From: an uncultured Peptococcaceae bacterium
GTDB lineage: Bacteria > Bacillota > Dehalobacteriia > UBA4068 > UBA4997
Assembly (NCBI GenBank): GCA_937897635.1
Contig: CALCQI010000025.1
Location: 53,749-117,748, forward strand
Length of the DNA: 64,000 bases
Direction: 5' to 3'
In this document: piece after piece, positions 1 through 64,000 of the stretch
Layout: the number at the start of each line of letters is the position of its first letter
How positions within the stretch are numbered: position 1 is the first letter of the stretch
Made by a program: the position numbers and the translations under genes
Notes under the pieces: generated by a model
The model's input: only the letters and a program-made list of their open reading frames with translations
Databases searched by the model: none
What the model was told of the DNA's origin: nothing

Positions 1-1891
1 TTGTAGAACCCGCAGGTGTTTGGGAAGTAACTATATTGGAGCCATCCTTTATTTCGGAAGTAAGGCCGGCAATGGCAAGTACTTTTTCAGCCTCTTCCGC
101 AGTAAGGTTTATCACATTAGGAACTGCAATTTTTTTAGCAACAGTATTACCCCTAATTTTATTATCTTCAAGATTGCTAAGTTGGGAAACCACACCCAAA
201 TAACGTAAAGTATCCTCAATTACAACCTTGGCAACAGGGGCAGCTACCTGACCCCCTTGATACAAAGGCCCGCTGGGTTCATCTATCATTACCAGTACTG
301 TGATTTGGGGATCATCACAAGGAGCAACCCCTATAAAAGATGCCACATATTTACCGGGCAAATAACCGCCTTTGCCCGCTTTTTGAGCAGTACCTGTTTT
401 ACCACCTACCCTGTAGCCTTCTACATAAGCCTGACGCCCTGTACCTTCAGCAACCACGCTTTCCAGAATATCCCGCATTACAGAAGAACTATCTTCTGAA
501 ATAACACGGCGTACTTCCTTAACCTGAAAATCCCGTATCACATTACCGTCATTATCCACTATTCGTTTGATGATCTGCGGCTTCAACAAATTTCCCCCAT
601 TTACAACCGCTGATACTGCGGATACCATTTGTAAAGGTGTTACGGAAATGCCTTGGCCTATGGAGATAGTTCCTATATTAAGATCCGATAATTTTTCTTC
701 AGGTATCATTATACCAGCAGCTTCACCCGCAAGTTCTACACCCGTAGGCTTACCATAACCAAAATTTCTTATATAATCGTAAAACAGGCCTTCCTCTTTT
801 GCCTCTATCCTTAAGCCTACTTGCACCAAAGACGGGTTACATGAATTTTGCATAGTCTGCGCAAAGATTTGGTCACCGTGGGGTCTATAGCTGCGCCAGC
901 ACTTAATCCTTTTTGAGCCTATACTGTAATAGCCCTTGCAATAAAAATGATCACTAAGGCTTACCACTCCCGAATCATAAGCAGTAGATGCGGTAATAAT
1001 TTTGAAGGTGGAACCGGGTTCATAGGTATCTACTACCGCTTTATTCCTGCGTGTGGAATTGTCATAGTTTTGATAATCGTTAGGATCATAGGTAGGACGG
1101 TTTGCCATAGCCAATATTTCACCTGTCTTCGGGTTCATTATCAAAATACTGGCAGATGCAGGCGGATACTCGGAAGTCATAAGATTATCCAGCTCACGCT
1201 CGGCAAAATATTGGATAGTTTCATCTATTGTCAAAACTATGCTGTTACCATCCGTAGGCGGATTATATTCCTTTACGGCCTGTGGTATTTCAATACCTTT
1301 GGCATCATATTCCGTAACAATACTTCCCGCAGTACCCGAAAGCACATCGTCCTTGGCAATTTCCAGGCCTTCCAATCCCTGGTTATCAATACCTGCAAAA
1401 CCCAAAATATGAGCAGCCAAACTGCCCTTAGGGTAAAAACGCTGTGTTTCCTCAATGATTTTTATGCCGGGCATATCGGCATCTTCTATTTCTTGGCTTT
1501 TAGCAAAATCAACCTTGCGCTTGATCCATTCAAAAGAACTGTTTTTGGTGATTTTAGCCAAAATAGTTTCTTTATCCATTCCCAATATGCTTGCCAGCTT
1601 TTCAGCTGTCGCATCCGCCTCTCCTGAGGCTAAAACCTCTGTAGGTGCGGCATATATAGAATCGGCACTTAAGCTTATGGCAAGCTTTTTACCATTCCTA
1701 TCGTAAATGGTACCGCGCTTTGCAGCAACCGAAAGTTCTCTGGTTCTAAGGCTTTCCGCCTTGGCCTGCAATTCCTCGCCATTGACTAGCTGAACGTATG
1801 CTAAACGAATAATGATAGCTGAAAAAGCTATCATTAGAATTACAAAAGCCATAAACAGCCTCTTGCGTGTAAATAATTTATTTTTGACCAA
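1..1891 (-). CDS. Class B penicillin-binding protein (FtsI/SpoVD-type transpeptidase with C-terminal PASTA). It is partial: the C-terminus lies beyond the window start. Start is probably TTG at 1891 (alternative ATG at 1852).
   Basis: Not in the ORF track because it runs off the edge. Manual minus-strand translation gives the N-terminus 'KNKLFTRKRLFMAFVILMIAFSAIIIRLAYVQLV' (basic stretch plus a TM helix). Motifs found include '…NRPTYDPND', 'TYEPGSTFK' (SxxK active site), 'KTGTAQ' (KTG motif) and a PASTA-like tail. A GGAG lies 9 nt upstream of the TTG. Position directly after ftsL-rsmH-mraZ supports the call. Confidence 0.85.
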   Translation of the reverse strand, partial: MVKNKLFTRKRLFMAFVILMIAFSAIIIRLAYVQLVNGEELQAKAESLRTRELSVAAKRGTIYDRNGKKLAISLSADSIYAAPTEVLASGEADATAEKLASILGMDKETILAKITKNSSFEWIKRKVDFAKSQEIEDADMPGIKIIEETQRFYPKGSLAAHILGFAGIDNQGLEGLEIAKDDVLSGTAGSIVTEYDAKGIEIPQAVKEYNPPTDGNSIVLTIDETIQYFAERELDNLMTSEYPPASASILIMNPKTGEILAMANRPTYDPNDYQNYDNSTRRNKAVVDTYEPGSTFKIITASTAYDSGVVSLSDHFYCKGYYSIGSKRIKCWRSYRPHGDQIFAQTMQNSCNPSLVQVGLRIEAKEEGLFYDYIRNFGYGKPTGVELAGEAAGIMIPEEKLSDLNIGTISIGQGISVTPLQMVSAVSAVVNGGNLLKPQIIKRIVDNDGNVIRDFQVKEVRRVISEDSSSVMRDILESVVAEGTGRQAYVEGYRVGGKTGTAQKAGKGGYLPGKYVASFIGVAPCDDPQITVLVMIDEPSGPLYQGGQVAAPVAKVVIEDTLRYLGVVSQLSNLEDNKIRGNTVAKKIAVPNVINLTAEEAEKVLAIAGLTSEIKDGSNIVTSQTPAGST

Positions 1892-1976
1892 ACATATCAC
1901 TCCCAAGGAGAGCCTTAACTCATTAAATCAATTTATTTTAATATATTACCAGGAGCTCAACTTAATACCAAAAGCC

Positions 1977-2606
1977 TTAATTTGCCAACATACCCATTTG
2001 TTTTGAGTTAAGTGCACTTTTATACTGAGAAATCAATTTAGTAATAGCCGAAACCACAGGATGAACTTCCTTACCCTCAATAACCTCAATAGAAGCGGCA
2101 GCGGAAGTAGGAACTACCGTATCCATACCGGAGCTTGCTTTAGCTTCAGCAACCATAGCATTGCCAGTAACTGCTATTTCGGAGCTTATTTCCTTATATA
2201 AAATATGGTCTGCCGTAGGCTGTACCATACCAAGCTCAGTAACAGCATAAGCAGCAATACGCTCGGGAGAGCTCAATTCCTCCACCTGCAGCAGTAGTTT
2301 GGCATTGTCATTTTCTATATCCGCAATAGCCAGCTTGGTAGTATTTATTTCATAACCATACATGGTTATTTTGGCTTCCATGGCAGTATAAGTTAAAGCT
2401 ACCAACAGAATTGCAACTACCGTAAAAGTTATTCTAAATTTTACTCTTTTATTTCTTTCTTTTTTTTGGCAAACGCGTTCCTGATTCAATAGCTCCAGCT
2501 TCGCCTTTGCCTGTTTTTGCACAACATTGCTCGATTCATTTAAAAATTGTCTTGCTGCCAGCACATGAACGCACCACCCTACAATTTTTTTACAGCCTTT
2601 CAGCAA
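1977..2606 (-). CDS. ftsL: Cell division protein FtsL-like (basic cytoplasmic tail, one TM helix, coiled coil); exact start uncertain.
   Basis: Contains '[29 protein letters not shown]' (TM helix) followed by a coiled coil '[15 protein letters not shown]' and '[15 protein letters not shown]'. Located between rsmH and the PBP gene and overlaps the rsmH stop. Confidence 0.65.
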
Positions 2607-3525
2607 CCCTTAATTTGGCGCTTCTGGATCTGTGGTTGTTTTCCAGCTCCTCTTTCCCTGCCACAATAGGTTTACGGGTAATCAATTTTATTACAGGTTT
2701 TTTACCGCATATACAAACAGGGAACTCGGGCGGACAAGTACAACCTTTGGCCCAGGTTTTAAATTTGTCTTTTACTATCCTATCCTCCAAGGAGTGAAAA
2801 GTTATTACAGCCACTCTGCCGCCGGTTTTTAAAATAGTTAAAATATCCTCAAGCGCCCTATCCAAAATATTCAATTCATCATTTACAGCTATCCTAAGAG
2901 CTTGAAAAGTTCTTTTGGCAGGATGCTGATCCTCATATTTGCCTTTTGGCATGGCCTTTTTTATTAAATCCACTAATTCAAAGGTAGTTTCGATCCTTTT
3001 TTTTTGCCTTGCCTCAACTATCCTTGCGGCGATTCTTCTGGAATAACGCTCTTCCCCATACTTGTAAATAAGATTGGCAAGCTCCTCCTGCCCTAAGCTG
3101 TTTACCAAATCCGCCGCTGTAGCAGAAGCAGAATTTGTATCCATCCGCATATCTAAAGGTGCATCCGCCATATAGGAAAAGCCTCGCTCTTTTTCATCAA
3201 GCTGATGAGAAGAAACACCTATATCCAAAAGCACACCATCCACTTTTTCAATATTAAGGCTATAGACAACCTCTTTTATATTAACAAAATTATTTTTAAC
3301 TATTTTTATCTGCCTACCATAACAGCTTAAACGCTTTTGCGCGGCAACTATGGCATTTTCATCCTGGTCTATGCCAATAAGCATACCGCCATTATCAAGG
3401 CGTTTTGCTATTTCACTGCTATGACCCCCACCCCCCAAAGTACCATCTACATATATACCTTCGGGTTTTATGGCCAAAAGCTCTATTGTACTTGAAAGAA
3501 GTACGGGAATATGTTCAAAACTCAC
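2590..3525 (-). CDS. rsmH: 16S rRNA (cytosine1402-N4)-methyltransferase RsmH (MraW).
   Basis: 'HIPVLL', '[12 protein letters not shown]', '[10 protein letters not shown]' and '[10 protein letters not shown]' motifs, 311 aa; dcw-cluster context. Confidence 0.95.
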
Positions 3526-3542
3526 AATATGACCGCCCTTCT

Positions 3543-3980
3543 TTAAATATCTATATCAAAATCGTTCAGATCCTCGGCAAGGGCTTCATAATCGGCAGCC
3601 GCTTCCTCACTGTAGCCGGACCAATGTGCCGAATCCCAAATTTCCAACCTATTGCCAACACCTATTATTATTACTTCTTTATCCAAGCCGGCAAATTTTC
3701 TAAGATGCGCGGCAACCAAAGCTCTGCCCAGTTTATCTGGTTCAACCACATCAGCTCCCGAAAAAAACAAGCGGCTGAAAGCACGTGCCTTGGCCTTAGT
3801 GAAAGAAAGCTTTTTTAGTTTATCCTCTAAGGCTTGCCATTCATTCATTGGATATACAAAAAGACAATTATCCAGCCCTTGAGTTATAACAAAGCTTTCA
3901 CCCAAGGCATCACGAAACTTGGCAGGAATACTTACCCGCCCTTTGGCATCTATGGAATGTTGGTACTGCCCAATAAACAT
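3543..3980 (-). CDS. mraZ: Transcriptional regulator MraZ. Start re-placed to the internal ATG that gives the canonical '[15 protein letters not shown]' N-terminus.
   Basis: Canonical MraZ N-terminus '[23 protein letters not shown]', with a second half-domain '…[34 protein letters not shown]'. GAGG sits 9 nt upstream of the ATG at 3980. The track start at 4019 would place the operator repeats inside the coding sequence. Confidence 0.9.
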
Positions 3981-4003
3981 AATGCCAAACCTCGTTTCTA
4001 TTT

Positions 4004-4030
4004 TACCACTTTTGCCCACTTCTTACCACT
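4004..4030 (-). promoter_or_regulatory. Putative MraZ operator: three direct GTGG(T/G) repeats at 10-bp spacing in the mraZ 5' UTR.
   Basis: Minus strand reads aaGTGGTaagaaGTGGGcaaaaGTGGTaaaat, i.e. three evenly spaced TGGGN-type repeats like those described for MraZ boxes, positioned between the predicted promoter and the RBS. Confidence 0.45.
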
Positions 4031-4040
4031 TGATATAATA

Positions 4041-4069
4041 AATATACCCTAAATTCTATAATATGGCAA
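4041..4069 (-). promoter_or_regulatory. Putative sigma-A promoter of the mraZ/dcw operon (-35 TTGCCA, 17 nt spacer, -10 TATATT).
   Basis: Hexamers read directly on the minus strand, about 60 nt upstream of the mraZ ATG. Confidence 0.4.
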
Positions 4070-4221
4070 GTATTTTTACTTATAAAAAAACAACCTTTTT
4101 CTGACAATTTATTCAACTTCCAATAAAAAAAACCCCTATATTGGGGGTTAATAAAAATATTTGCTGTTTTCCATACTATATATAGTATGATTTAATATTG
4201 AAAATTTTTTATTATTCTTTA

Positions 4222-4253
4222 CAAAAAAAGAGCAGGGTTTTTAACCCTGCTCT
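4222..4253 (-). terminator. Rho-independent terminator downstream of the M20 amidohydrolase gene.
   Basis: Perfect 9-bp stem agagcaggg / ccctgctct with a 7-nt loop, followed on the minus strand by a run of Ts. Confidence 0.6.
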
Positions 4254-4264
4254 TAAAAATATAC

Positions 4265-5446
4265 TTATTTATCTTCAGACGCTATCGTGTACATGGTTTC
4301 CGCCATGACTTCAACACCTGTTTTCAAGCATTTTTCATCAATATTGAATAACCGATGATGCCATGGATAATTCTCACCTTCACAACCGCAGCCATTTAAA
4401 TAATAAACAGAAGGTGCATATTGGCCGTAATAAGCATAATCCTCGCCTGCCAACAGGGAATATTTCATTTCTGAAAGTTTTAATTCAGGCTTAGCTTGAA
4501 CCACTTTACGCACAACATCGGTTATTTCCACATTATTCATTACAGGCGGATAACCATATAAATAGTTCAGCTGGTACTCCACACCCCAAGCCTGGGTAAC
4601 CCCCCTAAGCACTTCATGCATATGAGCAAGGGCTATATCTCTTGTTTCATTGTTAAGGCAGCGCAAGGTACCTGTCATTTCCACCCTGTCAGGAATAATG
4701 TTCTGGGCAGTACCGCCATGGATAGTACCTATAGTAATAACCAACGGCTCCATAGGATTATTCATACGGCTGGCAATAGTTTGCAATGCCACAACAGCTT
4801 CAGCAGCTACAATAATAGGGTCGCGCGTAACATGAGGTGAAGAACCATGACCGCCCCTGCCTTTTATGGTTAAATGAAAGTCATCCGCCACCGCAAAAAT
4901 AGTACCGTTCTTCAGCGCAATGGTACCGGCCGGATAAAGCGGGGAAACGTGCTGCCCCAATACAACATCTACATCAGGGTTTTTCAAAACCCCTGCTTCA
5001 ACCATATCCCTAGCGCCTCCCGGCGGCTTTTCCTCACGAGGCTGGAAAATAAATTTAAGTGTACCACCGGGCGGATTTTGTATCATCGCCTTAGCTACAC
5101 CCAACGCAATAGTCATATGGGCATCATGGCCACAAGCGTGCATACAACCACGATTGCGGGAACGATACTCAACCTCGTTGCCTTCTTCAATGGGCAGGGC
5201 ATCTATATCCGCACGTAAAGCTACACATTTTTTTTGGGGTTCACCTTCTAAAACAGCAAGCAAGCCATAGCCCGCAATATTGCTTTTTACTTTTAGCCCC
5301 ATAGCCTTCAATTCCTTTGCCAAATAAGCAGAGGTTTCTTTTTCTGCCCCCGAAATTTCAGGATACATGTGCAAATGCCTGCGCCATTTAATTAATGCTT
5401 CCTCGTCAATAGCTTGACTAACCGATGCATTAACCACACCACTCAT
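4265..5446 (-). CDS. M20D-family amidohydrolase (aminoacylase / hippurate-hydrolase type).
   Basis: 'RADIDALP', 'HACGHDAHMTIALGVAK' and 'GRGGHGSSPH' metal-binding motifs. Start set at the ATG (MSGVVNAS…), which has AAAGGTGG 8 nt upstream; the track's first codon is a GTG. Confidence 0.85.
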   Translation of the reverse strand: MSGVVNASVSQAIDEEALIKWRRHLHMYPEISGAEKETSAYLAKELKAMGLKVKSNIAGYGLLAVLEGEPQKKCVALRADIDALPIEEGNEVEYRSRNRGCMHACGHDAHMTIALGVAKAMIQNPPGGTLKFIFQPREEKPPGGARDMVEAGVLKNPDVDVVLGQHVSPLYPAGTIALKNGTIFAVADDFHLTIKGRGGHGSSPHVTRDPIIVAAEAVVALQTIASRMNNPMEPLVITIGTIHGGTAQNIIPDRVEMTGTLRCLNNETRDIALAHMHEVLRGVTQAWGVEYQLNYLYGYPPVMNNVEITDVVRKVVQAKPELKLSEMKYSLLAGEDYAYYGQYAPSVYYLNGCGCEGENYPWHHRLFNIDEKCLKTGVEVMAETMYTIASEDK

Positions 5447-5526
5447 TTTTAATACCACCTTTTATATTATAAATAACAAGCTAATAGCGAACCCAAAACA
5501 GGCTCGCTATAGTTGAATTTTAAAGC

Positions 5527-6309
5527 TTACTCGTTTTTAGCTTCGGATTTTTCCGCGGAAACGTCGTCTTTAGCTTCACTGCCACTATTTGAAGCTTCTT
5601 CATTAGGTTCAGCCACCTTACCATTTGCTTCGATCAATTGTTTCAAGGTTTCAATAGCCGAATCAATACTTTGCAAATATGTACTATCTGCGGGAAGTAA
5701 GGCTTTATAAACCTGCAATTCCTGCTTAGCATCCTGATAACGGCCAACACTTACTAAAAATTGGGTATAGGACATAGCAACTTCATAATTTGTGCTGTCT
5801 GTTTCTTTGGCCAGCAAATATTTTGTTTCCGCCTTTTCATTTTCACCCGCCATAGCATAGCTGTTAGCTGCTTTAACAATAAGCTGTGCTTTACCTGTAT
5901 TATTCAAGCCTTCAGGCGTATTGGCATAAGCCTCTTCAAAAAGCTTAGCTGCTTCCGCATATACGGGTTTAGATTTATCACTGTATTCTGTGCTCTTTGC
6001 GGTATCACCATCCGTAGCGGCTTGAGAAGCCGCATCAATATAAACACCTGCCTGGTTATACAAAAGCTCTGCCAAAGCATTTATGGATGCATAATCATTG
6101 GCTTTTTCCTGATAAGTGATCCTGGCTGTGTCAATAGCAGATTGATAACTTGCAATCTGTGCATTGTAATCTACTTTGCTGGTTACATCAGGAGCAGTTC
6201 TGCCGTTGGTTGCATAAACACCCAAAAGGCCAATAACCAGAACCACAAAAATAACGATCAAAAGCCATCTTCTTTTTTTAACACTTGTACGTAAAGACAG
6301 AATAGACAT
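5527..6309 (-). CDS. Membrane-anchored protein with TPR-like repeats (one N-terminal TM helix; acidic, low-complexity C-terminus).
   Basis: N-terminus 'KKRRWLLIVIFVVLVIGLLGVYA' is a signal-anchor. The rest is helical, Ala/Tyr-rich and repeat-like. No specific family recognised. Confidence 0.5.
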   Translation of the reverse strand: MSILSLRTSVKKRRWLLIVIFVVLVIGLLGVYATNGRTAPDVTSKVDYNAQIASYQSAIDTARITYQEKANDYASINALAELLYNQAGVYIDAASQAATDGDTAKSTEYSDKSKPVYAEAAKLFEEAYANTPEGLNNTGKAQLIVKAANSYAMAGENEKAETKYLLAKETDSTNYEVAMSYTQFLVSVGRYQDAKQELQVYKALLPADSTYLQSIDSAIETLKQLIEANGKVAEPNEEASNSGSEAKDDVSAEKSEAKNE

Positions 6310-6575
6310 TAGCTTTCCTCCATCAACAATAGTTTAGCCTAAAAATACTTTTAAACTCACTTATAGTATTATAATATATATTTTTCAATAAATCCAGTTT
6401 TAAAATAGAAAAGAGCTACAAAGTGCCATTAATAAAAAAGCTGTCATTCTGAACATAAGTGAAATATTTTACAAGATCCTTCGCTACGTTCAAAAAGAGA
6501 TAACAATAGTTAACACAATACAAGGTTTTATTATATAAAGAGTACTTTACCACTATTTTTTATTTTTAGTTATTT

Positions 6576-6998
6576 TTATACTATTGGCCCAAATTTTTCC
6601 AAACAGTTATGGCATCTTCCGTAAAATTCAAGCCTGTGCAAAGTAACCTGCCCCGGTATTTTAGTATTAGCCATTTTCAGTATTTCCTCACAAACAGGCG
6701 CATCAACATCATATACTCTGCCGCAATCCTGGCATACAAAATGATAATGTGGTATGGTATTGCCATCAAAGCGGCTGAAACCCTTACCATAATTAAGCTC
6801 TATAATAGCATTTTCATCAAGCAAAACCTGTAGGTTTCTGTAAACCGTACCCAAACTTATATCCGGCAAGCGTTTGCGAGCTTCAACATAAATGGCCTCC
6901 GCGGTTGGATGGCTTTTGGTACTGCAAAGAATTTCCTTTATGACCCGCCTTTGCTTGGTCATTCTTTTACACTTTAACTTTCCAGTATCCACTGACAT
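6576..6998 (-). CDS. Fur-family metalloregulator (Fur/PerR/Zur type).
   Basis: A winged-helix region 'AEAIYVEARKRLPDISLGTVYRNLQVL', followed by 'HYHFVCQDCGRVYDV…' and 'CHNCL' zinc-site cysteines. AGGAGG 7 nt upstream of the ATG at 6998. Confidence 0.85.
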   Translation of the reverse strand: MSVDTGKLKCKRMTKQRRVIKEILCSTKSHPTAEAIYVEARKRLPDISLGTVYRNLQVLLDENAIIELNYGKGFSRFDGNTIPHYHFVCQDCGRVYDVDAPVCEEILKMANTKIPGQVTLHRLEFYGRCHNCLEKFGPIV

Positions 6999-7020
6999 TT
7001 TAATTCCTCCTGCTTAAAGC

Positions 7021-7455
7021 TTAATTAACCAGTTTATAGGCTTTGCTTTCATTGAACATAGGCAATACTTCCACTGTTTCCCGGTTCAGGCCCAAAATAT
7101 CACCAAAGATCTTTTGCAATTCACCCAAAAGCCTGTTCAAAGAATATTCTGCATTTAAATATTCACTTACAACGGGGTTCAAGGAAAGAGCCATATACAT
7201 TTCCTCCAACAGTTCTTCCCTGTTCAAAATACCTTCGCCCATAAAATCGCTCATTCTTATGTGCAATTCCTGCTTTTTCATTTCATTTAAAACATTTATA
7301 TTATATTCATCCTGTTCCAATTTTGCCTTGGCAGATAAATACTGGTTATATTCCTTGCTTTGCCTTAAAAGATCGGCTAAGCTTTCGGCATTTTGCAGAA
7401 TTTTATGATTAACATCATTACTGTATTTACTATATTTTTTTTCATCTTTAGTCAT
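7021..7455 (-). CDS. YlbF/YmcA-family regulator (UPF0342-like).
   Basis: About 145 aa, all-helical, with the YlbF-like pattern (…SKEYNQYLSAKAKLEQDE…QELHIRMSDFMGEGI…EEL…). Start set at the ATG that has GGAGGTG 7 nt upstream. A possible promoter (TTGCAT, 17 nt, TATAAT) lies at about 7518-7548 on the minus strand. Confidence 0.5.
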   Translation of the reverse strand: MTKDEKKYSKYSNDVNHKILQNAESLADLLRQSKEYNQYLSAKAKLEQDEYNINVLNEMKKQELHIRMSDFMGEGILNREELLEEMYMALSLNPVVSEYLNAEYSLNRLLGELQKIFGDILGLNRETVEVLPMFNESKAYKLVN

Positions 7456-7575
7456 ATTTATCACCTCCAAACTGTAAATCCAAGCAATGTCTTTTTAATA
7501 ATATCTATTACTGATTAAATTATAACCCATCAGCTTGATTTATGCAATATTTATTTGTATACCTGCTTAGTGTCG

Positions 7576-7609
7576 CAAAAAGGGCATCGCAGCTGCGATG
7601 CCCTTTTTA
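7576..7609. terminator. Bidirectional rho-independent terminator downstream of the flx/hdr operon.
   Basis: A 22-nt perfect palindrome gggcatcgcag/ctgcgatgccc flanked by aaaaa on one side and ttttt on the other. Confidence 0.7.
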
Positions 7610-7642
7610 TGTTAAATAAAGCTATTGCAGTTAAATTCAGCT

Positions 7643-8485
7643 TTAGAATTCCTGTGGCAAGCCTTCCAGTTCAGCCATGGTGAATACGGGGCCGTCCAGG
7701 CAAATATATTTACTGCCGATATTGCAACGTCCGCATTTACCAATACCGCATTTCATCCTCATTTCCAAGGTAGTGATAACCTGGTCATTAGAGAAGCCCA
7801 TTTTGGTAAGGCTATCTAAGCAGAATTTGATCATGATGGGAGGTCCACATAATACAACCATCCGGTTATCGGGTTTGAAAGCTAATTCTTCCAAATATGC
7901 GGGCACAAAGCCAACGTGGCAAGCCAGCTCCTCGTCATCACAGTCTACCGTGATATGAACTTTAGTATCCTTCATAGCAGGCCAGTTAGTATAAAGGTCT
8001 TCTTTGAATACCAAGTCTTTAGCACTGCGGGCACCGTAAAGGATGTCTATTTTACCATAATCTTCACGGTTTTCAAAAGCATAACGGATAAAAGAACGTA
8101 CAGGCGCTAAACCGATACCACCGCCGATAAACAGCATATCCTTGCCCTTGCAGGCTTCCACGGGGAAAGTATTGCCATAAGCTCCGCGCACACCTACCTG
8201 CTGGCCTACACTCATTTCATGCAGGGCATCGGTAAGCATACCGCAGCGTTTGATAGCAAAATCCAAATAATCCTCGCCTTTGGCGGTAACGGAGAACATA
8301 CCTTCACCAACACCTATCAGAGAGAACATGCCCAATTGGCCGGGCATGGGATCGAATGGCTTTTTGCCGTCCAATGTTTGTACCCTGAAGGTTTTAGTAT
8401 CAGGAGTTTCATCAGTTATTTTAATAACATTGCAAATTTGCGGCACCAAAGGATTTTCGCCACAAGTACATTCATGATTAGTCAT
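7643..8485 (-). CDS. flxA: FlxA-like FAD/NAD(P)-binding oxidoreductase subunit with a C-terminal [2Fe-2S] site (HydG/AsrB/sulfide-dehydrogenase-beta-like).
   Basis: Ferredoxin-NADP-reductase-like fold ('…RVQTLDGK…', 'MLFIGGGIGLAPVRS') and a C-terminal 'CGIGKCGRC' cluster motif. Last gene of the hdr-flx operon, overlapping the upstream gene. Confidence 0.75.
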   Translation of the reverse strand: MTNHECTCGENPLVPQICNVIKITDETPDTKTFRVQTLDGKKPFDPMPGQLGMFSLIGVGEGMFSVTAKGEDYLDFAIKRCGMLTDALHEMSVGQQVGVRGAYGNTFPVEACKGKDMLFIGGGIGLAPVRSFIRYAFENREDYGKIDILYGARSAKDLVFKEDLYTNWPAMKDTKVHITVDCDDEELACHVGFVPAYLEELAFKPDNRMVVLCGPPIMIKFCLDSLTKMGFSNDQVITTLEMRMKCGIGKCGRCNIGSKYICLDGPVFTMAELEGLPQEF

Positions 8486-9530
8486 TGCTGCCAGCCTCCT
8501 TTAATGCTCCCACTTTATCGATAAACATCGTAATATCAAGGTCTACGGGGCAATCGGCAACACAACGGCCGCAACCCACACAAAGAGAACCTTTACCATA
8601 GCGGTCTTCAAAATAGGCCAGTTTATGCAGGAAACGGTTGCGCACACGTTCCTTTTTACTGGGACGTGGATTATGGCCACCCGCCATTCTGGTATATTCG
8701 GAGAACATGCAGGAATCCCAGCAGCGGAATTTATAGCCTTCATTGCCGCATTCTTTGCCCTCGATATCAAAACAATAGCAGGTTGGGCAAACATAAGTGC
8801 AAGTACCGCAGCCAATGCATTTTTGAGCAGTTTCCTGCCAAATATCGCTTTCAAACATTTTTACATTCATTAATTTTTTCTGCACACCATCCATATTTAC
8901 TTTTAAGGTGCACTCCAAAGCAGCGGCTTCACCATCCCCTTCTTCCAATAAGGGTTTCAGAAGGTTAACCAAAGCTTCGCCTTTTTCGGTTTGGGCTTTT
9001 ACGGCATAATAATCCCCTAAGTCGTTAAGCTGAACATCCGCGGTAGGTGCAGCTACAGGGTTTAAGCCCATAGAATCGCAGAAACAGGTAGGCAAAACCT
9101 TAGTGCAGCCAATAGCTACAGTTGTAAGGTTTTCTTTTTTCCTGGAGTAGAAGCTGTCTACATAACCGCGGGTAAGGAAAACCTCATCCATGCAATCTAT
9201 AGAGTGCATATCACAGCTGCGGATACCAAAAATGATTTGCTTATCGGTTTCTTTGATTTCTTCAAGGCTTTCCACCTGGGTAAGCCTGGTTTTGTATTTA
9301 TACATTTTTTCCGTTTGCGGGAAAAGGGCATCCTTGGGAGGCAACAGCGTATTTACGGCATCCATGGCCAATTCGCCCTCTGCACCCCAAGGCGCAAATT
9401 TGGTAACTCCTTCTATTTTCATAGGCACAAGTAAATTAGCTTCCTTGGCCATTAAATCGAAGGCCTGTTGTAATTTATTTTTCGCTAGTTTCAATTTTGG
9501 CACCCCCCTACATATACTCTTCATGGTCAT
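8478..9530 (-). CDS. flxB: FlxB-like iron-sulfur subunit (AsrA/HydB-like, 4Fe-4S dicluster).
   Basis: 'CIGCGTCTYVCPTCYC' and 'CVGCGRCVADCP' ferredoxin motifs, 350 aa. Matches the beta subunit of sulfhydrogenase / anaerobic sulfite reductase subunit A. Confidence 0.7.
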   Translation of the reverse strand: MTMKSICRGVPKLKLAKNKLQQAFDLMAKEANLLVPMKIEGVTKFAPWGAEGELAMDAVNTLLPPKDALFPQTEKMYKYKTRLTQVESLEEIKETDKQIIFGIRSCDMHSIDCMDEVFLTRGYVDSFYSRKKENLTTVAIGCTKVLPTCFCDSMGLNPVAAPTADVQLNDLGDYYAVKAQTEKGEALVNLLKPLLEEGDGEAAALECTLKVNMDGVQKKLMNVKMFESDIWQETAQKCIGCGTCTYVCPTCYCFDIEGKECGNEGYKFRCWDSCMFSEYTRMAGGHNPRPSKKERVRNRFLHKLAYFEDRYGKGSLCVGCGRCVADCPVDLDITMFIDKVGALKEAGSND

Positions 9531-10362
9531 CTAATTTATAGGTGCCCAACGGAGGTTTAACTTCAGTGTTCATGCCAGCTTCATATTCACCGAACAGTTC
9601 ATTGGCGTCTTTCAGAAGCTTGCGGTTCAATTTCATAAGGGGAAGGCCTACAGGACATACGCGTTCACATTCACCGCATTCAATGCAGCGATCGCCAATG
9701 TGATAAGCACGGGTCAAACCATAAACCTGGTTTTCGGCACGGTTGTTCTGTTTACCCTGCCAACCTACCCTGTACTGATCCACATAACATTCACGGCAGT
9801 TGCAAGCCGGACAAACATTGCGGCAAGCATAGCAGCGGATGCATTTATCGTATTGCTTGGCCCAGAATTCATAACGTTCATCTGCACTTAAGGCTTCCAT
9901 AGCTTCTACATCTTTGAAGCGGTCGGGGTAGCCTTTTTCCTGTACGGGTTCACCAACCATTACATCAGCTTCCAGTGGGTTATGGTGCATACATTCAATA
10001 CACTTTTTAACCATTTCGCCTGTAACAGGATCTTTTTTGCCTTCACAGGGCAAACCAATGAGATAAACATTTTCCCTTTTTAGCTGATTATCTTGGATAA
10101 GACGGTTAACGGCACGGGAATCACAACCACGCACACATAAACCGATTTTCTTTTCGGGGTACATATTATCCATAGTATATTTGGCCAAAGTATTCAGGCA
10201 GTATTCATTCCAAACCAGTTCATCAACTTTGGCGGGTTCTTTTACAAATACGGGGCTGGTTTTATTAGTACGGCCTTTGCCCCAGCCTATTATATAACCT
10301 ACTTCACCGCTTTCCAAAAGCTTTTTGGCGGTTTCTCTCAATTTAGCCTGCATATCGCTCAT
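9508..10362 (-). CDS. flxC: FlxC-like polyferredoxin / iron-sulfur subunit.
   Basis: Multiple Cys clusters: 'CVRGCDS', 'CEGKKDP…CIECMHHNP', 'CIRCYACRNVCPACNC' and 'CIECGECERVCPVG'. Its RBS GGAGGGG lies inside the 3' end of the preceding mvhD-like gene. Confidence 0.65.
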   Translation of the reverse strand: MSDMQAKLRETAKKLLESGEVGYIIGWGKGRTNKTSPVFVKEPAKVDELVWNEYCLNTLAKYTMDNMYPEKKIGLCVRGCDSRAVNRLIQDNQLKRENVYLIGLPCEGKKDPVTGEMVKKCIECMHHNPLEADVMVGEPVQEKGYPDRFKDVEAMEALSADERYEFWAKQYDKCIRCYACRNVCPACNCRECYVDQYRVGWQGKQNNRAENQVYGLTRAYHIGDRCIECGECERVCPVGLPLMKLNRKLLKDANELFGEYEAGMNTEVKPPLGTYKLDDHEEYM

Positions 10363-10794
10363 TTAGTTCCCCTCCTTAAATTTGGTGTTGGGGCCTAATG
10401 CCGCTACATCAGCAGTAACTTTTTCAATAGTTTCTTTAAATTTGCCGGCCTCGGAACCGGAAATCCAACGAGCTTGGAAGCGGCCGGGTTCAATACCGTT
10501 ATATTGTAAAAATCTTTGCATCATCAAGAAGCGACGACGTGTGAAGTAATTGCCACTAACATAGTGGCAGTCGCCGGGGTGTCAGCCGGCCACCAAAATA
10601 CCGTCAATGCCTTTTTGGAAAGCACGCAGCACAAATTGGGGGTTTACCCTGCCGGAACAGGGAACACGCAATACGCGTACATTATCCGGATATTTCATCC
10701 TATTCAAGCCTGCCAAGTCTGCACCGGCATAAGCACACCAGTTGCAGCAGAAAGCTAAAATTTTAGGATTCCAGTTTCCTTCTTTTACAGACAC
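10363..10794 (-). CDS. flxD: MvhD/FlxD-like [2Fe-2S] protein with an in-frame UGA (selenocysteine) at 10582-10584. The ORF track truncates it at the UGA.
   Basis: Read-through translation gives '[52 protein letters not shown]…', which matches the conserved MvhD core (xGCxxGDCHYxxGN) with Sec at the first Cys position. A 7-bp stem-loop (tgccact/agtggca) begins 12 nt after the UGA at 10551-10569, which fits a bacterial SECIS. Confidence 0.7.
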
Positions 10795-12764
10795 AGCGCA
10801 TCCACCTCCTCTAAGATCTGGCCGTTGGTATAACCCAACAAATCAATAGCACCGGGACGGCAGGCAACTACGCAGGCACCGCAGCCTTGGCATAAACCGG
10901 TATTTACGGATGCTACTTTACGTTTTACCCATTTACCGTCTTCACGACTGTCTATTTCTTTCAACTCGATTGCTTTATAAGGACAGCATGCCGCACAGAA
11001 ACCGCATCCCGAACATTTTTCCGTATTCACATGGCTAATCATGGGGTCGGTATCCATTTCGTCTTTGCTGAAAAGTGCGCACACTTTAATAGCAGCAGCA
11101 GAAGCCTGAGCAACCGTATCTGGAATATCCTTGGGTCCTTGACAAGTACCTGCCAGGAAAACACCGCCCGTATGGGTTTCCACAGGACGTAATTTGGGGT
11201 GAGCTTCCTGAAGCCAACCATCTTTGTCCATGCCTGCACCGATCATCTGGGCAACCCTGGTAGTATCAGCGGAAGGAACCATAGCAGTTTCAAGAACTAC
11301 CAAATCTGCTTCCACTACCACATTTTTGCTTACTAAAGTATCTTCACCGCAGCAGAACAGCTTACCGTCTTCCTCATAAATCTTGGAAATACGGCCGCGT
11401 ACATAAACTGCACCGTCATGCAGGGTTTTCATGTAAAACTCTTCATAAGCTTTACCCGGAGTACGAACATCCATATAGAATACATAAGCCTGGCTGTCAG
11501 GGCATTTTTCCAGTACTTGGTGAGCATGCTTGGCAGCATACATACAGCAGGCACGAGAGCAGTAAGACCTGCCTTTATTGGGATCACGGGAGCCAACACA
11601 TTTTACGATAACTACCGATTTAGGAGTTTTGCCGTCGGAAGGACGAACAATTTTACCTTCAGTAGGGCCTGAAGCATTGCTCATACGCTCAAACTGCAAA
11701 CCATCTATAACATCGGGATATTTGCCGTAACCATATTCACCGTAAAGTTTAGCCCAGTCGATAAGATCATAACCTGTGGCCATTACGATGGCACCGAAAG
11801 TTTCGGTAACATATTTATCCTGGTCTTCAAAGTCTATGCAACCCAAAGGACAAACTTTGGCACAAATACCGCATTTACCTGTTAAAAGCTTACGGCAGCT
11901 TTGATTATCAATAACAGGTTTACTGGGAACGGCCTGTGGGAAAGGTTTGTAAATACTGGTACGCTTACCCAAACCTTGGTCAAATTCACTAGGTACCTTG
12001 GTAGGACATTTAGTTTCACAAAGACCACAGCCTGTGCAAACAGAATGGTTTACATATTTAGCTTTTTGTCTAATTTTAACTTGGAAGTTACCTATGTAAC
12101 CTTGAACATCTTCTATTTCACTGTAAGTCATTAATTCAATATTGGGGTGCTGCGCCGCAGCAACCATTTTAGGTGCGCTAATTCAGGCAGAGCAGTCTAA
12201 TGTAGGGAAGGTTTTGTCCAACATTGCCATTTTGCCGCCGATAGTAGCTTCTTTTTCCACTATCACTACTTTATGACCGGCATCCGCAATGTCCAAAGCC
12301 GCCTGTAAGCCTGCTATACCACCTCCGATCACCAATGCTCTTTTATTTATGGGAATTGTGGAAGTATACAAAGGCTCGTTTTTAGTTACCTTTGCAACCG
12401 CCATTTTTACAAGATCTGTAGCTTTTTGGGTAGCGCCTTCTTTATCGGTATGTACCCAAGCAACTTGCTCACGAATATTCGCTACTTCCAATAAATATGG
12501 GTTCATGCCTGCGTCGGCAAGGGTTTTACGAAAAGTAGCCTCATGCATACGGGGAGTACAGGCAGCAATAACTACCCTATCCAAACCTTGCTCTCTGATA
12601 GCCTCTTTAACCATTTCCTGACCGGGCTCCGAACACATATATTTATATTCTGTAGCAAAAACCACACCCGGCATTTCCTTGGCAGCTTCAACCACTTGGC
12701 CTACATCTATACCGGCAGCGATATTAGTACCACAATGGCATATAAATACACCTACACGCCTCAT
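10785..12764 (-). CDS. hdrA: Heterodisulfide reductase subunit A (HdrA), a selenoprotein. It is a single 659-codon ORF with an in-frame UGA at 12183-12185; the ORF track splits it into 12183..12764 and 10785..12167.
   Basis: The N-terminal piece '[19 protein letters not shown]…[16 protein letters not shown]…TLDCSA' stops at a TGA exactly where HdrA normally has Cys/Sec (TLDCSxC/U). The same frame continues '[11 protein letters not shown]…' into the C-terminal piece, which carries the ferredoxin clusters. A stem-loop ggttgctgcggcgcagcacc lies 17 nt after the UGA (12146-12165) and resembles the E. coli fdhF SECIS (GGUUGCAGGUCUGCACC). Confidence 0.8.
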
Positions 12765-13717
12765 GCTGTTTCGCCTCCATTTTTAGTATTTTCCTGTTTT
12801 GCCTTAGCAATAGGCTTAACAGGTTTTTTAGCCGAAACTTCTTCCACAGGTTTGGGAATCAAGGCTTTTTCGGCTACTTCCACAGCGGGGAAGAAGTGTT
12901 TATTTATACCTATCGCTTTGGCACCCGAACCTAAAGCCATAGCCAATAATTCGGTAAAGAAATAAACAGGGATATTCAAGCGAGGATCACGCCTGGACAT
13001 TTCCTTCATGCGCATATCCAAATTGAGCATGCATAAAGGACAAGCCGTTACTATAGCCTCGGCACCATTGCTTACCGCATTTTTAAGTAAACGGTAAATG
13101 ATTTCCCGCCCTACTTTAGGAACAGATACTTGGTGGCTAGCGCCGCAGCATTCGGTTTTGAATGCCCATTCCACAGGGGTAGCACCTACCAATTCCATTA
13201 ACTTATCCATGCTTTGAGGGTTTTCAGTATCATCGAACTGCACAACACCTGCAGGACGTACCAAAAGACAGCCGTAATAGCTGGCAACTTTCAGGCCGTT
13301 CAAGGGTTTGGCAATGTTAGCTTTGATAGCTTCCATTGCTTCAGGACGGCTCATTACGTCCAAAAGGCAGTAAACATCGTTTTTAGCCTTGTAGGGAATT
13401 TCCAAAATATCTTCTATATGTTTTTGGTTTTTTTCCGATTCCCTTACATATTTAACAGCTGTTTTCATTCTGCCGAAGCAAGCAGCACAAGGTACTGCAA
13501 CATCCAAATCCATATCTTCGGCCAAAGCCAAATTACGGGCAGGCAAAGCTATTGAAAGATCATGATTAGTAAGGTGAGCGGCAGAAGCACCGCAGCAGTT
13601 CCAATCAGGAGTTTCAATCAGCTCCATACCTATTTTTTTCGCCACAAATCGGCTGGAAAGCTCAAATTCCACACCGCTTCCTGCCGAAGAACAACCGGGA
13701 TAATATGCATATTTCAT
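12761..13717 (-). CDS. hdrB: Heterodisulfide reductase subunit B (two CCG domains).
   Basis: 'YYPGCS', 'CCGAS…' and a second 'CCGASHQ' cysteine-rich CCG motif, 318 aa. Stop/start overlaps with hdrA and hdrC. Confidence 0.8.
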   Translation of the reverse strand: MKYAYYPGCSSAGSGVEFELSSRFVAKKIGMELIETPDWNCCGASAAHLTNHDLSIALPARNLALAEDMDLDVAVPCAACFGRMKTAVKYVRESEKNQKHIEDILEIPYKAKNDVYCLLDVMSRPEAMEAIKANIAKPLNGLKVASYYGCLLVRPAGVVQFDDTENPQSMDKLMELVGATPVEWAFKTECCGASHQVSVPKVGREIIYRLLKNAVSNGAEAIVTACPLCMLNLDMRMKEMSRRDPRLNIPVYFFTELLAMALGSGAKAIGINKHFFPAVEVAEKALIPKPVEEVSAKKPVKPIAKAKQENTKNGGETA

Positions 13718-14283
13718 TATTTATTACCCCCTTCCAGGCATTTGGCCATAATTTTTCTTACGCTTGCTTTATCCTTAACCATATGCGGACGGATACGAAT
13801 CTTACGGTTGAAATATAAATGTGGGGCAGACCAAACATCCTGCATAAGGTGGCCTGTGGTAAAATTATACAAGCCCATCAAAACCATTTCATGAGATTTG
13901 CCGAAATAACGGATATTGTTCAGGAACAAATCATTAAAACGATTCAATTCCTTAATGGGTGTAATACCCTTCTTTTTAGCTTCCTGCCGAACAGCTTCCA
14001 TTAAAGAAGGCAAATCGACTTGATGCGGACAACGGGTAACACAGGTTTGACAAGTGGCACACAACCACGGAGTGCGGGCTTTAAGTACTTCATCCCACAT
14101 TCCAAGCTGCATGTAGCGAATGACTTCACGCGGTTGCAAGTCCATAGCCAAAGCTACAGGACAACCGGCTGAGCATTTGCCACATTGATAGCAGTCAGCA
14201 AGGTTTACGCCGGACTTAGCCTGCATATCCCCAATAACTGATTTGTTCTTGGCTGATGCTTTGGTTAAATCAACTACTACCAT
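13717..14283 (-). CDS. hdrC: Heterodisulfide reductase subunit C (4Fe-4S dicluster). Start re-placed to 'MVVVDL'.
   Basis: 'CYQCGKCSAGCP' and 'CATCQTCVTRCP' motifs. GAGGAG sits 5 nt upstream of the ATG at 14283. The 5' end carries a GGGG…CCCC hairpin. Confidence 0.75.
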   Translation of the reverse strand: MVVVDLTKASAKNKSVIGDMQAKSGVNLADCYQCGKCSAGCPVALAMDLQPREVIRYMQLGMWDEVLKARTPWLCATCQTCVTRCPHQVDLPSLMEAVRQEAKKKGITPIKELNRFNDLFLNNIRYFGKSHEMVLMGLYNFTTGHLMQDVWSAPHLYFNRKIRIRPHMVKDKASVRKIMAKCLEGGNK

Positions 14284-14567
14284 AATATCTCCTCTTCCTC
14301 CTTTTTGAACACAGGGGTTACGGCCCGTCCCCATTGGTTCTGCGTAATTAAATATAAAAAGAATTTATAGGCAAAGCCTTTTTTACGCACATCATTTATG
14401 AATTCTTTACAAATACTGCTTTTCCTGCTAATATATACGATTTTTGTAATTTTTTATTGTATTTTTTATGTTTTTCGACAGATGGAATTTTATTAGTATT
14501 TATACGCAATAAAAGTATAACATATGTATACTGTATTTTCATTAGCAATTTATGCTAAGAATAATAT

Positions 14568-15704
14568 TCAGTTTCGTAAAAATATTCGGGCAATAACACC
14601 ACGCTTGATGTTGATGGCTTTTTGCGGGCAAAGCTCATGGCAGCAAAAACAGCTTACACAAGTTGAAAGGTTTGCCATTGGTCTTTTGTTCTTAATTTCT
14701 ATTATTTTCATAGGGCAATTCTGGGCACAAAGACCACAGCCGTTGCAGGAAACACCGTTAAACACAGGGTATGCCTTAAGCCTTTTATCCAACCATTTCA
14801 CTATGAATTTTGGCAATTTATCAGCATACATATTAATAGCCGCACTTTTTGATTTTACAAAATCCTTTATACATACTTCAGCAAAATCATCCCCCAAAAT
14901 TTCAGGAAATTCATCAGCCTTCAACAAACCACGTTTGCAGGCAGCATTTAGCATAGGTACCTCTTTTGCATCCAAACCTATCAAAGCCGCCCCTACCCTA
15001 TCTAATGCAGGCAGATCCGCTCCTCCTAACAACACCCCTGCTTTACGGGGTTTACCGCCCGAAGGGCCGTCACCTTCCATTCCAACTATACCATCTATAA
15101 TGGCATAATCAGGTTTCATGGCAAAACAAATATCCAAAAGCGTATCGGCAAAATCGTTATATTCGGGCATCCGCAAATGGTACTGTATCTTTTCCACCCC
15201 GGGTATAGCACCAAACATATTTTTCATAGCACCTGTATATGCCATCATACCATGCGTTTTCAACTTAGCCATGCTTATAAGAATATCCGCCGCCGCCATG
15301 GCTTTTACCACATTCATTGTTTTGATTTTTTTACCCTCAGCAAAGCCTATTTCTATTGTATCCGTATTATAATTCAACTCACAGCCTACTGCTTTTGCCG
15401 CCTCCTGCATACATGTTATACGGTAAACCGTTTTCAGATAAGCCGCGTTAAAAACACCACCCGGGCTATCGCCAATGATCACCTTGCAGCCCTTTTCCAA
15501 AAAATAAAGTGCCACCGCTTTGATAACAGCAGGATGAGTGGTTACAGCTTCCTCAGGTTTTTTACCAAGCAAAAGATTGGCTTTTAAAAATACCGTTTGC
15601 CCCTTTTCTACATTTAAGGGGCTAAGCCGGAATATTTTTTTCACTTTTTCCGCTACTGATTTCTCATCATAATCCGCACATTTTAGCAAAACTACTTTTG
15701 ACAC
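14568..15704 (-). CDS. DUF362-domain protein with a C-terminal 2x[4Fe-4S] ferredoxin domain.
   Basis: C-terminal 'CNGCGLCAQNCP…CVSCFCCHELCP'. GTG start with GGAGG 7 nt upstream. Lies 233 bp upstream of, and in the same orientation as, the hdr-flx operon. Confidence 0.7.
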   Translation of the reverse strand: MSKVVLLKCADYDEKSVAEKVKKIFRLSPLNVEKGQTVFLKANLLLGKKPEEAVTTHPAVIKAVALYFLEKGCKVIIGDSPGGVFNAAYLKTVYRITCMQEAAKAVGCELNYNTDTIEIGFAEGKKIKTMNVVKAMAAADILISMAKLKTHGMMAYTGAMKNMFGAIPGVEKIQYHLRMPEYNDFADTLLDICFAMKPDYAIIDGIVGMEGDGPSGGKPRKAGVLLGGADLPALDRVGAALIGLDAKEVPMLNAACKRGLLKADEFPEILGDDFAEVCIKDFVKSKSAAINMYADKLPKFIVKWLDKRLKAYPVFNGVSCNGCGLCAQNCPMKIIEIKNKRPMANLSTCVSCFCCHELCPQKAINIKRGVIARIFLRN

Positions 15705-15793
15705 ACTAAAACCTCCAAAAAGATATACTACTTAAGGCAGAAGCTGCATATTATAAAACAATCGATTTCTATGTCCAAAAAAGGAGGAGCAAC

Positions 15794-16342
15794 ATGAGTA
15801 CAAACAATATACACATCGTAAAAAAAGGGGATACCCTTTGGACCATTGCCAAAGAGCATTGTTTGACCCTGGATGAGCTTTTGGAGGCAAACCCCCAAAT
15901 CACCAACCCGAACCTGATTATGGCAGGACAGGAAATACTTATTCCCGTATCACCAACCCCCTGCCCGCCAATTATTGAAACACCCGCCCCCAATAAAGGT
16001 AATGATACAGAGAAAGTGCCGCCCATACCGGGGGAACGTCCACTTATTTATGTGGTAAAACCCGGTGATACCATGTACCGCATTGCCAAAGGCTTTAATA
16101 TGGAGCTTAAGGAACTTTTGAAAGTAAACCCACATATAGCAAACCCCGATGCCATAAATGTTGGCGATAAACTCTTTATCCCCAAGGCAAAAAAACTTTC
16201 CCTACTTAATATACCCATGCCTAACTTGAATTTAAGGAAAGATAACAGCAATAGCTGCCCCTATAACGGCGACAGCCACGTTTGCCCATGGCTGCAATCC
16301 AAAGGGATAATTTGCCCACATTGCGGCAGGCCCATAAAATAA
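15794..16342 (+). CDS. Protein with two LysM domains and a Cys-rich C-terminal tail.
   Basis: Two LysM repeats ('HIVKKGDTLWTIAKEH…LLEANPQI' and 'YVVKPGDTMYRIAKGF…LLKVNPHI') and a tail 'CPYNGDSHVCPWLQSKGIICPHCG'. RBS AAGGAGG. Confidence 0.8.
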   Translation: MSTNNIHIVKKGDTLWTIAKEHCLTLDELLEANPQITNPNLIMAGQEILIPVSPTPCPPIIETPAPNKGNDTEKVPPIPGERPLIYVVKPGDTMYRIAKGFNMELKELLKVNPHIANPDAINVGDKLFIPKAKKLSLLNIPMPNLNLRKDNSNSCPYNGDSHVCPWLQSKGIICPHCGRPIK

Positions 16343-16465
16343 GGCCTCACATAATTTAAGTACCTAAACTTACAAGCACAAAACTTATTTTAAAATTATA
16401 CAGGCTGGTTAACAAGCTATAATTAAAAGCTAAGTTATACTTATATAATATTACCTGTAATTTGC

Positions 16466-17344
16466 TTATAATAATTGCTCCAGTTCTGCTTTGCTGAAAC
16501 AGTGCTTTTCGTTGCAAAAACGGCAAACTACCTCGGCTTGCCCCTGTTCGGTAATGATTTTAGTAAGCTCATCCTTACCCAGGCTGATTAAGACACCTTC
16601 GATTTTTTCTTTGGAACAGCCGCATTTAAAGCTTACCTCATCATCCGCAAGCTTTTGCCAATTAAGGCCAAAAAGAACTTCATCTGCTATTTCTTCCGCC
16701 GTCATCTTTTGCTCTATCATTTGGGTAACAGGCAGCAGATTAGCTATATTTAGCTCTAATTGTTTTATGGCAAAATCCGTGGCATTAGGTAAAAGCTGCA
16801 CCATAAAACCGCCTGCCGCTTTAACACTGCAATCGGGATCGACCAAAACCCCTACCCCGACCGCGGAAGGGGTTTGTTCCGAATCCAGCAGATACCGTAC
16901 TATATCATCACCTATTTCACCCGTTGCCAAAGGCACACTGCCCGTATAAGGCTCACCTAAACCCATGTCTTTTACAACATAAAGTGTGCCGCTGCCTACC
17001 GCCGTGCCTACATCCAGCTTACCTGATGCTTTGCGTTCTATATCTACATGAGGGTTGGTAAGGTAACCCCTTACTTCTCCACGGCTGTTTGCGGTTACCA
17101 AAAGGTTACCCAAATAGCCATCGGCTTCTATCCTTAGGGTTACAGTATCATCCCCTTTCAGATTAAGGCCAAAAAAAACACCGCAGGTAAGAAGCCTGCC
17201 CAAGGCAGCAGTAGCTACCGGCCAGGTATCATGACGCCTACGCGCTTCCTCACAGGTATTTGTGGTATCGGCTACCCAAATACGGATACTGCCATCCAGA
17301 GTAGCCCCTTTTAAACAAGAATCTTTTTTAATGCTCATGCCCAT
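16466..17344 (-). CDS. hslO: Redox-regulated chaperone Hsp33.
   Basis: C-terminal zinc-centre cysteines 'CGCSKEK…CRFCNEKHC', 292 aa. Confidence 0.9.
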   Translation of the reverse strand: MGMSIKKDSCLKGATLDGSIRIWVADTTNTCEEARRRHDTWPVATAALGRLLTCGVFFGLNLKGDDTVTLRIEADGYLGNLLVTANSRGEVRGYLTNPHVDIERKASGKLDVGTAVGSGTLYVVKDMGLGEPYTGSVPLATGEIGDDIVRYLLDSEQTPSAVGVGVLVDPDCSVKAAGGFMVQLLPNATDFAIKQLELNIANLLPVTQMIEQKMTAEEIADEVLFGLNWQKLADDEVSFKCGCSKEKIEGVLISLGKDELTKIITEQGQAEVVCRFCNEKHCFSKAELEQLL

Positions 17345-17496
17345 CTTCCTTTAATTTTATTTTTGTATTGCTTTTTGATAAGCTTAATATTTTAAACAGA
17401 TAAGGCTATTAAAAGCTCAAAGCTTTATAAAAATACCGCTTTTGAATAGTTATTGTGTCCAAACTGTATTATAACATCTATCACATATATTTAAAA

Positions 17497-17527
17497 GCAA
17501 AAAATCCCAAGCTTAAGCTTGGGATTT
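17497..17527. terminator. Rho-independent terminator between the DUF1858 gene and hslO.
   Basis: Perfect palindrome atcccaagc-ttaa-gcttgggat flanked by A-runs and T-runs. Confidence 0.65.
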
Positions 17528-17571
17528 TAGTTTGGATCAAATTAAGAGTGGTGCTAAATTACAAAAAACTG

Positions 17572-17772
17572 TTATTTTTCCGCCACTTCATTAAGAGCTT
17601 TCATCAGGGCATCAACATCCATGCCATGGCCTATAGCCCCTTGTTCAATGGTTTCATACCTTGCTGCTACACAACCTAAACAACCCATGCCAAATTCCAT
17701 TAAAACACGAGCGGTATCGGGCCATTTTTCTACAATTTCTATAATACCCATATCTTTGGTAATAGTTGCCAT
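17572..17772 (-). CDS. DUF1858-domain small protein (hybrid-cluster-associated redox domain).
   Basis: 'MATITKDMGIIEIVEKWPDTARVLMEFGMGCLGCVAARYETIEQGAIGHGMDVDALMKALNE' matches the DUF1858 pattern. GGAGGTG is 4 nt upstream of this ATG; the track start is over-extended. Confidence 0.7.
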   Translation of the reverse strand: MATITKDMGIIEIVEKWPDTARVLMEFGMGCLGCVAARYETIEQGAIGHGMDVDALMKALNEVAEK

Positions 17773-17871
17773 AATACACCTCCAAAAAAATTTTACGTTA
17801 TTAGTATAACATATCTTGTCCATTTATCAAGTAGTTATTCGATATTTCCTACGGAACTACTAATCTTTATT

Positions 17872-20800
17872 TTATTTAGGCAATTTTAAAACCACATTAT
17901 TAGCACCCCATTTTTCTTTTAAAAAGGGTATAACATCTGTGGAAGTGGTTGCCAAAGGTGCTATTTGATAACGTTTGGCATCGTTGAAATACAAAAACAC
18001 CTGTATATTTCCGTTGTAACCTGATATGTCCTCTTTCACCTGCGGCAGAGCCTGCTTACCATCTACCCTTATAAAAAGCTTGGCCGGGTTTGCCTCCGCT
18101 TCCGCTTTTTTGGCTTTGCCGTTACCGTTATAAGTTTTGGCACCACCATTGCCGTTATAAGATTTTTTAGCAGCTTCATCCTTTTTAACAGGGGACTTGG
18201 TACCCTTAGGTACATCTATAAGCTCCAGCTTATCCAAGTTATGCACCACATCCACCAGCAGGTTTACATTTTCATCCTCTACCTTGGCTTTAGCCTCCAA
18301 AAACACCAGGCTGTTATTGTGGATATTCGCCCTGTAATTATCATAAGCGTAAGGGAAAGCCACACAACGGATACTGCCGTACCAATCCTCCAAATTAAAG
18401 ATGGCCATATTATCGCCTTTTCGTGTGATCTTAATTTGGCACTGATTGATGATACCCGCAATTTTAACGGTTTTCATATTGGCAAGCCCTGCTAAATCAC
18501 GGGTACGGTGAGTAGCTATTTTATCTAAAAGTTCTTTATAAGCATTAAGAGGGTGCCCGCTTACATAAAAACCTATGGTTTCTTTTTCCATAGCCAGCAT
18601 TTCCATAAGCGAATATTCTTCAATAAGCGGTAAATCTATTTCCACTTCACGGGATTCCGTCATCCCAAAATCAAATAAGGACATCTGCATGGATTCTTTT
18701 TCCAAAGCATATTGCTTGCCCATTTCAATAGCACTTTCATAAACAGCCATTAATTGTGAGCGTTTGGCACCCAGGCAATCCATGGCACCGGCCTTGATGA
18801 AATTTTCTATCAGCTTTTTGTTAAGCTTGAGCCTGCGGCAGGTATCACTGATAGATTTATAGGGACCGTTCGTTTCGCGTTCCGCAATTATATCATCTAC
18901 AGCATCCCTACCTACATTTTTGATGGCAGCCAGGCCAAAGCGTATTTTACCTTCAACTACCGTAAAATCACGGTAACTTTCGTTAAGGTCGGGCGGCAGT
19001 ATATCTATTTTCATCCTGTTGCATTCGTCTAAATAATCCGTTACTTTATCCGCATTATCAATAAAGCTGGTAAGCATAGCGGCCATATATTCAGCGGGAT
19101 AATGCGCCCGAAGCCAGGCAGTTTGATAAGATACCACGCCATAAGCCGCAGAGTGGCTCTTATTAAAGCCGTAACCTGCGAATTTTTCCATCAAATCAAA
19201 AATATCGCCTGCAGTTTTGGCATCTATATTGTTTTTAGCGCAACCCTCCAAAAACTGGCCGCGTTTTTTGGCAAGCACATCCGCCTTTTTTTTGCCCATG
19301 GCTCGGCGCAATTCATCCGCTTGGCCAAGGCTGAAACCGCCCAACTTGCTGGCAGTTTGCATTACCTGCTCCTGATACAGCATTACCCCATAGGTTTCCT
19401 GCAAAACGCTTTCCAGCATAGGATGCAGGTATTCCACCTTCTGCCTGCCATGCTTGCGGTCTATGTAATCACCCACCATGCCACTTTCCAAAGGACCGGG
19501 GCGGTAAAGCGCAACCATAGCTATAATATCCTCAATGCGCTCGGGCTGCAAACGCCTTAAATAAGAGCGCATGCCTTCACTTTCAAGCTGGAATACCCCA
19601 CCTGTATCGGCGTTTGAGAGCATATCAAAAGTGGCCTTATCATCCATGGGGATGTTGTCTATATCTATTTCCACGCCGCAGCTTTTTTTGATATTGGCCA
19701 CAGCATCGCCGATGACCGTCAAAGTGCGCAGGCCCAAAATATCCATTTTTAAAAGGCCTTGTTCCTCCACCTGCTCTTTTTCGAACTGGGTGGTTACAAT
19801 ACCATCGCCAAGTTTTTGCACGGGCATGAAGTTCACTATATCATCCGGCGCTATTACTACACCTGCGGCATGTGTACCCGCATGGCGAGGCATACCTTCC
19901 AACGCTTTGGAATAGTCTATCAACTCCTTGATTATATCTTCGCTTAGATAAAGCTCCCTTAATTCAGTTGAGGTATCCAGCGCCTTTTGAATGGTCATTT
20001 TTAAATCCGCAGGGATGAGCTTGGCTATTTTATCTGCCTGGGCATAGGGTATATTAAGGGCACGCGCCACATCACGCACCACCATTTTAGCTTTCATTGT
20101 ACCAAAGGTGATGATTTGCCCTACCCTGCTTTCACCATAATTTCTTACCAAATAATCTATGACTTCACCACGGCGCACATAACAAAAGTCCGTATCTATA
20201 TCCGGCATGGATACACGTTCCGGGTTCAAAAAACGCTCAAAAATAAGGCCGTAATGAATGGGGTCTATATTGGTTATACCAAGTGTATAGGCAACCAAAC
20301 TGCCAGCAGCACTGCCACGGCCGGGGCCTACCAAAATACCGTTGGTATGGCAATAATTAACTAAATCCCAAACCACCAAAAAATAGCCGGGGAACTGCAT
20401 ATCACAAATAACGCCCAGCTCATAATCCAGCCTTTGCTGTAACTCAGGCGTTATTTCAGAGTAACGTTCTGCCAAACCCTTTTGACATAATTCTCTTAAG
20501 TAACTGGCATCATCATGCCCGGCAGGCACTTTAGTTTTGGGCAGGGATACTTTTTTGCCGTCCAAATTAATATTACAGCGCTCGGCAATTTTTACCGTAT
20601 TATCCAAGGCTTCTGGGTACTCACCAAACAAAGCCTCCATTTCTTCCCTGCTTTTTAAATAAAATTGATCAGAAGGAAAGGACATCCTTTCTTCATCCTC
20701 TTTGGTTTTGCCCATTTGCACGCACAATAAAATATCGTGAAAGCTTGCATCCTCTTTATTAATGTAATGTATATCATTCGTAGCTACAAGCGGTATATCC

Positions 20801-21414
20801 AAATCCCTTGCCAACTTTACCAACAAAGGGTTTGTCCAAACTTGCTCCTCGATACCATGGTTTTGCAGTTCAATAAAATAATTGCCTTCACCAAAAATTT
20901 CTTTGTATTCTTTAGCTACTCTGTAGGCTTCCTCATTATTGTGTTCCAAAAAATTCTGCAAAACTTCACCTGCCAAACAAGCGGAAAGCGCAATTAAACC
21001 TTTATGGTATTTTTTCAGCAATTCCAAGTCTACTCTGGGTTTATAATAAAAGCCTTCCAAAAAGGCATAAGAAACCAGCTTGCACAGGTTTTGGTAGCCT
21101 TCCTGATTTTCACACAGTAATACCAAGTGATAGGCAGCATTATCCAGCCCCGCCTCTTTGTCAAAACGGCTTCTTGGTGCTACATAAACCTCACAGCCTA
21201 TAATGGGCTTGATACCCTCTTTGATAGCTGCATTATAAAGGTTCAAAACCCCATACATAACACCGTGATCCGTAATTGCTACGGCGGGCATATCCAGCTC
21301 CTTGGCTCTTTTGACCAGTTTTTTTACTCTGGCCGCGCCATCCAAAAGGCTGTACTCCGTGTGATTATGTAAATGTACAAAAGGCGCATGTTTTTTTATT
21401 TCCATTTCTGTCAT
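17872..21414 (-). CDS. dnaE: DNA polymerase III alpha subunit (DnaE-type).
   Basis: 1180 aa with an N-terminal PHP domain ('FVHLHNHTEYSLLDGA') and a polymerase core. A low-complexity YNGNG insert lies near the C-terminus. Confidence 0.95.
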   Translation of the reverse strand: MTEMEIKKHAPFVHLHNHTEYSLLDGAARVKKLVKRAKELDMPAVAITDHGVMYGVLNLYNAAIKEGIKPIIGCEVYVAPRSRFDKEAGLDNAAYHLVLLCENQEGYQNLCKLVSYAFLEGFYYKPRVDLELLKKYHKGLIALSACLAGEVLQNFLEHNNEEAYRVAKEYKEIFGEGNYFIELQNHGIEEQVWTNPLLVKLARDLDIPLVATNDIHYINKEDASFHDILLCVQMGKTKEDEERMSFPSDQFYLKSREEMEALFGEYPEALDNTVKIAERCNINLDGKKVSLPKTKVPAGHDDASYLRELCQKGLAERYSEITPELQQRLDYELGVICDMQFPGYFLVVWDLVNYCHTNGILVGPGRGSAAGSLVAYTLGITNIDPIHYGLIFERFLNPERVSMPDIDTDFCYVRRGEVIDYLVRNYGESRVGQIITFGTMKAKMVVRDVARALNIPYAQADKIAKLIPADLKMTIQKALDTSTELRELYLSEDIIKELIDYSKALEGMPRHAGTHAAGVVIAPDDIVNFMPVQKLGDGIVTTQFEKEQVEEQGLLKMDILGLRTLTVIGDAVANIKKSCGVEIDIDNIPMDDKATFDMLSNADTGGVFQLESEGMRSYLRRLQPERIEDIIAMVALYRPGPLESGMVGDYIDRKHGRQKVEYLHPMLESVLQETYGVMLYQEQVMQTASKLGGFSLGQADELRRAMGKKKADVLAKKRGQFLEGCAKNNIDAKTAGDIFDLMEKFAGYGFNKSHSAAYGVVSYQTAWLRAHYPAEYMAAMLTSFIDNADKVTDYLDECNRMKIDILPPDLNESYRDFTVVEGKIRFGLAAIKNVGRDAVDDIIAERETNGPYKSISDTCRRLKLNKKLIENFIKAGAMDCLGAKRSQLMAVYESAIEMGKQYALEKESMQMSLFDFGMTESREVEIDLPLIEEYSLMEMLAMEKETIGFYVSGHPLNAYKELLDKIATHRTRDLAGLANMKTVKIAGIINQCQIKITRKGDNMAIFNLEDWYGSIRCVAFPYAYDNYRANIHNNSLVFLEAKAKVEDENVNLLVDVVHNLDKLELIDVPKGTKSPVKKDEAAKKSYNGNGGAKTYNGNGKAKKAEAEANPAKLFIRVDGKQALPQVKEDISGYNGNIQVFLYFNDAKRYQIAPLATTSTDVIPFLKEKWGANNVVLKLPK

Positions 21415-22121
21415 TTGCTTGCCCCTTTCATGCGTTCCAACAAACCCCGTTCCATAAAACTCATATAAACATCACCCGCAACGATGATATGATCCAAAAC
21501 CGGTATATTTACAGTTTTTAAGGCTGCTATAGAGGCTGCCGTTAATTCCAAGTCTGAAAATGTTGCCTTAAGATTGCCGCCCGGATGATTGTGCGCCAAA
21601 ATAACTGCTCTGGCTTTATACTTTAAGGCGGCTTCCACAACCTTGGAAGGATACACTATAACCTCTCCCACTGTACCTTCAGATAATAGCTTTGCCATAT
21701 TCACCTGATTTTTGCTGTTCATGCATATAACAAAAAAGCACTCTTTAGTACGTCCCACAAAAAGGGTCTTAACATAGGGTACCAGTTCCGAAAGATTAGA
21801 ATAAGACTTTTGTTCACGCCAGCGGTTGGCAAAATAATAGCGTGTGAGCTGAGGTATAAAAGTAAGCAGGCTGGCCGTATTAGCACCTACGCCCGCCTGC
21901 TCCTGCAAATCATGATAATCTGCTTCCAAAACCCCCGCCAAAGAACCGTAATGAGAAAGCAAGCGGTGAGCCAAAGCATTGGTATCCTTGTAGGGAATGG
22001 CATAATAAAGCAAAAGCTCTAAAACCTCGTGCTCAGCAAAACTGTCAAGCCCTTGTTCCAAAAGCTTTTGTTTTAATCTGCTGCGATGTCCTTCGTGCAA
22101 ATTAACTTTAGTTATAGCCAA
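21411..22121 (-). CDS. radC: RadC-like JAB/MPN domain protein.
   Basis: An HhH N-terminal region and the 'ILAHNHPGGNLKATFSDLELT' JAMM motif. Confidence 0.85.
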   Translation of the reverse strand: MAITKVNLHEGHRSRLKQKLLEQGLDSFAEHEVLELLLYYAIPYKDTNALAHRLLSHYGSLAGVLEADYHDLQEQAGVGANTASLLTFIPQLTRYYFANRWREQKSYSNLSELVPYVKTLFVGRTKECFFVICMNSKNQVNMAKLLSEGTVGEVIVYPSKVVEAALKYKARAVILAHNHPGGNLKATFSDLELTAASIAALKTVNIPVLDHIIVAGDVYMSFMERGLLERMKGASK

Positions 22122-22237
22122 TCTCCACCTTTATGTATTGCTTATTGATGTATTGATTATTGATAGCTTCCTTTATATTTGTTTAAATTATTTATATTAA
22201 TAAAGCCGATACGCTGCTATACATGCACAAGCAAACC

Positions 22238-23179
22238 TTACACACTTGTTTCTGAACTACTGTCATCCGGTTCGGGGTTTTCTTCAATATCATTAAAAAG
22301 CAGTGGTATCAGCTCCGCCATTTTAGCTTCATCTATTTCCCAATAGCTGATGCCGCCGTAATTGGCGAAATCTCCCGGCATCACTTCAGTACGTAAAGCC
22401 TCCGCCATATTGATACCGGCAAAGTTTTTGGCAAGCAGCAATAATTTAGCGGTAGTTAAATCAGTTTCCATGGCATTCATTACAGCTGGCAAAAGTGTAG
22501 GTAATTTAGCTACATTCTGAGGTTCCAGCATTTTTTCCATTACAGCCTTCATAAAGATTTGCTGCCTGCCCGCGCGAGCTATATCGCCCATGGCATCATG
22601 CCGGTAACGTACATAACCTAAAGCATTTTCCCCGTTTAAGGTTTGCAGGCCTTCCTGCAAATCTATAGTACCGTAATCGGTATGATAATACATACGCTTG
22701 TCCACATCTATTTCAATACCACCCAAAACATCGATTATTTCTTCAAAACCTTGGAAATCTGTAATTGCATAATAATCGATGGGGACTTTAAGTAAATTTT
22801 CCACAGTTTGAATGGTTAAATCCAAACCGCCGCGAGCAAAAGCATGGTTGATTTTATCCTTACCGTCTTTACCGGGTATTTCCACACGGCTGTCCCTGGG
22901 AATAGAAAGCACATTAACCTTTTTGTTTTTCAAATCTAGGCTGAATACCATAATACTATCACTGCGGCCGCTGTAATCTTCGGCACGGCTGTCGGTACCC
23001 AATACTAAAACATTGATACGGTTTTTGCTTACTAAATAGTCTTCCGCTACCTGACTGCGGTTCGGAACCAAAATCATCCTATCCATACCAGACCATAAAA
23101 AAACACCTACTACCGCTGCAATCAAAAGGATAATAACCGCCGATAGGCAACCCTTTTTTTTGCGGGTTTTTGATTTCAT
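22238..23179 (-). CDS. LytR-CpsA-Psr (LCP) family cell-wall polymer transferase.
   Basis: N-terminal TM helix; 'NVLVLGTDSR…SDSIMVFSLD…LSIPRDSRVEIPG…INHAF' LCP core. Confidence 0.85.
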   Translation of the reverse strand: MKSKTRKKKGCLSAVIILLIAAVVGVFLWSGMDRMILVPNRSQVAEDYLVSKNRINVLVLGTDSRAEDYSGRSDSIMVFSLDLKNKKVNVLSIPRDSRVEIPGKDGKDKINHAFARGGLDLTIQTVENLLKVPIDYYAITDFQGFEEIIDVLGGIEIDVDKRMYYHTDYGTIDLQEGLQTLNGENALGYVRYRHDAMGDIARAGRQQIFMKAVMEKMLEPQNVAKLPTLLPAVMNAMETDLTTAKLLLLAKNFAGINMAEALRTEVMPGDFANYGGISYWEIDEAKMAELIPLLFNDIEENPEPDDSSSETSV

Positions 23180-23266
23180 TGTAATTTACCACCTTTTTAG
23201 TGCTTAATTTAATGCTTTTAACAAGCCAAAATATTATAACACATTTGGTGGCAATTGTATATTATT

Positions 23267-23533
23267 TTAATATTCTACCCCTTCATCCTGCAAAGCAATA
23301 ATACGCTTGTTCTTTTCCATAATACTTGCTATATAGCAGGCATTATGGCGTTTTAATTCCTTATTGGAGCGCGTCAGCTCGGCAACCTGGATTTTGCGTT
23401 CCAGTTCGGCTTGCTCCAATATGCGCAGCAGCACTCTTCTGCTCAAACGCATTTGCTCCAAACGTTCTTCTAAAGTATTTACTCTTTCACGCCAGAAAAT
23501 TTCTCTGCCGTTTTCCATTAGTTTTTGTTCCAT
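23267..23533 (-). CDS. Small coiled-coil protein, function unknown.
   Basis: 88 aa, Arg/Glu/Leu-rich heptad-like sequence; no recognisable family. Confidence 0.35.
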   Translation of the reverse strand: MEQKLMENGREIFWRERVNTLEERLEQMRLSRRVLLRILEQAELERKIQVAELTRSNKELKRHNACYIASIMEKNKRIIALQDEGVEY

Positions 23534-23587
23534 ACAGGGCCTCCTAAAGCTTATTCACCATATAGTATATTCAGTATGACCCTGTTT

Positions 23588-24388
23588 TCATACGTTTTTA
23601 TTTTGTAAAATTGCTTTTACTGTTTCAATTGGCGTGGTAATTATGCCCAGCCTATCCCCATGGCAGTCTGAGCCGCCTGTTTTGTAGATACCATACTTAT
23701 CTGCCAGCTTTTCATAATGCACAATATCCTCCAAGTTATGGTTAGGATGGTTTATTTCCAGCCCGCCCAAACCCATTTCAACCATTTTGGGTATATATCT
23801 ATCCGCCTTGGCAATACCGGGATGAGCCATTACAGCCACACCGCCTGCCTGCTGTACCACGGCAATAGCTTTTTCAGGGCTTAATTTTGGACGTACCACA
23901 TAGGCCCTACCTTCCCTGCCCAGCCAATCAGAAAAAACCTCGCTCATGCTTCGGCAATAGCCTTCTTGAACCATTAAACGTGCTATATGGGCTCGCCCGA
24001 TTACACCTTTGCCCATTGCCTTTAATTTTTTCTCATCCAAAAATACCTTGTATTCTTTTAATTTAGCCAGTATTTTGGCAAGCCTTATTTCCCTTTCCTG
24101 CTGCAATTTTTGTAATTGCTCATGTAAATAAGAACTTTGATGATCTATACCATAGCCCAGGATATGTATCTCCCTTTCCTGCCATTCACTGCTTATTTCA
24201 ATGGCGGGAACCAACAAAAAATTTTTCCCCTTCACATATGCTATAGCAGGTGCCAGTGCCGCTACCGTATCATGGTCGCTGATTGCCATACCTTCAAGAC
24301 CGCTTTCCATAGCTAAATTTATTAAATAAAACGCATCAAAAATACCGTCCGACGCGGTTGTATGAACATGCATATCTACACCAGCCAA
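23588..24388 (-). CDS. PHP-domain metal-dependent phosphoesterase. Start is probably the TTG at 24388 (RBS GGGGAG) or the ATG at 24373.
   Basis: 'MHVHTTASDG…ISDHDT' PHP motifs. Confidence 0.75.
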   Translation of the reverse strand: MAGVDMHVHTTASDGIFDAFYLINLAMESGLEGMAISDHDTVAALAPAIAYVKGKNFLLVPAIEISSEWQEREIHILGYGIDHQSSYLHEQLQKLQQEREIRLAKILAKLKEYKVFLDEKKLKAMGKGVIGRAHIARLMVQEGYCRSMSEVFSDWLGREGRAYVVRPKLSPEKAIAVVQQAGGVAVMAHPGIAKADRYIPKMVEMGLGGLEINHPNHNLEDIVHYEKLADKYGIYKTGGSDCHGDRLGIITTPIETVKAILQNKNV

Positions 24389-24419
24389 AATATACTCCCC
24401 TTTCAAGATTTATATAAAC

Positions 24420-25334
24420 TCAATAGGGTAAATTATCCCGCAAAAAACGGTACCAGTTGCCGCCCATTATTTTAGCAACAGCGGCCTCTGCATAGCCTTT
24501 TTGGCTTAATGCCTCCGCTAATTTAGGCAAATCCTGTACTCCATTCATGCCTCCAGGCAATTCATCTATACCGTCAAAATCCGAACCTAAGCCAACCTGT
24601 TCCAAACCTGCTATATTAACTGCATGATGAATATGTTCCACTATATCCTCTATGTTAGCTGTACTGCCCTTTAAAAATTCAGGGTAAAAATTGATACCGC
24701 AAATACCACCTTTTTCCGCCAAAAGCCTAAGTTGCTCATTTGTTAAATTACGTCTGTGCTCATGTAGGCTAAAACAGCAGCTATGGCTGACCATAACAGG
24801 CTTTTTGCTAGTTTTTATCACTTCCCTAAAGGTTTTTGGGGAAGCGTGCGCCAAATCGATAATCATATCCAGTTCATTGAGTTTTTCTATAAGCACGTAG
24901 CCTGCTTCCGTCAAACCGCTGTTATTGCCGCCGCAGCCGCCTGCCGCCCAATTATCATTGTTCCAGGTAAGCCCTGCTGCACGAAAACCTATATCAAAAA
25001 AAATCTCCGCCAATTCAGGTCTACCCAGAAGCACTTCCACACCCTCAAGGCTCATTAAAGCCAGCACCTTGTTTTTAGCTAAATCGCTCTTTTTTAGAAG
25101 CAGGTCGGTAAATTCACAGTTATTAACAATTTGTTTGAAAAGAGCTGCTTTTACCAGCATTTCCTCCAAAAGTTTAGCTTTATATTTTCTTTCATTCAAA
25201 AAAAAAGCAAAAATTTGAGCCTTATGGTTTGCCGTTAAACGCAAAAAATCCAATTGCCCTGCGGAACCCGTAATAAGCTTTTGAGGGTTTGGCAATACCG
25301 CGCTATCACAATGTCCATCTATAAAAAAAGCCAT
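24420..25334 (-). CDS. Membrane dipeptidase (M19 / renal dipeptidase family).
   Basis: 'FIDGHCD', 'IDLAHAS', 'VSHS' and 'GLGSDFDG' motifs. GGAGG is 8 nt upstream of the ATG at 25334. Confidence 0.85.
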   Translation of the reverse strand: MAFFIDGHCDSAVLPNPQKLITGSAGQLDFLRLTANHKAQIFAFFLNERKYKAKLLEEMLVKAALFKQIVNNCEFTDLLLKKSDLAKNKVLALMSLEGVEVLLGRPELAEIFFDIGFRAAGLTWNNDNWAAGGCGGNNSGLTEAGYVLIEKLNELDMIIDLAHASPKTFREVIKTSKKPVMVSHSCCFSLHEHRRNLTNEQLRLLAEKGGICGINFYPEFLKGSTANIEDIVEHIHHAVNIAGLEQVGLGSDFDGIDELPGGMNGVQDLPKLAEALSQKGYAEAAVAKIMGGNWYRFLRDNLPY

Positions 25335-25370
25335 ATAGCACACCTCCTGTGCTATATATATGCGCTTTTT

Positions 25371-26162
25371 TTAAATTAAAGTATCTTCAATATTCAAGGC
25401 ATAAATTTCTTTTGCGCTACCACTTTCAGCCAAATCCACAACTACCGCGTTAAAAATTTGCTCCGGCCCTGCAGCCACATGGAAGCGAGTGGGGCGACCG
25501 GTTAAAAACCGTTCGATGATAGGCGCGGTATCCACCCCCAAACAGGAATCCCTGGGGCCTGTCATGCCCGTATCTGTTATATAAGCGGTACCCCTTGGCA
25601 AAATACGGGCGTCATTGGTTTGCACATGGGTATGAGTACCCAAAACCGCGGAGACTCTGCCATCCAAATAATAGGCCAAAGCAATTTTTTCCGAAGTTGC
25701 CTCAGCATGAAAATCCACAATAATATACGGCGTAATCTGCTCTATTTCTTTAATGAGCTTATCCATGGCCCGAAACGGACAATCAGCAGGCGGTATACCA
25801 ATATATACCCTGCCCAACAAATTGACCACGGCTACTTTTTTATCACCGCAGGGCAAAACAGTATAGCCTCTGCCCGGAGTATTTTCAGGCAAATTATAAG
25901 GCCTTATCAAGCGTTCGCTTTTAGCTATTATATTAAAAATATCTTTATTGTCCCAGGTATGGTTGCCCATAGTAATGGCATCTATGCCCAAATCCATAAA
26001 CAAATTATAGGCTTTGCTGTGTATGCCCGTGCCGCCTGCAGAATTTTCCCCGTTCACTACCGTAAAATCTATATTATGTTCCCACTGTACCTTGGCCAAA
26101 ACATGTTCCAGCATTTTACGGCCAGGGCTGCCGCTTATATCCCCTACGAATAGTATTTTCAT
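25371..26162 (-). CDS. ymdB: YmdB-like metallophosphoesterase (TIGR00282 family, 2',3'-cAMP phosphodiesterase-like).
   Basis: 'MKILFVGDISGSPGR…VVNGEN' calcineurin-like N-terminus. AGGAG RBS. Sits immediately downstream of rny, as in Bacillus. Confidence 0.85.
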   Translation of the reverse strand: MKILFVGDISGSPGRKMLEHVLAKVQWEHNIDFTVVNGENSAGGTGIHSKAYNLFMDLGIDAITMGNHTWDNKDIFNIIAKSERLIRPYNLPENTPGRGYTVLPCGDKKVAVVNLLGRVYIGIPPADCPFRAMDKLIKEIEQITPYIIVDFHAEATSEKIALAYYLDGRVSAVLGTHTHVQTNDARILPRGTAYITDTGMTGPRDSCLGVDTAPIIERFLTGRPTRFHVAAGPEQIFNAVVVDLAESGSAKEIYALNIEDTLI

Positions 26163-26211
26163 AAAAATCTCCTGTCTCATCACATACAAAATCTGTTAAA
26201 ATTATAGCACA

Positions 26212-26240
26212 AAAATAAAAAGGCGGCAAATGCCGCCCCT
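26212..26240 (-). terminator. Hairpin plus T-run between rny and ymdB (intra-operon terminator or attenuator).
   Basis: ggcggc-aaat-gccgcc stem, then ttttt on the minus strand. Confidence 0.45.
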
Positions 26241-26303
26241 TTAAGTATTAACATTTAGTATTTAAATTATTAGAACATATAATCACAAAAAACATTTTGG
26301 TAA

Positions 26304-27845
26304 TTACTTAGCATAATCCATTACTCTGGTTTCACGGATAAGTACTACTTTGATTTGACCGGGATAATCAAGCTCTGCCTCAATACGTTTAACAATATCC
26401 CTGGCCAAGCTTTCGGCAGTAAGGTCTGTAACCTTATCGGGTTTTACCATAATACGAACTTCACGGCCCGCTTGAATAGCATAGGATTTATCCACACCTT
26501 CAAAATCATTGGCTATTTTTTCTAATTTTTCCATACGTTTGATATAGGATTCCAAGGTATCCCTACGAGCACCGGGACGAGCCGCAGAAATAGCATCCGC
26601 CGCCTGTACCAAAGCAGCCTCAACGGTAACAGCCTCTATATCACCATGGTGAGCCATAATACCGTGAATAACTTCCGCCGATTCATGGTATTTTTTAGCA
26701 ACGTCCGCACCGATGGTAACGTGTGGGCCTTCAACTTCATGGTCAATGGCCTTGCCTATATCATGCAGCAAACCTGCACGTTTGGCCAAAGACACATCAA
26801 CACCGAGTTCAGCAGCCATAACACCTGCCAAATGCGAAACTTCTATAGAATGGTTCAAAACATTTTGACCATAGCTGGTACGGAAGTGCAAGCGGCCAAG
26901 CATTCTGATAAGTTCGGGGTGCAAACCGTGCACTCCCGTATCGAAGGTTGCTTGTTCACCCTCTTCGCGTATTCTTTGATCTACCTCTTTTTGGGCTTTT
27001 TCCACCATTTCCTCAATACGAGCGGGGTGAATACGGCCATCGGCAATAAGCTTGGTAAGGGCAACTCTGGCTATTTCCCTACGAACAGGGTCAAAGCCTG
27101 ATAAAATAACGGCTTCCGGAGTATCGTCAATGATAAGATCTATACCTGTTAAGGTTTCAAGGGTACGGATATTGCGCCCCTCACGGCCAATGATACGCCC
27201 TTTCATTTCCTCGTTCGGCAAAGGTACTACAGACACAGTGGTTTCAGCAACGTGGTCTGCGGCTACTCTTTGAATAGCTAAAGTAATGATCTCCCTGGCT
27301 TTCTTTTCACCATCTTCTTTGGCTTTGGCTTGCATTTCCTTAATCAACATGGCAGTTTCGTATTTCATTTCCTCTTCCACGCTTTTCAAGAGCATTTCTT
27401 TCGCTTCCATAGAACTTAAACCTGAAACGTGTTCCAGTTCCGCCTTCTTCTTTTCCTGTAATTCCTGGGTAGCTTTGCGAATATCTTCTATTTCGCCTTC
27501 ACGGCGCAAAATATCCAGTTCTTTCTTTTCAATAGCCTCGATTTTTCTATCCAGGCTTTCTTCTTTTTGCATTATGCGGCGTTCCAAACGCACAACTTCA
27601 TTGCGGCGTTCCTTGTTTTCCTTGTCTGCTTCACTGCGCATGCGGTGTATTTCTTCTTTTGCCTCAACCAACGCTTCACGTTTTTTGGCTTCGGCATCAC
27701 GCTTTGCTTCCAGTAGAATACGGTTAGCTGATTCCGTAGCTGAACCAACTTTGGCTTCGGAAATTTTCTTATAGAAAAAATAACCTGCAACATAACCAAT
27801 TAACATGCCAAGAACAGCAGTTATAATAATGTTTAACCAATCCAT
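26304..27845 (-). CDS. rny: Ribonuclease Y.
   Basis: N-terminal TM helix, coiled coil, KH domain and an HD domain ('[13 protein letters not shown]…LLHDIGK'); 513 aa. Confidence 0.95.
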
Positions 27846-28286
27846 AGGCTTACCCCCTTTTTAGATTTTTCGTATAATTTTTAATTGATTAAATTTAAGT
27901 GTTATGAAAAAATAAATAGCCGAGCATATGCTCGACTTTTAGAAACCCCCTAAAGGTTATTAATCAGTTATACAGGTATAATAGGGTAATGGAATATTAT
28001 GCTTAATAAAATCTACAAAAACACATACAACAACCCCTGTTAAAACCCATTTTTTTAATGTATTTCATCATATATTTAATGCTATATATGCAAAATTCAT
28101 TGAACTGATTATATTCTAAAAGCCATCTATATAAAATTGCTATTATATCAATAACATATTTATTTTATTATTATTGCAAGGGCTTGTCAAGTAAAAGTCT
28201 GCTTACAAGTGCAGGCCTTAAGCTATAAAAAAGCTTTAGCAGGCTTTTTATAGCTTAAATTTTCAGAAAAATTTTGGCAAAAATAA

Positions 28287-28310
28287 ATGCCCGAACCATA
28301 TTCGGGCATA
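28287..28310. terminator. Rho-independent terminator downstream of recA.
   Basis: atgcccgaa / ttcgggcat 9-bp stem flanked by an A-run and a T-run. Confidence 0.6.
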
Positions 28311-28362
28311 GTTTTTATTACTATTGTTTTTATTTTGCTTATTTTTATTTTATTTGTTTTTA

Positions 28363-29385
28363 TTATTTAACATCACCAACACCAAAAATAATATTATGGC
28401 TGGCAAAAGCAGATTGTTTCACTTTTTCTTCCAATTCAGCACGAATCTGCGGGTTAGCTCTAAGATAAGCCTTGGCATTTTCCCTACCCTGACCTATTTT
28501 TTCATCATTGTAAGCATACCAGGCACCCGCTTTGTTGACTATTTTCAATTCTGTTGCCATATCTAAAATAGTACCTTCTCTGGAAATACCCTCACCAAAA
28601 ACAATATCAAATTCCGCCATTTTAAACGGGGGAGCAACTTTGTTTTTAACTATTTTTACTTTGGTACGGTTGCCTACGCTATCACCGCCTTGTTTTAAGG
28701 TATCGGAACGGCGTACGTCAATACGAATGGTTGCGTAAAATTTCAAAGCTCTGCCACCGGGAGTAACTTCAGGGTTACCGTATACAATGCCTACTTTTTC
28801 ACGCAATTGGTTAATAAATACTATAGAAGCCTTAGACTTACTTACCACACCTGTAAGCTTCCTTAAAGCCTGCGACATCAGGCGTGCCTGCAAACCCACA
28901 TGAGCATCACCCATTTCGCCTTCTATTTCTGCGCGTGGTACCAAAGCGGCTACAGAATCCACAACTACTATATCAACAGCACCGCTGCGCACCAAGGCTT
29001 CAGCAATTTCCAAAGCCTGCTCGCCCGTATCGGGCTGGGATACCAAAAGGTCATCCAAATTCACACCTATATTACTGGCATAGGTTGGGTCTAGCGCATG
29101 TTCCGCATCAATAAAAGCCGCTATACCACCCGCTTTTTGGGCTTCCGCCGCCATATGTAAAGCAACTGTGGTTTTGCCTGAAGATTCAGGCCCAAACACT
29201 TCAATTATCCTGCCGCGGGGAATACCACCCACACCAAGGGCAATATCCAGCGGCAAACAGCCCGTTGATATAACAGCTATACCGTTTCCCGCCGAGGAAG
29301 CACCCAAGCGCATAATCGAGCCTTTGCCAAACTGCTTTTCAATTTGCTGCAGCGCAACTTCCAAAGCATCATCTTTTTCCGACAT
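28363..29385 (-). CDS. recA: Recombinase RecA.
   Basis: 'GPESSGKTT' Walker A and full RecA core. Start set at 'MSEKDDAL', which has GGAGGTG 5 nt upstream. Confidence 0.95.
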
Positions 29386-29393
29386 TACCACAC

Positions 29394-29409
29394 CTCCGAA
29401 CATATGTTT
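29394..29409. promoter_or_regulatory. LexA (DinR / Cheo-type) operator overlapping the recA RBS.
   Basis: CCGAACATATGTTTGG matches the Firmicute SOS box consensus CGAACATATGTTCG at 13 of 14 positions. Confidence 0.6.
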
Positions 29410-29422
29410 GGTTCCATGCTCT

Positions 29423-29450
29423 GATTATAATCGAATTTCGTTTAAATTGC
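29423..29450 (-). promoter_or_regulatory. Putative recA sigma-A promoter (-35 TTGCAA, 16 nt spacer, -10 TATAAT).
   Basis: Hexamers read directly, just upstream of the LexA box. Confidence 0.45.
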
Positions 29451-29466
29451 AATAGCAAAACAGCTT

Positions 29467-29976
29467 TTATTTTACTAAATAGTCGCCCGCCAGCTGCCAA
29501 TAATGCTCTGCATGCCTTATATTGCTGTCGGCCCTTTCCTGTTCTATTTCTTTTACTACCTTAGCAGGCAGGCCCATAACCAGTGAATTAGACGGTATCA
29601 CCTTGCCGGGCGGCACCAAAGAACCTGCGCCTATAATAGAGCCCTTGCCTATTACAGCGCCATCCAAAATGATTGCTCCCATACCGATAAGGCAGTTATC
29701 CTCAATAGTACAGCCATGGATGATAGCACCGTGGCCTATTGTAACATAATTACCTATTACAGTTGGCAAATTGTTATCTACATGAACCGCCGAGCAATCC
29801 TGCACATTGCTGTAATCTCCCATAGTTATGTTATTCACATCACCACGTAAAACCGCATTATGCCAAATACTGGTATTTTTTCCTAATTTTACCTTACCAA
29901 CTACGGAAGCTGTGCTTGCTATAAAACACTCCCCCATAAATTGGGGCTCATTATTCAAATATTTTTCAACAGGCAT
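29467..29976 (-). CDS. Gamma-class carbonic-anhydrase-like hexapeptide-repeat protein.
   Basis: Left-handed beta-helix repeats with a conserved 'HG…IHGCTIED' His triad region. Confidence 0.8.
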   Translation of the reverse strand: MPVEKYLNNEPQFMGECFIASTASVVGKVKLGKNTSIWHNAVLRGDVNNITMGDYSNVQDCSAVHVDNNLPTVIGNYVTIGHGAIIHGCTIEDNCLIGMGAIILDGAVIGKGSIIGAGSLVPPGKVIPSNSLVMGLPAKVVKEIEQERADSNIRHAEHYWQLAGDYLVK

Positions 29977-29997
29977 TTTATTTCCCCCTTGAGTATC

Positions 29998-30957
29998 TTA
30001 ATATTTCCGTTTGGCTAAATGAGATGCTACACCTTTGAGCACATTCACCGCATCACTTTCAGGCAGTTTGTCTATTTCCAACATGGCCTTTTTGATAAAG
30101 CGTTCAGCTATTTCTTCCGCATAATCCAAACCGCCTGCCTGATTCACCATGGCAATGATTTTTTCAATTTCCGCAGGATCTTCTTTACTATTTAAAATGA
30201 ACTGTCCCAGCTTTTCCTTCCAATAGGAATTCTGTAAGCTGTATATAACAGGCAAGGACAGGTTGCCTTGACGCAAGTCGCTGCCTACCGGTTTGCCTAA
30301 AACGCTTTCCTCCGAAACCATATCCAAAATATCATCGGTTATTTGGAAGGCCATGCCCAAATAATAGCCATAACGCCTTAATATACCTATTTGCTCATCG
30401 GAAGCGCCGCTCACACAGGCGCCGCATTCACAGCTTGTAGCAAAAAGCAGAGCTGTTTTGCGCTGGATCCTGTAAAAATAGTCCCTGATATTCTGACCTA
30501 TACGGTAAGCATCCGCCAACTGCCTAAGCTCACCGCGGCACATTTCCAAAACAGTTTTATTAAAGGAATCTAAAATACGCAGGTCTTTATAATAAGATAT
30601 TACCTGAAAAGAACGCCCAACTATAAAATCTCCTATATAAACGGCGGTTTTATTGCCGTACAAAGCATTTATGGTAGGCATTTTCCGCCTGGTATCCGAT
30701 CCGTCTATAACATCATCGTGGATAAGGCTGCTGGTATGAATGAGTTCCAAAGCCGCCATCAAGGGCAAAAGCTTTTCGATTTCACAGCCGTTCACCCTGG
30801 CAGCAGCAATAGCAAAAGAAGGGCGCACCCTTTTGCCGCCCGCCTTTAAAATATGCAAAGCTGTGGAAGATATTAAAGGATCCTCCGATACTACGGATTT
30901 CTCTAAGTATTGTTCAAATATTTTCAGCTGTTCCTGTATAATAAGGGTTTGTTGCAT
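29998..30957 (-). CDS. hepT: Polyprenyl (hepta/octaprenyl) diphosphate synthase, trans-IPPS.
   Basis: 'LIHDDVIDGSDTRRK' (FARM) and 'FQITDDILD' (SARM) motifs. Confidence 0.8.
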   Translation of the reverse strand: MQQTLIIQEQLKIFEQYLEKSVVSEDPLISSTALHILKAGGKRVRPSFAIAAARVNGCEIEKLLPLMAALELIHTSSLIHDDVIDGSDTRRKMPTINALYGNKTAVYIGDFIVGRSFQVISYYKDLRILDSFNKTVLEMCRGELRQLADAYRIGQNIRDYFYRIQRKTALLFATSCECGACVSGASDEQIGILRRYGYYLGMAFQITDDILDMVSEESVLGKPVGSDLRQGNLSLPVIYSLQNSYWKEKLGQFILNSKEDPAEIEKIIAMVNQAGGLDYAEEIAERFIKKAMLEIDKLPESDAVNVLKGVASHLAKRKY

Positions 30958-31005
30958 GTTTTTAAGAGCTTTGATATTACCTGCCCCTTTCCCAGAAAAC
31001 TTGAT

Positions 31006-31767
31006 TTATAAGGATTTGCTTACAGTATTGGATTTAGGCATACCGAAGCAATTCAATAAAGGTTCCAAAACCAAAAGCCTTAAATCAGCGGCTAATTTAG
31101 CGGGAAGCATTGCCAAATAGCTTTCACAGTTTTCCAAATAATTCGGTTTGAGATTCAGCTTTTCCTTGATCAAACCCTGCATTATTCCACTGTAATAACC
31201 AAAACCGGCCATGGCCTCTTTAGCTTCACCCTCCAAGCCTGCCAGAGTAGCACCGATCAAGCCTGCCAAAGCAGGTAAATGCGCATATTCACCGTTTATT
31301 TCCTCTAAGCGCTCCTCAAGCGGGACAAAACCTCTTTCCGACCATTTAAGTTTTCCGTTTCTGGCTTCGTTCATTCTGCAAATCACATCACCCAAAGCAT
31401 CCAGCCAAGTACTTAAATCATTTTTTATCATGGCTTCATAAGCTTTGGCAAAAAGATAATCACCTATCAAAATCGGGTATTGATAATCCTCTTTTTCACC
31501 AACAGGTGGAACCTGATTATGTACCTGCTGCGCCAAATAGGTAAACTGCACCACCTGAGAGGCGCCATAAATACGCTTAAGTGCATTATCTGTACAACTA
31601 TCCATAGGTAGGTTAGGTATCAGCACCAGGGAAATCAAATAATCCTTGTCCAACCAGCTCAAATACAGCTGCTGCTTAAGCGGTATATTCCGCACATAAC
31701 GTTCATAATCCTCAGCAATAAAACTTTTTGCTATCATCAGTTGCTGCAATGCTTTAGCTTTCATCAC
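31006..31767 (-). CDS. Putative heptaprenyl diphosphate synthase component I (HepS-like).
   Basis: About 250 aa, helical, and directly upstream of hepT. The assignment rests on size and context only. Confidence 0.4.
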   Translation of the reverse strand: MMKAKALQQLMIAKSFIAEDYERYVRNIPLKQQLYLSWLDKDYLISLVLIPNLPMDSCTDNALKRIYGASQVVQFTYLAQQVHNQVPPVGEKEDYQYPILIGDYLFAKAYEAMIKNDLSTWLDALGDVICRMNEARNGKLKWSERGFVPLEERLEEINGEYAHLPALAGLIGATLAGLEGEAKEAMAGFGYYSGIMQGLIKEKLNLKPNYLENCESYLAMLPAKLAADLRLLVLEPLLNCFGMPKSNTVSKSL

Positions 31768-31796
31768 ACATTCCCTTCACACACTAAAATTTTACT

Positions 31797-33509
31797 TTAC
31801 TTTGTAAGTTCTTCCCCAATCCGCTTTTTCGTCCATTCAGTTATTTCCTCTACAGGTATTTCCATAGTTTCACCTGTAGCGCGTATTTTAACTTCTACCA
31901 CACCCTTAGCCAAGGATTTGGAGCCAACCACTATCCTTAAAGGATAGCCTATTAAATCCGCATCGTTGAATTTAACACCCGGACGTTCTTTGCGGTCATC
32001 TATCACTACTTCCACTTTGGCACGCAGAAGCTCATCATAAATTTTTTTGGCAGCTGCGGTAAGTGCTTCATCCTTATCGTTAACAGGTATAACTACTACC
32101 TGGTAGGGAGCCACCGCCATAGGCCAAATGATACCGTATTCATCATTGGATTGCTCTATAACAGCCGCCATAGTACGCCCTACACCAATACCGTAACAGC
32201 CCATTACTGCGGGACGTTCCACGCCTTCCTCATCCGTATAATTGGCCTCCAGAAGGCGGCTGTATTTATCATGCAATTTAAATATCTGGCCAATCTCAAT
32301 ACCGCGGGCACCCTGCAAAACCCCACCGCAATGAGGACATTTTTCGCCCGCCGTTACCTCACGGATATCCGCAACTTTATCTATTACAAAGTCGCCTCTT
32401 TGATAATTGACATTGAGTAGGTGATAGCCTTCCTCATTGGCGCCCGTAACATAGTTATACATCAATGGCACTTCGCAATCCGCTATTATTTCTATACCTT
32501 TAATGCCAACAGGGCCAAGGTAACCTGCTTTGCCGCCGAATTTTTCCACAGTTTCATCGCTTGCCATACTTAATTCCAAACAACCTAAAAGGTTTTGCAG
32601 TTTGACTTCGCTAACGTGGCGGTCGCCCCGTAAAAGCACCAGTACAGTTTTATCGTCTGCCTGATAATACATGGTTTTTACCACTGTGCTTGTGGGCAAG
32701 CCCAAAAAATTGGCTACATCCTCCACGGAAGCGCAGTTGGGCGTGGCAACTTTTTGGGTTTCGCCAAAAGCCTCTTTCTCACAAGCACCGGCAGGTACGG
32801 AAGCAATTTCCACACTGGCGGCGTAATCACAGGTATCACAATAAACTATAGCACTTTCGCCCGTATCCGCTATAGCCATGAATTCGTGGCTGCCGCTGCC
32901 GCCAATGGCACCGCTATCCGCTTCTACAGGACGGAATTTTAAACCACAACGTTTGAAAACATTAGTATAGGCCTCATGCATCCTTTGGTAGGTTTTATCC
33001 AGCCCCGCCTCATCACGGTCAAAAGAATACATATCCTTCATCATAAATTCCCTGCCCCGCATCAAGCCAAAACGAGGGCGGCGTTCATCACGGAACTTAG
33101 TTTGGATCTGGTATAAGCTTAAAGGCAGTTGTTTATAGGAACGCACATCTTGCTTGAAGGTCATGGTAATGGCTTCCTCATGGGTGGGGCCAAGGCAGAA
33201 ATCACGGTCATGCCTATCCTTCACCCGCCATAATTCGGCACCATAAACATCCCAGCGTCCTGAAGCTTGCCACCATTCGGCAGGCTGTACTATAGGCATA
33301 AGCAATTCCTGGCCGCCTGCCGCATCCATTTCCTCCCTGATTATATTCATGATTTTGCGCATAGTCCGCCATGACATCGGTAAATAGGTATACATACCCG
33401 AAGCGACCTTTCTGATCATACCCGCACGCAGCATCAATTTGTGGCTTTCAATTTCCGCCTCCGCAGGTACTTCACGCAAAGTAGGCGCGTATAAATTTGT
33501 AGCTCTCAT
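31797..33509 (-). CDS. proS: Proline-tRNA ligase (bacterial type with INS editing domain).
   Basis: 570 aa with class II aaRS motifs and a conserved N-terminus '[19 protein letters not shown]'. Confidence 0.95.
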
Positions 33510-33533
33510 TTTCTTTCCTCCATTGTTCTTGGT

Positions 33534-34601
33534 TTATAATAATTTTTGAATTTCCTCCAAAAGCCTGTCCACCAGTTCTTCAGCCTTATATTTACCAACA
33601 GGCTTGCCTTTGGCAAAAATCAATCCTTCGCCTATACCGCCTGCAATACCTATATCCGCCTCCCTGGCTTCACCCGGTCCATTTACCACACAACCCATTA
33701 TCGCAACTTTTAAGGGCTTTTCAATATTCAAGGCATCTACCTTTTCTTCTATTTCCGTTGCCAAGCTTATCATATCTATTTTGGTTCTGCCGCAAGTAGG
33801 ACACACTATATACTCCAAACCCTGTTTATACAAGCCAAATGCACGCAAAATCTCTTTAGCTACAAATATTTCCTCCACGGGGCTTGCCGCCAGCGAAACA
33901 CGCATAGTATCGCCCAGGCCTTCACCTAATAAAGCGCCTATGCCTACAGCGGATTTGATACTGCCCCGTCTTGCCGTACCTGCTTCGGTAACGCCTATAT
34001 GAAAAGGATATTCCGTATATTCGGCAAGCTTGCGGTAAGATTCCAGCATCAGCGGTACATTAGAGGCTTTCAGTGATACTTTTATTAAATCGAAACCCGT
34101 TTTTTCCAAAATATCTATTTGCTTTTTGGCGCTTTCCACAATGGCCTCGGTAGTAACGCCACCGTATTTTTCTAATAAAGCCGCTTCCAAAGAACCGCTG
34201 TTCACGCCTACCCGTATGGGAATATTTTTGGCCTTGGCGGCAAGTGCCACTTTGTGCACCCTAGCTTCCGAGCCTATATTACCCGGGTTCAGCCTTAAAC
34301 CGGCTACGCCGGCTTCAATTGCTCCCAAAGCCAAGTGATAATCGAAATGGATATCGGCTATAACGGGCAGGGGGCTTTTTCTTAAAATCAGGGGCAGTGC
34401 CGAAAGGGCTTCGACATCGGGAACCGTTACCCGCACTATTTGACAGCCCACCATATTAAGTGCTTGAATTTGCGCAAGCGTAGCCTTAACATCCGCTGTT
34501 GGCGTATTTGTCATAGACTGTATGCTTACAGGTGCATCACCGCCCACCGCCACATTATCTATATAAATTTTTTTGGTTTTACGCCTTTTTGTATTTACCA
34601 C
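33534..34601 (-). CDS. ispG: 4-hydroxy-3-methylbut-2-enyl diphosphate synthase IspG (GcpE).
   Basis: 'CPTCGRT…MGCVVNGPGE' [4Fe-4S] motif. Confidence 0.95.
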   Translation of the reverse strand: MVNTKRRKTKKIYIDNVAVGGDAPVSIQSMTNTPTADVKATLAQIQALNMVGCQIVRVTVPDVEALSALPLILRKSPLPVIADIHFDYHLALGAIEAGVAGLRLNPGNIGSEARVHKVALAAKAKNIPIRVGVNSGSLEAALLEKYGGVTTEAIVESAKKQIDILEKTGFDLIKVSLKASNVPLMLESYRKLAEYTEYPFHIGVTEAGTARRGSIKSAVGIGALLGEGLGDTMRVSLAASPVEEIFVAKEILRAFGLYKQGLEYIVCPTCGRTKIDMISLATEIEEKVDALNIEKPLKVAIMGCVVNGPGEAREADIGIAGGIGEGLIFAKGKPVGKYKAEELVDRLLEEIQKLL

Positions 34602-34605
34602 TTGC

Positions 34606-35616
34606 TTAACCGCCTATCAATTTTATTATATCGTTATAGGTAATAAGCACCATTAAGCCCAATAATACCATCAAACCCACAAAATTCATAAAGCCTTCTT
34701 TATTAGGATCAATCGGCTTGCCGCGTATGCCCTCGATAGCCAGGAAAAGCAAACGGCTGCCATCCAAAGCAGGAAAAGGCAAAAGGTTGATAATACCCAA
34801 GTTTATGCTTAAAATGCCCGCAAATAAGAACAGGTACATAAAGCCTACTTCAGCATAATCACCAACCATACCAACCATGCCCACAGGCCCTGCAACTTCC
34901 ACTTTCATTTGGCCTGTAGCCATTTGATAAAGTGATACCAATAAAAGCTTGCTGAAATTATAAGTTTGCACACAACCAAGCTTAACGGATTCTATAATAT
35001 TTACTTTATCCACACTTTGGGTAATGCCCAAAATGCCATAACCCACCTGTTCATCCAAAACAGGGGTAACTTCCGTATTATAAGTGCTGCCGTCTCTTTC
35101 CATAACCAGGTTCAATTCCTTGCCCGCATTTTGCCTAATCATCTCTACCGCTTCCAGCCATTCGGAAACCACTACACCATCAATTTGAGAAATTCTATCA
35201 CCCGTTTCGATACCTGCGGCTGCAGCAGGCTTGTCTGCCATTACCTCACCTATAACAGTGCTTTGGCTAGGCACACCAAAATACATATAAGCCACCATAA
35301 AAAAAATGATCGCAAAAATAAAATTCATGGCAGGGCCTGAAAAAACCACAGCCATCCTTGCCAAAACCGATTTTTGGCAAAAAGCATTGGGTTCTTCCGA
35401 GGCTTCATCTTCACCGTTCATTTTAACATAGCCGCCTATAGGAAAAATACGCAAAGAATATTTGGTTTCCTTGCCCTTCCATTGAACTATTTTAGGGCCC
35501 ATGCCCAAGGAAAATTCCTCCACAAAAATACCGTTCAGCTTTGCTACCGCAAAATGACCGAATTCATGAGTTAAAATCAAAACACATAAAATGATTATGG
35601 TATAAACTATACTCAT
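34606..35616 (-). CDS. rseP: RIP zinc metalloprotease RseP (M50 family with PDZ domain).
   Basis: 'HEFGHF' HExxH motif in a TM helix and a downstream 'LDG' motif. Confidence 0.9.
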   Translation of the reverse strand: MSIVYTIIILCVLILTHEFGHFAVAKLNGIFVEEFSLGMGPKIVQWKGKETKYSLRIFPIGGYVKMNGEDEASEEPNAFCQKSVLARMAVVFSGPAMNFIFAIIFFMVAYMYFGVPSQSTVIGEVMADKPAAAAGIETGDRISQIDGVVVSEWLEAVEMIRQNAGKELNLVMERDGSTYNTEVTPVLDEQVGYGILGITQSVDKVNIIESVKLGCVQTYNFSKLLLVSLYQMATGQMKVEVAGPVGMVGMVGDYAEVGFMYLFLFAGILSINLGIINLLPFPALDGSRLLFLAIEGIRGKPIDPNKEGFMNFVGLMVLLGLMVLITYNDIIKLIGG

Positions 35617-36764
35617 CTATACACTCCTTTATATGCTTTTGCCTGCGCCCTGGCAGCTTCATCAACCGCCAAAACAGTATCCAAGTTCTTTATATAAATT
35701 GTCCAGTGTTTAGACATCAATTCTTCAACGCCTCTGGGTATATCCCAAAAACCTATTTCACCCTTCAAAAACCGCCACACCAAAACTTCATTTACTGCAT
35801 TCAGCACTATGGGGTTGCTTTCGCCTATCATGCCGGCTTGCTTAGCCAGCTTAAGACAGGGAAAACGGTTTTCATCAGGCTCGCTGAAAGTAAGCTGACC
35901 TATTTTTGCAAAATCAACTTCAGGCAGTTCGTTTGCCCACCTTTCCGGGTAAGTGAGCGCATATTGAATAGGTACCCGCATATCGGGCAAGCCCATATGG
36001 GCAAGCACCGCACTGTCATTATAACGTACCATGGAATGAATGATGCTTTGTGGGTGGATGACTACATCTATATTTTCATATGGCACATCAAAAAGCCAGC
36101 GTGCCTCAATTATTTCCAAACCTTTGTTCATAAGGGTTGCACTATCTATAGAAATTTTAGGCCCCATATTCCAGGTTGGGTGTTTAAGAGCTATTTCAGG
36201 TGTTACCGCCTTAAGGGTAAACATATCAGCATCCCTAAAAGGGCCGCCCGAAGCCGTTAAAACCAAGCTTTTAATACCATTATGCCCCTGCATACATTGC
36301 CAGATCGCCGAATGCTCACTATCCACAGGCAATATGCGCACACCTTTTTCTTTAGCCAACTGGGTAACTATAGCACCTGCTGCTACCAATACCTCTTTAT
36401 TGGCTAAAGCTATATCCTTGCCTGCCTCGATAGCTCGAAAAACGGGCACAAGGCCTGCCAGCCCTGAAATGGCGGCAACCACTATATCCGCCTCGGCCAT
36501 GGTTGCGGCGGCTAATACGCCTTCCTCACCACACATTAGTTCACCCTTGTAATTCGGTAGGGCATCTTTTAATTCTTTATAAAAACATTCCTCACGAATG
36601 ACCGCAAGCTTAGGCCCATATTTGATTATCTGCTGTGCTAAAAGCTCCCAGTTGGAACCGCCAACCAAAGCGTCCACCGCAAATTCTTCACTGAACCAAT
36701 CACACACTTCCAGGGTTTGACGCCCAATAGAACCCGTACTGCCCAAAACCGCCAAATGCTTCAT
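35613..36764 (-). CDS. dxr: 1-deoxy-D-xylulose-5-phosphate reductoisomerase.
   Basis: 'LAVLGSTGSIG' NADPH-binding motif, 383 aa. Confidence 0.95.
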   Translation of the reverse strand: MKHLAVLGSTGSIGRQTLEVCDWFSEEFAVDALVGGSNWELLAQQIIKYGPKLAVIREECFYKELKDALPNYKGELMCGEEGVLAAATMAEADIVVAAISGLAGLVPVFRAIEAGKDIALANKEVLVAAGAIVTQLAKEKGVRILPVDSEHSAIWQCMQGHNGIKSLVLTASGGPFRDADMFTLKAVTPEIALKHPTWNMGPKISIDSATLMNKGLEIIEARWLFDVPYENIDVVIHPQSIIHSMVRYNDSAVLAHMGLPDMRVPIQYALTYPERWANELPEVDFAKIGQLTFSEPDENRFPCLKLAKQAGMIGESNPIVLNAVNEVLVWRFLKGEIGFWDIPRGVEELMSKHWTIYIKNLDTVLAVDEAARAQAKAYKGVYR

Positions 36765-36789
36765 TAATTAGAACTCCTTACCCATGCCC

Positions 36790-37899
36790 TTATTTTACGG
36801 GCTTTATTATATCTTTATTATCTTTGGATGCTCTGAATATACCAAGTATTAGCACCAATAAAATAGGCCCCGCAATCAAACCTATAACACCGAACATTTG
36901 CAAACCTATAAAAATTGCCGCCAAACCCGCAAGCGGATGCAAGCCTATATTTTGCGAAACTATTTTAGGTTCCAACACCTGCCTGCTTACGGTAATAACA
37001 GCATAAATAATAATAAGGCCTATGCCAAGCTTCATATTACCCGAAATCAATGATAAAACTGCCCAGGGGATAATTAAAGTACCTGGACCAAGTACAGGGA
37101 TTATATCAAAAAGACCTGTTAACAAGCCCATAGTAAAAGCATATGGTGTACCTAAAATCAAAAAGCCAATCGTGCATAGCACCATGGTAATGCTCATAAC
37201 AGTTATTTGTGCCCTAAAATAACCGGAAAAAGCCTTCGTAGCATTACTGTAGGTATCCACCACTTGATTACGTTTTGAGGCAGGGAAAAGGCCGGCAAAA
37301 CGCCGAAGCAGTTTATCCTTATCCTTAATAAAGAAATAAGTGCCCAAAATAGTAACTATAACAATAAGCACCAAGGAGGGCGTGAACATTAAAAAGTTTA
37401 ACAGGCTGTTCAAAAATTGGTTGGTCCATTCCGAAAAAGCATCAATGAGCTTTTGCAGCGATTCCTTAATGGTATTTATATCCGCAACATTAAGCAGTAT
37501 GAAATTATAAATATTGTTCATAAAATGAGTAACGGCATCCACATATTGCTGCAGATCAGGTATCCTATCGATCATTTTGGCTATTTCATTGATAAGCCTT
37601 GAAATCAATGCACCTATAATTACAATAATAGCTATTAAAGTAAGCAAAACTACATTTAAAGCAGCCCAAGTACGCGACATTTTAAGCTTTCTTTCCAATA
37701 AGCCCACCAAAGGCTCCAAAAGAGCTGAAAGCACAAATGCTAAAATAAAAGGCAAAAGAATAGGCCCGATAAAGGCGGCAAACCTGCCCAAAACGGGAAG
37801 CACATAATCACCCAAAATGTAAACAGCCAAAAGAGCGGCCAAAACTGTAATAGAAAACTTTAGCCAATAATTTAGTTTATCCCGTTCAATATATTTCAC
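36790..37899 (-). CDS. AI-2E-family (PerM/YtvI-like) integral membrane transporter.
   Basis: About 8 TM helices with an AI-2E-like organisation. Confidence 0.7.
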   Translation of the reverse strand: MKYIERDKLNYWLKFSITVLAALLAVYILGDYVLPVLGRFAAFIGPILLPFILAFVLSALLEPLVGLLERKLKMSRTWAALNVVLLTLIAIIVIIGALISRLINEIAKMIDRIPDLQQYVDAVTHFMNNIYNFILLNVADINTIKESLQKLIDAFSEWTNQFLNSLLNFLMFTPSLVLIVIVTILGTYFFIKDKDKLLRRFAGLFPASKRNQVVDTYSNATKAFSGYFRAQITVMSITMVLCTIGFLILGTPYAFTMGLLTGLFDIIPVLGPGTLIIPWAVLSLISGNMKLGIGLIIIYAVITVSRQVLEPKIVSQNIGLHPLAGLAAIFIGLQMFGVIGLIAGPILLVLILGIFRASKDNKDIIKPVK

Positions 37900-38697
37900 T
37901 TATATTCCCCCTCTGCCAATACACAAAATAATTTCATAGGCATAATAAATAAAAGGAGCTATTAAAATTATACTGTCAAAGCGGTCTAAAATACCACCGT
38001 GTCCCGGCAAAAATTTGCCCGCGTCCTTAACACCTGCCCAGCGTTTAAGCCAGGATTCCAAAAAGTCGCCTATTTGCCCTAAAACAGAGCATAAAAAAGC
38101 TATAACTAAAATAGCAGCCATGGGATAATCTAAAATAAAATAATTATATAAAGCAATTACGGCAACACAAGTAACCAAACCACCTATAGCACCCTCCCAG
38201 GATTTTTTAGGGCTTATGGCAGGCATGATCTTATGCTTGCCAAAGAGCATACCAAAAGCATAGGCACCTGTATCCGTAGCCCAAGCTATTAAAAAAGTTA
38301 ACAAAATAAGCCAAAAACCATCCGGCAATTGCCTTATAGCTATAAGATGGCTAAAGCTCCAGGAAACATAAAGCATACCGCACACAGCCATAGTGAAACT
38401 GGGAAAAGGGGCTTTATTAAAAAGCACCCAGCAGGTAGCCGAACCCAAGGCAAGTGCTATGGCAACACCAAGCATATTGGCATCGTAATAGGCTATTGCC
38501 ACAAAAATAAAAGTGATGATTATCATCAGCCAAAAAGGCTGGTAAATATCCTTTCCCTGTACCATTGCCGTATATTCCTTAATAGCTACTATAATAACCC
38601 CCGCTACCACGGCAGGCCAAACCAAACCGCCCAAATACATGGTAATGAGCAGAAATGGTACAAACAGCATAGCACTAAGAAATCTTTGCTTAAGCAT
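37900..38697 (-). CDS. cdsA: Phosphatidate cytidylyltransferase.
   Basis: C-terminal signature 'SPKKSWEGAIGG…GDFLESWLKR…GHGGILDRFDS'. Confidence 0.9.
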   Translation of the reverse strand: MLKQRFLSAMLFVPFLLITMYLGGLVWPAVVAGVIIVAIKEYTAMVQGKDIYQPFWLMIIITFIFVAIAYYDANMLGVAIALALGSATCWVLFNKAPFPSFTMAVCGMLYVSWSFSHLIAIRQLPDGFWLILLTFLIAWATDTGAYAFGMLFGKHKIMPAISPKKSWEGAIGGLVTCVAVIALYNYFILDYPMAAILVIAFLCSVLGQIGDFLESWLKRWAGVKDAGKFLPGHGGILDRFDSIILIAPFIYYAYEIILCIGRGGI

Positions 38698-38720
38698 ATA
38701 AACCTCCCAAATAGGAACAG

Positions 38721-39488
38721 CTAAACCTTACCGAAACGACGCTGCCGTTTTTGATAATGCGAAATTGCGGCAATAAGCTCATTTTTATCAAAATCCGGCC
38801 AATAAATATCTGTATAATAAAATTCACTGTAAGCCAACTGCCATAACAAAAAATTAGAAAGCCTTTGTTCGCCTGAGGTACGAATAAGCAAATCAGGATC
38901 AGGCAAGCTGCTGGTACTGAGCCTTTTAGCAAAGCATTCCTCATTGATATTGCAAGCTTTAAGCTTACCCTGCTCAACCTCTTCGGCAATTTTTTTTGCG
39001 GCCTCCACTATATCCCAGCGGCCGCCGTAATTCAAGGCTATATTAAAAATAAGGCCTGTGTTTTCTTTAGTATCTTTAACTGCTTTTTCCACTGCCATAC
39101 GAGCTTCTTTCGGCAGCAAATTAAGATCACCCAGGATTTTCACTTGTACATTTTTATTTTTAAGCTTAGTTAGCTTTTGTGCAGCAAAATCCTTAAGCAG
39201 CTTCATTAAAAGACTTACCTCAGCTTGGGGACGCTGCCAGTTTTCCGTGGAAAAAGCAAAAACCGTAAGTATTTTCACACCCAAATCATCGCAGGCTTCC
39301 ACAATATTCTCAACCGCCGTCATGCCCTGATAATGGCCCGCGGTACGCGGCAAATTACGTTTTTTGGCCCAACGCCCGTTGCCATCCATGATAACGGCAA
39401 TATGGGTGGGGATATTTGATTTATCAAAAGCCAAAGCTTCCTCAACTTTATGGTTAGGGGATTTGGCTTTCTGCCATAGCTTTTTCAC
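38721..39488 (-). CDS. uppS: Undecaprenyl diphosphate synthase.
   Basis: 'HIAVIMDGNGRWA' and 'FSTENW' motifs. Confidence 0.95.
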   Translation of the reverse strand: MKKLWQKAKSPNHKVEEALAFDKSNIPTHIAVIMDGNGRWAKKRNLPRTAGHYQGMTAVENIVEACDDLGVKILTVFAFSTENWQRPQAEVSLLMKLLKDFAAQKLTKLKNKNVQVKILGDLNLLPKEARMAVEKAVKDTKENTGLIFNIALNYGGRWDIVEAAKKIAEEVEQGKLKACNINEECFAKRLSTSSLPDPDLLIRTSGEQRLSNFLLWQLAYSEFYYTDIYWPDFDKNELIAAISHYQKRQRRFGKV

Positions 39489-39720
39489 AGTAAGCCTCCT
39501 TAAGTAAGCGTATCAAACCATAAAAAACCACACACTCTATATCATACACTATTTTTAATGATTTAGCTATTTTTTTATAAAAATATCTTAAAATAACAGC
39601 TTCACACTAGCATATTTTAAAAAATATTCTAAAATAATAAAAAACACATGAAAACGAAACTGTTTTATTAGCGTCAAATCACCTAATGATATACTGCTTG
39701 AAAAGTTTTATTTTGAAATA

Positions 39721-39748
39721 AAAAACCCCCTCGTACGAGGGGGTTTTA
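39721..39748 (-). terminator. Rho-independent terminator downstream of the ferredoxin gene.
   Basis: ccccctcg-ta-cgaggggg stem, followed by a T-run on the minus strand. Confidence 0.7.
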
Positions 39749-39764
39749 TGTAGTAATCCACTGC

Positions 39765-39926
39765 TTATTTTTCAATAATAGCACCCACAGGGCAAGTTTC
39801 TACACAAGCACCGCATTCTACACATGCATCGGTGATTACGTAGATATCACCTTCGTTGATGGCTTCACTGGGGCATTCTGCCTTGCAAGCACCACAAGCC
39901 AAGCATTCATCAGTAATTTTATACAT
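39765..39926 (-). CDS. Clostridial-type 2x[4Fe-4S] ferredoxin (54 aa).
   Basis: 'CLACGACKAECP' and 'CVECGACVETCP' motifs. AGGAGG is 8 nt upstream of 'MYKITDE'. Confidence 0.8.
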   Translation of the reverse strand: MYKITDECLACGACKAECPSEAINEGDIYVITDACVECGACVETCPVGAIIEK

Positions 39927-39984
39927 TAAGAGCACCTCCTTTCGGTTCATCTAAATATCGCAATTTTATTTAAGAAAAGAAAAA

Positions 39985-41288
<1,304 letters not shown>

Positions 41289-41296
41289 CTATTAAA

Positions 41297-41944
41297 TTAT
41301 TTTTGGGTCATCTTAGCTACTTCGGCAGCTAAATCATCCTGACGTTTTTCAATGCCTTCGCCTACTTCAAAACGGGCAAAACGACGAATAGAAATATTTT
41401 CCCCAATTTTGGAGATTTTGGCATTGATAAGATCTTTTACAGTCATATCAGTATCTTTAATAAAAGCCTGCTCCATAAGGCATACTTCCTTAAAGTATTT
41501 TTCAATACGGCCTTCTACCATCTTGTCCACAATCTTTTCAGGTTTGCCTTCGTTCAAAGCCTGCGCACGCAAAACTTCTTTTTCATGATTTATTTTATCC
41601 TGGCTCACTTCTTCACGAACTACGAATTCAGGCTTCGCCGCGGCTATCTGCATTGCTATATCACGGCAAAGTTCTTTGTATTCAGGGGTTTTTGCCACAA
41701 AGTCGGTTTCGCAATTCACTTCAACCAATACACCAATACGGCCACCGCCATGGATATAGCTTTCTACAATGCCTTCAGCAGCAATACGGCCTGCTTTTTT
41801 AGCTGCGGCCGCCAAGCCTTTTTCTCTTAAAAAGTCAATGGCTTTTTCCTTATCACCACCGGTTTCGGCAAGCGCTTTTTTGCAATCCATCATACCGGCA
41901 CCAGTACGTTCACGCAATTCTTTTACATCTGCTGCACTTATCAT
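41297..41944 (-). CDS. tsf: Elongation factor Ts.
   Basis: '[25 protein letters not shown]' canonical N-terminus. Confidence 0.95.
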
Positions 41945-41992
41945 CTAAATATCCTCCTAATATATAAAATATATTTTTGCCTGATTCAAGAA

Positions 41993-42025
41993 AAGAGGTA
42001 GGGACGAGGTTTTCCTCCCTACCTC
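41993..42025 (-). terminator. Stem-loop plus T-run between rpsB and tsf (classic rpsB-tsf attenuator/terminator).
   Basis: agaggtaggga / tccctacctct 11-bp stem, then ttttctt on the minus strand. Confidence 0.6.
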
Positions 42026-42038
42026 TTTTAAAAGGTTC

Positions 42039-42818
42039 TTATGCTTCTGCTTTATCAAGTTCGGCTTCAGCTTTAGCAGATTCTTCAGCTATTTCGTGAA
42101 CAGCTGCGGCATCAACAGCTGCTTTGGCCATAGACATACCCTGATTAGCTTCAATGATGGCATCTGCCATTTTACCGGTTAGTAATTTTACCGCACGGAT
42201 GGCATCGTCATTACCGGGGATAGGATAATCTATTTCATCGGGATCACAGTTAGTATCCACGATAGCTACAATGGGAATATGCAAACGACGGGCTTCCGCA
42301 ACCGCAATGCGTTCTTTGCGGGGGTCTACAATAAATATAGCACCGGGAAGTTTACGCATATCCTTGATACCGCCAAGAAAACGTTCCAATTTAAGTTTCT
42401 GGCCGCACAACTGGGAAACTTCCTTTTTGGGCAACAGCTCAAAGGTACCGTCTTCTTCCATGCGTTCCAATTCACGCAAACGGTTGATCCTTTGCTGAAT
42501 GGTACCAAAGTTGGTAAGCATACCACCCAACCAGCGTTCATTTACAAAGTACTGGCCTGCACGAAGTGCTTCTTCCTTGATTGCTTCCTGAGCTTGTTTT
42601 TTTGTACCTACAAAAAGTACAGCTTTACCTTCAGAAGCCACTTCTTTAATAAAGTTATAGGCTTCATCAACCTTATGAACGGTTTTTTGCAAGTCGATAA
42701 TGTAAATGCCGTTCCTTTCGGTAAAGATGTAGCGACCCATTTTAGGGTTCCAGCGACGGGTTTGGTGGCCAAAATGTACACCGGCCTCCAAAAGTTGTTT
42801 CATAGAGATTACTGCCAT
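42039..42818 (-). CDS. rpsB: 30S ribosomal protein S2.
   Basis: '[22 protein letters not shown]' motif. A 9-bp-stem hairpin sits in the leader at 42859-42890. Confidence 0.95.
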
Positions 42819-43040
42819 TTTATTTCCTCCTTTTGTTTTGCCTCCAACAAACTCAACTGGTTATTGCAGCTTGCGCCACGGGCAATAACCATCCTTTGCC
42901 GTGAGTGATAATAAACCACAATTTAGTATAGCAAACAAAAATATTTTTTGCAACCATATTATATTTGAATTTCGAGCTTTTTAACATTTTACCCTTATTT
43001 TAGGAAAAAAACCCGAAAATAAATACGATAATTCAAAATT

Positions 43041-44450
43041 TTATAGAATAAATCTGCTCATATCTTCATTTTGTGCTAACAGGGAAAGCTTGCTTTCCAC
43101 ATAAGCTTTATCTATATCCACATTTGTCAAAGCAGCATCCGGAGCCTGATACAACAAATCCTCCAGCACTTTTTCCAAAATTGTGTAAAGCCTGCGGGCG
43201 CCGATATTCTCGGTAGCACTATTTACCTGCTGGGCTATTGCAGCCATAGCACCTATGCCGTCTTCCGTGAAATGTATATCTACACCATCTGCTTGTAAAA
43301 GCGCTACATATTGCTTGACCAAGGAGTTTTGGGGTTCTAAAAGGATACGGCGAAAATCTTCTTCCGTTAAGCTTTCCAATTCCACCCTAATGGGAAAACG
43401 ACCCTGCAATTCGGGAATAAGATCAGAAGGTTTGGCCACATGGAAAGCACCTGCCGCAATGAACAGCATATAATCGGTTTTCACGGGGCCGTATTTGGTC
43501 ATTACGGTAGAACCTTCAACTATAGGTAAAATATCCCTTTGCACGCCCTCGCGCGAAACATCCTGCCCACCGCCGGTATGGCCGCTCCTTACCGCTATTT
43601 TATCTATTTCGTCAAAAAAGATGATGCCGGATTGTTCAGCCCTTTCGATACCACGTCCGGTAGCTTCGTCCGTATCTATAAGCTTCACGCATTCCTCCTG
43701 AATCAAAATTTTTCTGGCCTCCGCCACGGTAAGCTTGCGGCGTTTGGTTTTTTTAGGCATCAGGCCGCCAAACATTTCCTGAATATTGATGCCCATTTCG
43801 TCCATGCCGTTTATGGAACCTATAGGCATAGATTGCTCTTCTACTTCTATTTCTACCAAATGGTCTTCCATATAGCCCATGGCAAGCAGTTCCTTTACTT
43901 TTTGACGGCGGGTTTTGGCTTCCTCCGCCTCCACCTGAGAAGTTTCCCTGGTGTATTCATCGTCGTCATCATCCCTAACCCCTCCGAAAAATAGCTCCAT
44001 GGGATTGCGGTTGACTTTTTTATCCTTGCGGCCTGCGGGAGCCAAAAGATCCAACAGCCTTTCCTCCGCGGCGGCTTCGCCCTGCGGGCGCACTTTTTCC
44101 ATTTGCTCGTTTTTGACCATGCGGATGGCTATTTCCGTTATATCCCTAACGATGGACTCAACATCCCGCCCCACATAGCCAACTTCTGTAAACTTTGTGG
44201 CCTCAACTTTTAAGAAAGGAGCTTGCACAAGTTTAGCTAAGCGACGGGCTATTTCGGTTTTGCCCACACCTGTGGGGCCTATCATAATAATATTTTTGGG
44301 CATTATTTCGTCCTGAATAGCGGTACCCAAGCATTTGCGGCGATAACGGTTTCTTAAGGCCACCGCCACACAACGTTTGGCATTATCCTGGCCGATGATG
44401 TATTTATCCAGCTCGGCAACTATTTGCCTTGGGGTCAATTCATTCATCAT
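43041..44450 (-). CDS. hslU: ATP-dependent protease ATPase subunit HslU.
   Basis: '[18 protein letters not shown]' Walker A and an acidic I-domain. Confidence 0.95.
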
Positions 44451-44952
44451 TATATTACCTCTTTTCTGTTTTTATACTTTTGGCTAGAATTCGAAAGCAT
44501 TAAGCTATTTATTTATAATAAAAACTGCCTCTATTTAATCTTAACCATAAACTTAACCATAAAATCAAAGCATTAATAAAGGAGTTGATGTTATTTTGCT
44601 CCCTATCCCCCTTGACCCCTGCCCAGGAAAGGGGAGTTTTGCGCCCTAACCGCTTAGGCTACAGTTTTCAACTGCCGCTAAGTCGGTGCATTTGGCACGC
44701 GGATACGCCTCAAAACTTCCCCGTTGGATCCGCTAAATGGCATTGCGAACTCGTAATGTAAACTATCTTTCGCAATGCCATTTGCCTGTGCTTACCGCCT
44801 TATCAGCAAGAAAACTCTACGCCACGCTTTACGGGTGCGAAAAAGCATTTTTAATCCCAAACGCTAACTTATAATTCCAAGTATTAGCAAGGAATAATTA
44901 AAACCATTAAATGTATTTCGCATAACATAACATACATAATATTTAAAATCCT
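44451..44952. other. A 500 bp non-coding spacer between hslV and hslU, with a GC-richer, structured core at about 44590-44850.
   Basis: No ORF of 60 aa or more in any frame. Contains a 13-bp perfect inverted repeat (aaatggcattgcg … cgcaatgccattt, 44735-44783), a cccct…agggg hairpin and three CCGCT(T)A direct repeats. Composition is atypical for this genome. Confidence 0.5.
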
Positions 44953-45501
44953 TTATTTGGCTTCCGGTTCGGTTTCTTCCACTATAATATTGGTATTCGT
45001 GTAAACACAAATATCCGCCGCTATGGTAAGAGCTTCCTTAGCTATCTCCGCTGCGCTCAAATCTGTATGAGCTACCAAAGCGCGTGCCGCTGCCAAAGCA
45101 TAAGCACCACCCGAACCTATAGCAGCAATATTATCATCAGGCTCTATTACTTCACCGCTACCGGAAAGGATGAGAACTTCATCACCGCTTGCAACTATCA
45201 TCATGGCTTCCAACTGACGCAGCATTTTATCGGTGCGCCATTCTTTAGCCAAAGCCACTGCAGAACGTGTAAGGTTGCCACGGAATTCCTCTAGCTTTAT
45301 TTCGAATTTGTCGAACAGGCTGAAGGCGTCTGCTACTGAACCCGCAAAACCTACAACTACCTGATCCTTATACAGGCGGCGTACTTTACGTGCACCTTTT
45401 TTCATAATAATACTGTTACTTAAGGTTACTTGGCCATCTCCTGCTACCGCAACTTTGCCGTCTTTTTTTACCGCTACTATGGTAGTACCCCTTAATTCCA
45501 T
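44953..45501 (-). CDS. hslV: ATP-dependent protease subunit HslV (CodW-like, with a 5-residue propeptide before the catalytic Thr).
   Basis: '[11 protein letters not shown]…GDGQV' and 'GSGG'. Confidence 0.95.
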
Positions 45502-45537
45502 TTCTACACAACCTTTCTGTTAGCTGCTATATTATTC

Positions 45538-46452
45538 TTATGCTCGGGGATGACTTTTATTATAAGCATCCCTAATTGTTGTCATACTCAAATGGGTATA
45601 AATTTGTGTGGTCGATATATTTTTATGCCCCAAAAGCTCCTGCACCGAACGCAGATCCGCTCCATTTTCCAAAAGATGTGTAGCAAAACTGTGGCGCAAG
45701 CTGTGCGGGCTTACATTTTTATCTATAAAAGTTTTTTCAATATATTTATTCAAAATCATCCTAACACTGCGGTCAGTTAGCCTGCCGCCCCTTTGATTGA
45801 TAAACAAAGGCTCGTCTAAACCAGCTGTTTTGCCTGCCGCTATCCGCAAAGCCAGATAGGTTTGCACAGCATCAATAGCTAAATCGCCTACGGGCACTAT
45901 CCTTTCTTTACTACCTTTACCGATAACTCGCACAAAACCCGCATGGCAATCGATATTTTTGATATTCATGCTTACCAACTCGCTCACGCGCAAGCCGCAG
46001 CCATACAAAACTTCAAGAATACTCCTGTCCCTCATGCCCCAAAGATCCTCAGCCGTTACCGACATCAGGGCTTCTATTTCCTCGGGATACAAAAAAATGG
46101 GCAATTTTTTTTCCAGCTTTGGGCTTGCTACTTCCGCAGCAGGGTTATGCATAACAATTTCCTGGCGCATCAAAAAACGGTAGAAGGAACGCGCCGCCGA
46201 AAGCTTTCTGGAAATAGTGCGCTTATCCAGCCCCTGCCTTTGCAGATGCGCCAAATAATTACGCATGATAATATAGCTCAAGGCTTCAGGATCATCCAGC
46301 ACCGCTGTTTGGTGGTTTTCCTCAAGGTAGACGAGAAAAGATGCAAGATCCTTGCGGTAAGCCTGTATAGTATTGGGAGAATAATTTTTTTCGATCTGCA
46401 CATAGGATAAAAATTCTGCCGCCCTGTTTTTAAAACTGTTCAGTTCATCCAT
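45538..46452 (-). CDS. xerC: Tyrosine recombinase XerC/CodV.
   Basis: R…HxxR…Y catalytic residues ('HSLRHSFATHLLENGADLRSVQELLGH…Y'). Confidence 0.85.
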   Translation of the reverse strand: MDELNSFKNRAAEFLSYVQIEKNYSPNTIQAYRKDLASFLVYLEENHQTAVLDDPEALSYIIMRNYLAHLQRQGLDKRTISRKLSAARSFYRFLMRQEIVMHNPAAEVASPKLEKKLPIFLYPEEIEALMSVTAEDLWGMRDRSILEVLYGCGLRVSELVSMNIKNIDCHAGFVRVIGKGSKERIVPVGDLAIDAVQTYLALRIAAGKTAGLDEPLFINQRGGRLTDRSVRMILNKYIEKTFIDKNVSPHSLRHSFATHLLENGADLRSVQELLGHKNISTTQIYTHLSMTTIRDAYNKSHPRA

Positions 46453-46478
46453 AGTGCGCCCCCCTTTAAACTGCTTAG

Positions 46479-47798
46479 TTAAACTTGCTCATGCAACAGA
46501 AAGTTTTTTATATCCGTAAGTGCTCTTTCTGCTAAAAGCCTGTTCTTTTCACTCTTTTTGCGAATGCGTTGCCCTAAAGGTTCCAGCAAACCAAATGTAA
46601 CATTCATAGGCTGGAAATTGGGGTTCGGTATTTGCAAATACCTTATAAGCCCACCCAGCGCTGTTGTAGAAGGATAAAGCAAGGCCGTTTTCCCTTGCTC
46701 CTTCCTTGCCGCATTGATACCCACAACCATACCGCAAGCAGCAGATTCCACATACCCCTCCACACCTGTTATTTGCCCTGCAAAACAAATTTGAGGCTTT
46801 GCTTTTAAGGATAAATCAGCATTCAAGAGCATAGGGGAATTCAAATAGGTGTTCCTATGCATTACCCCGTAACGCAGGATTCCTGCCTTTTCCAGCCCCG
46901 GTATCATCCTGAACACCCGTTTTTGCTCAGGCCAAGTTAAACGAGTTTGAAAGCCTACCATATTGAACATGGTTGCGGAAGCGTTATCTTGCCTTAACTG
47001 CACTATGGCATAGGCTTCGGTACCCGTATGCGGGTTTATGATACCCACCGGTTTCAAAGGCCCGAAACGCATGGTATCCACACCGCGCCTGGCCATAGCT
47101 TCAATAGGCATGCAACCCTGAAAATCCTTTTCTTTTTCAAAAACCTTTAGGGGCACTAATTCAGCACTCACCAGCTCATTATAAAAAGCAAGGTATTCCT
47201 CTTTATTCATGGGGCAGTTGATATAGTCACCCTCGGGCAAATCACCCCTGCCATACCGTGAAGCTCGAAAAGCAATCTGCATATCTATAGTATTACCATC
47301 CACTATAGGTGCCACAGCATCATGGAAATGCAGGTAAGGGCTGTTTATCTGTGCGGCAATTGCTTGGGTAAGTTTTTCGCTTGCCAAAGGCCCTGCCGCT
47401 ATGATCACAATACCACTGAATTGTGAGAGATCCGTGATTTCTTCGTGAATTATTTGGATATTGGGATGATTGGACAATGCCTTGGTAATATAGCTGCCAA
47501 AAGCTTCTCTATCCACCGCTAAGGCTCCGCCGGCCGGCACTTTAGAGGCATCTGCCGCTTGCATGATTAGGGAATCAAACAAGCGCATTTCCTCTTTTAA
47601 CAGGCCAACAGCATTGCCCAATCCCGCTGCGCGCAGGGAATTACTGCAAACAAGCTCACCAAAATAAGCAGTTTTGTGGGAGGGCGGCATTTTATGGGGC
47701 CGCATTTCATAAAGTTTTACTTTAATACCTCTTTGGGCTACCTGCCAAGCGGCTTCCGAACCTGCAAGGCCTGCACCAATAATATTAATAAATTGATC
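46479..47798 (-). CDS. trmFO: Methylenetetrahydrofolate--tRNA-(U54) methyltransferase TrmFO (Gid). Start is probably the TTG at 47798.
   Basis: 'INIIGAGLAGSEAAWQ' FAD motif. AGGAG is 8 nt upstream of the TTG; the upstream ATG at 47828 has no RBS. Confidence 0.9.
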   Translation of the reverse strand, partial: DQFINIIGAGLAGSEAAWQVAQRGIKVKLYEMRPHKMPPSHKTAYFGELVCSNSLRAAGLGNAVGLLKEEMRLFDSLIMQAADASKVPAGGALAVDREAFGSYITKALSNHPNIQIIHEEITDLSQFSGIVIIAAGPLASEKLTQAIAAQINSPYLHFHDAVAPIVDGNTIDMQIAFRASRYGRGDLPEGDYINCPMNKEEYLAFYNELVSAELVPLKVFEKEKDFQGCMPIEAMARRGVDTMRFGPLKPVGIINPHTGTEAYAIVQLRQDNASATMFNMVGFQTRLTWPEQKRVFRMIPGLEKAGILRYGVMHRNTYLNSPMLLNADLSLKAKPQICFAGQITGVEGYVESAACGMVVGINAARKEQGKTALLYPSTTALGGLIRYLQIPNPNFQPMNVTFGLLEPLGQRIRKKSEKNRLLAERALTDIKNFLLHEQV

Positions 47799-47886
47799 AG
47801 CCAATGTATTTTCTCCTATTTTTATCAAATAAGTATCTTAAAAGCTTATGCAAACGGGCGGGTTTACACCCGCCCCACAATTTCTA

Positions 47887-50004
47887 TTATTTTTTTGCTT
47901 TCCTGCCGCGCTTTACGGGCACAGCGGGTTTGGAAGGACAATCAGGGTTGGGGCAAATGGTTATTTTACCCGCCTGTTTGGTTTCCTTTTCCGTTAACTG
48001 CCAGCCACAGGATGGGCATTTTTCCTCAATAGGTTTGTCCCAGGAAATATATTTACAATTAGGGTAATTATCGCAGCCATAGAAAATACGACGGCTTTTG
48101 GACTTTCTTTGAATTATATTACCTCCGCAGGCCAAGCATTTAACACCTATAGCATTCACTATAGCTTTGGTATTATGGCATTCGGGAAAACCCGAGCAAG
48201 CCATGAATTTACCGAAACGCCCCATTTTGTAAACCATCGGTTTACCACACTTTTCACAAAGCTCACCTGTATATTCAGGAGCCAGTTCCACTTTTTCCAC
48301 TTTTTCTTCCGCCTGTTTTAAGGCTTCGGAAAAAGGCCCGTAAAACTGGCGCACTACCTCACGCCATTCCAAATTACCTTCTTCCACTACATCCAATTCA
48401 TCCTCCATTTTAGCAGTGAATTCGGTATCTATGATATTAGGAAAATTCTCTTTTAAAAGATCCACCACTACGGAGCCAAGCTCAGTAGAATAAAAGTGTT
48501 TGTCTTCCCTTACCACATAGCCCCTGGTGATTATTGTATCTATAATAGGCGCATAAGTACTTGGGCGGCCTATGCCCAATTCTTCCATCACTTTTACCAG
48601 CATAGCCTCAGTATAACGGAAAGGCGGCTGTGTGAAATGCTGATTAGACAACAATTCTTTAAGACTAAGCTCCTGATTTGCCTTTACCGCAGGTAAATTT
48701 CCCGTAGCCTCGGCATCCGTTTCGCTTGTTTCATTTTCATCCTTGCCTTCCATATAAACCTGCATGAAACCGGGGAAGCGTACAACACTGCCACTGGAAC
48801 GGAACAAGCAATCCGCTGCTTTAATATCCACGGTGGTGGCGTCTAAAACAGCGGCACTCATTTGGCTGGCCACAAAACGCTCCCAGATCAGCTTATATAA
48901 TTTATATTGCGCAGGCTTCAAATAGGGCTTCATTTGGCTTGGCGTACGATAAACCGAAGTAGGACGTATGGCCTCGTGCGCATTTTGCACTTTACCTTTA
49001 ACAGCAAATTCCCGCGGTTTAGCAGGCACAAATTTTTCCCCATAAACTTCACCTATAAAAACGCGCAAACTTGTCATTGCCTGCTCGGAAATACGGGTAG
49101 AGTCTGTACGCATATAGCTTATTAAACCTACCACGCCTTCTTTGCCCAGTTCTATACCTTCATAAAGCTGTTGGGCTATCTGCATGGTTTTTTTGGTAGT
49201 ATAACCTGCTTTACGATAGGCCTCCTGCTGCATACTGCTGGTAGTGAAAGGTGGCACAGGGTTTTTCTTCTTTTCCTTTGTGGTAATAGATTCCACTTTA
49301 TAAACGGCCCCTGTCAAGCTTTGCTTGACTTTTGCCATTTCAACTTCTGAACCTATAGAAACCTTTTTGCCATTTATTTTTTGCAGCCTGGCTGTTAAAT
49401 TGCCTTTTTCTGCAAGTAAAACTGCGTCAAGTGTCCAGTATTCTTCGGGCACAAAGGCATTTATTTCTTCTTCTCTATCGCAAATCAGCCTTACGGCTAC
49501 AGATTGTACACGGCCTGCACTCAGGCCTTTTTTTACTTTTGCCCACAACAAAGGGGAGATTTTATAGCCCACTAGGCGGTCCAAAACCCTGCGCGCCTGT
49601 TGAGAATTCACCCTGTTCATATCGATGGTCCTGGGTTCTTTGATGGCTCTTAATACCGTATCCTTGGTTATTTCATTAAATTCAATACGACAAAGCTCGT
49701 CTTCGGCCTTAAGATAGTGTTTTAAATGCCAAGCTATAACTTCCCCCTCACGGTCGGGGTCAGCAGCCAGCAAAATGCGGCTTGCTTTTTTGGCATCATC
49801 CTTAAGGATTTTCAAAATTTCTCCTTTACCGCGGATTGTTATATATTTAGGTTCAAAGTTATTCTCAACATCCACACCCAGTTCACTCTTGGGCAGATCC
49901 CTAACATGGCCCATAGAAGAACGAACTATATATTTACTGCCTAAAAATTTACTTATTGCTTTTGCCTTGGTTGGAGATTCCACGATTACCAAAGTTTTGG
50001 ACAT
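47887..50004 (-). CDS. topA: DNA topoisomerase I.
   Basis: TOPRIM domain 'LVIVESPTKAK' and C-terminal Cys4 zinc ribbons. Confidence 0.95.
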   Translation of the reverse strand: MSKTLVIVESPTKAKAISKFLGSKYIVRSSMGHVRDLPKSELGVDVENNFEPKYITIRGKGEILKILKDDAKKASRILLAADPDREGEVIAWHLKHYLKAEDELCRIEFNEITKDTVLRAIKEPRTIDMNRVNSQQARRVLDRLVGYKISPLLWAKVKKGLSAGRVQSVAVRLICDREEEINAFVPEEYWTLDAVLLAEKGNLTARLQKINGKKVSIGSEVEMAKVKQSLTGAVYKVESITTKEKKKNPVPPFTTSSMQQEAYRKAGYTTKKTMQIAQQLYEGIELGKEGVVGLISYMRTDSTRISEQAMTSLRVFIGEVYGEKFVPAKPREFAVKGKVQNAHEAIRPTSVYRTPSQMKPYLKPAQYKLYKLIWERFVASQMSAAVLDATTVDIKAADCLFRSSGSVVRFPGFMQVYMEGKDENETSETDAEATGNLPAVKANQELSLKELLSNQHFTQPPFRYTEAMLVKVMEELGIGRPSTYAPIIDTIITRGYVVREDKHFYSTELGSVVVDLLKENFPNIIDTEFTAKMEDELDVVEEGNLEWREVVRQFYGPFSEALKQAEEKVEKVELAPEYTGELCEKCGKPMVYKMGRFGKFMACSGFPECHNTKAIVNAIGVKCLACGGNIIQRKSKSRRIFYGCDNYPNCKYISWDKPIEEKCPSCGWQLTEKETKQAGKITICPNPDCPSKPAVPVKRGRKAKK

Positions 50005-50065
50005 AAATGCACCTCTCGCGTTTTATCTTAATTTAATATTATCCTATTTCCAAATTGCCAAAGCA

Positions 50066-51169
50066 TTAGTGCTTAGCAATATAATACTTGCCCTCAAGCG
50101 GTGTAAGCAAACCGGAAAGCTCTGCCATGGTAAGCATTTGCGCAAGCTCTGCCGCCGTAAGCTTGAGCTCACGAGCTATTTCATCAAAATGACGGGGGAC
50201 CGATAAAAAACTTACTAACTTGCGCTCATCGCCCTTTAAAACGGGCTTAGCTTCATCAAACAAAGATGGCTGGCTTATGCTTGGCCCTTTGAAATCCAAC
50301 AGATCATCTCTATATTCATCTAATATATCGTCTACACAGCTCACTAATTTAGCATGCTGGTTTTTTATCATAGTATGTGTACCACAGCTCAAACTGCTGA
50401 AAATAGGCCCCGGTACGGCAAAAACATCTCTATTTTGCTCCAAAGCAAAATCTACGGTTATTTGAGTGCCGCTTTTTTGAGCAGCCTCAACCACCACAAC
50501 TCCACGGCATAAACCGCTTATCAAACGGTTACGCATGGGAAAATGCATGGGTATAGGCAAAGTGCCTATGGGAAATTCACTGATGACCGCTCCTTGAGCG
50601 GCTGTTTCAGCATACAGGTTTTTATTCTCTCTGGGGTAGATAACATCTACACCGCAGCCCAAAACGCCTGCGGTTTTACCGCCGCCTGCCAAAGCTCCCC
50701 GATGAGCCACAGAATCTATACCTCTTGCCAAACCACTTACTACCCAAATACCTGCCATACCAAGGCTTTTGCTCAAGCTTTCTGCCGCCTGTTTACCGTA
50801 AGCCGTGGCATTTCTTGCACCCACCATGGCTATGCATAAATCACTGTCTTGCGGCAAACTGCCTTTATAATATAACAAATATGGGGGATCAGCAATATTC
50901 TTTAACAAGGTTGGATATTTTTCTTCATTATATAATAACAGTTTGGCTTCGGCCTTACAAAAGTTTTCATAAACCGTTTCAGGGTTGGTAAGCCTACGCA
51001 GGCTTATCATGCTTTCAGCTTCCTTGGCTGTTATACCGTAAACCTCGGCCCATTCGGCAGGGTTGTTCCAAGCAGTTTCGGCATCACCGAAATGCGCCAT
51101 CAGATTATGCAAACGCTTAGGCTGTAAAAAACACAGGCTGTGTAATGCCATTATATGTTCAACAGCCAT
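50066..51169 (-). CDS. dprA: DNA processing protein DprA (Smf).
   Basis: Rossmann-like core 'AMVGARNATAYG…VVSGLARGIDS'. Confidence 0.9.
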   Translation of the reverse strand: MAVEHIMALHSLCFLQPKRLHNLMAHFGDAETAWNNPAEWAEVYGITAKEAESMISLRRLTNPETVYENFCKAEAKLLLYNEEKYPTLLKNIADPPYLLYYKGSLPQDSDLCIAMVGARNATAYGKQAAESLSKSLGMAGIWVVSGLARGIDSVAHRGALAGGGKTAGVLGCGVDVIYPRENKNLYAETAAQGAVISEFPIGTLPIPMHFPMRNRLISGLCRGVVVVEAAQKSGTQITVDFALEQNRDVFAVPGPIFSSLSCGTHTMIKNQHAKLVSCVDDILDEYRDDLLDFKGPSISQPSLFDEAKPVLKGDERKLVSFLSVPRHFDEIARELKLTAAELAQMLTMAELSGLLTPLEGKYYIAKH

Positions 51170-51326
51170 TTTCCTTCCTCACCCTTCCTCACCCTTCCTG
51201 AAATAATTAGCTCGAAACCCTGAAAAGAACAAGCTTCAGTAAAAAGCTTAAAAAGAACCTAAAAACAAAAAGCCCTTTATAGTTTTATTATACTATCCCA
51301 TAAAAAGCCTTTTGTCCAGCACAATT

Positions 51327-52490
51327 TTATTTTTTTATGCCTGCTTTGCCCGCACTGTTCAAGGCCAGCAGGTTAGTATCGTAGGAAAAAGTAAGGTTCT
51401 CCTTGGCTCTTTGTCTGTTCAAAGCAAGGCGGATCAAGTCTGTCAAAAGCACATCATATTCCTTACCGCTGGCCTGCCACAAATAAAAAGCCAAAGACCC
51501 CGGTATCGTATTTATCTCGTTCACATATACACTGTTATCCGCTTTATCCAGTAGAAAATCTATTCTGCTTACACCATGGCCATCCAAGGCTATAAAGGTT
51601 TCCACCGCCAGCTTTTGAATAAGCTTGGTTGTTTCTTCGGGTATTTCCGCCGGTATTTGCCTGCGGCTGCCGCTCATGCCCTTACCACCCTGCATATATT
51701 TATCCTGATATGTCAAAAACTCATTGGCCGTAATCGGTTCTTCACATACAGAAGCCTCGGCCTTGCCGTTACCGCCCAATACGGAGCAATTTATCTCCCT
51801 TAATTCCGTAACACATTTTTCCACCAACAAACGCTGTGAAAAAGTGGCGGCATTATCCAAAGCTTCCTCTAGCTGGGTTCGGTTTGCGGCTTTGTTTATA
51901 CCAACACTGGAACCCAAATTAGCGGGCTTCACTATTACAGGATAGCTCAGATTGGCCTCTATATCCGCCAGAACTTCCTCCCTGGCCTCCTGCCATTTAT
52001 AAGAGGTAAACCAAGTATGCGGCACAATGGGTATACCCACATCCTTCAATACCGATTTCATCATTATTTTATCCATACCCACCGCCGCAGCCAAAACCCC
52101 GGGACCGGCATAAGGTACATTCAGTAATTCCAAAAGCCCCTGCAAACAGCCGTCTTCACCATGAGCACCATGCATTACGGGTAAAGCAACATCAAACTGG
52201 AATTGTTTGACACGAAACAAAGAAGCTATAGATAAGGCACCATGTTCACCGGCACTGGCGGAAACACGCACCAAAGTGGTTTCTGCTTTGAGTTTGTTCA
52301 AATCCTTATAGTTTTCGATATCCAGCAGTTTTTCACCCGTATACCAAAGGCCTTCCTTGGAAATATAAAAAGGCACTACTTCATACTTATTGCTATTCAG
52401 CGCGGCCATAGCCTGAACCGCTGAAATAACGGCTACCTCATGCTCTACCGAGCGGCCGCCGAAAATTACACCTACCCTTATTTTCTGCAC
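51327..52490 (-). CDS. ddl: D-alanine--D-alanine ligase (long form, 387 aa).
   Basis: 'VGVIFGGRSVEHEVA', 'MHGAHGEDG', 'PVIVKPANLGSSVGI' and 'VNEINTIPG' motifs, plus a roughly 40 aa C-terminal extension. Confidence 0.9.
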   Translation of the reverse strand: MQKIRVGVIFGGRSVEHEVAVISAVQAMAALNSNKYEVVPFYISKEGLWYTGEKLLDIENYKDLNKLKAETTLVRVSASAGEHGALSIASLFRVKQFQFDVALPVMHGAHGEDGCLQGLLELLNVPYAGPGVLAAAVGMDKIMMKSVLKDVGIPIVPHTWFTSYKWQEAREEVLADIEANLSYPVIVKPANLGSSVGINKAANRTQLEEALDNAATFSQRLLVEKCVTELREINCSVLGGNGKAEASVCEEPITANEFLTYQDKYMQGGKGMSGSRRQIPAEIPEETTKLIQKLAVETFIALDGHGVSRIDFLLDKADNSVYVNEINTIPGSLAFYLWQASGKEYDVLLTDLIRLALNRQRAKENLTFSYDTNLLALNSAGKAGIKK

Positions 52491-52519
52491 GCTTATCCCT
52501 CCATAATTATTTATACTTA

Positions 52520-54127
52520 TTATTTTTCATTGAATGTATCAGGCAAATCATTTTCAAAAAGCACATAATCACCGCTTTTTACAATAGAACGCATAAAACG
52601 GTTGGCATCCTGCAAGTCTTCCGCCACATAATAACGCGCGGGCGGCATGGCCGCTTCTGCTAAACCATCCTGCAAAGGCTTGCTGTGATTTTTGCCCACC
52701 AGGATAACATAATCACAGGCTTTGGCACAAGCCATGGCAAACTTTTTATTTTCCTCATATTCGGCCTTACCTAATTCCACCATACCTGGGGTGATGATGA
52801 TCTTTTGCCCACCCTGCATAGCATTAAGCACGTCTAAAGCTGTTTGCGCACCAGCAGGGTTGGAATTGAAAGCATCGTCTATAATTGTAACACCGCCTGC
52901 GGAAGGCTTCAACACCAATCTATGCGGAATAGGCGGCACAGTTGCCACTGCCCTGGCAATAACGGGTAGGCTCATGCCCAATTCCCTTGCCACTGCCACC
53001 GCCGCCAATATATTGTAAATATTGTGTTTGCCTAAAAGCGCTGTTTTCATGTTTTGCCTTTCACCCTTGGCACTCACTACTGTAAAATGCATACCATGAG
53101 CATCAAAGCTTATATTTTCCGCCCAATAATCCGTATCCCTAATGTTTAAACCGTAGCTTAAAACGGGCGCGGGCGAAGTATGAGCAAACCCCCGAATAAC
53201 GGGATCATCAAAATTCAAAACCGCCCTGCCGTCTGAGGGAAGGGCACGAATCAGCTCAAATTTGGTTTCGGCTATATTTTCCAAGCTGCCAAAGCTTTCC
53301 AAATGGCAGGGGCCTATAGCCGTAAGGATACCAAATTTAGGCTGTACCAAGCGGCAAAGCTCGTCTATATCCCCTTTTTGCCTGGCACCCATTTCCGCCA
53401 CAAAAACATCATGGATCGGCTTTAGGGAATTGCGTACGGTAATGGTTATGCCCATGGGCGTATTGTAGCTATCAGGTGTTACCAAGGTATTCAGTTCCGC
53501 TGAAAGCACTTTGCCCAAAATGAATTTGGTACTGGTTTTGCCGTAACTGCCTGTAATACCTATGCTTGTTAAAAAAGGCATTTCCTGAATGATTTTTTTA
53601 GCATCATTTATATACCTGTTATTGATGGCTTTTTCCACAGGTGCAGCCAAGACCGTACCCGCCATCATAAACACAGGCGAAATAAAAGCCAATACCAGCA
53701 AAATATCGATGACCAAAACAGGAGCTGCCAAATTGCCCCAAATTATCAAGGCATCCGCAAGCAAAGCGGCAAGCAGCACAAAAAACAGGGAAAATGCATA
53801 GAGCCTTTTAGCGCGCGCAGTAAATACAAGCGACTTCTTTTCCGTGGGACGATGCCAAGTTATTAGCATAAGTGCATAAAAAGCCGCAAGCAAAATAGGC
53901 AAAGCCATGCTTTCTTTGCCTTTTACCACCAGGATAACAGCAAATACCTCTAAAATTACGGGCAATACATCCCTCCAAAGCAAGTACTGGCTCAAACGTG
54001 GCTTTAACCAGCGCCAAAAGCGGTCATTGCGGTAGGAATTTTGCTGCATCATATGCAAATGCTGAACCATACGCCTGCTTAAATAAATAAACCATAACAG
54101 GAAGGTTATTTGCCATGCAATCAACAT
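52520..54127 (-). CDS. MurF-like Mur ligase (central and C-terminal domains) fused to an N-terminal domain of five TM helices in place of the canonical MurF N-domain.
   Basis: Residues 1-165 form 5 hydrophobic helices. The rest is MurF-like: P-loop 'GITGSYGKTSTK' at about residue 190, 'HNIYNILAA', and 'DDAFNSNPAGAQTALDVL' (the MurF DDSYNANP motif). AAGGAG lies upstream of the 54127 ATG, so the extension is part of the ORF. Confidence 0.7.
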   Translation of the reverse strand: MLIAWQITFLLWFIYLSRRMVQHLHMMQQNSYRNDRFWRWLKPRLSQYLLWRDVLPVILEVFAVILVVKGKESMALPILLAAFYALMLITWHRPTEKKSLVFTARAKRLYAFSLFFVLLAALLADALIIWGNLAAPVLVIDILLVLAFISPVFMMAGTVLAAPVEKAINNRYINDAKKIIQEMPFLTSIGITGSYGKTSTKFILGKVLSAELNTLVTPDSYNTPMGITITVRNSLKPIHDVFVAEMGARQKGDIDELCRLVQPKFGILTAIGPCHLESFGSLENIAETKFELIRALPSDGRAVLNFDDPVIRGFAHTSPAPVLSYGLNIRDTDYWAENISFDAHGMHFTVVSAKGERQNMKTALLGKHNIYNILAAVAVARELGMSLPVIARAVATVPPIPHRLVLKPSAGGVTIIDDAFNSNPAGAQTALDVLNAMQGGQKIIITPGMVELGKAEYEENKKFAMACAKACDYVILVGKNHSKPLQDGLAEAAMPPARYYVAEDLQDANRFMRSIVKSGDYVLFENDLPDTFNEK

Positions 54128-54258
54128 TATTGTATTTTCTCCTTATTAACTATTAATTTAATCATAAATATTGTAATATTTACCTAATATATTGTATTAA
54201 AGTTTTCCAACACTACAAAAGTATTGAAATTGCTTTATTGTTTTAGCAATATTTCAGC

Positions 54259-55029
54259 TCAAGGCCTATAGCTTTGCTGTTTGGCCAAAAAACTGTTTAA
54301 AACCGCCAAAAACTGCGGCAGCCTTTCCAAATAGGCAAAATGCCCTGCGCCCTCTATAGCCACCAAACCTGCGTCGGCAATTTCAGCTTCCATGATTTTG
54401 GCATCACTAAACGGGGTTGCGGTATCCTCCTTACCCCAAAACAAAAGTGTGGGGGCTTTTATTTGCTTCAGCAATCCACGCAAGTTTTCATTAACTACAT
54501 TAACAAAAATTTGCCGCATCATGCCACTTGCGTTTTGATAGTCGGAAGAACCAGCTTTACTGCGCCATTTATGCAAGATTTCTTCTTTTTTCTTTTTACC
54601 TAATATAGACAAGCCAAATTTAGCAGCTTTGTAGCTGTAAACCTTGGCATAATAATCAATGCCTCTGTGGGGTTTTAAACCGGCGCAGCCTGTTAAAACC
54701 ATTTTTAAAGGAATACCTTTGCTGCCCAAATGCAAAGCAAGGCGCCCGCCAAAGGAATGAGCTATTATAACGGGCGGCTTTTCACAATGCTCTTTTATAA
54801 AGGCTTCAAGCATAGCAGCATAATGAGCCGTATCCCAAAGCTCTTGTGGCGACTCACTTTCACCGAAACCCGGCAAATCAAAATTAAAAACCCGCATAGA
54901 CTGCGCCAAATGGCATGCCACAGCGGCAAAGCTGGCTCTGGAGCCGCCCCAACCATGCAATAAGAGCACAGGGTAACCATTCCCCATTTCATCATATTTA
55001 ATTGTAATACCTTCATACAGGAAATTCAT
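54259..55029 (-). CDS. Alpha/beta-fold hydrolase.
   Basis: 'LLLHGWGGS' and the 'AHSFGG' nucleophile elbow. Confidence 0.75.
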   Translation of the reverse strand: MNFLYEGITIKYDEMGNGYPVLLLHGWGGSRASFAAVACHLAQSMRVFNFDLPGFGESESPQELWDTAHYAAMLEAFIKEHCEKPPVIIAHSFGGRLALHLGSKGIPLKMVLTGCAGLKPHRGIDYYAKVYSYKAAKFGLSILGKKKKEEILHKWRSKAGSSDYQNASGMMRQIFVNVVNENLRGLLKQIKAPTLLFWGKEDTATPFSDAKIMEAEIADAGLVAIEGAGHFAYLERLPQFLAVLNSFLAKQQSYRP

Positions 55030-55157
55030 TATTACCCCCAAAACTTAAAATAAAGTTATTTAGTTTATATTATATCACAAATAAAATTTTCCTTTTAATA
55101 TTTTTGTTTTAATCTTTTTTTTATTTTATTTAGCTTTTTAATTATAATATCTAGGCC

Positions 55158-55184
55158 AAAAAAATATGCCCAAATGGGCATATA
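55158..55184 (-). terminator. Rho-independent terminator downstream of comM.
   Basis: atatgccc-aaat-gggcatat stem, followed by a T-run on the minus strand. Confidence 0.6.
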
Positions 55185-55191
55185 TGATATT

Positions 55192-56733
55192 TTAAGCGCG
55201 CACCAGCCGATCCAGGCTGCGGTACTGAACAGCCTCCGCTATATGGCTTGCACCTATCATATTCTCACCTGCCAGATCCGCAATGGTACGGGCAACTTTT
55301 AATAATCTATCATGCGCTCTGGCACTGAGATTAAGGCGTTTAAAAGCCTCGGCAAGTAAAATTTCAGCATCGAACTGCATTTTACACCATTCCTGCACGT
55401 GCTTTCTTTCCATATCCGCATTGCAGATAAGGGCAGTACCTTGAAAACGTACCTGCTGAATATTACGGGCAGACATTACCCTAGCCTTGATTTGAGCAGA
55501 GCTTTCACCTTTTGCTGTTTTGCTTATATCTTCATAGCGTACACGCTGTACATCAACGTGCAGGTCAATACGATCCAGCAAAGGCCCGGAAATCCTGTTC
55601 ATATAACGCTGTATTTGAAAAGGCGTGCATTTACAGGGTTTTAAGGGATCACCAAAATAGCCGCACGGACAGGGGTTCATAGCCGCAATCAACTGAAATG
55701 CTGCCGAAAATTGGCTGCGCCCCTGAACTCTGGCAACTGTAACCGTTTTATCCTCCAAGGGCTGACGCAAGGCTTCCAAAACATCGCGCTGGAATTCAGG
55801 CAGTTCATCCATGAACAAAACCCCGTGATGGGCAAGGCTTACTTCACCGGGTATGGGAATACGGCCGCCGCCGATGATGCTTGCGCCCGAAGCCGTATGG
55901 CGCGGCGCCCGAAAAGGCCTTTCCGTAATCAAAGGCCTTCCTAATGGCAACTCCCCCGCTATACTGTAAATCCTGGTTACCGCCAGGCTCTCATTAAGCG
56001 TAAGCTCAGGCATGATGGAGGGCAATCTGCGAGCCAGCATGGTTTTGCCGGAACCGGGCGAACCGATCATAATCATATTATGCCCACCTGCGGCAGCGAT
56101 TTCCATAGCTCTTTTAGCACCCTCTTGCCCTTTCACATCCGCCATATCGTTAACAGGCGGGGCTTGCGCTTTTGCAAGTATCTGTTGACCGTCTGCCTCA
56201 GCAGGGCTGATTTGTACATTGCCTTTCAACCAATCCGCCAAAATCAGCAAATCCGTTATACCATATACGGTAAGCTTACCTGTTAACGCCCCCTCCATAC
56301 TGTTGGCTTCGGGCAAAATAAAAGTGCTTATAGCTTCATTATGTTCAGCCGCCATTGCCATAGCCAAAACTCCGTTTACAGGCCTTACCGTACCATCCAA
56401 AGAAAGCTCGCCTACTATCAGCGCATCCAAAAACCGATTGGGTATTTCAATTTGCCCCGTAGCCGCTAAAATAGCCATTGCAATAGGTAAATCAAAATTA
56501 GAACCTTCCTTTTTTATATCGGCAGGCGCTAAGTTAACGGTAATGCGCCGCAAAGGAAACTCGAAACCTGAATTTTTAATGGCTGTGCGCACACGCTCCT
56601 TGCTTTCCCGAACCGAAGCATCGGGAAGCCCAACAATATCAAAGCAAGGCAAACCTGGGCTCACATCCACTTCCACCTTCACCATATGTGCATCCATACC
56701 AAAAACAGCACAACTATTAACTTTAGCCAGCAT
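55192..56733 (-). CDS. comM: YifB/ComM-family Mg-chelatase-like AAA+ ATPase.
   Basis: 'MLAKVNSCAVFGMDAHMVKVEVD' N-terminus, Walker A 'GSPGSGKT', and a C-terminal chelatase domain. Confidence 0.9.
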   Translation of the reverse strand: MLAKVNSCAVFGMDAHMVKVEVDVSPGLPCFDIVGLPDASVRESKERVRTAIKNSGFEFPLRRITVNLAPADIKKEGSNFDLPIAMAILAATGQIEIPNRFLDALIVGELSLDGTVRPVNGVLAMAMAAEHNEAISTFILPEANSMEGALTGKLTVYGITDLLILADWLKGNVQISPAEADGQQILAKAQAPPVNDMADVKGQEGAKRAMEIAAAGGHNMIMIGSPGSGKTMLARRLPSIMPELTLNESLAVTRIYSIAGELPLGRPLITERPFRAPRHTASGASIIGGGRIPIPGEVSLAHHGVLFMDELPEFQRDVLEALRQPLEDKTVTVARVQGRSQFSAAFQLIAAMNPCPCGYFGDPLKPCKCTPFQIQRYMNRISGPLLDRIDLHVDVQRVRYEDISKTAKGESSAQIKARVMSARNIQQVRFQGTALICNADMERKHVQEWCKMQFDAEILLAEAFKRLNLSARAHDRLLKVARTIADLAGENMIGASHIAEAVQYRSLDRLVRA

Positions 56734-57624
56734 AGCATCCTCTCCACGAAACAAAATAAATACAGCATAAGATTAAGTAAAATGCTATATAATATAGTAA
56801 CTTTTCTGCAAAAGCAGAATATTACCTGCCCCAAACTCCAAATAAATTTTCCGACACTTTAACAAAACCGCAAAACAAGCATTTTTATACAAAAATACTA
56901 CATAATATTACATATTTTCCATTTATTTTTAAAAAATAAAATTAAAAAAAGGCAAAAAATTTTTTACTTCAGATTCAGACAATTTCCCAAAAAACAGGTT
57001 GATTTACATCAATTTTCCGACAAATCAATCATTTTATCAACATTAGACAATATCTTAACATGACGTTCCGTTGAGTGGAAAGAGTTTTTTGAAAATTCTC
57101 ACATGGCAATTTAAGTGGCATTTTGCTTTCTTAATATGAAAGTTTTAAATATAAGCATCTTTATGCCCTGCTATGGTATACTGTATACAGGAATAATGAA
57201 CTCATAAAAAGGCTTGCTATTTTGGCAATAATGTATTAGAATTGTTAAAGAGATTTAACGGGTTTTCCCTGTCCCTTATCCATTTTTTCCCTCATATAAA
57301 AAATGAATAATATTTACTTAATATTGCCTACGGAAAGCTGTGTATTCTTTTTCTTGCAGATATGCTTTAAATAGCAAAAAATGGCGATAAAACACAGCTC
57401 TAACATAAAATTATATGCTGTTTCATATTCCTTCCTATTAGAAATTTCCTATTAGAAACAGGTATAAGCATCTTTGGTAGTTAATTATAACAAAGGGGTT
57501 TATTATTTGTTTGCCCCTAGGCTTTTGGAAATTTCAGAAAAAACAAATAACCTTCTCTTGTCTTTGTTTTGCTTTGGTTAGAGGATCAAGGCAAAATAAA
57601 ATATATTTTAGGAGGCGCGAAGAA

Positions 57625-59463
57625 ATGAATGGTGGTTTTATGGGAAAATTTCTGTGGGTTAATTTGACCACAGGCGCAATCGAGGTGGAAAAGCCTGATA
57701 TAAGCCTTTATAAGGATTATTTGGGTGGCTACGGTATTGGAGATAAGATACTTTACGAAAAATTAAAGCCTGGTATCGATCCTTTGGGTCCTGAAAATAT
57801 TTTAGCTTATTTACCGGGGTTGCTTACCGGTACAGGTGCACTGGTTGCTTCCCGTTTTATGGTTGTAAGCAAATCGCCTTTAACAGGTGGTATCGGTGAT
57901 GCCAACTGCGGTGGACACATTGGCGCGGAAATGAAAAAAGCAGGCTTTGACGGTATTTATTTTACCGGCCAATCCGAAAAACCGGTTTACCTTTATATTA
58001 CAGATGACCATGCAGAACTGCGTGACGCTACATCTTACTGGGGTATGACAACTTACGAAACCGAGGAAGCCTTAAGAGAGGTAACCGACCCCAAAGCAAG
58101 GGTTTCCGCTATTGGACCGGCAGGTGAAAGAATGAGCCTGCTTGCTGCTATTGTAACTGAAAAAGGCAATGTTGCCGCTCGTTCCGGCCTTGGTGCCGTT
58201 ATGGGCTCAAAAAAGCTTAAAGCTGTAGTAGTTAAAGGTTCACAAAAAGTTAAAATTGCTGATGAAGAAGCTTTCAAAGCTGCCCGCGCAAAATATACCC
58301 CGGAATTCAAAGAAGGCATGGGGAAATTATTGCGAGATTTCGGTACTGCGGCTTTCTATGAAGGCTCTGTAGAATCTGCTGATGCTCCTATAAAAAACTG
58401 GGGCGGTGTTCCCAGCGATTATCCCAATGCTGCCAAATGCGGCGCCGAAGCTCTTAAAGAAATAACTGTTAAGAAAACTCCCTGTACAGGTTGCCCCGCT
58501 GGTTGCGCACGCCTGATACAACCCAAATATACCGATGAACAAATAAAAACTATTCAATATGAATCTCAGGGCGCTTTTGGTTCAATGTGCCTGGTAGATG
58601 ATTTGGAATCCATGGTAAAAGCCAACGATTACTGTAACCGTTACGGCACCGATACAATCTCTGTAGGTGCAGCCTGTGCTTTTGCCATAGAATGTTTTGA
58701 AAATGGTTTGTTGACACTGGAACAAACCGACGGCTTGGAATTAAAATGGGGCAACGGCCCTGCTATGGCTGAGCTTGCACGCCGTATCTGCATGAGAGAA
58801 ACCTGGCTGGGTGAGCTTTTGGCAGACGGCACCTTAAAGGCTACAGAACAGATTCCCGGCTCTTTCGAATATGCCATGCAAATTGGCGGCCAGGAACTGC
58901 CCATGCACGACCAACGCTTAACTTATGGCCTTTATACTATGTATTTGGCAGAACCCACGCCGGGCAAACATACTCAAGGTACTGAGGACTATGCTCCTCC
59001 GCAAATCCCCATGCCTGAATATGATCCCGCAGGCCAGGCTGATCGTGGTGCGTCTCACAAAATGATAGAAGACTTTGCCCACGTTGTTGATGCTTTAGGT
59101 TTTTGCCTTTTTACTAATATATTCATACTTCCTTACACAAGTGCGGAAGATTTCCTAAACGCTGTTACCGGCGAAAAATATACCTTTGAAGATTTACTTA
59201 AAATAGGCGACCGTATTTCCATGCTGCGTCATGCTTTTAATACCCGTGAAGGCATTAAATTCACTGACCGCAAGGTTCCTAAACGTTTACTGAAGGCTCC
59301 CGAAAAAGAAGGTCCCCTGCAAGGCGTTGTGTTAGACCATGATCAGCTGATTGGGGATTATTTGAAGGATTCCGGTTTGGATCCTGTTACCCTTAAACCC
59401 AAAAAAGAACGTCTTTTGGCTTTGGGTCTTGATAATGTGGCATCAGAACTTTACCCGGAATAA
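57625..59463 (+). CDS. aor: Tungsten-type aldehyde:ferredoxin oxidoreductase (AOR family).
   Basis: 'GKFLWVNLTTGAIEVEKPD' AOR N-terminus and a 'CTGCPAGC' [4Fe-4S] motif. AGGAGG is 9 nt upstream of the ATG at 57625. The track start at 57511 is an in-frame artefact. Confidence 0.85.
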   Translation: MNGGFMGKFLWVNLTTGAIEVEKPDISLYKDYLGGYGIGDKILYEKLKPGIDPLGPENILAYLPGLLTGTGALVASRFMVVSKSPLTGGIGDANCGGHIGAEMKKAGFDGIYFTGQSEKPVYLYITDDHAELRDATSYWGMTTYETEEALREVTDPKARVSAIGPAGERMSLLAAIVTEKGNVAARSGLGAVMGSKKLKAVVVKGSQKVKIADEEAFKAARAKYTPEFKEGMGKLLRDFGTAAFYEGSVESADAPIKNWGGVPSDYPNAAKCGAEALKEITVKKTPCTGCPAGCARLIQPKYTDEQIKTIQYESQGAFGSMCLVDDLESMVKANDYCNRYGTDTISVGAACAFAIECFENGLLTLEQTDGLELKWGNGPAMAELARRICMRETWLGELLADGTLKATEQIPGSFEYAMQIGGQELPMHDQRLTYGLYTMYLAEPTPGKHTQGTEDYAPPQIPMPEYDPAGQADRGASHKMIEDFAHVVDALGFCLFTNIFILPYTSAEDFLNAVTGEKYTFEDLLKIGDRISMLRHAFNTREGIKFTDRKVPKRLLKAPEKEGPLQGVVLDHDQLIGDYLKDSGLDPVTLKPKKERLLALGLDNVASELYPE

Positions 59464-59573
59464 GCATTAATTTTGCTACAATAATTTCCCTTAAAAAATA
59501 TTGTTTTATTTGCTATTCAATATTCTACAGGGAAAATTTATTGCATATACAATTATATTTGGAGGCGATATTT

Positions 59574-60995
59574 ATGTCCAAAATCGATTGGAAACAAGTA
59601 GAACAATGGAACAATGAGTATGTCATTAAGTGCTTCTTAAAACAGAGCGAGTATGGTACCATGTTCATTGAAAGCACCGAAGGTGATTACCTTATCGATG
59701 CTGATGGTAAGCGTTGGTTAGACTTCTACAACCAACTTTACTGCGTAAACGCAGGCCAGAAAGTTCCTGAAGTACAGCAGGCTATTAAAGATGCTACTGA
59801 CCGTTATGGTTTTGTATGGGATATTTACACAACCGACTACAAAGCCGAAGCAGCTAAAATGATCGTCAAAGACATCCTTGGTGATAAGGGCTGGGCTTCC
59901 CAGGTTCGTTTCACTTTAGGTGGCGGCGATTCCGTAGAAGTAGCTTCCCTGATCGCACGTTTGTACACAAACAAAAACCTGATTGCTACTCGTGAACACG
60001 CTTATCACGGTGTTTCCTCAGGTGCTGTTTCCTTTACCACTATCCCCGCAAGCCGCAATAACGCAGTTACCGAAGAATATGGAAAAAGCTTAGAAGTTCC
60101 TGGTGCAGACTTCCAAGGCTCTTTCATGTGCCCTGCTCCTTTCTGCTATCGTTGCTCTTTGGGCCATACATATCCTGAATGTAAATGTGTACATGCAGAT
60201 GGTACTTTGCCCTGCGTAAAACAAACTGAAGCCGTTATTCGCAGCCACAACGTTAACCGCGTTGCTGCTATCATCACCGAGCCTGCTTTTGGTGCTGGTA
60301 CTATTATGCCTCCTAAAGAATACTTACCACAAATCCAGGATATGAAAAACCGCTTAGGTATACTTTGGATTATGGACGAAGTATTGATGGGTTGGGGTCG
60401 TTTAGGCGAATGGTTTGGCCACCAGTTATATGGCGATATCAAACCCGATATCATGACTACTGCAAAAGGTATTTCCAGCTCCAGCTTACCTTTGGGTGCT
60501 GTAATAGTAAATGAAAAAGTTGCTAAATTCTTGGCAGAAATCCGTTGGAACCACGTTTCCACCTTCTCTGGCCACCCAATCCCTGTAGCAGCTGCTGTTG
60601 CTAACATGAAATATCTGATCAAAAATGATGCTCCCGGTCATTGCAAAAAAGCCGGTGAATATTTCGGTCAGGAATTATTGGCATTAGAAGAAAAACACAG
60701 TTCTATCGGTTTAGTAGCAGGTGCCGGTATGTTCTGGCAGGTTGAATTGGTTAAAAACCGTGAAACTAAGGAACCCTTCATTGCTGATGACCGTTATCTC
60801 ACTTTTGCGGGCGACCAATCTAAATATCCTGTTCATATCATTGCTGATAAATGCGCTGAAAAAGGCGTTCTGCTTGGTGGTTTCGTACCTAATACTTTGC
60901 GTATTGGTGCTTCCTGCATGGTAGAAAAAGCTGATATGGATAAAGCTATTAACGCTATGGATTATGCGTTGACCTATTTGGAAACTCAATTCTAG
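59574..60995 (+). CDS. Class-III (omega) PLP-dependent aminotransferase.
   Basis: 'DEVLMGWGRLG' and the Schiff-base lysine 'IMTTAKG'. GGAGG RBS upstream of 59574. Confidence 0.85.
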   Translation: MSKIDWKQVEQWNNEYVIKCFLKQSEYGTMFIESTEGDYLIDADGKRWLDFYNQLYCVNAGQKVPEVQQAIKDATDRYGFVWDIYTTDYKAEAAKMIVKDILGDKGWASQVRFTLGGGDSVEVASLIARLYTNKNLIATREHAYHGVSSGAVSFTTIPASRNNAVTEEYGKSLEVPGADFQGSFMCPAPFCYRCSLGHTYPECKCVHADGTLPCVKQTEAVIRSHNVNRVAAIITEPAFGAGTIMPPKEYLPQIQDMKNRLGILWIMDEVLMGWGRLGEWFGHQLYGDIKPDIMTTAKGISSSSLPLGAVIVNEKVAKFLAEIRWNHVSTFSGHPIPVAAAVANMKYLIKNDAPGHCKKAGEYFGQELLALEEKHSSIGLVAGAGMFWQVELVKNRETKEPFIADDRYLTFAGDQSKYPVHIIADKCAEKGVLLGGFVPNTLRIGASCMVEKADMDKAINAMDYALTYLETQF

Positions 60996-61015
60996 TATTG
61001 AACTAAAAAAGGGGT

Positions 61016-61037
61016 GAGCCACCCTTAAGGGTGGCTC
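61016..61037 (+). terminator. Hairpin downstream of the aminotransferase gene; a weak terminator with no clean T-run.
   Basis: gagccaccc-ttaa-gggtggctc stem. Confidence 0.4.
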
Positions 61038-61285
61038 GGCTTCCTTTATATATCTGCTAGGCCGCATCCTATACAGATATATAAATATAGTTTTACAATG
61101 CTTAATAAGAAATCACAATCTTGCTAAAATTAGAAATAATAATACAATATTGTTCTTTCTCATTAGGCACTGTTATATAAATTACTATAGTTAAAAAGCC
61201 GCGTTTGTTTTTATCTACTGCTATTTTATTATTATCCATTTATTCAAAGTTGTTGTGAAAGTTGTTATTAAAATGGAGGTGCTTT

Positions 61286-62683
61286 ATGACAGGTTTAAAA
61301 AGAGAGATTGGTTTAATTCCTGCTATAGCAACTGCAGTAGGTATTGTTGTATCCTCTTCTGCATTGCTTATGTTAGGTCAAGGCTTTGGTTTAGGTGGCC
61401 CCGCATTTATAGTTGCTATGCTTATTGCAGCAACAGTTAACTTATGCGTAGCTTTTTCTTTTGCTGAGTTAACTTCCCTAATCCCTGCGGCAGGTGGTAT
61501 CAACCACTATACACTGCCGGCAATGGGTCGTACTGTTGGTATTTTTGCAGTTTTGGCAGGTTACTTCTTGGTATCCATTTTATCCAATGCTGCTGAATCC
61601 ACAATTGCAGGTAACGTATTGCATGACTTTTTCTTCCCCAGCATCAGCCCTACGCTTTGGGCATTTATTTTAATGACTATCCTTACATTAATCAACTTCC
61701 GCGGTGTTAAATCCTATGCTTATTCCCAAGTATTTTTAGCAGGTTCCATGATCATTTCCATGGTAATACTTTCTTGCATAGGTATATTCGGCTTAGGTTC
61801 TGGTACTCCTTTGGAAACCAAGCTTACTTTCGATATGGCTGCTGGTGGTGGCATACTAAGTATGCTGGGTATCGCTTTTTGGTTATTTGTTGGTTTGGAA
61901 TTCGTTTGCCCGCTGGCAGAAGAAATCATCAACCCACAAAGATTTATCCCCATTGCTATGATTTCCGCATTAGTTATCATCTTTATCAGCGATACTTTAT
62001 TCGGCTTTATGGCCATGAAATACTTAGGTGTTGAAGGCTTAGCCGCTTCCGGCACTCCTCACGTTGATGCTGCAAGTGCCGTTCTGGGCAGAGCCGGTCA
62101 GATTTGGATTGGTATCATCAGTATCATAGCTACAGGCTCCACATTAAATACCTTCATTGCAGCTATTCCCCGTATGCTTTACGGGATGGCTAAAGAAGGC
62201 CAGTTCCCAAGGGTATTTGCTAAAATTAACAGATGGGGCGCTCCTTGGGTTGGCGTATTACTAACATATTTGATCACCATCGTTCTCTTGGTATTCAACG
62301 ATCCTAACTCTGTTTCAATGATTTCCACCTTCGTTCTTTCCGGTTGCATCGGCTGGATGGTTTGCTATGTAATTGCTCATATTGACGTTCTCATCTTAAG
62401 GAAAAAATATCCTGATGCAAAACGTTCTTTCAAAGTTCCTTTTGGTCCTCTTCTTCCTATTTTGAGTTCCTTTGGTTTGATTTACATGATGATCTTTATT
62501 TATCCGGATGCTGACGGCAAAATCATTAATGAAGTTTCCAGCATCATCTTCAAATTTGCAGGTACTGCTTTAGGAATCTGTGCACTTTGGAGTATATTCT
62601 GGGTTAAAGTTGTCATGAAAAAACCCTTGTTTGAAACCGTTCCCATGGAAAAATTAGTAAAAGAATTGGAAGAAACAGCTTAG
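61286..62683 (+). CDS. APC-superfamily amino acid/amine permease.
   Basis: 12 predicted TM helices with an APC-like layout. GGAGGTG is 4 nt upstream of the ATG. Confidence 0.8.
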   Translation: MTGLKREIGLIPAIATAVGIVVSSSALLMLGQGFGLGGPAFIVAMLIAATVNLCVAFSFAELTSLIPAAGGINHYTLPAMGRTVGIFAVLAGYFLVSILSNAAESTIAGNVLHDFFFPSISPTLWAFILMTILTLINFRGVKSYAYSQVFLAGSMIISMVILSCIGIFGLGSGTPLETKLTFDMAAGGGILSMLGIAFWLFVGLEFVCPLAEEIINPQRFIPIAMISALVIIFISDTLFGFMAMKYLGVEGLAASGTPHVDAASAVLGRAGQIWIGIISIIATGSTLNTFIAAIPRMLYGMAKEGQFPRVFAKINRWGAPWVGVLLTYLITIVLLVFNDPNSVSMISTFVLSGCIGWMVCYVIAHIDVLILRKKYPDAKRSFKVPFGPLLPILSSFGLIYMMIFIYPDADGKIINEVSSIIFKFAGTALGICALWSIFWVKVVMKKPLFETVPMEKLVKELEETA

Positions 62684-62726
62684 TAGTATTTTAAGTTAAT
62701 TTATAGATATAAAACAAACGCGCACC

Positions 62727-62758
62727 AAAAGGAGCTCCAAAAGGAGCTCCTTTTGTTA
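62727..62758 (+). terminator. Rho-independent terminator downstream of the permease gene.
   Basis: Perfect 12-bp stem aaaaggagctcc/ggagctcctttt with a 4-nt loop, then a T-run. Confidence 0.7.
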
Positions 62759-62842
62759 TACTTAAATATTTTTATAAGAATATTATTAATATTATAGAAA
62801 ATATAGCAAAAAATTGTTAAAAGTTTATTTTTATAAAAACTA

Positions 62843-62864
62843 AAAGCCCCGTTAAGGGGCTTTT
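62843..62864 (-). terminator. Terminator downstream of ispA on the minus strand (bidirectional hairpin).
   Basis: aaaagcccc-gttaa-ggggctttt stem. Confidence 0.6.
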
Positions 62865-62885
62865 GATATATCTTTATATAATAAT

Positions 62886-63770
62886 TTAAGATTCTCTGCT
62901 GCTTAAATGCTTTACTATGGCTTTTAAGTTCTCCGCCCTTTCGCCAAAAGGCTGTAAAGCAGCTATAGCTTTACTTACCGCATCATCCGCTGCCTCAGAG
63001 GCTTTTGCCAAGCCCAGTAAAGCAGGATAAGTGGTTTTGGCATTTTTAGTATCTGAGCCTACAGGCTTACCCAGTTTGGCTTCATCTCCTACCACATCCA
63101 AAATATCATCTATGATTTGAAAACTTACCCCAAAATTATAGGCAAAAACCGTAAGAGCCTCCATTTCCTTTTCATCGGCAGCGCCCAAAATACCTGCGCT
63201 TAAAACTGCGGCATTGAAAAGCGCACCTGTTTTATTAAGATGAATATTTTTCAGTTCCTCCAAAGAAACTTTCTTGCCCTCTTTTTCAATATCCATGACC
63301 TGGCCTACAACCATGCCGTTTATACCTGCGGCAACAGCTACCTGACGGGTAGCATAAAGCAGGTGGTGCGGATCAGCATAGCAGGAAAGCATGATAGCAA
63401 AAGCATGTGTAAGCAATGCGTCCCCCGCCAAAATAGCATTGGCTTCACCATAAACCTTGTGTGCTGTAGGCTTGCCCCTGCGGTAATCATCATTATCCAT
63501 GGCGGGAAGATCATCGTGGATAAGAGAATAGGTATGAATCATTTCAATAGCGCAGGCAAAAGGCATCAACTTTTTAGTTGGAGTATCTAAAGCCTCTAAG
63601 GTTGCCAGAAACAACACAGGACGTAGCCTTTTACCGCCTGCCAGCAGGCTATAGTTCATCGCATCATAAAGTACTTGGCCTGCAGCATGCTTTTGGGGAA
63701 AAATCCCTTTCAGAGCCTTGTTTACTTCCAATGCCTTGGTCTCCAAATATTTTTTACCGCTAATCATCAT
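62886..63770 (-). CDS. ispA: Farnesyl/geranyl diphosphate synthase.
   Basis: 'LIHDDLPAMDNDDYRRGK' and 'FQIIDDILD' motifs; overlaps the xseB stop. Confidence 0.85.
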   Translation of the reverse strand: MMISGKKYLETKALEVNKALKGIFPQKHAAGQVLYDAMNYSLLAGGKRLRPVLFLATLEALDTPTKKLMPFACAIEMIHTYSLIHDDLPAMDNDDYRRGKPTAHKVYGEANAILAGDALLTHAFAIMLSCYADPHHLLYATRQVAVAAGINGMVVGQVMDIEKEGKKVSLEELKNIHLNKTGALFNAAVLSAGILGAADEKEMEALTVFAYNFGVSFQIIDDILDVVGDEAKLGKPVGSDTKNAKTTYPALLGLAKASEAADDAVSKAIAALQPFGERAENLKAIVKHLSSRES

Positions 63771-63966
63771 TTTCACCGCTTCCTTTAACCGCTTGTATTT
63801 TGGTTTCAGCTTCTTGTAACTGAGTGCGGCAGATTGCCAAAATTTCCACGCCTTTAGCATATTGGCTGAGCATTTCCTCTAAAGATAATTCACCATCTTC
63901 CATTTTGGCAATGATATTCTCAAGCTCGTTGATATTTTCAGCAAAATTTTTGATTTTTTTAGCCAT
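63760..63966 (-). CDS. xseB: Exodeoxyribonuclease VII small subunit.
   Basis: 68 aa; 'FAENINELENIIAKMEDGELSLEEMLSQYAKGVEILAICRTQLQEAETKI'. The last 30 nt of the window appear to hold the 3' end of xseA. Confidence 0.9.
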   Translation of the reverse strand: MAKKIKNFAENINELENIIAKMEDGELSLEEMLSQYAKGVEILAICRTQLQEAETKIQAVKGSGENDD

Positions 63967-64000
63967 TATTATCCTCCTCTACCGCAATAACTTTACAAGT

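Follow-up and report, generated by a model that had tools for sequence, protein, structure and literature searches.

The literature describes hdrCBA-flxDCBA clusters as widespread and links them to the oxidation of NADH, the acceptors being ferredoxin and DsrC. This gene order is canonical (Ramos et al. 2015, cited by PMC12125255 and PMC6103483), and the literature uses it for the Desulfovibrio/Bilophila cluster as well as for anaerobes in general. The role of the complex in Desulfovibrio is based on genetics and expression, and the disulfide substrate in sulfate reducers is DsrC; our literature search found no biochemical activity of a purified FlxABCD-HdrABC complex. Hdr/Flox clusters have already been reported in Dehalobacteriia, and in D. 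formicoaceticum on dichloromethane Hdr/Flox is highly abundant in the proteome (PMC10327494). HdrA (as CxxU) and MvhD/FrhD-type proteins have long been known as selenoproteins, and published roles exist for the CxxU of HdrA, with Sec197 adjacent to FAD.

The window analyzed here is a 64-kb stretch of DNA from a Dehalobacteriia-like Clostridia MAG whose relatives include Dehalobacterium and Formimonas. We examined its gene content and order, cofactor motifs, selenocysteine recoding signals, terminator and conservation across taxa. Eight ORFs, all on the minus strand, lie at the positions that an earlier note on this DNA had given. Seven of them, tightly packed between 14283 and 7643, encode HdrC, HdrB, HdrA, an MvhD/FlxD-like protein, FlxC, FlxB and FlxA, and very probably represent a canonical hdrCBA-flxDCBA operon for a soluble HdrABC-FlxABCD complex; the eighth is a DUF362 gene upstream. 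The features are as follows.

14568..15704, minus strand: DUF362 gene with a C-terminal 2x[4Fe-4S] ferredoxin domain, 378 aa, GTG start, GGAGG RBS
14284..14567, minus strand: DUF362-hdrC spacer, AT-rich, 284 bp, weak promoter-like sites only, no similarity to equivalent spacers of relatives
13717..14283, minus strand: hdrC, 188 aa, two CxxCxxCxxxCP [4Fe-4S] motifs (residues 31 and 75)
12761..13717, minus strand: hdrB, 318 aa, two CCG domains, predicted non-cubane [4Fe-4S] disulfide-reducing site
10785..12764, minus strand: hdrA, 659 aa, FAD-binding (GGGIAG), several [4Fe-4S] motifs, Sec codon 194
12145..12165, minus strand: hdrA SECIS-like hairpin, GG-UUGCUGC-GGC-GCAGCA-CC, about 20 nt past the UGA
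10363..10794, minus strand: flxD (MvhD-like), 143 aa, GTG start, Sec codon 71
10551..10570, minus strand: flxD SECIS-like hairpin, UGCCACUA-UGU-UAGUGGCA, about 11 nt past the UGA
9508..10362, minus strand: flxC, 284 aa Fe-S protein, two CxxCxxCxxxC motifs
8478..9530, minus strand: flxB, 350 aa (338 aa from TTG 9494), AsrA/HydB-like Fe-S subunit
7643..8485, minus strand: flxA, 280 aa, FAD/NAD(P)H-binding, C-terminal [2Fe-2S] motif C246-x4-C251-x2-C254-x7-C262
7576..7609, minus strand: intrinsic terminator of the operon, GGGCAUCGCAGCUGCGAUGCCC then a U-run, -24.6 kcal/mol, z = -6.7

Neighboring genes overlap by 1 nt (hdrC/hdrB), 4 nt (hdrB/hdrA), 10 nt (hdrA/flxD) and 8 nt (flxB/flxA), and flxD abuts flxC. 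At flxC/flxB, a 23-nt overlap with the flxB ATG at 9530 becomes a 13-nt gap if flxB starts at TTG 9494, the start in the PGAP annotation. The most likely hdrC start is ATG 14283, since AAAGGAGGAAGAGGAG (RBS) precedes that ATG and homologues start there; ATG 14334, which gives the longest ORF, is less likely. This start leaves 284 bp, not 233 bp, up to the DUF362 stop (14568); both figures appeared in the earlier note. The strong terminator proposed for the 3' end was confirmed by folding, with 0 of 200 shuffles folding equally well. A simple terminator scan overlooked it, presumably owing to the near absence of a loop in the palindrome.

The seven products were searched gene by gene with Pfam and NCBIfam profiles, the check that the earlier note had called for, and structural homologues were taken from the PDB. 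The profiles agree with all domain assignments and with the HdrABC-FlxABCD type of the operon. HdrC matches NCBIfam CoB_CoM_SS_C (3e-21), the QmoC N-terminus and Fer4_8/17. HdrB contains Pfam CCG in two stretches (1.7e-22; motifs CX31CCX34CXXC and CX39CCX34CXXC) and matches NCBIfam CoB_CoM_SS_B at 1.4e-49, below the equivalog cut-off. HdrA scores 825 bits with NCBIfam HdrA2 over residues 3-657 and 723 bits with M. wolfeii HdrA (PDB 5odc_A). FlxD matches Pfam FlpD over its full length (3.9e-53), NCBIfam VhuD (5e-37) and the C-terminal MvhD domain of HdrA2 (2e-50). FlxC matches Pfam Fer4_8/17, with a faint FrhB_FdhB_C match, and aligns in two blocks (residues 13-125 and 164-273 with chain residues 30-144 and 276-381) with FdhB of Hdr-Fdh complexes (PDB 9t1s_M, 8rvu_E, 7bkb_E). 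Judged from this alignment it is an FdhB/FrhB-like protein without the central part. The label polyferredoxin was overstated: beside the two classical 4Fe-4S motifs there are further invariant cysteines (C80, C106, C121, C124, C187, C189, C192). FlxB matches Pfam Fer4_22 (2.6e-33) and sulfhydrogenase I beta (PDB 9nez_B, 8.8e-47), and FlxA matches Pfam NAD_binding_1 (1.2e-16), DHODB_Fe-S_bind (1.7e-9) and sulfhydrogenase I gamma (PDB 9nez_C, 1e-48). No NCBIfam equivalog model names either one as a Flx protein, so their assignment draws on context and on HydBG/AsrAB homology. The cofactor motifs are intact: both CCG motifs of HdrB, the cluster motifs of HdrC and HdrA, GxGxxG, and the [2Fe-2S] site of FlxA.

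Both hdrA and flxD contain an in-frame TGA, at 12185-12183 (codon 194, motif C191-S-A-U194) and 10584-10582 (codon 71, motif G-U-HPGDCH), respectively. Each aligns with Cys in homologues, and the state of the two proteins switches jointly across loci (34 Cys/Cys, 24 TGA/TGA, 0 mixed). The hdrA hairpin, the centroid structure in folding, is found in 25/25 TGA-type loci, and its stem shows compensatory C-G to U-A changes. The flxD hairpin (-19.1 kcal/mol, z = -2.96) is kept in nearly all TGA-type loci; the MFE downstream of this codon is -17.6 in Sec loci vs -13.0 in Cys loci (Mann-Whitney p = 6.6e-7). Because of the Cys alignment, the joint switching and the conserved SECIS-like hairpins, we regard both codons, on sequence evidence, as genuine selenocysteine sites, in agreement with the two selenoprotein subunits read earlier. 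The NCBI annotation of this MAG already has HdrA and MvhD as read-through products. Since the pattern is long known, selenocysteine does not set the locus apart, and two such codons are normal for the hdr-flx family.

We compared the operon with 80 fetched hdr-flx loci from Clostridia, Coriobacteriia, Moorellales, Syntrophomonadaceae and Desulfobacterota. The order flxD-flxC-flxB-flxA is found in every one with a long enough contig, and most have the full hdrC-hdrB-hdrA-flxDCBA. The earlier view that the order is reversed relative to Desulfovibrio is therefore wrong; "FlxABCD-HdrABC" names the protein complex and not the gene order. According to PMC12125255 and PMC6103483, the clusters of Desulfovibrio (Nitratidesulfovibrio) vulgaris Hildenborough and Bilophila wadsworthia have the same seven gene types in the same tightly coupled order, sharing FlxA with FAD/NAD(P)H and [2Fe-2S] sites, Fe-S proteins FlxB and FlxC, an MvhD-like FlxD and HdrABC with intact CCG motifs. 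One of the loci, from a Desulfovibrio sp. MAG (L073), carries hdrA-flxDCBA in this order, with 38-51% identity to the window's proteins. In contrast to these systems, the window's host belongs to a Clostridia lineage that does not reduce sulfate, dsrC is not in view, and the operon is not flanked by alcohol dehydrogenase genes. For selenocysteine the comparison covers the window's own HdrA and FlxD, both selenoproteins.

The same seven-gene order occurs in the closest relative and in Dehalobacterium formicoaceticum and Ca. Formimonas warabiya (PMC10327494), whose orthologous operons show 56-83% protein identity, Sec at both sites and partly common downstream neighbors (YlbF, Fur, M20 peptidase). 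The HdrA, HdrB, HdrC and MvhD cores are also homologous to those of methanogen HdrABC-MvhAGD and HdrABC-MvhD-FdhAB (PDB 5ODC, 7BKB, 8RVU, 9T1S), FlxC corresponds to the N- and C-terminal blocks of FdhB without its central ~130 residues, and the CxxU/CxxC pair beside FAD is conserved. The predicted electron input differs, being NAD(P)H-oxidizing FlxABC rather than a [NiFe] hydrogenase or formate dehydrogenase, and the substrate cannot be CoM-S-S-CoB.

By comparison with homologous Hdr complexes of solved structure and with the Desulfovibrio system known from genetics, we infer an electron path with NADH as donor and ferredoxin and a disulfide as acceptors. FAD in FlxA would accept hydride from NAD(P)H, and single electrons would leave via its [2Fe-2S] cluster, cross FlxB and FlxC by way of their Fe-S clusters and reach the [2Fe-2S] cluster of FlxD; docked on HdrA, FlxD would deliver them to the bifurcating FAD. 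Ferredoxin would then receive one electron, uphill, by way of the HdrA [4Fe-4S] clusters, and the other would run downhill through HdrC and the two non-cubane clusters of HdrB to a disulfide. The reverse reaction (confurcation), making NADH, may also occur. Sec194 of HdrA would form a thioredoxin-reductase-like CxxU pair beside FAD and Sec71 of FlxD stands in for a conserved Cys, both probably decoded via the SECIS hairpins just past the UGA. As to NADH or NADPH, the FlxA sequence alone fits NAD(P)H.

In NCBIfam and the PDB, FlxB and FlxA come closest to AsrA/AsrB, HydB/HydG or ShyB/ShyC, and one could read the two as subunits of an anaerobic sulfite reductase or a sulfhydrogenase (beta/gamma) that merely adjoin an Hdr module. 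The homology to AsrAB and to Pyrococcus furiosus sulfhydrogenase I beta/gamma (PDB 9NEZ) is at fold level, with common cofactor motifs. We consider this reading extremely improbable. The scores fall far under the equivalog cut-offs (AsrA 188 bits vs 323 and ShyB/HydB ~165 vs 690-750 for FlxB; AsrB 209 vs 288.6 for FlxA, which also matches HydG below cut-off). The 64-kb window has no siroheme AsrC or [NiFe] hydrogenase alpha/delta genes, and flxB/flxA are translationally coupled to flxC/flxD/hdrA in a linkage conserved in ~80 loci. A further reading, also very unlikely, dispenses with a thiol/disulfide substrate: the Hdr module would work for a methylene-tetrahydrofolate reductase (the type IV MTHFR found in Moorella as HdrABC-MvhD-MetVF) or otherwise pass electrons straight into the Wood-Ljungdahl pathway. 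Dehalobacteriia do depend on that pathway, Hdr/Flox may supply reducing equivalents according to the authors of PMC10327494, and Moorella MTHFR uses HdrABC-MvhD. Against this, the disulfide-reducing CCG motifs of HdrB are fully conserved, metV/metF are absent next to the operon here and in the related loci examined, and Moorellaceae genomes (L014, L020) have an hdr-flx cluster, the MTHFR-linked module of Moorella being described as a MetVF-linked cluster.

The DUF362 protein (Pfam DUF362, 4.9e-53, plus Fer4 domains) does lie upstream in the same orientation, as described earlier, when co-regulation or a partner role was suggested. An eight-gene unit, in which it is co-transcribed with hdrCBA-flxDCBA and adds an electron-transfer or substrate-handling subunit in this lineage, would fit the common strand, a 284-bp spacer in which no terminator-like site was found, and the best sigma-70-like site of the region (TGGACA-16-TATAAT, 15777-15750), which precedes DUF362. 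Two other Dehalobacteriia-like genomes, L091 (~2 kb) and Dehalobacterium (~6 kb), also have a DUF362 gene upstream of hdrC with matching orientation. We nevertheless judge this unit unlikely. DUF362 was matched in 0/80 hdr-flx loci, for which flanking sequence of up to 10 kb on either side was fetched; in the closest syntenic relative (L082/L083) hdrC comes immediately after LysM, and in Formimonas the 6 kb examined upstream of hdrC lack it. Where relatives have it, it is 2-6 kb off, with unrelated genes between, some of them on the opposite strand (SASP, a beta-lactamase-fold gene, isocitrate dehydrogenase, catalase, an S-layer protein gene). The DUF362+Fer4 family to which this 378-aa protein belongs is very frequent in Clostridia (2947 matches at E <= 1e-30), also in unrelated contexts, and residual chromosomal synteny (Hsp33 ... 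DUF362 ... hdr ... YlbF-Fur) fits the pattern better than a functional link. The partner role is therefore without comparative support, and by this neighborhood comparison DUF362 is a neighbor, not a conserved partner, of hdr-flx.

With the seven-gene hdrCBA-flxDCBA operon as the preferred reading, the earlier statement that hydrogenase and CoM/CoB genes are missing nearby is borne out within the 64-kb window. The window likewise holds no DsrC-like ORF or other thiol carrier that would point to an acceptor. This gap in the thiol/disulfide substrate is family-wide and not particular to the locus, which is a standard, already described operon with a gene order normal for its family.

We establish here the gene content, cofactor motifs and recoding signals of an ordinary, already described Hdr-Flx operon, which the earlier note had spotted correctly. 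Among the features proposed there as unusual, the gene order and the selenocysteines are normal for the family, and the DUF362 partner is unsupported by comparison. Eight minus-strand ORFs lie between window positions 15704 and 7576, with seven co-oriented genes in the order hdrC-hdrB-hdrA-flxD-flxC-flxB-flxA:

15704-14568, minus strand: DUF362 gene, 378 aa, GTG start with GGAGG RBS
14283-13717, minus strand: hdrC, 188 aa
13717-12761, minus strand: hdrB, 318 aa
12764-10785, minus strand: hdrA, 659 codons, in-frame TGA at codon 194
10794-10363, minus strand: flxD (MvhD-like), 143 codons, GTG start, in-frame TGA at codon 71
10362-9508, minus strand: flxC, 284 aa
9530-8478, minus strand: flxB, 350 aa
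8485-7643, minus strand: flxA, 280 aa

The packing is as tight as had been reported: neighbors from hdrC to flxA abut or overlap by 1-23 nt, and the 3' end of hdrA and the start of flxD share 10 nt. The most likely hdrC start is ATG 14283, because a strong RBS lies 5' of this codon and the homologues begin there; the DUF362-hdrC spacer is therefore 284 bp. Translation of flxB may begin at TTG 9494, the start codon that NCBI annotates for this sequence. The proposed operon terminator at 7609-7576 was confirmed: a perfect, GC-rich 11-bp palindrome precedes a U-run (-24.6 kcal/mol, z = -6.7). Since the genes overlap or abut and are followed by a single strong terminator, the layout suggests that hdrC to flxA form one transcription unit. 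A scan for consensus promoters and terminators gave counts not above those of shuffled controls and missed the true terminator. The hdrC leader contains a small GC-rich hairpin, GGGGACGGGCCGUAACCCC, at 14309-14327 (minus strand) just 5' of the RBS, which is not conserved in four aligned relatives; in the leader alignment with these relatives only the RBS and the start codon are kept, with no common promoter or operator. Control of the operon by Rex was dropped as a candidate after a Rex-box search (TTGTGAAnnnnTTCACAA, up to 3 mismatches) gave 3 matches vs 4.4 expected, none of them upstream of hdrC or DUF362. An Rfam scan of the window gave no match at gathering thresholds and a tRNA scan found zero tRNA genes.

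Gene identities were assigned by Pfam and NCBIfam searches plus motif inspection, and the Hdr-, MvhD- and Flx-type assignments of the products hold in these per-gene searches. HdrC carries two CxxCxxCxxxCP [4Fe-4S] motifs, and HdrB two CCG motifs (CX31CCX34CXXC and CX39CCX34CXXC), with the Pfam CCG domain found in two stretches. HdrA matches the HdrA2 model over residues 3-657 (825 bits, NCBIfam) and M. wolfeii HdrA 5odc_A (723 bits), and contains GGGIAG and several [4Fe-4S] motifs. FlxD, encoded beside hdrA, is a full-length FlpD/MvhD domain (3.9e-53, Pfam). FlxA is FAD/NAD(P)H-binding, with NAD_binding_1 and DHODB_Fe-S_bind domains (Pfam) and a [2Fe-2S] motif, Cx4Cx2Cx7C, at residues 246-262. 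FlxC had been described as a polyferredoxin, a label that does not fit a protein with only two classical cluster motifs plus seven more invariant Cys. The latter comprise an N-terminal four (80, 106, 121, and 124) and a group of three (187, 189, and 192), and their presence suggests further metal sites. FlxC aligns with FdhB of the solved Hdr-Fdh complexes (7bkb, 8rvu, and 9t1s) in two blocks, N- and C-terminal, and lacks the central ~130 residues of FdhB; by inference, it would be an Fe-S adaptor docking the NAD(P)H module onto FlxD.

FlxB is Fer4_22/AsrA/HydB-like, and both FlxB and FlxA match the beta and gamma subunits of P. furiosus sulfhydrogenase I (9nez) at about 1e-47, so that part of an AsrABC sulfite reductase or of a sulfhydrogenase (HydBGDA/ShyBCDA) has to be weighed against the Flx assignment. 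In the NCBIfam searches FlxB scored 188 bits against AsrA (equivalog cut-off 323) and FlxA 209 bits against AsrB (cut-off 289), and no siroheme AsrC-like gene was found in the 64-kb window; given the sub-cut-off scores and the missing AsrC, the AsrABC reading was rejected. The scores of the two proteins are also far under the HydB/HydG equivalog cut-offs. The earlier note had seen no hydrogenase large subunit nearby; no hydrogenase genes were found in the 64-kb window, and no [NiFe] small or large subunits adjoin flxBA. With sub-cut-off beta/gamma scores and no hydrogenase subunits in the window, the sulfhydrogenase reading was rejected as well.

The gene order had been regarded as reversed relative to Desulfovibrio. 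It is not: the literature name of the cluster and the comparison loci have the same order as the window. PMC12125255 and PMC6103483, quoting Ramos et al. (2015), use the name hdrCBA-flxDCBA for the cluster of Desulfovibrio vulgaris, Bilophila, and anaerobes generally. We fetched 80 related loci, sampled from Lachnospiraceae, Oscillospiraceae, Eggerthellaceae/Coriobacteriia, Moorellaceae, Peptococcaceae, Syntrophomonadaceae, Thermincola, Smithella, Desulfobacteraceae, and a Desulfovibrio MAG; every long-enough contig has the order flxD-flxC-flxB-flxA, and most have the full hdrC-hdrB-hdrA-flxDCBA. For FlxC alone, the family comprises 2387 cluster representatives at E <= 1e-10. An identical FlxC sequence occurs in a 'Clostridia bacterium' MAG, and the closest named relatives are Dehalobacterium formicoaceticum (70%) and Ca. 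Formimonas warabiya (68%); each of these has this operon, with Sec at the two sites. HdrABC and Flox clusters were described earlier in a comparative study of Dehalobacteriia, which suggests that they may supply reductant to the Wood-Ljungdahl pathway and lists Hdr/Flox proteins among the abundant ones in D. formicoaceticum on dichloromethane (PMC10327494).

The proposal of two selenoprotein subunits was upheld, as both TGA codons (HdrA 12183-12185 and FlxD 10582-10584) align to conserved Cys, with the same outcome in close relatives. When Sec/Cys states were compared by tblastn across the 80 loci, both sites were readable in 58, with 34 Cys/Cys, 24 TGA/TGA, and no mixed locus. In each of the 25 TGA-type sequences a SECIS-like hairpin, UGCUGY-GGC-RCAGCA, follows the UGA of HdrA at a distance of about 20 nt, and its stem shows compensatory C-G to U-A changes. 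Nearly all TGA-type sequences have a FlxD hairpin, UGCCACUA-UGK-UAGUGGCA, ~11 nt 3' of the UGA, and the mean folding energy of the 60 nt past this site is -17.6 kcal/mol in TGA loci vs -13.0 in Cys loci (p = 6.6e-7). Each site therefore presents the stem-loop shortly 3' of the UGA and the apical-loop G of a SECIS element. Both HdrA (CxxU) and subunits of the MvhD/FrhD type belong to established selenoprotein families; the HdrA motif here is C191-S-A-U194, and the equivalent residue in M. maripaludis HdrA, Sec197, lies beside the bifurcating FAD. NCBI annotation of MAG GCA_028706095.1 gives a 659-aa HdrA and a 143-aa MvhD, and the read-through has therefore already been recognized. No sel genes were seen in the 64-kb window. 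The nearest syntenic relative (contig L082) is Cys/Cys; the window, Dehalobacterium, and Formimonas are Sec/Sec. The FlxD motif is V-C-G-C in Cys-type Coriobacteriia/Lachnospiraceae loci vs V-[ASG]-G-U in Sec-type loci. Paired Sec/Cys switching of HdrA and MvhD at this locus is usual for the family.

The DUF362 gene upstream of hdrC had been put forward as a partner of hdr-flx, which finds no comparative support: none of the 80 loci has a DUF362 match in the fetched flanks (up to 10 kb per side). The DUF362 domain, for which we know of no function, is related to the N-terminal domain of LarA; proteins of the 378-aa DUF362+Fer4 architecture are found very commonly among Clostridia. The closest relative (contigs L082/L083; FlxC 74% identical, Cys/Cys) has the same neighborhood as the window (RadC, DnaE, DUF1858, Hsp33, LysM, hdrCBA-flxDCBA, YlbF, Fur, MraZ, and RsmH), and the DUF362 gene is absent between LysM and hdrC. 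On a Dehalobacteriia-like comparison contig (L091), a DUF362 gene with 46% identity lies ~2 kb upstream of hdrC, and two genes stand in between, one for an SASP on the opposite strand and one for a beta-lactamase-fold protein. In Dehalobacterium the distance is ~6 kb, with SASP, isocitrate dehydrogenase, CoA-binding protein, catalase, and S-layer protein genes in between, and in Sporanaerobacter the DUF362 gene is unlinked. On this evidence the adjacency seems to be left over from the synteny of a core chromosomal region that has lost intervening genes, and not to reflect a functional module. The competing view is that the DUF362-ferredoxin protein was recruited in this Dehalobacteriia-like branch as an eighth, co-transcribed Hdr-Flx component, which might bind a substrate or cofactor or connect the complex with ferredoxin. 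No terminator-like site occurs in the spacer, and the promoter-like sequence that scores best is located 5' of DUF362, so transcription could read through. Homology between the DUF362 promoter region and the hdrC promoter region of a DUF362-less relative would have favored insertion downstream of the ancestral hdr promoter; the only matches in blastn-short were 8-13-mers expected by chance. We consider recruitment very improbable; if true, it would offer a handle on the thiol/disulfide partner of Hdr-Flx in non-sulfate-reducing bacteria.

The rest of the window is mostly housekeeping: MraZ/RsmH/FtsL, Fur, YlbF, Hsp33, DnaE, RadC, RecA, RNase Y, and ProS, together with IspG, Dxr, RseP, UppS, Frr, PyrH, Tsf, HslUV, XerC, TrmFO, TopA, DprA, Ddl, and MurF. 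The sole other non-housekeeping redox cluster, 43 kb from hdr-flx at 57511-62683 (plus strand), encodes an aldehyde:ferredoxin oxidoreductase (AFOR_N and AFOR_C, 650 aa); genes for a class-III aminotransferase and an amino-acid permease come after it. No formate dehydrogenase, MetF, or DsrC-like gene was found in the 64-kb window, and its unassigned space yielded no DsrC-like or small thiol-carrier ORF, only a 61-aa ferredoxin and a DUF1858-like ORF. The former, a clostridial-type 2x[4Fe-4S] ferredoxin at 39765-39950 (minus strand) in the uppS-frr gap, could serve bifurcating enzymes generally as a low-potential partner. An 83-aa ORF at 17572-17823 (minus strand), between Hsp33 and DnaE where L082 has a DUF1858 gene, is probably a genuine small gene that fell below the 120-aa limit of the ORF filter. 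No family match was obtained for three ORFs of 226-260 aa, at 5527-6309 (minus strand), 947-1627 (plus strand), and 31006-31767 (minus strand) (Pfam only for the first two, NCBIfam and Pfam for the third); L082 has a 237-aa unannotated gene at the position equivalent to 5527-6309.

From homology and the literature, we infer that the complex would carry out NADH-dependent reduction of ferredoxin and a disulfide by flavin-based electron bifurcation. Its electron path and substrates are best modeled by analogy with the solved methanogen complexes and Desulfovibrio genetics. NAD(P)H would reduce FlxA (FAD, [2Fe-2S]), from which electrons would pass through the Fe-S clusters of FlxB and FlxC and the FlxD [2Fe-2S] cluster to the HdrA FAD. 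There the pair would be split, one electron going via the HdrA clusters to ferredoxin and the other via HdrC to the non-cubane clusters of HdrB, where the disulfide would be reduced; the system may be reversible. The thiol/disulfide couple of Hdr-Flx without DsrC is a family-wide question, which this window makes no more testable. Through this locus a further uncultured Clostridia genome joins the many anaerobes with Hdr-Flx, and the import of the locus lies in little beyond correct annotation.

Follow-up and report, generated by a model that had tools for sequence, protein, structure and literature searches.

Selenocysteine very probably explains two in-frame TGA codons in the hdrA and mvhD/flxD genes of an hdrCBA-flxDCBA-like operon

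Lists of selenoprotein families include HdrA, as a CxxU family, and FrhD/MvhD/VhuD (PF02662). Sec197 has been modelled in HdrA of Methanococcus maripaludis, and a bacterial Sec-HdrA (HdrA1/HdrA2) adjoining a Sec-MvhD has been reported in Desulfobacterium autotrophicum. Archaeal VhuD is described in a review as having up to two Sec residues and a CxxU motif. According to a recent review, Sec-containing [NiFeSe]-hydrogenase subunits, MvhD/VhuD included, are restricted to sulfate reducers and methanogens. In M. marburgensis, an unidentified ligand sits between the bifurcating FAD and the [2Fe-2S] cluster of MvhD; it is bound by the Cys202/Cys205 pair of HdrA, and two residues of MvhD, His68 and Asp71, are located at it. 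A related complex, FlxABCD-HdrABC, is known from Desulfovibrio vulgaris (Ramos et al. 2015, as presented in PMC6687939 and PMC4759654).

The locus described here lies in a 64-kb window, the whole stretch of DNA that was analysed, from an uncultured spore-forming member of the Clostridia. Its features are as follows.

13717-14334, minus strand: hdrC-like gene, 205 aa (188 aa in the calls of other assemblies); Fer4_8/Fer4_17, and NCBIfam CoB--CoM heterodisulfide reductase subunit C below cut-off
12761-13717, minus strand: hdrB-like gene, 318 aa; two CCG domains, and NCBIfam HdrB below cut-off
10785-12764, minus strand: hdrA, read as a single 659-codon gene with probable Sec at codon 194; end-to-end alignment with 5ODC_A
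12183-12185, minus strand: UGA, probable Sec194 of HdrA (CSAU, a CxxU motif); aligned Cys/Sec column
12146-12165, minus strand: SECIS-like hairpin of hdrA, GGU(U)GCUGC-GGC-GCAGCACC; fold, recoding, covariation and geometry
10363-10794, minus strand: mvhD/flxD, read as a single 143-codon gene with probable Sec at codon 71; Pfam FlpD and 5ODC_D alignment
10582-10584, minus strand: UGA, probable Sec71 of MvhD/FlxD (G-U-H-P-G-D-C-H-Y); aligned Cys column
10551-10569, minus strand: SECIS-like hairpin of mvhD, UGCCACU-AUGUU-AGUGGCA; shuffling, relatives, and Sec versus Cys genes
9508-10362, minus strand: iron-sulfur protein of 284 aa at the place of FlxC; matches FrhB_FdhB_C weakly and has 4Fe-4S dicluster domains
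8478-9530, minus strand: iron-sulfur protein of 350 aa at the place of FlxB (AsrA/sulfhydrogenase-beta like); Fer4_22, and NCBIfam AsrA, ShyB and HydB, all below cut-off
7643-8485, minus strand: [2Fe-2S] protein of 280 aa that binds FAD/NAD(P), at the place of FlxA; NAD_binding_1 and DHODB_Fe-S_bind, and NCBIfam AsrB and sulfhydrogenase gamma below cut-off

These genes form an hdrCBA-flxDCBA-like operon, and relatives carry the same cluster of seven genes. The Flx label of the 284-aa protein is taken from gene order. Further neighbours are a DUF362 gene and genes for LysM, Hsp33, YlbF and Fur, and a promoter and terminator scan of the operon gave results at chance level. By domain content, the cluster holds the same seven kinds of gene as the D. 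vulgaris complex as that is presented in the citing papers (HdrA, HdrB, HdrC, an MvhD-like FlxD, two iron-sulfur proteins and a FAD/NAD(P) protein), but differs in its order. The encoded complex is probably an NAD(P)H-dependent electron-bifurcating enzyme of the Flx-Hdr type, judging from its genes. An MvhADG-HdrABC hydrogenase complex was considered and rejected; the neighbours encode two iron-sulfur proteins and a FAD/NAD protein, and no [NiFe] large or small subunit genes accompany mvhD. A Moorella-type MetFV-HdrABC-MvhD complex was also rejected, as the genes past mvhD are like AsrA and AsrB and not MetF and MetV.

Gene calling divides hdrA into a 193-aa ORF (12183-12764) and a 460-aa ORF (10785-12167). 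As the earlier note had proposed, the two lie in one minus-strand frame, only the TGA at 12183-12185 separates them, and the junction reads TLDCSA-*-ISAPKMV. When this TGA is read through, residues 3-656 of the product match the solved HdrA structure 5ODC_A (E 3e-216), positions 1-640 of the NCBIfam HdrA2 model are covered, and Cys homologues of 659-660 aa are 66-75% identical. The column of residue 194 is Cys in all 119 full-length HdrA homologues. In the alignment, C191-S-A-U194 pairs with Cys194/Cys197 of 5ODC_A, placing U194 as the second residue of the CxxC/U motif. In HdrA of M. thermolithotrophicus it aligns with Cys197, in that of M. marburgensis with Cys205, and its equivalent in M. 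maripaludis is Sec197, bearing out the suggestion that the codon falls on a Cys/Sec position. The protein thus shares family, domain order and Sec column with the Sec-HdrA of M. maripaludis and D. autotrophicum. It differs from them in its clostridial host and in its partners, which are Flx-like NAD(P)H modules and not a hydrogenase or formate dehydrogenase.

The mvhD gene starts with a GTG that overlaps the hdrA stop and is preceded by a GGAGGTG Shine-Dalgarno site. Its 70-aa ORF (10582-10794) ends '...ILVAG' at the TGA at 10582-10584, and the frame runs on to a TAA at 10363. The in-frame continuation was as claimed, but it comprises 72 codons before the stop and not the 74 that had been counted. 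Residues 12-134 of the read-through product match the whole of Pfam FlpD (1-123 of 123, E 4e-53), and the product aligns with 5ODC_D (E 2e-48). In every solved MvhD chain, the residue aligned with U71 is the first Cys of GCHxGDCHY. TGA stands at this site in 24 other genomes, again in agreement with a Cys/Sec position; among the 45 MvhD genes in the fetched loci, 24 have TGA and 21 have Cys. Like the VhuD/MvhD/FrhD selenoproteins, this MvhD has a full FlpD domain and Sec in place of a conserved Cys, and its gene lies next to hdrA, as it does in the known selenoprotein clusters of frhD-hdrA type. It differs in having one Sec only, in G-U-H-x-G-D-C-H-Y, and its N-terminal CCNWC motif is all Cys. 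Homologues of HdrA and MvhD neither end at the two TGAs nor become unrelated past them, and the alignments and FlpD profile coverage support full-length products from read-through. Taken with the evidence below, both TGAs are very probably selenocysteine codons.

One base change turns a Cys codon into TGA, so errors of sequencing or assembly for TGC or TGT were considered. Both split genes recur in six independent assemblies of the species (NCBI, Logan, ENA and JGI; 98.7-100% identical) and in more distant relatives. The chance of an error is practically negligible, and this explanation is effectively refuted.

Real nonsense mutations in decaying hdrA and mvhD pseudogenes would produce the truncated pieces seen in gene calls and would also fit the Sec machinery, of which none is seen within the window: selC (tRNA-Sec), selA, selB and selD are all absent from these 64 kb, and a motif hunt for SelB, SelD and SelA across the fetched loci and the window returned nothing genuine. 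Yet both TGAs are retained in relatives of only ~72% DNA identity. After the TGAs, identity with these relatives is 0.83-0.86 at codon positions 1 and 2 and 0.43-0.53 at position 3, the same as before them; purifying selection persists downstream of each TGA. Among 659 and 143 codons, moreover, the TGAs land exactly on known Sec positions, and in at least 120 other species TGA occupies the HdrA site and the ORF continues. Decay of the two genes is highly improbable. Leaving aside antisense shadows of longer ORFs, the window has no other pair of same-frame ORFs that a TGA joins with 60 aa or more per side, so the two cases are more than chance.

A hairpin stands downstream of each TGA, at the places and SECIS-like distances given in the earlier note. 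The hdrA hairpin, GGTTGCTGCGGCGCAGCACC at 12146-12165, starts 17 nt past the TGA and has 8 bp, a bulged U and a GGC loop that begins 26 nt past the UGA. The mvhD hairpin begins 12 nt past its TGA, and an alternative fold has 8 bp and a UGU loop 20 nt past the UGA. For bacterial SECIS elements, the bSECISearch criteria are an apical loop ~16-37 nt from the UGA and a G among the first two loop bases. By these criteria, both hairpins fall within bacterial SECIS geometry, since they lie directly downstream, their loops are at a fitting distance and the loop G is present. Loop distance and loop G also fit in 102-103 of 120 HdrA hairpins and 23-24 of 25 MvhD hairpins.

The hdrA hairpin had been likened to the E. 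coli fdhF SECIS, and the fdhF string quoted for it is correct, being present within fdhF in 5419 of 5426 E. coli genomes. The likeness holds for the GGU-U-GC...GC-ACC base, the bulged U and an apical loop with G first. It does not extend to the upper stem, which is longer in hdrA (8 bp in the whole hairpin versus 6), to the loop (GGC versus GGUC) or to the start (17 versus 11 nt past the UGA). Among the Sec-HdrA hairpins, 35 of 120 have a GGUC loop identical to that of fdhF. The mvhD hairpin and the fdhF SECIS are unrelated in sequence.

By dinucleotide shuffling, the stability of the hdrA hairpin region was not unusual (z about 0), and this uninformative test was replaced by a synonymous-recoding null. 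Of the synonymous recodings, 98.5% folded less stably than the hdrA hairpin (z -2.45, p 0.015), and the Sec-HdrA family had a mean z of -1.63, with 38% at p<=0.05. Cys-type HdrA offered just two control genes in the fetched loci, which is too few; for MvhD, the Cys control (n=21) sufficed. There, structure after the codon had a mean z of -1.61 in Sec genes versus -0.31 in Cys genes. The window's mvhD hairpin alone reached only p 0.12 against synonymous recoding, and its dinucleotide-shuffle z was -3.0. Compensatory changes occur at 3 of the 8 pairs of the hdrA stem, and 1 of 500 shuffles attained the covariation score observed; the sequences in this alignment were pre-selected for keeping the window's pairing register, which inflates the percentage of paired cells. 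In the ~72%-identical relatives, the mvhD hairpin is nearly unchanged, with one C-to-U stem wobble or a loop change. Synonymous-site conservation past the UGAs, compared with loci L127 and L128, rises modestly (top 6-15% of windows). Rfam searches of the window at the gathering score and of the region at E<=10 gave chance matches only, and neither hairpin was matched. This has little weight because bacterial SECIS hairpins are short and diverse. Recoding tests and covariation support the hairpins, and RNA structure after the UGA is under selection across the family.

UGA could instead be decoded other than as Sec, either by near-cognate read-through as Cys or Trp or by a reassigned code. Low-level UGA read-through occurs in bacteria, and the lack of Sec machinery within the window would fit here as well. 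However, TGA serves as the ordinary stop of 8 of the window's 54 long ORFs, so there is no reassignment of the code; one of the eight is hdrB, whose TGA overlaps the hdrA ATG. Furthermore, the structure after the UGA is selected in TGA-bearing genes only and not in Cys homologues, and the hairpins have the geometry of bacterial SECIS elements. Such decoding is very unlikely.

Lastly, an ATG 15 nt past the hdrA TGA could allow HdrA to be made as two polypeptides (193 aa, and 460 aa from the ATG at 12167) and MvhD as a 70-aa protein. This ATG has no Shine-Dalgarno site (GCGCACCTAAAATG), whereas hdrA, mvhD and the next gene have GGAGG-type sites. The split would also remove the conserved Cys/Sec and ISAPK segment within the FAD domain, and in a 70-aa MvhD half of the FlpD domain would be missing, and with it the helix that reportedly binds HdrA. 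Separate products of this kind are extremely improbable.

Under the selenocysteine reading, the hairpin just 3' of each UGA would act as a bacterial SECIS and recruit SelB-GTP with Sec-tRNA(Sec) on the hdrCBA-flxDCBA mRNA. Sec would then be inserted in place of termination, yielding a 659-aa HdrA (Sec194) and a 143-aa MvhD/FlxD (Sec71). We infer the SelB mechanism from the established bacterial pathway. By alignment, HdrA Sec194 corresponds to Cys205 of the M. marburgensis Cys202/Cys205 pair and MvhD Sec71 to Cys67. Sec194 would take the place of the second Cys in the CxxC pair, which sits between the [2Fe-2S] cluster of MvhD and the bifurcating FAD. Sec71 would precede a His by one residue and an Asp by four, both of which approach that site in methanogen structures. 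Since both selenols would lie near the CxxC/[2Fe-2S]/FAD site, they would tune electron delivery into the flavin. That Sec194 and Sec71 work as a pair, at a single site between the subunits, is a tentative suggestion from the aligned positions, and a rather doubtful one.

The gene callers have split two intact genes because both apparent stops are almost certainly Sec codons. JGI names the 193-aa and 460-aa HdrA pieces as separate genes, in the public gene calls for the species hdrA appears as two proteins and mvhD is reduced to a 70-aa stub, and no full-length copy of the window's HdrA was found among the database matches. The expectation that homology-based annotation would mis-call both genes was correct. 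A 2025 survey found the same hdrA-splitting artefact in Methanocaldococcus. With hdrA and mvhD listed in pieces, pathway reconstructions would score the complex as broken.

Both genes add members to well-known selenoprotein families, a sound but ordinary result, and neither the annotation point nor the biological one is conceptually new. The host shows neither sulfate-reducer nor methanogen traits within the window, and the finding, if true, extends the range of Sec-MvhD past those two groups. It marks the organism as a probable selenium user and would place selenium at the entry to the bifurcating flavin of a complex of the Flx-Hdr type. If true, a selenium relay at this junction, within a clostridial Flx-Hdr complex driven by NAD(P)H, would bear on how the flavin receives its electrons from the [2Fe-2S] cluster.

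On the minus strand of the window, the ORFs that follow hdrC and hdrB are 193 aa and 460 aa long in the same frame, and the next is 70 aa long. Reading through a TGA in two places gave the following gene order:

13717-14334, minus strand: hdrC (ORF)
12761-13717, minus strand: hdrB (ORF)
10785-12764, minus strand: hdrA, a 659-codon frame with TGA 12183-12185 as its single interruption (translation)
10363-10794, minus strand: mvhD, a 143-codon frame with TGA 10582-10584 as its single interruption (translation)
First gene after mvhD: 284-aa FeS protein (domain content)
Second gene after mvhD: 350-aa AsrA/sulfhydrogenase-beta-like FeS protein (domain content)
Third gene after mvhD: 280-aa FAD/NAD(P) [2Fe-2S] protein (domain content)

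The earlier note had joined the two hdrA fragments in one frame, and the junction TLDCSA*ISAPKMV is present in the translation of 10785-12764. It had also extended mvhD past its TGA, which holds, with 72 further codons instead of the 74 claimed. In a six-frame scan of the window for TGA-joined ORF pairs of at least 60 aa per side, excluding antisense shadows of longer genes, only hdrA and mvhD were found. For hdrC (13717-14334, minus strand) the start codon is uncertain: the longest ORF opens with the ATG at 14334 and encodes 205 aa, and a 188-aa product is called in most other assemblies.

The cluster matches published descriptions of FlxABCD-HdrABC in gene content, and its order in the window is hdrCBA-flxDCBA. 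Neither hydrogenase nor formate dehydrogenase genes nor metFV adjoin it in the window, the remainder of which is housekeeping (dnaE, recA, rny, proS, ispG, dxr, topA, trmFO, hslU, murF, ddl and the sporulation gene ytvI). The gene next upstream of hdrC, in sister assemblies as well, encodes a DUF362 protein that carries a 4Fe-4S dicluster at its C-terminus (14568-15704, minus strand). This gene is probably outside the conserved operon, since the upstream neighbors differ in loci L127 and L128 from other genomes. A 650-aa ORF (57511-59463, plus strand) matches the NCBIfam aldehyde:ferredoxin oxidoreductase model at 227.5 bits, well under the 868-bit cut-off, with the best stretch in only the N-terminal ~220 residues.

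The read-through proteins were compared with Cys substituted for the stop. HdrA residues 3-656 align with 5ODC_A, the HdrA chain of the Methanothermococcus thermolithotrophicus crystal structure (E 3e-216), and four further solved HdrA chains also match. MvhD spans Pfam FlpD from end to end (1-123 of 123, E 4e-53) and matches all solved MvhD chains, the best at E 2e-48. In the NCBIfam model of the HdrA2 fusion protein, HdrA and MvhD jointly account for positions 1-640 and 645-774. Homology thus spans both TGAs, and each lies on a conserved Cys/Sec position, as had been proposed from the sequence. In HdrA, the stop takes the place of the second Cys of a CxxC motif, numbered Cys197 in 5ODC_A and Cys205 in the M. 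marburgensis chain; in MvhD, it takes the place of the initial Cys in GCHxGDCHY. Cys occupies the HdrA position in all 119 full-length homologues from the databases (66-75% identical).

Sequencing error was ruled out by recurrence of the TGAs. Six independent assemblies (NCBI MAG GCA_036797205.1, Logan, three ENA, JGI), with 98.7-100% DNA identity to the window, encode an identical 460-aa fragment; the 193 + 460 split is found in all six and the 70-aa mvhD stub in all five reaching that far. In a separate lineage (loci L127-L132), with ~72% DNA identity across the 2.3-kb region, the operon is the same and the two TGAs are retained, at codons 194 and 70. Gene decay was ruled out by this retention and by the codon-position pattern. 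After the TGAs, identity to these relatives is 0.83-0.86 at positions 1 and 2 versus 0.43-0.53 at position 3, the same as before them, and therefore the downstream parts are translated in frame. A changed genetic code was rejected: TGA is the ordinary stop of 8 of the window's 54 long ORFs, hdrB among them, and the code is therefore standard.

Species-representative genomes were searched with the degenerate pattern TFPTxDCxx-TGA-I, which at least 120 stretches match. Hosts among the matches listed include Desulfobacterales, Syntrophobacterales, Anaerolineae, Dehalococcoidia, Syntrophomonadaceae, Thermacetogenium, Dethiobacter, and Asgard and other archaea. The HdrA frame goes on past the TGA in 117 of the 121 matches listed; of the remaining four, three reach the end of the retrieved DNA and one meets another in-frame stop. 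Among 45 MvhD-like genes in these loci, 24 have TGA and 21 Cys at the window's MvhD position. Of 34 MvhD N-termini that form a single cluster at 90% identity, 33 belong to 69-70-aa stubs (Sec forms) and the last to a complete 144-aa Cys form in a Veillonellaceae MAG, indicating Sec/Cys switching between close relatives. A Cys-type HdrA match (P0041) is also labeled Veillonellaceae. In Desulfotomaculum reducens locus I, 'pseudogene' Dred_0138 lies between an HdrA gene and FeS/FeS/FAD-NAD genes (PMC4759654). This is the slot of mvhD in the window, so Dred_0138 may be a further Sec-mvhD misread as a broken gene.

The hairpins lie where the earlier note put them, at 12146-12165 and 10551-10569, 17 and 12 nt after the respective TGAs. 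The thermodynamic evidence for them is mixed. Against dinucleotide shuffles, the mvhD hairpin is exceptional (z -3.0) and the hdrA region has z about 0. A second null, judged more appropriate, held the protein fixed and redrew synonymous codons. The window hdrA segment out-folds 98.5% of these recodings (z -2.45), and the 120 Sec-type hdrA matches listed have mean z -1.63, with p<=0.05 in 38%. For mvhD, Sec-type genes average -1.61 (p<=0.05 in 40%) versus -0.31 (10%) for Cys-type genes from the same loci; the window gene has z -1.47.

Both hairpins agree with the bSECISearch consensus, a loop 16-37 nt after the UGA and a G among its first two bases. The loop begins in this range in 103/120 hdrA-family and 24/25 mvhD-family hairpins (26 and 20 nt in the window), and the G is present in 102/120 and 23/25 (window loops GGC and UGU). 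Median stem length is 7 bp for hdrA and 8 bp for mvhD, and 8 bp in both window hairpins. The most frequent loops among the 120 listed Sec-type hdrA genes are AGGU (42) and GGUC (35), the latter being that of the E. coli fdhF SECIS, whose sequence had been quoted correctly. No Rfam family matches either hairpin. Across loci, the MvhD UGA is followed by two unrelated hairpin designs, whose stems draw on different codons of one shared CHY..GN peptide: CAUUACC-UGGAA-GGUAAUG in most Desulfobacterota-type loci and UGCCACU-AUGUU-AGUGGCA in the window (10551-10569, minus strand), L051, L102, L127 and L128.

Covariation was scored in nine sequences picked for keeping the window's hdrA pairing register, which inflates the 97% paired figure and leaves the compensatory changes themselves unaffected. 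Three of eight stem pairs show two-sided changes (C-G to A-U, U-A to C-G, C-G to U-A). One shuffle in 500 reached the covariation score, which collapses once partners are slid. The first two changes are tied to the amino-acid change VAAAQH to VDAARH. VAAAQH is encoded over GCUGC-GGC-GCAGC in window-type genes (window 12146-12165, minus strand) and VDAARH over GACGC-GGC-GCGUC in Anaerolineales and deltaproteobacterial genes (L073:4939-5001, L078:4948-5010). The residues that follow the HdrA Sec change together with the hairpin, and therefore RNA pairing constrains two amino-acid positions.

Standard bacterial Sec insertion at both UGAs best explains these data. A SECIS hairpin directly 3' of each UGA would recruit SelB with Sec-tRNA(Sec), a step drawn from established knowledge of the bacterial pathway. 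The earlier note had predicted selABCD for the organism; no tRNA-Sec or sel genes were found within the 64-kb window.

HdrA (CxxU) and FrhD/MvhD/VhuD are listed and experimentally verified selenoprotein families, a bacterial Sec-HdrA adjoining a Sec-MvhD was described in 2009, and Sec-hdrA genes are documented to have been annotated wrongly as partial. The window genes are therefore further members of known families. The finding of two Sec genes is correct and useful for annotation; mild novelty lies only in the host and the type of complex, a Clostridia Flx-Hdr cluster, and in the mapping of both Sec sites to one HdrA-MvhD junction.

In M. maripaludis HdrA, the equivalent residue is Sec197, and a cryo-EM feature bridges it and the neighboring Cys between cluster A3 and FAD, which its authors consider a possible selenylsulfide relay. 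In M. marburgensis, an unknown ligand bound by the Cys202/Cys205 pair lies between FAD and the [2Fe-2S] cluster of MvhD, and MvhD His68 and Asp71 approach the same ligand. Electron entry into the bifurcating flavin is a step still described as unknown. Window HdrA U194 aligns to M. marburgensis Cys205, and MvhD U71 to Cys67, directly before His68 and near Asp71. By this alignment, both selenium atoms would sit at the junction that feeds electrons into the bifurcating flavin.

Follow-up and report, generated by a model that had tools for sequence, protein, structure and literature searches.

The genes for HslV and HslU are separated at this locus by 502 nt, and we asked what this DNA is and what it may do. 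All positions refer to the window, that is, the whole 64-kb stretch of DNA that was analysed.

As shown in Table 1, all genes around the gap lie on the minus strand. Upstream, topA, trmFO, xerC and hslV form a same-strand run with gaps of 58, 26 and 36 nt, a spacing that makes the run look like one transcription unit up to hslV. An initial inspection by eye (the sequence-only reading) had placed hslV and hslU about 500 bp apart with no ORF of 60 or more amino acids between them, inside a likely operon and with rpsB about 220 bp past hslU. These statements were borne out: an ORF of at least 60 amino acids is absent from both strands of 44451-44952, the insert is found in the tightly spaced run, and the distance to rpsB is 222 nt. 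The missing codY was likewise noted correctly, but its absence after hslU is no peculiarity of the locus. Four sister lineages have contigs that reach a recognisable gene beyond hslU; in these, the next gene is rpsB, or SMR-type (Multi_Drug_Res) genes come next and are followed by rpsB, with no codY. Its absence is therefore a clade trait that is unrelated to the insert.

The spacing was compared with that in 80 species representatives, whose HslV proteins are the most similar ones (58-79% identity), and in six sister lineages (72-77% HslU identity). The distance between the two genes ranges from about -25 to 79 nt in the 80 representatives, with outliers of 178 and 199 nt, and is 66, 208, 15, 24, 34 and 17 nt in the sister lineages. 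With relatives spanning about -25 to 208 nt, the gap is unusually wide, as had been suspected.

Table 1. Features in and around the hslV-hslU gap, with positions in the window.
Feature	Position	Strand	Remarks
topA	47887-50004	-	ORF
trmFO	46479-47828	-	ORF
xerC	45538-46452	-	ORF; Pfam: XerC-type recombinase
hslV, upstream gene of the split pair	44953-45501	-	182 aa; Pfam Proteasome, 3.4e-30
AT-rich tail past the hslV stop codon	44861-44952	-	about 22-25% GC; fold z = +0.19; SNP 44869
hslV-hslU gap	44451-44952		502 nt
Y-shaped GC-rich rod, predicted	44637-44842	.	about 206 nt; two hairpins at tip; SNPs 44796 and 44845 in or beside it
Closing helix of rod, predicted	44637-44696 paired with 44784-44842
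Perfect 15-bp inverted repeat, AAATGGCATTGCGAA / TTCGCAATGCCATTT	44735-44783	.	19-nt AU-rich loop; rod branch
Second branch hairpin of rod, imperfect	44699-44733	.	from pair list
CCCCTT/AAGGGG hairpin	44608-44613 / 44629-44634		from pair list; alternative to overlapping G-quadruplex
Canonical G-quadruplex motif, GGGCAGGGGTCAAGGGGGATAGGG	44601-44624	- (sense)	directly 3' of rod
Tandem 12-mer, CTTAACCATAAA x2	44540-44563	+ orientation	one or two copies among strains
Weak sigma-70-like candidate, TTAAGA-18-TATTAT	44515-44544	-	in hslU AT-rich leader; 9/12 matches
Promoter-like candidate, TCGAAA-17-TATAAT	44491-44519	+ (antisense)	points into core; 10/12 matches
Shine-Dalgarno, GAGG	44458-44461	-	7 nt ahead of hslU ATG; read from sequence
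hslU, downstream gene of the split pair	43041-44450	-	469 aa; Pfam AAA_2, 2e-32 / AAA
rpsB	42039-42818	-	Pfam: S2; 222 nt downstream of hslU

Composition and coding potential of the gap

Measured in 100-nt windows, the GC content is 43-57% in a central block at about 44590-44850, which we call the core, and 23-24% at the gap ends; a GC-richer centre at this position had also been recorded in the sequence-only reading. The 64-kb window averages 42% GC and its coding DNA 45-50%. The core is thus only modestly above the genes and far above the other non-coding DNA of the window, which the AT-rich flanks (23% GC) resemble. If these flanks represent the neutral composition at the locus, as may be the case, old neutral DNA would not stay as GC-rich as the core.

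The longest ORF in the gap encodes 58 amino acids on the plus strand (antisense, 44585-44761), and the ORFs of the sense strand reach at most 23 amino acids. Codon usage was scored with a log-likelihood trained on 54 long ORFs of the window. Real 58-codon chunks scored +0.41 ± 0.17 and wrong frames -0.62 ± 0.39, and the six frames of the core (-0.29 to -0.61) as well as the 58-amino acid ORF (-0.19) lay among the values of wrong frames, lower than the 5th percentile for real genes (+0.13). The concatenated six-frame translation of 44560-44880 had no similarity at E values up to 10 to any of 5.8 billion protein clusters, and the two longest ORFs of the gap had no Pfam match. ORF lengths, codon scores, six-frame search and Pfam were accordingly all negative for coding, in line with the earlier description of the gap as non-coding. 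Direct reading of the sequence showed that TAA and TAG make up nearly all stop codons in the frames of the core, and a selenoprotein was rejected on this ground.

Predicted structure of the core

Folding of 44585-44860 gave -90.0 kcal/mol on the plus strand, compared with -67.4 ± 4.4 for shuffled sequences (z = -5.12), and -97.2 kcal/mol on the minus strand, compared with -79.9 ± 4.7 (z = -3.66). None of 200 shuffles folded as well on either strand, which agrees with the earlier impression that the insert is structured. As background, about 1% of 194 windows of 220 nt from the same 64 kb reach z < -5 on either strand. The same coarse procedure, with 16 shuffles, gave z = -6.5 (plus) and -2.5 (minus) for the window that covers the rod, and folding detected no significant structure in the AT-rich flanks.

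The predicted fold is a Y-shaped rod with internal loops of at most 3 nt per side and a three-way junction at its tip. The minimum free energy folds of the two strands have 64 base pairs in common, and the structure derived with RNAalifold and a covariance model has 65 pairs. The 5' half of the imperfect branch hairpin (44699-44733) has an alternative partner at 44631-44653 (23 nt, 78% complementary). This fold is a thermodynamic prediction for an element with no homologue, so that neither covariation nor conservation stands behind any RNA structure of the core.

The other branch is formed by arms at 44735-44749 and 44769-44783 that are 100% complementary; by our estimate, far fewer than one such perfect repeat would be expected by chance in 502 nt. 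The sequence-only reading had recognized this repeat as perfect but had given it 13 bp and a 23-nt loop instead of 15 bp and 19 nt. The CCCCT/AGGGG hairpin that it listed also exists, at 44608-44634 rather than 44606-44628. Of its three CCGCT(T)A repeats, the copies at 44650 and 44730 stand, and the middle one is at 44675, not 44685. With 18 occurrences against 20.4 expected, the CCGCTWA motif shows no enrichment in the window, and the triple is only marginally unusual because the motif was chosen after looking. A feature that had gone unmentioned is the canonical G-quadruplex motif on the sense strand, which is the sole match to four G3+ runs with N1-7 loops on either strand of the 64-kb window. 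Composition alone would give 0.44 matches per window, and such a motif appears in 0.6% of shuffled cores.

Distribution, variation and candidate identities

An identical HslV protein is encoded on at least 20 contigs (NCBI MAGs, Logan, ENA and JGI). The insert is present, with 97-100% identity, on all contigs that extend across the gap, in at least ten independent assemblies of one species. The differences within the species are SNPs at 44869, 44845 and 44796 and one 12-nt repeat indel, one copy of the tandem 12-mer (44540-44551) being deleted in L002, L006 and L008; an apparent 60-nt deletion in L008 is an N-filled scaffold break exactly at the perfect hairpin. Two haplotypes are present, and 3 of their 12 SNPs over 6.5 kb sit in the 502-nt gap (0.6% versus 0.15% in the mostly coding flanks). 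This density, about four times that of the flanks, looks close to neutral, on tiny numbers. The SNP at 44796 keeps pairing on the plus strand only (G-C to G-U), and that at 44845 keeps pairing on the minus strand only and breaks a plus-strand pair. Since the two favour opposite strands they identify neither, and G-U pairs taken together with the SNPs do not single out one strand for the core.

Searches with blastn, nhmmer and a covariance model found the insert in none of the 80 species representatives and six sister lineages. The covariance model of the rod (216 positions, 65 pairs) recovered only itself in 749 kb, the core has no second copy in the 64-kb window, and the whole core had no match in plasmid and phage collections. 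A search pattern made from the hairpin arms hit one unrelated phage operator among IMG/VR viral contigs. In a metagenome collection it matched 17 unrelated hairpins and otherwise only this locus in this species. The nearest non-identical HslU in the 5.8 billion protein clusters is 77% identical, so that the searched data hold no closer relatives for an analysis of covariation. Within these data the insert is real, species-restricted, non-coding and single-copy.

Known RNA families were considered next to these searches. Rfam 15 has no match at gathering thresholds in the whole window. At E values up to 10, the only match in 44351-45052 is ctRNA_pND324, with E = 4.7 and a score of 19.3 bits where the cut-off is 45; it represents a generic chance stem-loop. 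ARAGORN finds no tRNA or tmRNA in the whole window. Like the core, 6S RNA is rod-like, about 200 nt long and paired between its 5' and 3' ends, but the predicted rod lacks the large central bubble, the core has no Rfam 6S match even at E up to 10, and no promoter or terminator frames it; 6S RNA was therefore rejected. A riboswitch-type leader was ruled out because the core lacks conservation and 150 nt separate it from the ribosome-binding site. A conserved hslU leader was also discarded, as the gaps of the relatives contain no sequence (nhmmer) or structure (covariance model) match. CIRCE, the CtsR box, attC, REP (GTAG plus hairpin), the T-box and group II domain V gave no convincing match in an informal comparison of their consensus sequences by eye. 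A repeat search found no terminal inverted repeats at the GC/AT boundaries of the core, and no inverted ends come after the flanking AAAGCATT 8-mers (44567 and 44842); MITE-type ends, defined by terminal inverted repeats plus a target-site duplication, are thus not present on the core.

Transcription signals were sparse. There are no terminator-like sites on either strand of 44300-45100, and consensus scans of both strands revealed no convincing promoter or terminator that frames the core, which speaks against the proposal, made in the sequence-only reading, that the insert could be an ncRNA gene. The region has four promoter-like matches, with 2.2 ± 1.6 expected, which is not significant. The longer gaps of relatives (L092, L013 and L030) also lack clear terminator or promoter signals.

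The sequence-only reading had listed an ncRNA gene, an RNA processing or regulatory element and a scar side by side, with no preference among them, and had named a neutral spacer as the outcome if Rfam gave no match and relatives showed no conservation. The Rfam scan of the gap gave no usable family and the comparison with relatives showed the insert to be lineage-specific. Both absences are thus real, yet "neutral spacer" fits poorly, because a 260-nt block of about 50% GC with a fold z near -5 lies between flanks of 23% GC.

Readings of the insert

Starting from the observed anatomy, non-coding nature, structure statistics and restricted distribution of the insert, we tentatively favour, at a probability of about 0.35, the reading that the core is an RNA 3'-end or processing structure in the hslV message and that hslU is served by its own AT-rich leader. 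Because there is no intrinsic terminator past hslV and no convincing promoter before the core, we infer that transcription of topA-trmFO-xerC-hslV runs on into the core, which would form the 3' part of this message, and we likewise infer the transcribed strand and any effect on expression. In the order of the gene strand, a 92-nt AU-rich tail would lead into the rod (44842 to 44637), followed by a G-rich plug (44634 to 44601) that could form a GC hairpin or a G-quadruplex, and then by an AU-rich hslU leader of about 150 nt with weak promoter-like matches and a good ribosome-binding site. The long duplex and the G-rich plug might block 3'-to-5' exonucleases or provide a cleavage site for a double-strand-specific RNase. 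The structure would uncouple the hslV and hslU messages, and hslU would be expressed by read-through, from its own AT-rich leader, or both. Direct gating of translation is not possible, since the core is about 150 nt away from the hslU ribosome-binding site.

The processing reading is consistent with an insert that is fixed in the species and non-coding, with a GC-rich core and a fold in the top 1% or so. The minus-strand neighbours with their gaps of 26-58 nt, the sense-strand G-quadruplex motif that follows the rod and the variable hslV-hslU spacing in the clade (15-208 nt in the sister lineages) point the same way. A stem-loop in the 5'-UTR of the E. coli hslVU mRNA (PMC2681174) offers a precedent for RNA structure in this message. 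Against it stand the lack of a homologue, the near-neutral-looking SNPs, two of three of which are in or beside the rod, and a fold z that is better on the antisense strand. Moreover, HslV and HslU act jointly in one protease complex, so that there is no obvious need to uncouple their expression. A more specific proposal, that the core is an undescribed, lineage-restricted RNA in which a branched rod of about 240 nt, the 15-bp hairpin and a G-quadruplex/hairpin switch control the relative expression or the stability of the hslV and hslU messages, appears doubtful to us.

Almost as likely as the preferred processing reading is that the insert is a functionless scar, left by foreign DNA or by a decayed palindromic (MITE- or ERIC-like) element between hslV and hslU, harmless and with hairpins that are not under selection. 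Such an origin would account for its presence in one species only and its absence from the closest relatives (gaps of 15-208 nt) and 80 other species, for a GC content well above that of the flanks, as in recently acquired DNA, and for good folding of both strands, which is typical of a DNA-level palindrome. The SNP density of about four times that of the coding flanks, the lack of a framing promoter or terminator and the two absences that had been linked to a neutral spacer also fit. However, the core is not bounded by terminal inverted repeats or a target-site duplication, and the 64-kb window, the relatives' loci, plasmids and phages showed no second copy, the arm scan of metagenomes having returned the same locus only. 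The searched collections yielded no donor sequence, no frame contains a coding remnant, and a Y-fold with a perfect 15-bp arm is unlike a random fragment, as judged from background windows. The composition and fold of the core indicate DNA that is either recent or constrained. Less likely still than the proposals above would be an independent small RNA gene, most plausibly on the plus strand and hence antisense, that starts at the 44491-44519 match and ends at a U-run at 44848-44852. The plus-strand fold is the more exceptional one (z = -5.1 versus -3.7, or -6.5 versus -2.5 with 16 shuffles), the region's best promoter-like match (10/12, with a perfect TATAAT) aims into the core on that strand, and the outermost plus-strand helix (44597-44600 / 44844-44847) is followed by TTTTT. 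On the plus strand, the bases of a C-rich run at 44600-44625 are unpaired or partly paired, and in Firmicutes, sRNAs that target ribosome-binding sites can carry such motifs; the G-C to G-U change at 44796 also preserves pairing on this strand only. In contrast, promoter-like matches occur at chance frequency (4 versus 2.2 ± 1.6), no terminator-like site is present and only a weak hairpin forms locally at the 3' end (-6.2 kcal/mol, z = +0.5), the SNP at 44845 breaks a plus-strand pair, all neighbouring genes are on the opposite strand, and there is neither a homologue nor an Rfam match. Nothing in support of an antisense sRNA is convincingly above chance.

We consider it very improbable that the insert acts at the DNA level as a protein-binding or recombination site, either an operator built on the 15-bp palindrome or a Xer/dif-like site near xerC. 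The inverted repeat is perfect over 15 bp, and an 11-mer identical to the arm is present in operator-like repeats upstream of an XRE-type repressor gene on an unrelated phage contig (L096), but by estimate a 20-base pattern would match about this often by chance in such a collection. A spacer of 19 bp, as between the two arms, is atypical of dimeric operators and tyrosine-recombinase core sites, and the neighbouring genes include no regulator. Within the hairpin loop lies TAATGTAAACT, which resembles the XerD arm of Bacillus dif. This 11-mer occurs at chance frequency (7 matches with up to one mismatch versus 4.8 expected in the window), the would-be XerC arm does not match, and the GC skew is monotonic with no switch at the locus; a Xer/dif site, which would have two 11-bp arms around a 6-bp centre and lie at the GC-skew switch, was rejected on the grounds that one arm-like 11-mer at chance frequency and no GC-skew switch were found. 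The least probable of the explanations is a missed small protein gene, such as the 58-amino acid plus-strand ORF (44585-44761) with AGGAG ahead of it, or a decayed pseudogene. AGGAG lies directly upstream of a TTG/ATG start, and other long gaps of the window do conceal small genes, for example a 55-amino acid ferredoxin. The spacing from AGGAG to the start is only 0-3 nt, however, and the codon score of -0.19 is below that of real genes (+0.41 ± 0.17) and of the ferredoxin (+0.46). Pfam has no match, and no frame is similar to a protein in the 5.8 billion clusters; not even a self-match from the species' own contigs was obtained, so that the ORF is presumably not among the called proteins of that collection.

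Judged by analogy, the core would work most like the intercistronic palindromes of enterobacteria or the GC-rich intergenic RNA candidates. REP/BIME, ERIC/IRU and YPAL-type repeats are likewise long imperfect palindromes that lie between co-oriented genes of operons and can fold as RNA hairpins. Elements of the REP/BIME, ERIC and YPAL types stabilise upstream mRNA segments or create processing sites. They are multi-copy families with consensus ends, however, whereas the core is single-copy in the searched data and familyless, and it is also longer (about 206 nt), branched and found in an uncultured Clostridia lineage. GC-IGR ncRNA candidates share with the core a long, ORF-less intergenic region with GC far above other non-coding DNA and a significant fold, but the accepted candidates rest on covariation across homologues, and the structure of the core is a thermodynamic prediction only. 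With no family, no defined ends and no covariation, the core therefore fails membership of both classes. Another comparable structure is the stem-loop in the 5'-UTR of the E. coli clpQY (hslVU) mRNA, which is reportedly important for message stability. Like the core, it is an RNA secondary structure within the hslVU transcription unit, but the proteobacterial structure is a short hairpin that precedes hslV, in contrast to a 206-nt branched rod between hslV and hslU, and the two have no sequence relationship. Bacterial G-quadruplex regulatory motifs resemble the core in having a canonical set of four G3+ runs on the non-template (sense) strand inside a transcription unit, although the same bases of the predicted G-quadruplex in the core can form a GC hairpin with an upstream C-run instead.

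If the core is a functional RNA, it would be a rare instance in which a large structured element between two cistrons uncouples hslV and hslU, which are normally fused, and it could contain a bacterial G-quadruplex/hairpin switch within an operon. For a long intergenic gap, high GC together with a strong fold is not in itself proof of function. The insert is a real, mildly unusual orphan candidate in a single uncultured species and bears on no wider open question.

Elsewhere in the window, the other long gaps mostly conceal small genes, among them the 55-amino acid ferredoxin (codon score +0.46), a 66-amino acid ORF and an 87-amino acid ORF. Another long gap contains an FlpD/MvhD-type ORF with an in-frame TGA.

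An in-frame TGA codon and small genes in long gaps

What seemed to be a 422-nt intergenic gap is occupied by a FlpD/MvhD-type ORF, which matches Pfam PF02662 (3.5e-53) when its single in-frame TGA is taken as Cys. Since this TGA falls where the conserved ...VAG[C]HPGDCHY... motif has its bracketed Cys, it is, judged from the sequence, probably a selenocysteine codon, and the source organism is therefore likely to synthesize selenoproteins. Three further long gaps within conserved gene runs each contain a small gene too short to pass a 90-aa ORF filter. One encodes a 55-aa 2x[4Fe-4S]-type ferredoxin and is flanked by genes that were named frr and uppS by canonical gene order; the other two gaps contain a 66-aa ORF, which may be DUF1858-like, and an 87-aa coiled-coil-like ORF. 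What look like terminator hairpins are present 3' of the ferredoxin gene and the 66-aa ORF.

Features of the window and of two compared contigs
Feature	Sequence	Position	Strand
FlpD/MvhD-type ORF	window	10363-10782	-
Long gaps with small genes	window	39489-39984, 17345-17871, 23180-23587	-
55-aa ferredoxin ORF	window	between putative frr and uppS	-
66-aa ORF	window	in another of the three long gaps	-
87-aa ORF	window	in the third long gap	-
hslU-rpsB spacer (222 nt)	window	42819-43040	-
12-nt tandem repeat (x2)	window	44540-44563	
Structured region	window	62684-62885	both
hslU-rpsB gap (604 nt)	L093	4375-4978	
Operator-like repeats	L096	9932-9977	

The hslVU locus in relatives, and repeats in a viral contig

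In one relative (L093, HslU identity 74%), a stretch of about 140 nt (GTGACGGGAGCACGCCATCTGCGG...) in the hslU-rpsB gap is perfectly duplicated in tandem, a repeat which sequence comparison found to be unrelated to the hslV-hslU insert of the window. In the DNA retrieved for four other loci, L011 (a Selenomonadales MAG), L029, L061 and L072, hslV was present but tblastn detected no downstream hslU; either some lineages may have the two genes at separate places, or these contigs may end early. The IMG/VR viral contig L096 carries operator-like direct and inverted GGCATTGCGAAA repeats and, directly downstream, what looks from its translated start like an XRE-type HTH repressor gene. An 11-mer is common to these repeats and the arms of the perfect hairpin in the window, a match that by estimate is consistent with chance level for the pattern used.

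The hslU leader and structured spacers

Within the hslU leader, a 12-nt tandem repeat (CTTAACCATAAA) overlaps a weak −35-like hexamer, TTAAGA, and its copy number varies by strain between one and two. The hslU-rpsB spacer of the window has a moderate sense-strand fold (z about −3.3, fold energy relative to shuffled sequence) and no match in an Rfam search; it may be an rpsB leader. The strongest structure among the background windows (z about −5.0 on the plus strand and about −6.1 on the minus strand) is found where two genes converge, and probably serves both as a bidirectional terminator.

Follow-up and report, generated by a model that had tools for sequence, protein, structure and literature searches.

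A MurF-type ligase with a five-helix membrane domain in place of the canonical N-terminal domain, encoded in a conserved cassette with an α/β hydrolase and a D-alanine–D-alanine ligase

Introduction

In the textbook view, the four Mur ligase steps of peptidoglycan synthesis are soluble cytoplasmic reactions that precede MraY, the first membrane step. In Bacillus subtilis, murF lies outside the dcw cluster beside ddl, and the cluster itself runs from murE to mraY, an arrangement from which it follows that murF can sit outside dcw. Relatives of the Mur ligases that are associated with the membrane include MurT/GatD, the lipid II isoglutaminyl synthase, in which a Mur-ligase homologue without the canonical N-domain processes a precursor bound to lipid at the membrane, and CapB/PgsB, a subunit of poly-γ-glutamate synthetase and a membrane-anchored member of the Mur ligase superfamily. 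One study groups CapB/PgsB nearer to FPGS than to MurC-F and finds that murE and murF normally form a tandem within dcw clusters (PMC11915815). Natural Mur chimeras (MurE-MurF, MurD-FtsW, MraY-MurG and MurC-Ddl) have been read as evidence for a membrane Mur complex; the survey of these chimeras took only proteins of more than 600 residues and lists no fusion of a membrane domain to MurF (PMC10214165).

Here we describe a MurF-type ligase of 535 residues, encoded in a 64-kb stretch of DNA (the window, by which we mean the whole stretch analysed), that carries an integral membrane domain. Our full-text search of the literature found no description of a MurF with a membrane domain, and the lipocone paper mentions no MurF fusion.

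Results

The ligase is encoded on the minus strand at 52520..54127 in a single open frame and is the second gene of a three-gene cassette with the order α/β hydrolase, membrane-integral MurF-type ligase, DdlA-type Ddl. A ribosome-binding site, AAGGAG (54139..54144, −), can be read directly from the sequence 11 nt 5' of the ATG at 54127. Pfam assigns residues 191-380 (52988..53557, −) to the central, ATP-binding domain of Mur ligases (PF08245, Mur_ligase_M, E 1.3e-44) and residues 402-524 (52556..52924, −) to their C-terminal domain (PF02875, Mur_ligase_C, E 4.3e-14), which contains the DDAFNSNP motif; DDAFNSNPAGAQ corresponds to residues 417-428. Together with the P-loop GITGSYGKTSTK at residues 190-201 (53525..53560, −), assigned by alignment to MurF structures, these domains place the protein in the Mur ligase superfamily. 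In the sequence comparison with PDB, the P-loop aligns with MurF of P. aeruginosa from residue 106 onward, and the alignments begin only at query residue ~181-190. Pfam matched nothing in residues 1-190, and the N-domain PF01225 is accordingly missing. In this protein, the canonical soluble N-domain of MurF is replaced by a five-helix membrane domain.

These results bear out a preliminary description of the locus, which had reported a 535-residue gene adjoining ddl, preceded by AAGGAG, whose product has five hydrophobic N-terminal helices followed by the central and C-terminal domains of MurF and a P-loop near residue 190 rather than near residue 105, as in canonical MurF. The pattern that it had anticipated in Pfam, Mur_ligase_M and Mur_ligase_C with no N-domain, is precisely the one that we observe.

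AlphaFold2 models the whole ligase with a pLDDT of 94.9 and a pTM of 0.88, with helices in the N-terminal region at residues 2-29, 34-48, 51-68, 75-90, 104-130 and 135-181. The membrane domain, residues 1-186 (53570..54127, −), has, besides its five transmembrane helices, an amphipathic helix at residues 34-48 and a stalk helix through which it joins the ligase. Its fold is also predicted with confidence when it is modelled alone (pLDDT 95), a structure prediction that the preliminary description had proposed. Hydropathy and family-wide charge counts, taken together, give five membrane helices with the N-terminus outside and place the loops at 19-50 (net +5.4) and 91-105 (net +4.1) in the cytoplasm.

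Both cytoplasmic loops carry motifs that are evident in each of our two alignments (A1 and A2). In loop 1, with the motif LHMMQQNSYRNDRFWRWLK at residues 25-43 (53999..54055, −), Q28, Y32, R36 and W40 do not vary across 80 sequences, H25 and M26 are kept in at least 90%, and N30 is invariant in the 17-sequence alignment only. In loop 3, with the motif EKKSLVFTARAKRLY at residues 96-110 (53798..53842, −), K97, T103, R105 and R108 are invariant, and K98, L100 and L109 are kept in at least 90%. The conserved residues of the membrane domain thus sit in loops rich in lysine and arginine on the cytoplasmic side, the same side as the ligase. Judging from the invariant residues of these loops, the membrane part is a conserved domain and more than an anchor.

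Foldseek searches with the membrane domain found no fold relatives in PDB at E≤0.001 (best TM-score 0.36), and we found no Pfam model for it. Weak Pfam matches to FA_desaturase occurred in 7 of 28 N-domains (best E 0.003); we judged them compositional, since there is only one conserved histidine and there are no His boxes. A profile of the membrane domain retrieved 2,151 protein clusters, in which it is located either at the N-terminus of ligases of ~515-560 residues or in shorter sequences, and in which it is seen solely with this type of ligase. The best 120 homologues all have 515-563 residues and the same domain layout, which was another check proposed in the preliminary description, and the identical 535-residue protein is encoded on five independent contigs.

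In sequence and in fold, the ligase part is closer to MurF than to MurC, MurD, MurE, Mpl or MurT. Its best matches in PDB by sequence are MurF of P. aeruginosa and E. coli, the top nine Foldseek matches are all MurF, over ~365 aligned columns, and it aligns to the MurF structures 4cvk and 1gg4. The P-loop and the motifs EMGA, HLE, TKFEL, LNxDD, DDAFNSNP and TPGMVELG are invariant or nearly so in 80 homologues. Against the NCBIfam models, murF (TIGR01143, EC 6.3.2.10) scores 238.1 bits, and the next best single-ligase model, murC, 92 bits, followed by murD with 74 and murE with 73. The TIGR01143 score is below the whole-protein cut-off of 288.6, with a match that covers only positions 75-403 of the 418 in the profile. 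The sub-threshold score counts against assigning the protein to MurF, as does the loss of a UDP-binding domain that all solved MurF structures possess. Its genomic association, with ddl and, in some genomes, with the slot between murE and mraY, is that of MurF.

Compared with canonical MurF (EC 6.3.2.10; 1GG4, 4CVK, 4QF5, 3ZL8), the protein therefore shares the central and C-terminal domains with all common motifs, the linkage to ddl and, in Poribacteria, the position between murE and mraY. It differs in that a five-helix domain of 186 residues with its own invariant motifs replaces the soluble UDP-binding N-domain, in the conservation of a C-terminal ENDLPDT motif that follows the PF02875 domain (E525-D530 invariant in 80 sequences), in its score below the family cut-off, and in being nearly always paired with an α/β hydrolase.

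The comparison with MurT/GatD shows a common lack of the canonical N-domain, the presence of a partner enzyme and a weak match in the central domain. MurT, however, is soluble or peripheral, has a DUF1727 C-domain and is partnered by a glutaminase, whereas the protein described here has a MurF-like C-domain, is membrane-integral and has a Ddl and a Ser-Asp-His hydrolase as partners. With 34 and 21.5 bits, the matches to the MurT models stay well below the cut-off of 800, and no GatD-like gene is conserved near the cassette in 81 loci. With CapB/PgsB the protein shares attachment to the membrane and membership in the Mur ligase superfamily, but CapB/PgsB has a single anchor helix and works with PgsC/PgsA; in our cassette, no partners are conserved besides the hydrolase and Ddl, and the PgsB family is absent from the ligase's 25 NCBIfam matches at E≤0.01. 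The Mur chimeras, likewise fusions that join cytoplasmic Mur steps to each other or to membrane proteins, join two enzymes that are both known and retain either the N-domain of the ligase or a cap substitute, whereas the protein described here has exchanged its N-domain for one that occurs in no other setting.

The first gene of the cassette (54259..55041, −) encodes a cytoplasmic α/β-fold hydrolase of 260 residues (Pfam Abhydrolase_1/6); in other assemblies it starts at the ATG at 55029 and has 256 residues. Among 71 cassette hydrolases, the triad Ser96 (in HSFGG), Asp206 and His234 and a GSxDY...R motif at about residues 164-176 are at least 97% conserved. Homologues in different phyla are 46-62% identical and are named 'alpha/beta hydrolase' only.

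The third gene (51327..52490, −) encodes a D-alanine–D-alanine ligase of 387 residues, and its GTG start is preceded by GGAGGG. With 354 bits it passes the cut-off of 262 of the NCBIfam Ddl model NF002528, scores far below the respective cut-offs of the VanG, VanA and VanC models, and aligns end to end with the DdlA structures 3i12 and 7u56. The Lys-Tyr pair of the ω-loop ('DKY' opposite 'TKY' of 3i12 and 7u56) is conserved in 70 sequences, which marks the enzyme as one of D-Ala-D-Ala type and not of D-Lac or D-Ser type. The preliminary description had called it a 'long-form' Ddl; the length is correct, but the enzyme is an unremarkable member of the DdlA type that is extended at its C-terminus.

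That both neighbours lie on the strand of the ligase had been noted before and is confirmed. Of the 79 loci in which the position directly upstream of the membrane MurF could be assessed, 73 have the hydrolase there; directly downstream, Ddl is present in 71 of 80. Besides the cassette genes, no neighbour family is seen in more than 12 of 81 loci. Hydrolase and Ddl are conserved partners in a cassette and not casual neighbours.

A consensus scan found a site resembling a promoter (55069..55098, −) just upstream of the hydrolase gene, with the sequence TTAAAA-18-TATAAT and a TG preceding the −10 hexamer; it is the best-scoring site in the region and a consensus match only. Ahead of it, a terminator-like hairpin (55183..55164) follows comM. 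No terminator-like hairpin with a T run was found between the three cassette genes, and two weak terminator matches lie inside the coding sequences of the hydrolase and ddl. In four lineages, the called genes of hydrolase and ligase overlap or abut. An Rfam search of the 64-kb window gave no matches.

The cassette occurs in Bacillota, Bacteroidota, Poribacteria, Gammaproteobacteria and Synergistaceae, as well as in Haloplasma and in MAGs labelled 'Tenericutes'; carriers include gut Clostridia, Bacteroidales, sponge-associated Poribacteria and sulfur-oxidising Gammaproteobacteria. Complete genomes with the cassette are OZ245030.1 and CBDANF010000003.1 (Poribacteria), OY781471.1 (Tissierellales), CP094656.1 and NZ_CP174509.1 (Bacillaceae), CP022743.1 (Mucilaginibacter) and CP053680.1 (the gammaproteobacterial symbiont), and carriers in culture include Mucilaginibacter xinganensis, Pseudalkalibacillus and Peptoniphilus stercorisuis. 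The distribution is patchy, with identities of 39-50% between phyla. The preliminary description had considered a role specific to sporulation and cortex synthesis, which we reject because Bacteroidota, Poribacteria, Gammaproteobacteria and Synergistaceae, none of them known to form endospores, also carry the cassette. In Clostridia, the cassette has a stable syntenic position, comM-cassette-dprA-topA, and in Bacillaceae, Mucilaginibacter and a gammaproteobacterial symbiont it lies in unrelated neighbourhoods. Lineage-specific additions comprise a VanX-like D-Ala-D-Ala dipeptidase after the cassette in four Bacillaceae and a class IV aminotransferase. A tblastn search of PLSDB with the N-domain gave no match on plasmids.

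In four Poribacteria, the gene order is rsmH-ftsI-murE-[hydrolase-membrane MurF-ddl]-mraY-murD-ftsW-murG-murC, and the genes flanking the cassette all score above their NCBIfam cut-offs. In these genomes the cassette occupies the murF slot of the dcw cluster, directly before mraY.

The dcw cluster of the organism under study begins at the left end of the window (1..3980, −), where BLAST with dcw proteins located mraZ (3543..3980, −), rsmH (2590..3525, −), ftsL (1977..2564, −) and spoVD/ftsI (from 1852, −, running off the window edge). Its continuation is given by contigs L090 and L092, which encode an identical RsmH and are 99.9% identical to positions 1..7606 of the window: past the edge, the order is murE-mraY-murD-ftsW-murG-murC, with no murF, and MurE, MraY and MurD score above their NCBIfam cut-offs. 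BLAST found no second Mur ligase in the 64-kb window. The junction of murE and mraY, and a ligase gene beside ddl outside dcw, are shared with B. subtilis and its ddl-murF operon; here, in contrast, the ligase gene precedes ddl, the hydrolase gene leads and the MurF is membrane-integral.

Discussion

We propose that the protein is a membrane-integral MurF-type ligase that adds D-Ala-D-Ala to a MurNAc-tripeptide precursor and is probably the working MurF of the organism, a reading that, taken whole, we hold with about even confidence. Its parts differ in strength. On sequence grounds, the addition of D-Ala-D-Ala to a peptidoglycan precursor is highly probable, since the ligase part is MurF-like and unlike any other Mur ligase, and since most loci pair it with a genuine D-Ala-D-Ala ligase. 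It is likely that this is the main MurF of the organism, given that the cassette fills the place of murF in Poribacteria and that murF is missing from the dcw cluster studied here. That the acceptor is UDP-linked rather than lipid-linked has about as much for it as against it.

In the mechanism that we infer, the co-transcribed DdlA-type ligase would supply D-Ala-D-Ala, and the central and C-terminal domains would join it to the meso-DAP carboxylate of the tripeptide by ATP-dependent acyl-phosphate ligation. Domain 1, where canonical MurF binds its substrate by the UDP end, would have given way to the membrane domain, which is under strong constraint and has a confidently predicted fold; its basic and polar cytoplasmic loops may grip the precursor by its carrier end, at the surface of the membrane. 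We lean towards an acceptor that is still UDP-MurNAc-tripeptide, with the product released beside MraY. The Ser-Asp-His hydrolase would be an obligatory partner, although the MurF step as given in textbooks has no use for so closely linked an enzyme; as a guess, it might edit or trim precursor termini.

Alternatively, the ligase could act at the lipid level and add D-Ala-D-Ala to undecaprenyl-pyrophosphate-MurNAc-tripeptide (lipid I or II) at the inner face of the membrane, which we regard as possible, if somewhat unlikely. The five-helix domain would then bind the polyprenyl tail and the basic loops the pyrophosphate, and the hydrolase might trim damaged or tetrapeptide termini for rebuilding. 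A simple tether needs one helix and not a conserved polytopic domain, which favours a changed acceptor, and here the UDP-binding domain has been lost in exchange for just such a polytopic domain, fused exclusively to this ligase. K97, R105, R108 and R36, all invariant, and the nearly invariant K98 belong to loops on the cytoplasmic face of the membrane, although the loop residues Q28, Y32, W40, T103 and, in the 17-sequence alignment only, N30 would equally suit recognition of uridine or sugar, and Foldseek searches of PDB showed no structural similarity to solved polyprenyl-phosphate-binding proteins. A precedent is MurT/GatD, to which there are weak PDB matches and in which a homologue of the Mur ligases that has no N-domain uses lipid II as its substrate. 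The position of the Poribacteria cassette directly before mraY strengthens two ideas of the preliminary description, a lipid-linked precursor and coupling to MraY. Yet where the cassette replaces murF, as in Poribacteria and probably in this organism, MraY would mainly have to use UDP-MurNAc-tripeptide, a possible but poor reaction. A distinct membrane activity would fit those carriers that are expected to retain a canonical MurF.

These carriers, the gammaproteobacterial endosymbiont, Bacillaceae and Mucilaginibacter, suggest a non-redundant or accessory role, at least in their case. Extended to the whole family, this would make the cassette a second D-Ala-D-Ala branch, a horizontally spread paralogous module with a canonical murF elsewhere in the genome, which might serve as a backup or bypass of Ddl and MurF, for example under antibiotic or D-cycloserine-like stress, or in peptide recycling. 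The patchy distribution across phyla at 39-50% identity, the unrelated neighbourhoods in the three groups and the lineage-specific additions are consistent with such a branch. We nevertheless consider it rather unlikely: the cassette fills the dcw murF slot in Poribacteria, the dcw cluster of this organism lacks murF, the synteny in Clostridia is stable, and the N-domain was not found on the plasmids of PLSDB.

By analogy to CapB/PgsB, the MurF-like and ATP-grasp ligases might make or decorate a membrane-associated product other than peptidoglycan. The missed MurF cut-off, the absent substrate-binding N-domain, the unexplained hydrolase and the occurrence in Haloplasma and 'Tenericutes'-labelled MAGs would agree with this; it is nonetheless very improbable, as MurF is by far the best family, with no match to PgsB/CapB at E≤0.01, the partner scores above the cut-off of the curated Ddl model and has residues of D-Ala-D-Ala type, the Poribacteria cassette sits in the murF slot, and no PgsC/PgsA-like genes are conserved nearby in 81 loci. 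An annotation artefact, be it an internal true start, a small membrane ORF joined to murF by a frameshift or a chance ORF, is ruled out for practical purposes by the same unbroken architecture in the best 120 homologues and in the 2,151 clusters across phyla, by invariant residues within the first 110 positions, by the identical protein on five contigs and by AAGGAG ahead of the ATG, so that the fusion is truly encoded, as had been claimed.

Returning to the proposal of a membrane-integral MurF, the family suggests that in many bacteria the last Mur ligase is built into the membrane and packaged with a supply of D-Ala-D-Ala and a hydrolase yet to be characterised. Should it serve as the housekeeping MurF, it would give direct support to the long-debated membrane channelling of precursor synthesis, offer a target for lineage-selective antibiotics whose substrate-binding end differs, and mean that the annotation of MurF by name conceals two architectures. 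If the acceptor is lipid-linked, the reaction would be new to peptidoglycan biosynthesis, the membrane domain would be a previously undescribed polyprenyl-pyrophosphate-binding domain, and there would be a route of precursor synthesis or repair at the membrane, taking over entirely from the final 'cytoplasmic' Mur step in some phyla.

As a general explanation, reprogramming of the vancomycin type can be rejected: Ddl keeps its D-Ala-D-Ala residues, VanH and VanRS are not conserved nearby, so that the locus is no van-type resistance cluster, and the VanX-like protein is confined to the four Bacillaceae. In these, a D-Ala-D-Ala dipeptidase is an odd companion to an operon that makes D-Ala-D-Ala.

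MurF-type ligase with a membrane N-domain

The preliminary description had read the gene at 54127..52520 on the minus strand as a fusion in a single frame, and this is borne out: the open reading frame of 535 residues is intact, with an AAGGAG ribosome-binding site 11 nt 5' of the ATG at 54127. Pfam assigns residues 191-380 to Mur_ligase_M and 402-524 to Mur_ligase_C and has no match in residues 1-190, as expected for the central and C-terminal domains of MurF without the canonical N-domain. The alignment with P. aeruginosa MurF begins at the P-loop, where query residue 190 pairs with chain residue 106, so the proposed shift of this motif is also seen. The NCBIfam murF model covers the protein only with profile positions 75-403 of 418, and the score (238 bits) is below the cut-off of 288.6. 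An AlphaFold2 model built from an 80-sequence alignment (pLDDT 94.9, pTM 0.88) agrees with a helical N-terminal part, having helices at residues 2-29, 34-48, 51-68, 75-90, 104-130 and 135-181, after which a standard Mur ligase body follows. In a Foldseek search against PDB, the top nine matches were MurF structures, aligned over about 365 columns of the ligase body only. The same extension occurs in relatives, the 120 best database homologues all having 515-563 residues and the same two Pfam domains. The preliminary description of the ligase holds in all details.

Judged by these comparisons, the ligase body is specifically MurF-like. The protein would work like MurF, yet in two defining respects, its N-domain and its score against the model cut-off, it departs from the family. 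It is unlike MurT, which is soluble, carries DUF1727 and has GatD as partner, and unlike CapB/PgsB, which have a single anchor and other partners and belong to another clade. The catalogued Mur chimeras differ from it too; the survey of these, restricted to proteins of >600 aa, lists no membrane-domain fusion (PMC10214165). Database labels of the homologues are MurF or 'Mur ligase family protein' only. We found no description of the architecture, the membrane domain or the gene cassette discussed below in the full-text literature searched, and since its coverage is incomplete, earlier work is possible.

Conservation of the membrane domain

In alignments of 17 and 80 homologues, the N-terminal 186 residues hold invariant polar and basic positions. 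Q28, Y32, R36 and W40 lie in the motif LHMxQQNSYRNxRFxRWLK, and K97, T103, R105 and R108 in EKKxLVxTxRAKRLY; P163 and E165 are also invariant. Family-wide charge counts give a net charge of +5.4 for loop 19-50 and +4.1 for loop 91-105, which puts both loops in the cytoplasm, on the same side as the ligase, and the N-terminus and two short loops outside.

When 1.84 billion representative proteins were searched with a profile built from this domain, 2,151 clusters matched at E<=0.001. In the best 150 of these, the domain is nearly always N-terminal (starting at residues 1-22) in proteins of about 515-560 residues or shorter, the shorter of which we take to be fragments, and no other architecture was found. 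By its conservation, this is a real domain. Weak Pfam matches to FA_desaturase (7 of 28 N-domains, best E 0.003; alignment of residues 1-186, window 53570..54127, minus strand) were judged compositional rather than homologous because H25 is the sole conserved histidine.

The family ends in an acidic motif, ENDLPDT(Y/F)NE (residues 525-535, window 52523..52555), in which E525-D530 are invariant in 80 sequences. It is modelled with lower confidence (pLDDT ~57-82) and could be a tail to which a partner or the basic loops dock.

A three-gene cassette

The ligase gene stands between genes for an alpha/beta hydrolase (55041..54259) and a DdlA-type ligase (52490..51327), all on the minus strand. We took 80 loci from GTDB species genomes, among at least 600 matches, and a few more through protein look-ups. 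Among the matches listed, the hydrolase is directly upstream in 73 of 79 assessable loci and the DdlA-type ligase directly downstream in 71 of 80; there is no further conserved neighbour family, the next most frequent occurring in 12 of 81. Carriers among these matches comprise Bacillota (Clostridia, Tissierellia, Bacilli, several Bacillaceae genera), Bacteroidales (Muribaculaceae, Barnesiella and others), Poribacteria, Synergistaceae and Haloplasma. Mucilaginibacter xinganensis and a gammaproteobacterial tubeworm symbiont likewise carry all three genes. Some Muribaculaceae and related MAGs (L030, L033, L040, L043) lack a ddl next to the hydrolase-ligase pair, and the ligase occurs without either partner in the gammaproteobacteria Endothiovibrio and Thiomargarita and in a Chitinophagales MAG (L002, L007, L020).

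In Alkalihalobacillus, a Bacillota MAG, Mucilaginibacter and the gammaproteobacterial symbiont, the hydrolase gene either overlaps the ligase gene or leaves a gap of 1-3 nt before it; in the window an AT-rich spacer of 131 nt (54128..54258) lies between them. Sequence scans place the best promoter-like site just 5' of the hydrolase gene and a terminator-like hairpin 3' of comM. No terminator-like hairpin with a T run lies between the three genes in the window, and two weak terminator matches fall within the hydrolase and ddl coding sequences.

In four Bacillaceae, ddl is followed by a gene for a VanX-like Peptidase_M15, a D-Ala-D-Ala dipeptidase (L001 13048..13761; L006, L008 and L010 ~12900..13820), a puzzling neighbour for an operon that makes D-Ala-D-Ala. 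The gene directly after ddl in Mucilaginibacter xinganensis encodes a class IV aminotransferase (Aminotran_4, L085 13645..14472). This Pfam family includes D-amino-acid transaminases, and we suspect a role in D-amino-acid supply.

The partner enzymes

The partner Ddl scores above the curated NCBIfam Ddl cut-off and aligns with DdlA structures from one end to the other. The alignment takes in the omega-loop Lys-Tyr, which marks D-Ala-D-Ala rather than D-Lac or D-Ser ligases. Its extra length is chiefly a non-conserved C-terminal tail.

The hydrolases are 46-62% identical across phyla. In 71 cassette hydrolases, conservation is 97% or more both for a Ser96-Asp206-His234 triad and for a GSxDY...R motif (residues ~164-176, window 54514..54552), and the motif may be a substrate-binding signature specific to the clade. 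Database names are generic (alpha/beta hydrolase only) and the PDB relatives are assorted esterases. The hydrolase looks active and is a near-obligatory partner. That it edits or trims precursor termini is offered as a hypothesis only, with the peptidoglycan-editing factor YfiH as conceptual precedent.

Position in the dcw cluster and proposed function

In dcw clusters, the murE-murF tandem is the rule (PMC11915815). The cassette of all four Poribacteria loci occupies the exact murF position within the dcw cluster. The order in L022 is rsmH-ftsI-murE-[hydrolase-ligase-ddl]-mraY-murD-ftsW-murG-murC, each flanking dcw gene being above its own NCBIfam cut-off; the three others have the same order by BLAST, L031 being followed only to mraY.

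In the organism studied here, BLAST of dcw proteins locates mraZ, rsmH, ftsL and spoVD at window 1..3980 (minus strand), on the contig that also has the cassette, about 50 kb away. Contigs with an identical RsmH match window 1..7606 at 99.9% identity and reach past its left edge, where the cluster continues with murE-mraY-murD-ftsW-murG-murC (L090 7607..15017). MurE (meso-DAP type), MraY and MurD are all above their NCBIfam cut-offs. In these contigs murE is directly followed by mraY, with no murF in the cluster. So, in the ~71 kb of this genome inspected, the membrane form is the sole murF-type gene seen, and the sole one with a link to ddl.

The ligase very probably adds D-Ala-D-Ala to a peptidoglycan precursor, and it is probably also the housekeeping MurF of this organism. 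The cassette Ddl would provide D-Ala-D-Ala, which the central and C-terminal domains would join to the tripeptide carboxylate, driven by ATP. The two invariant cytoplasmic loops would replace domain 1, keeping the precursor by its carrier end at the membrane surface, near MraY.

We consider UDP and undecaprenyl-pyrophosphate about equally likely as this carrier, UDP being slightly preferred. With UDP, the specificity of MraY would be unchanged where the cassette stands in for murF, and the invariant Gln, Asn, Tyr, Trp and Thr also fit recognition of a nucleotide or sugar. Addition at the lipid level, which would add a new reaction to cell-wall synthesis, seems less likely than not to us. It is favoured by the replacement of the UDP-binding domain with an entire polytopic domain, not a single anchor helix, by the invariant Lys and Arg at the membrane surface, and by the occurrence of the cassette in some lineages expected to keep a canonical MurF.

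Surroundings in the window

Rfam gave no family at gathering score in window 1..64000. Beside comM, a divergent block on the plus strand (57511..62683) encodes an aldehyde:ferredoxin oxidoreductase (AFOR_N/AFOR_C), a class III aminotransferase and an amino-acid permease. The copy from a UBA MAG (L087) has its oxidoreductase and comM genes annotated in fragments, and it aligns to the window in three pieces.
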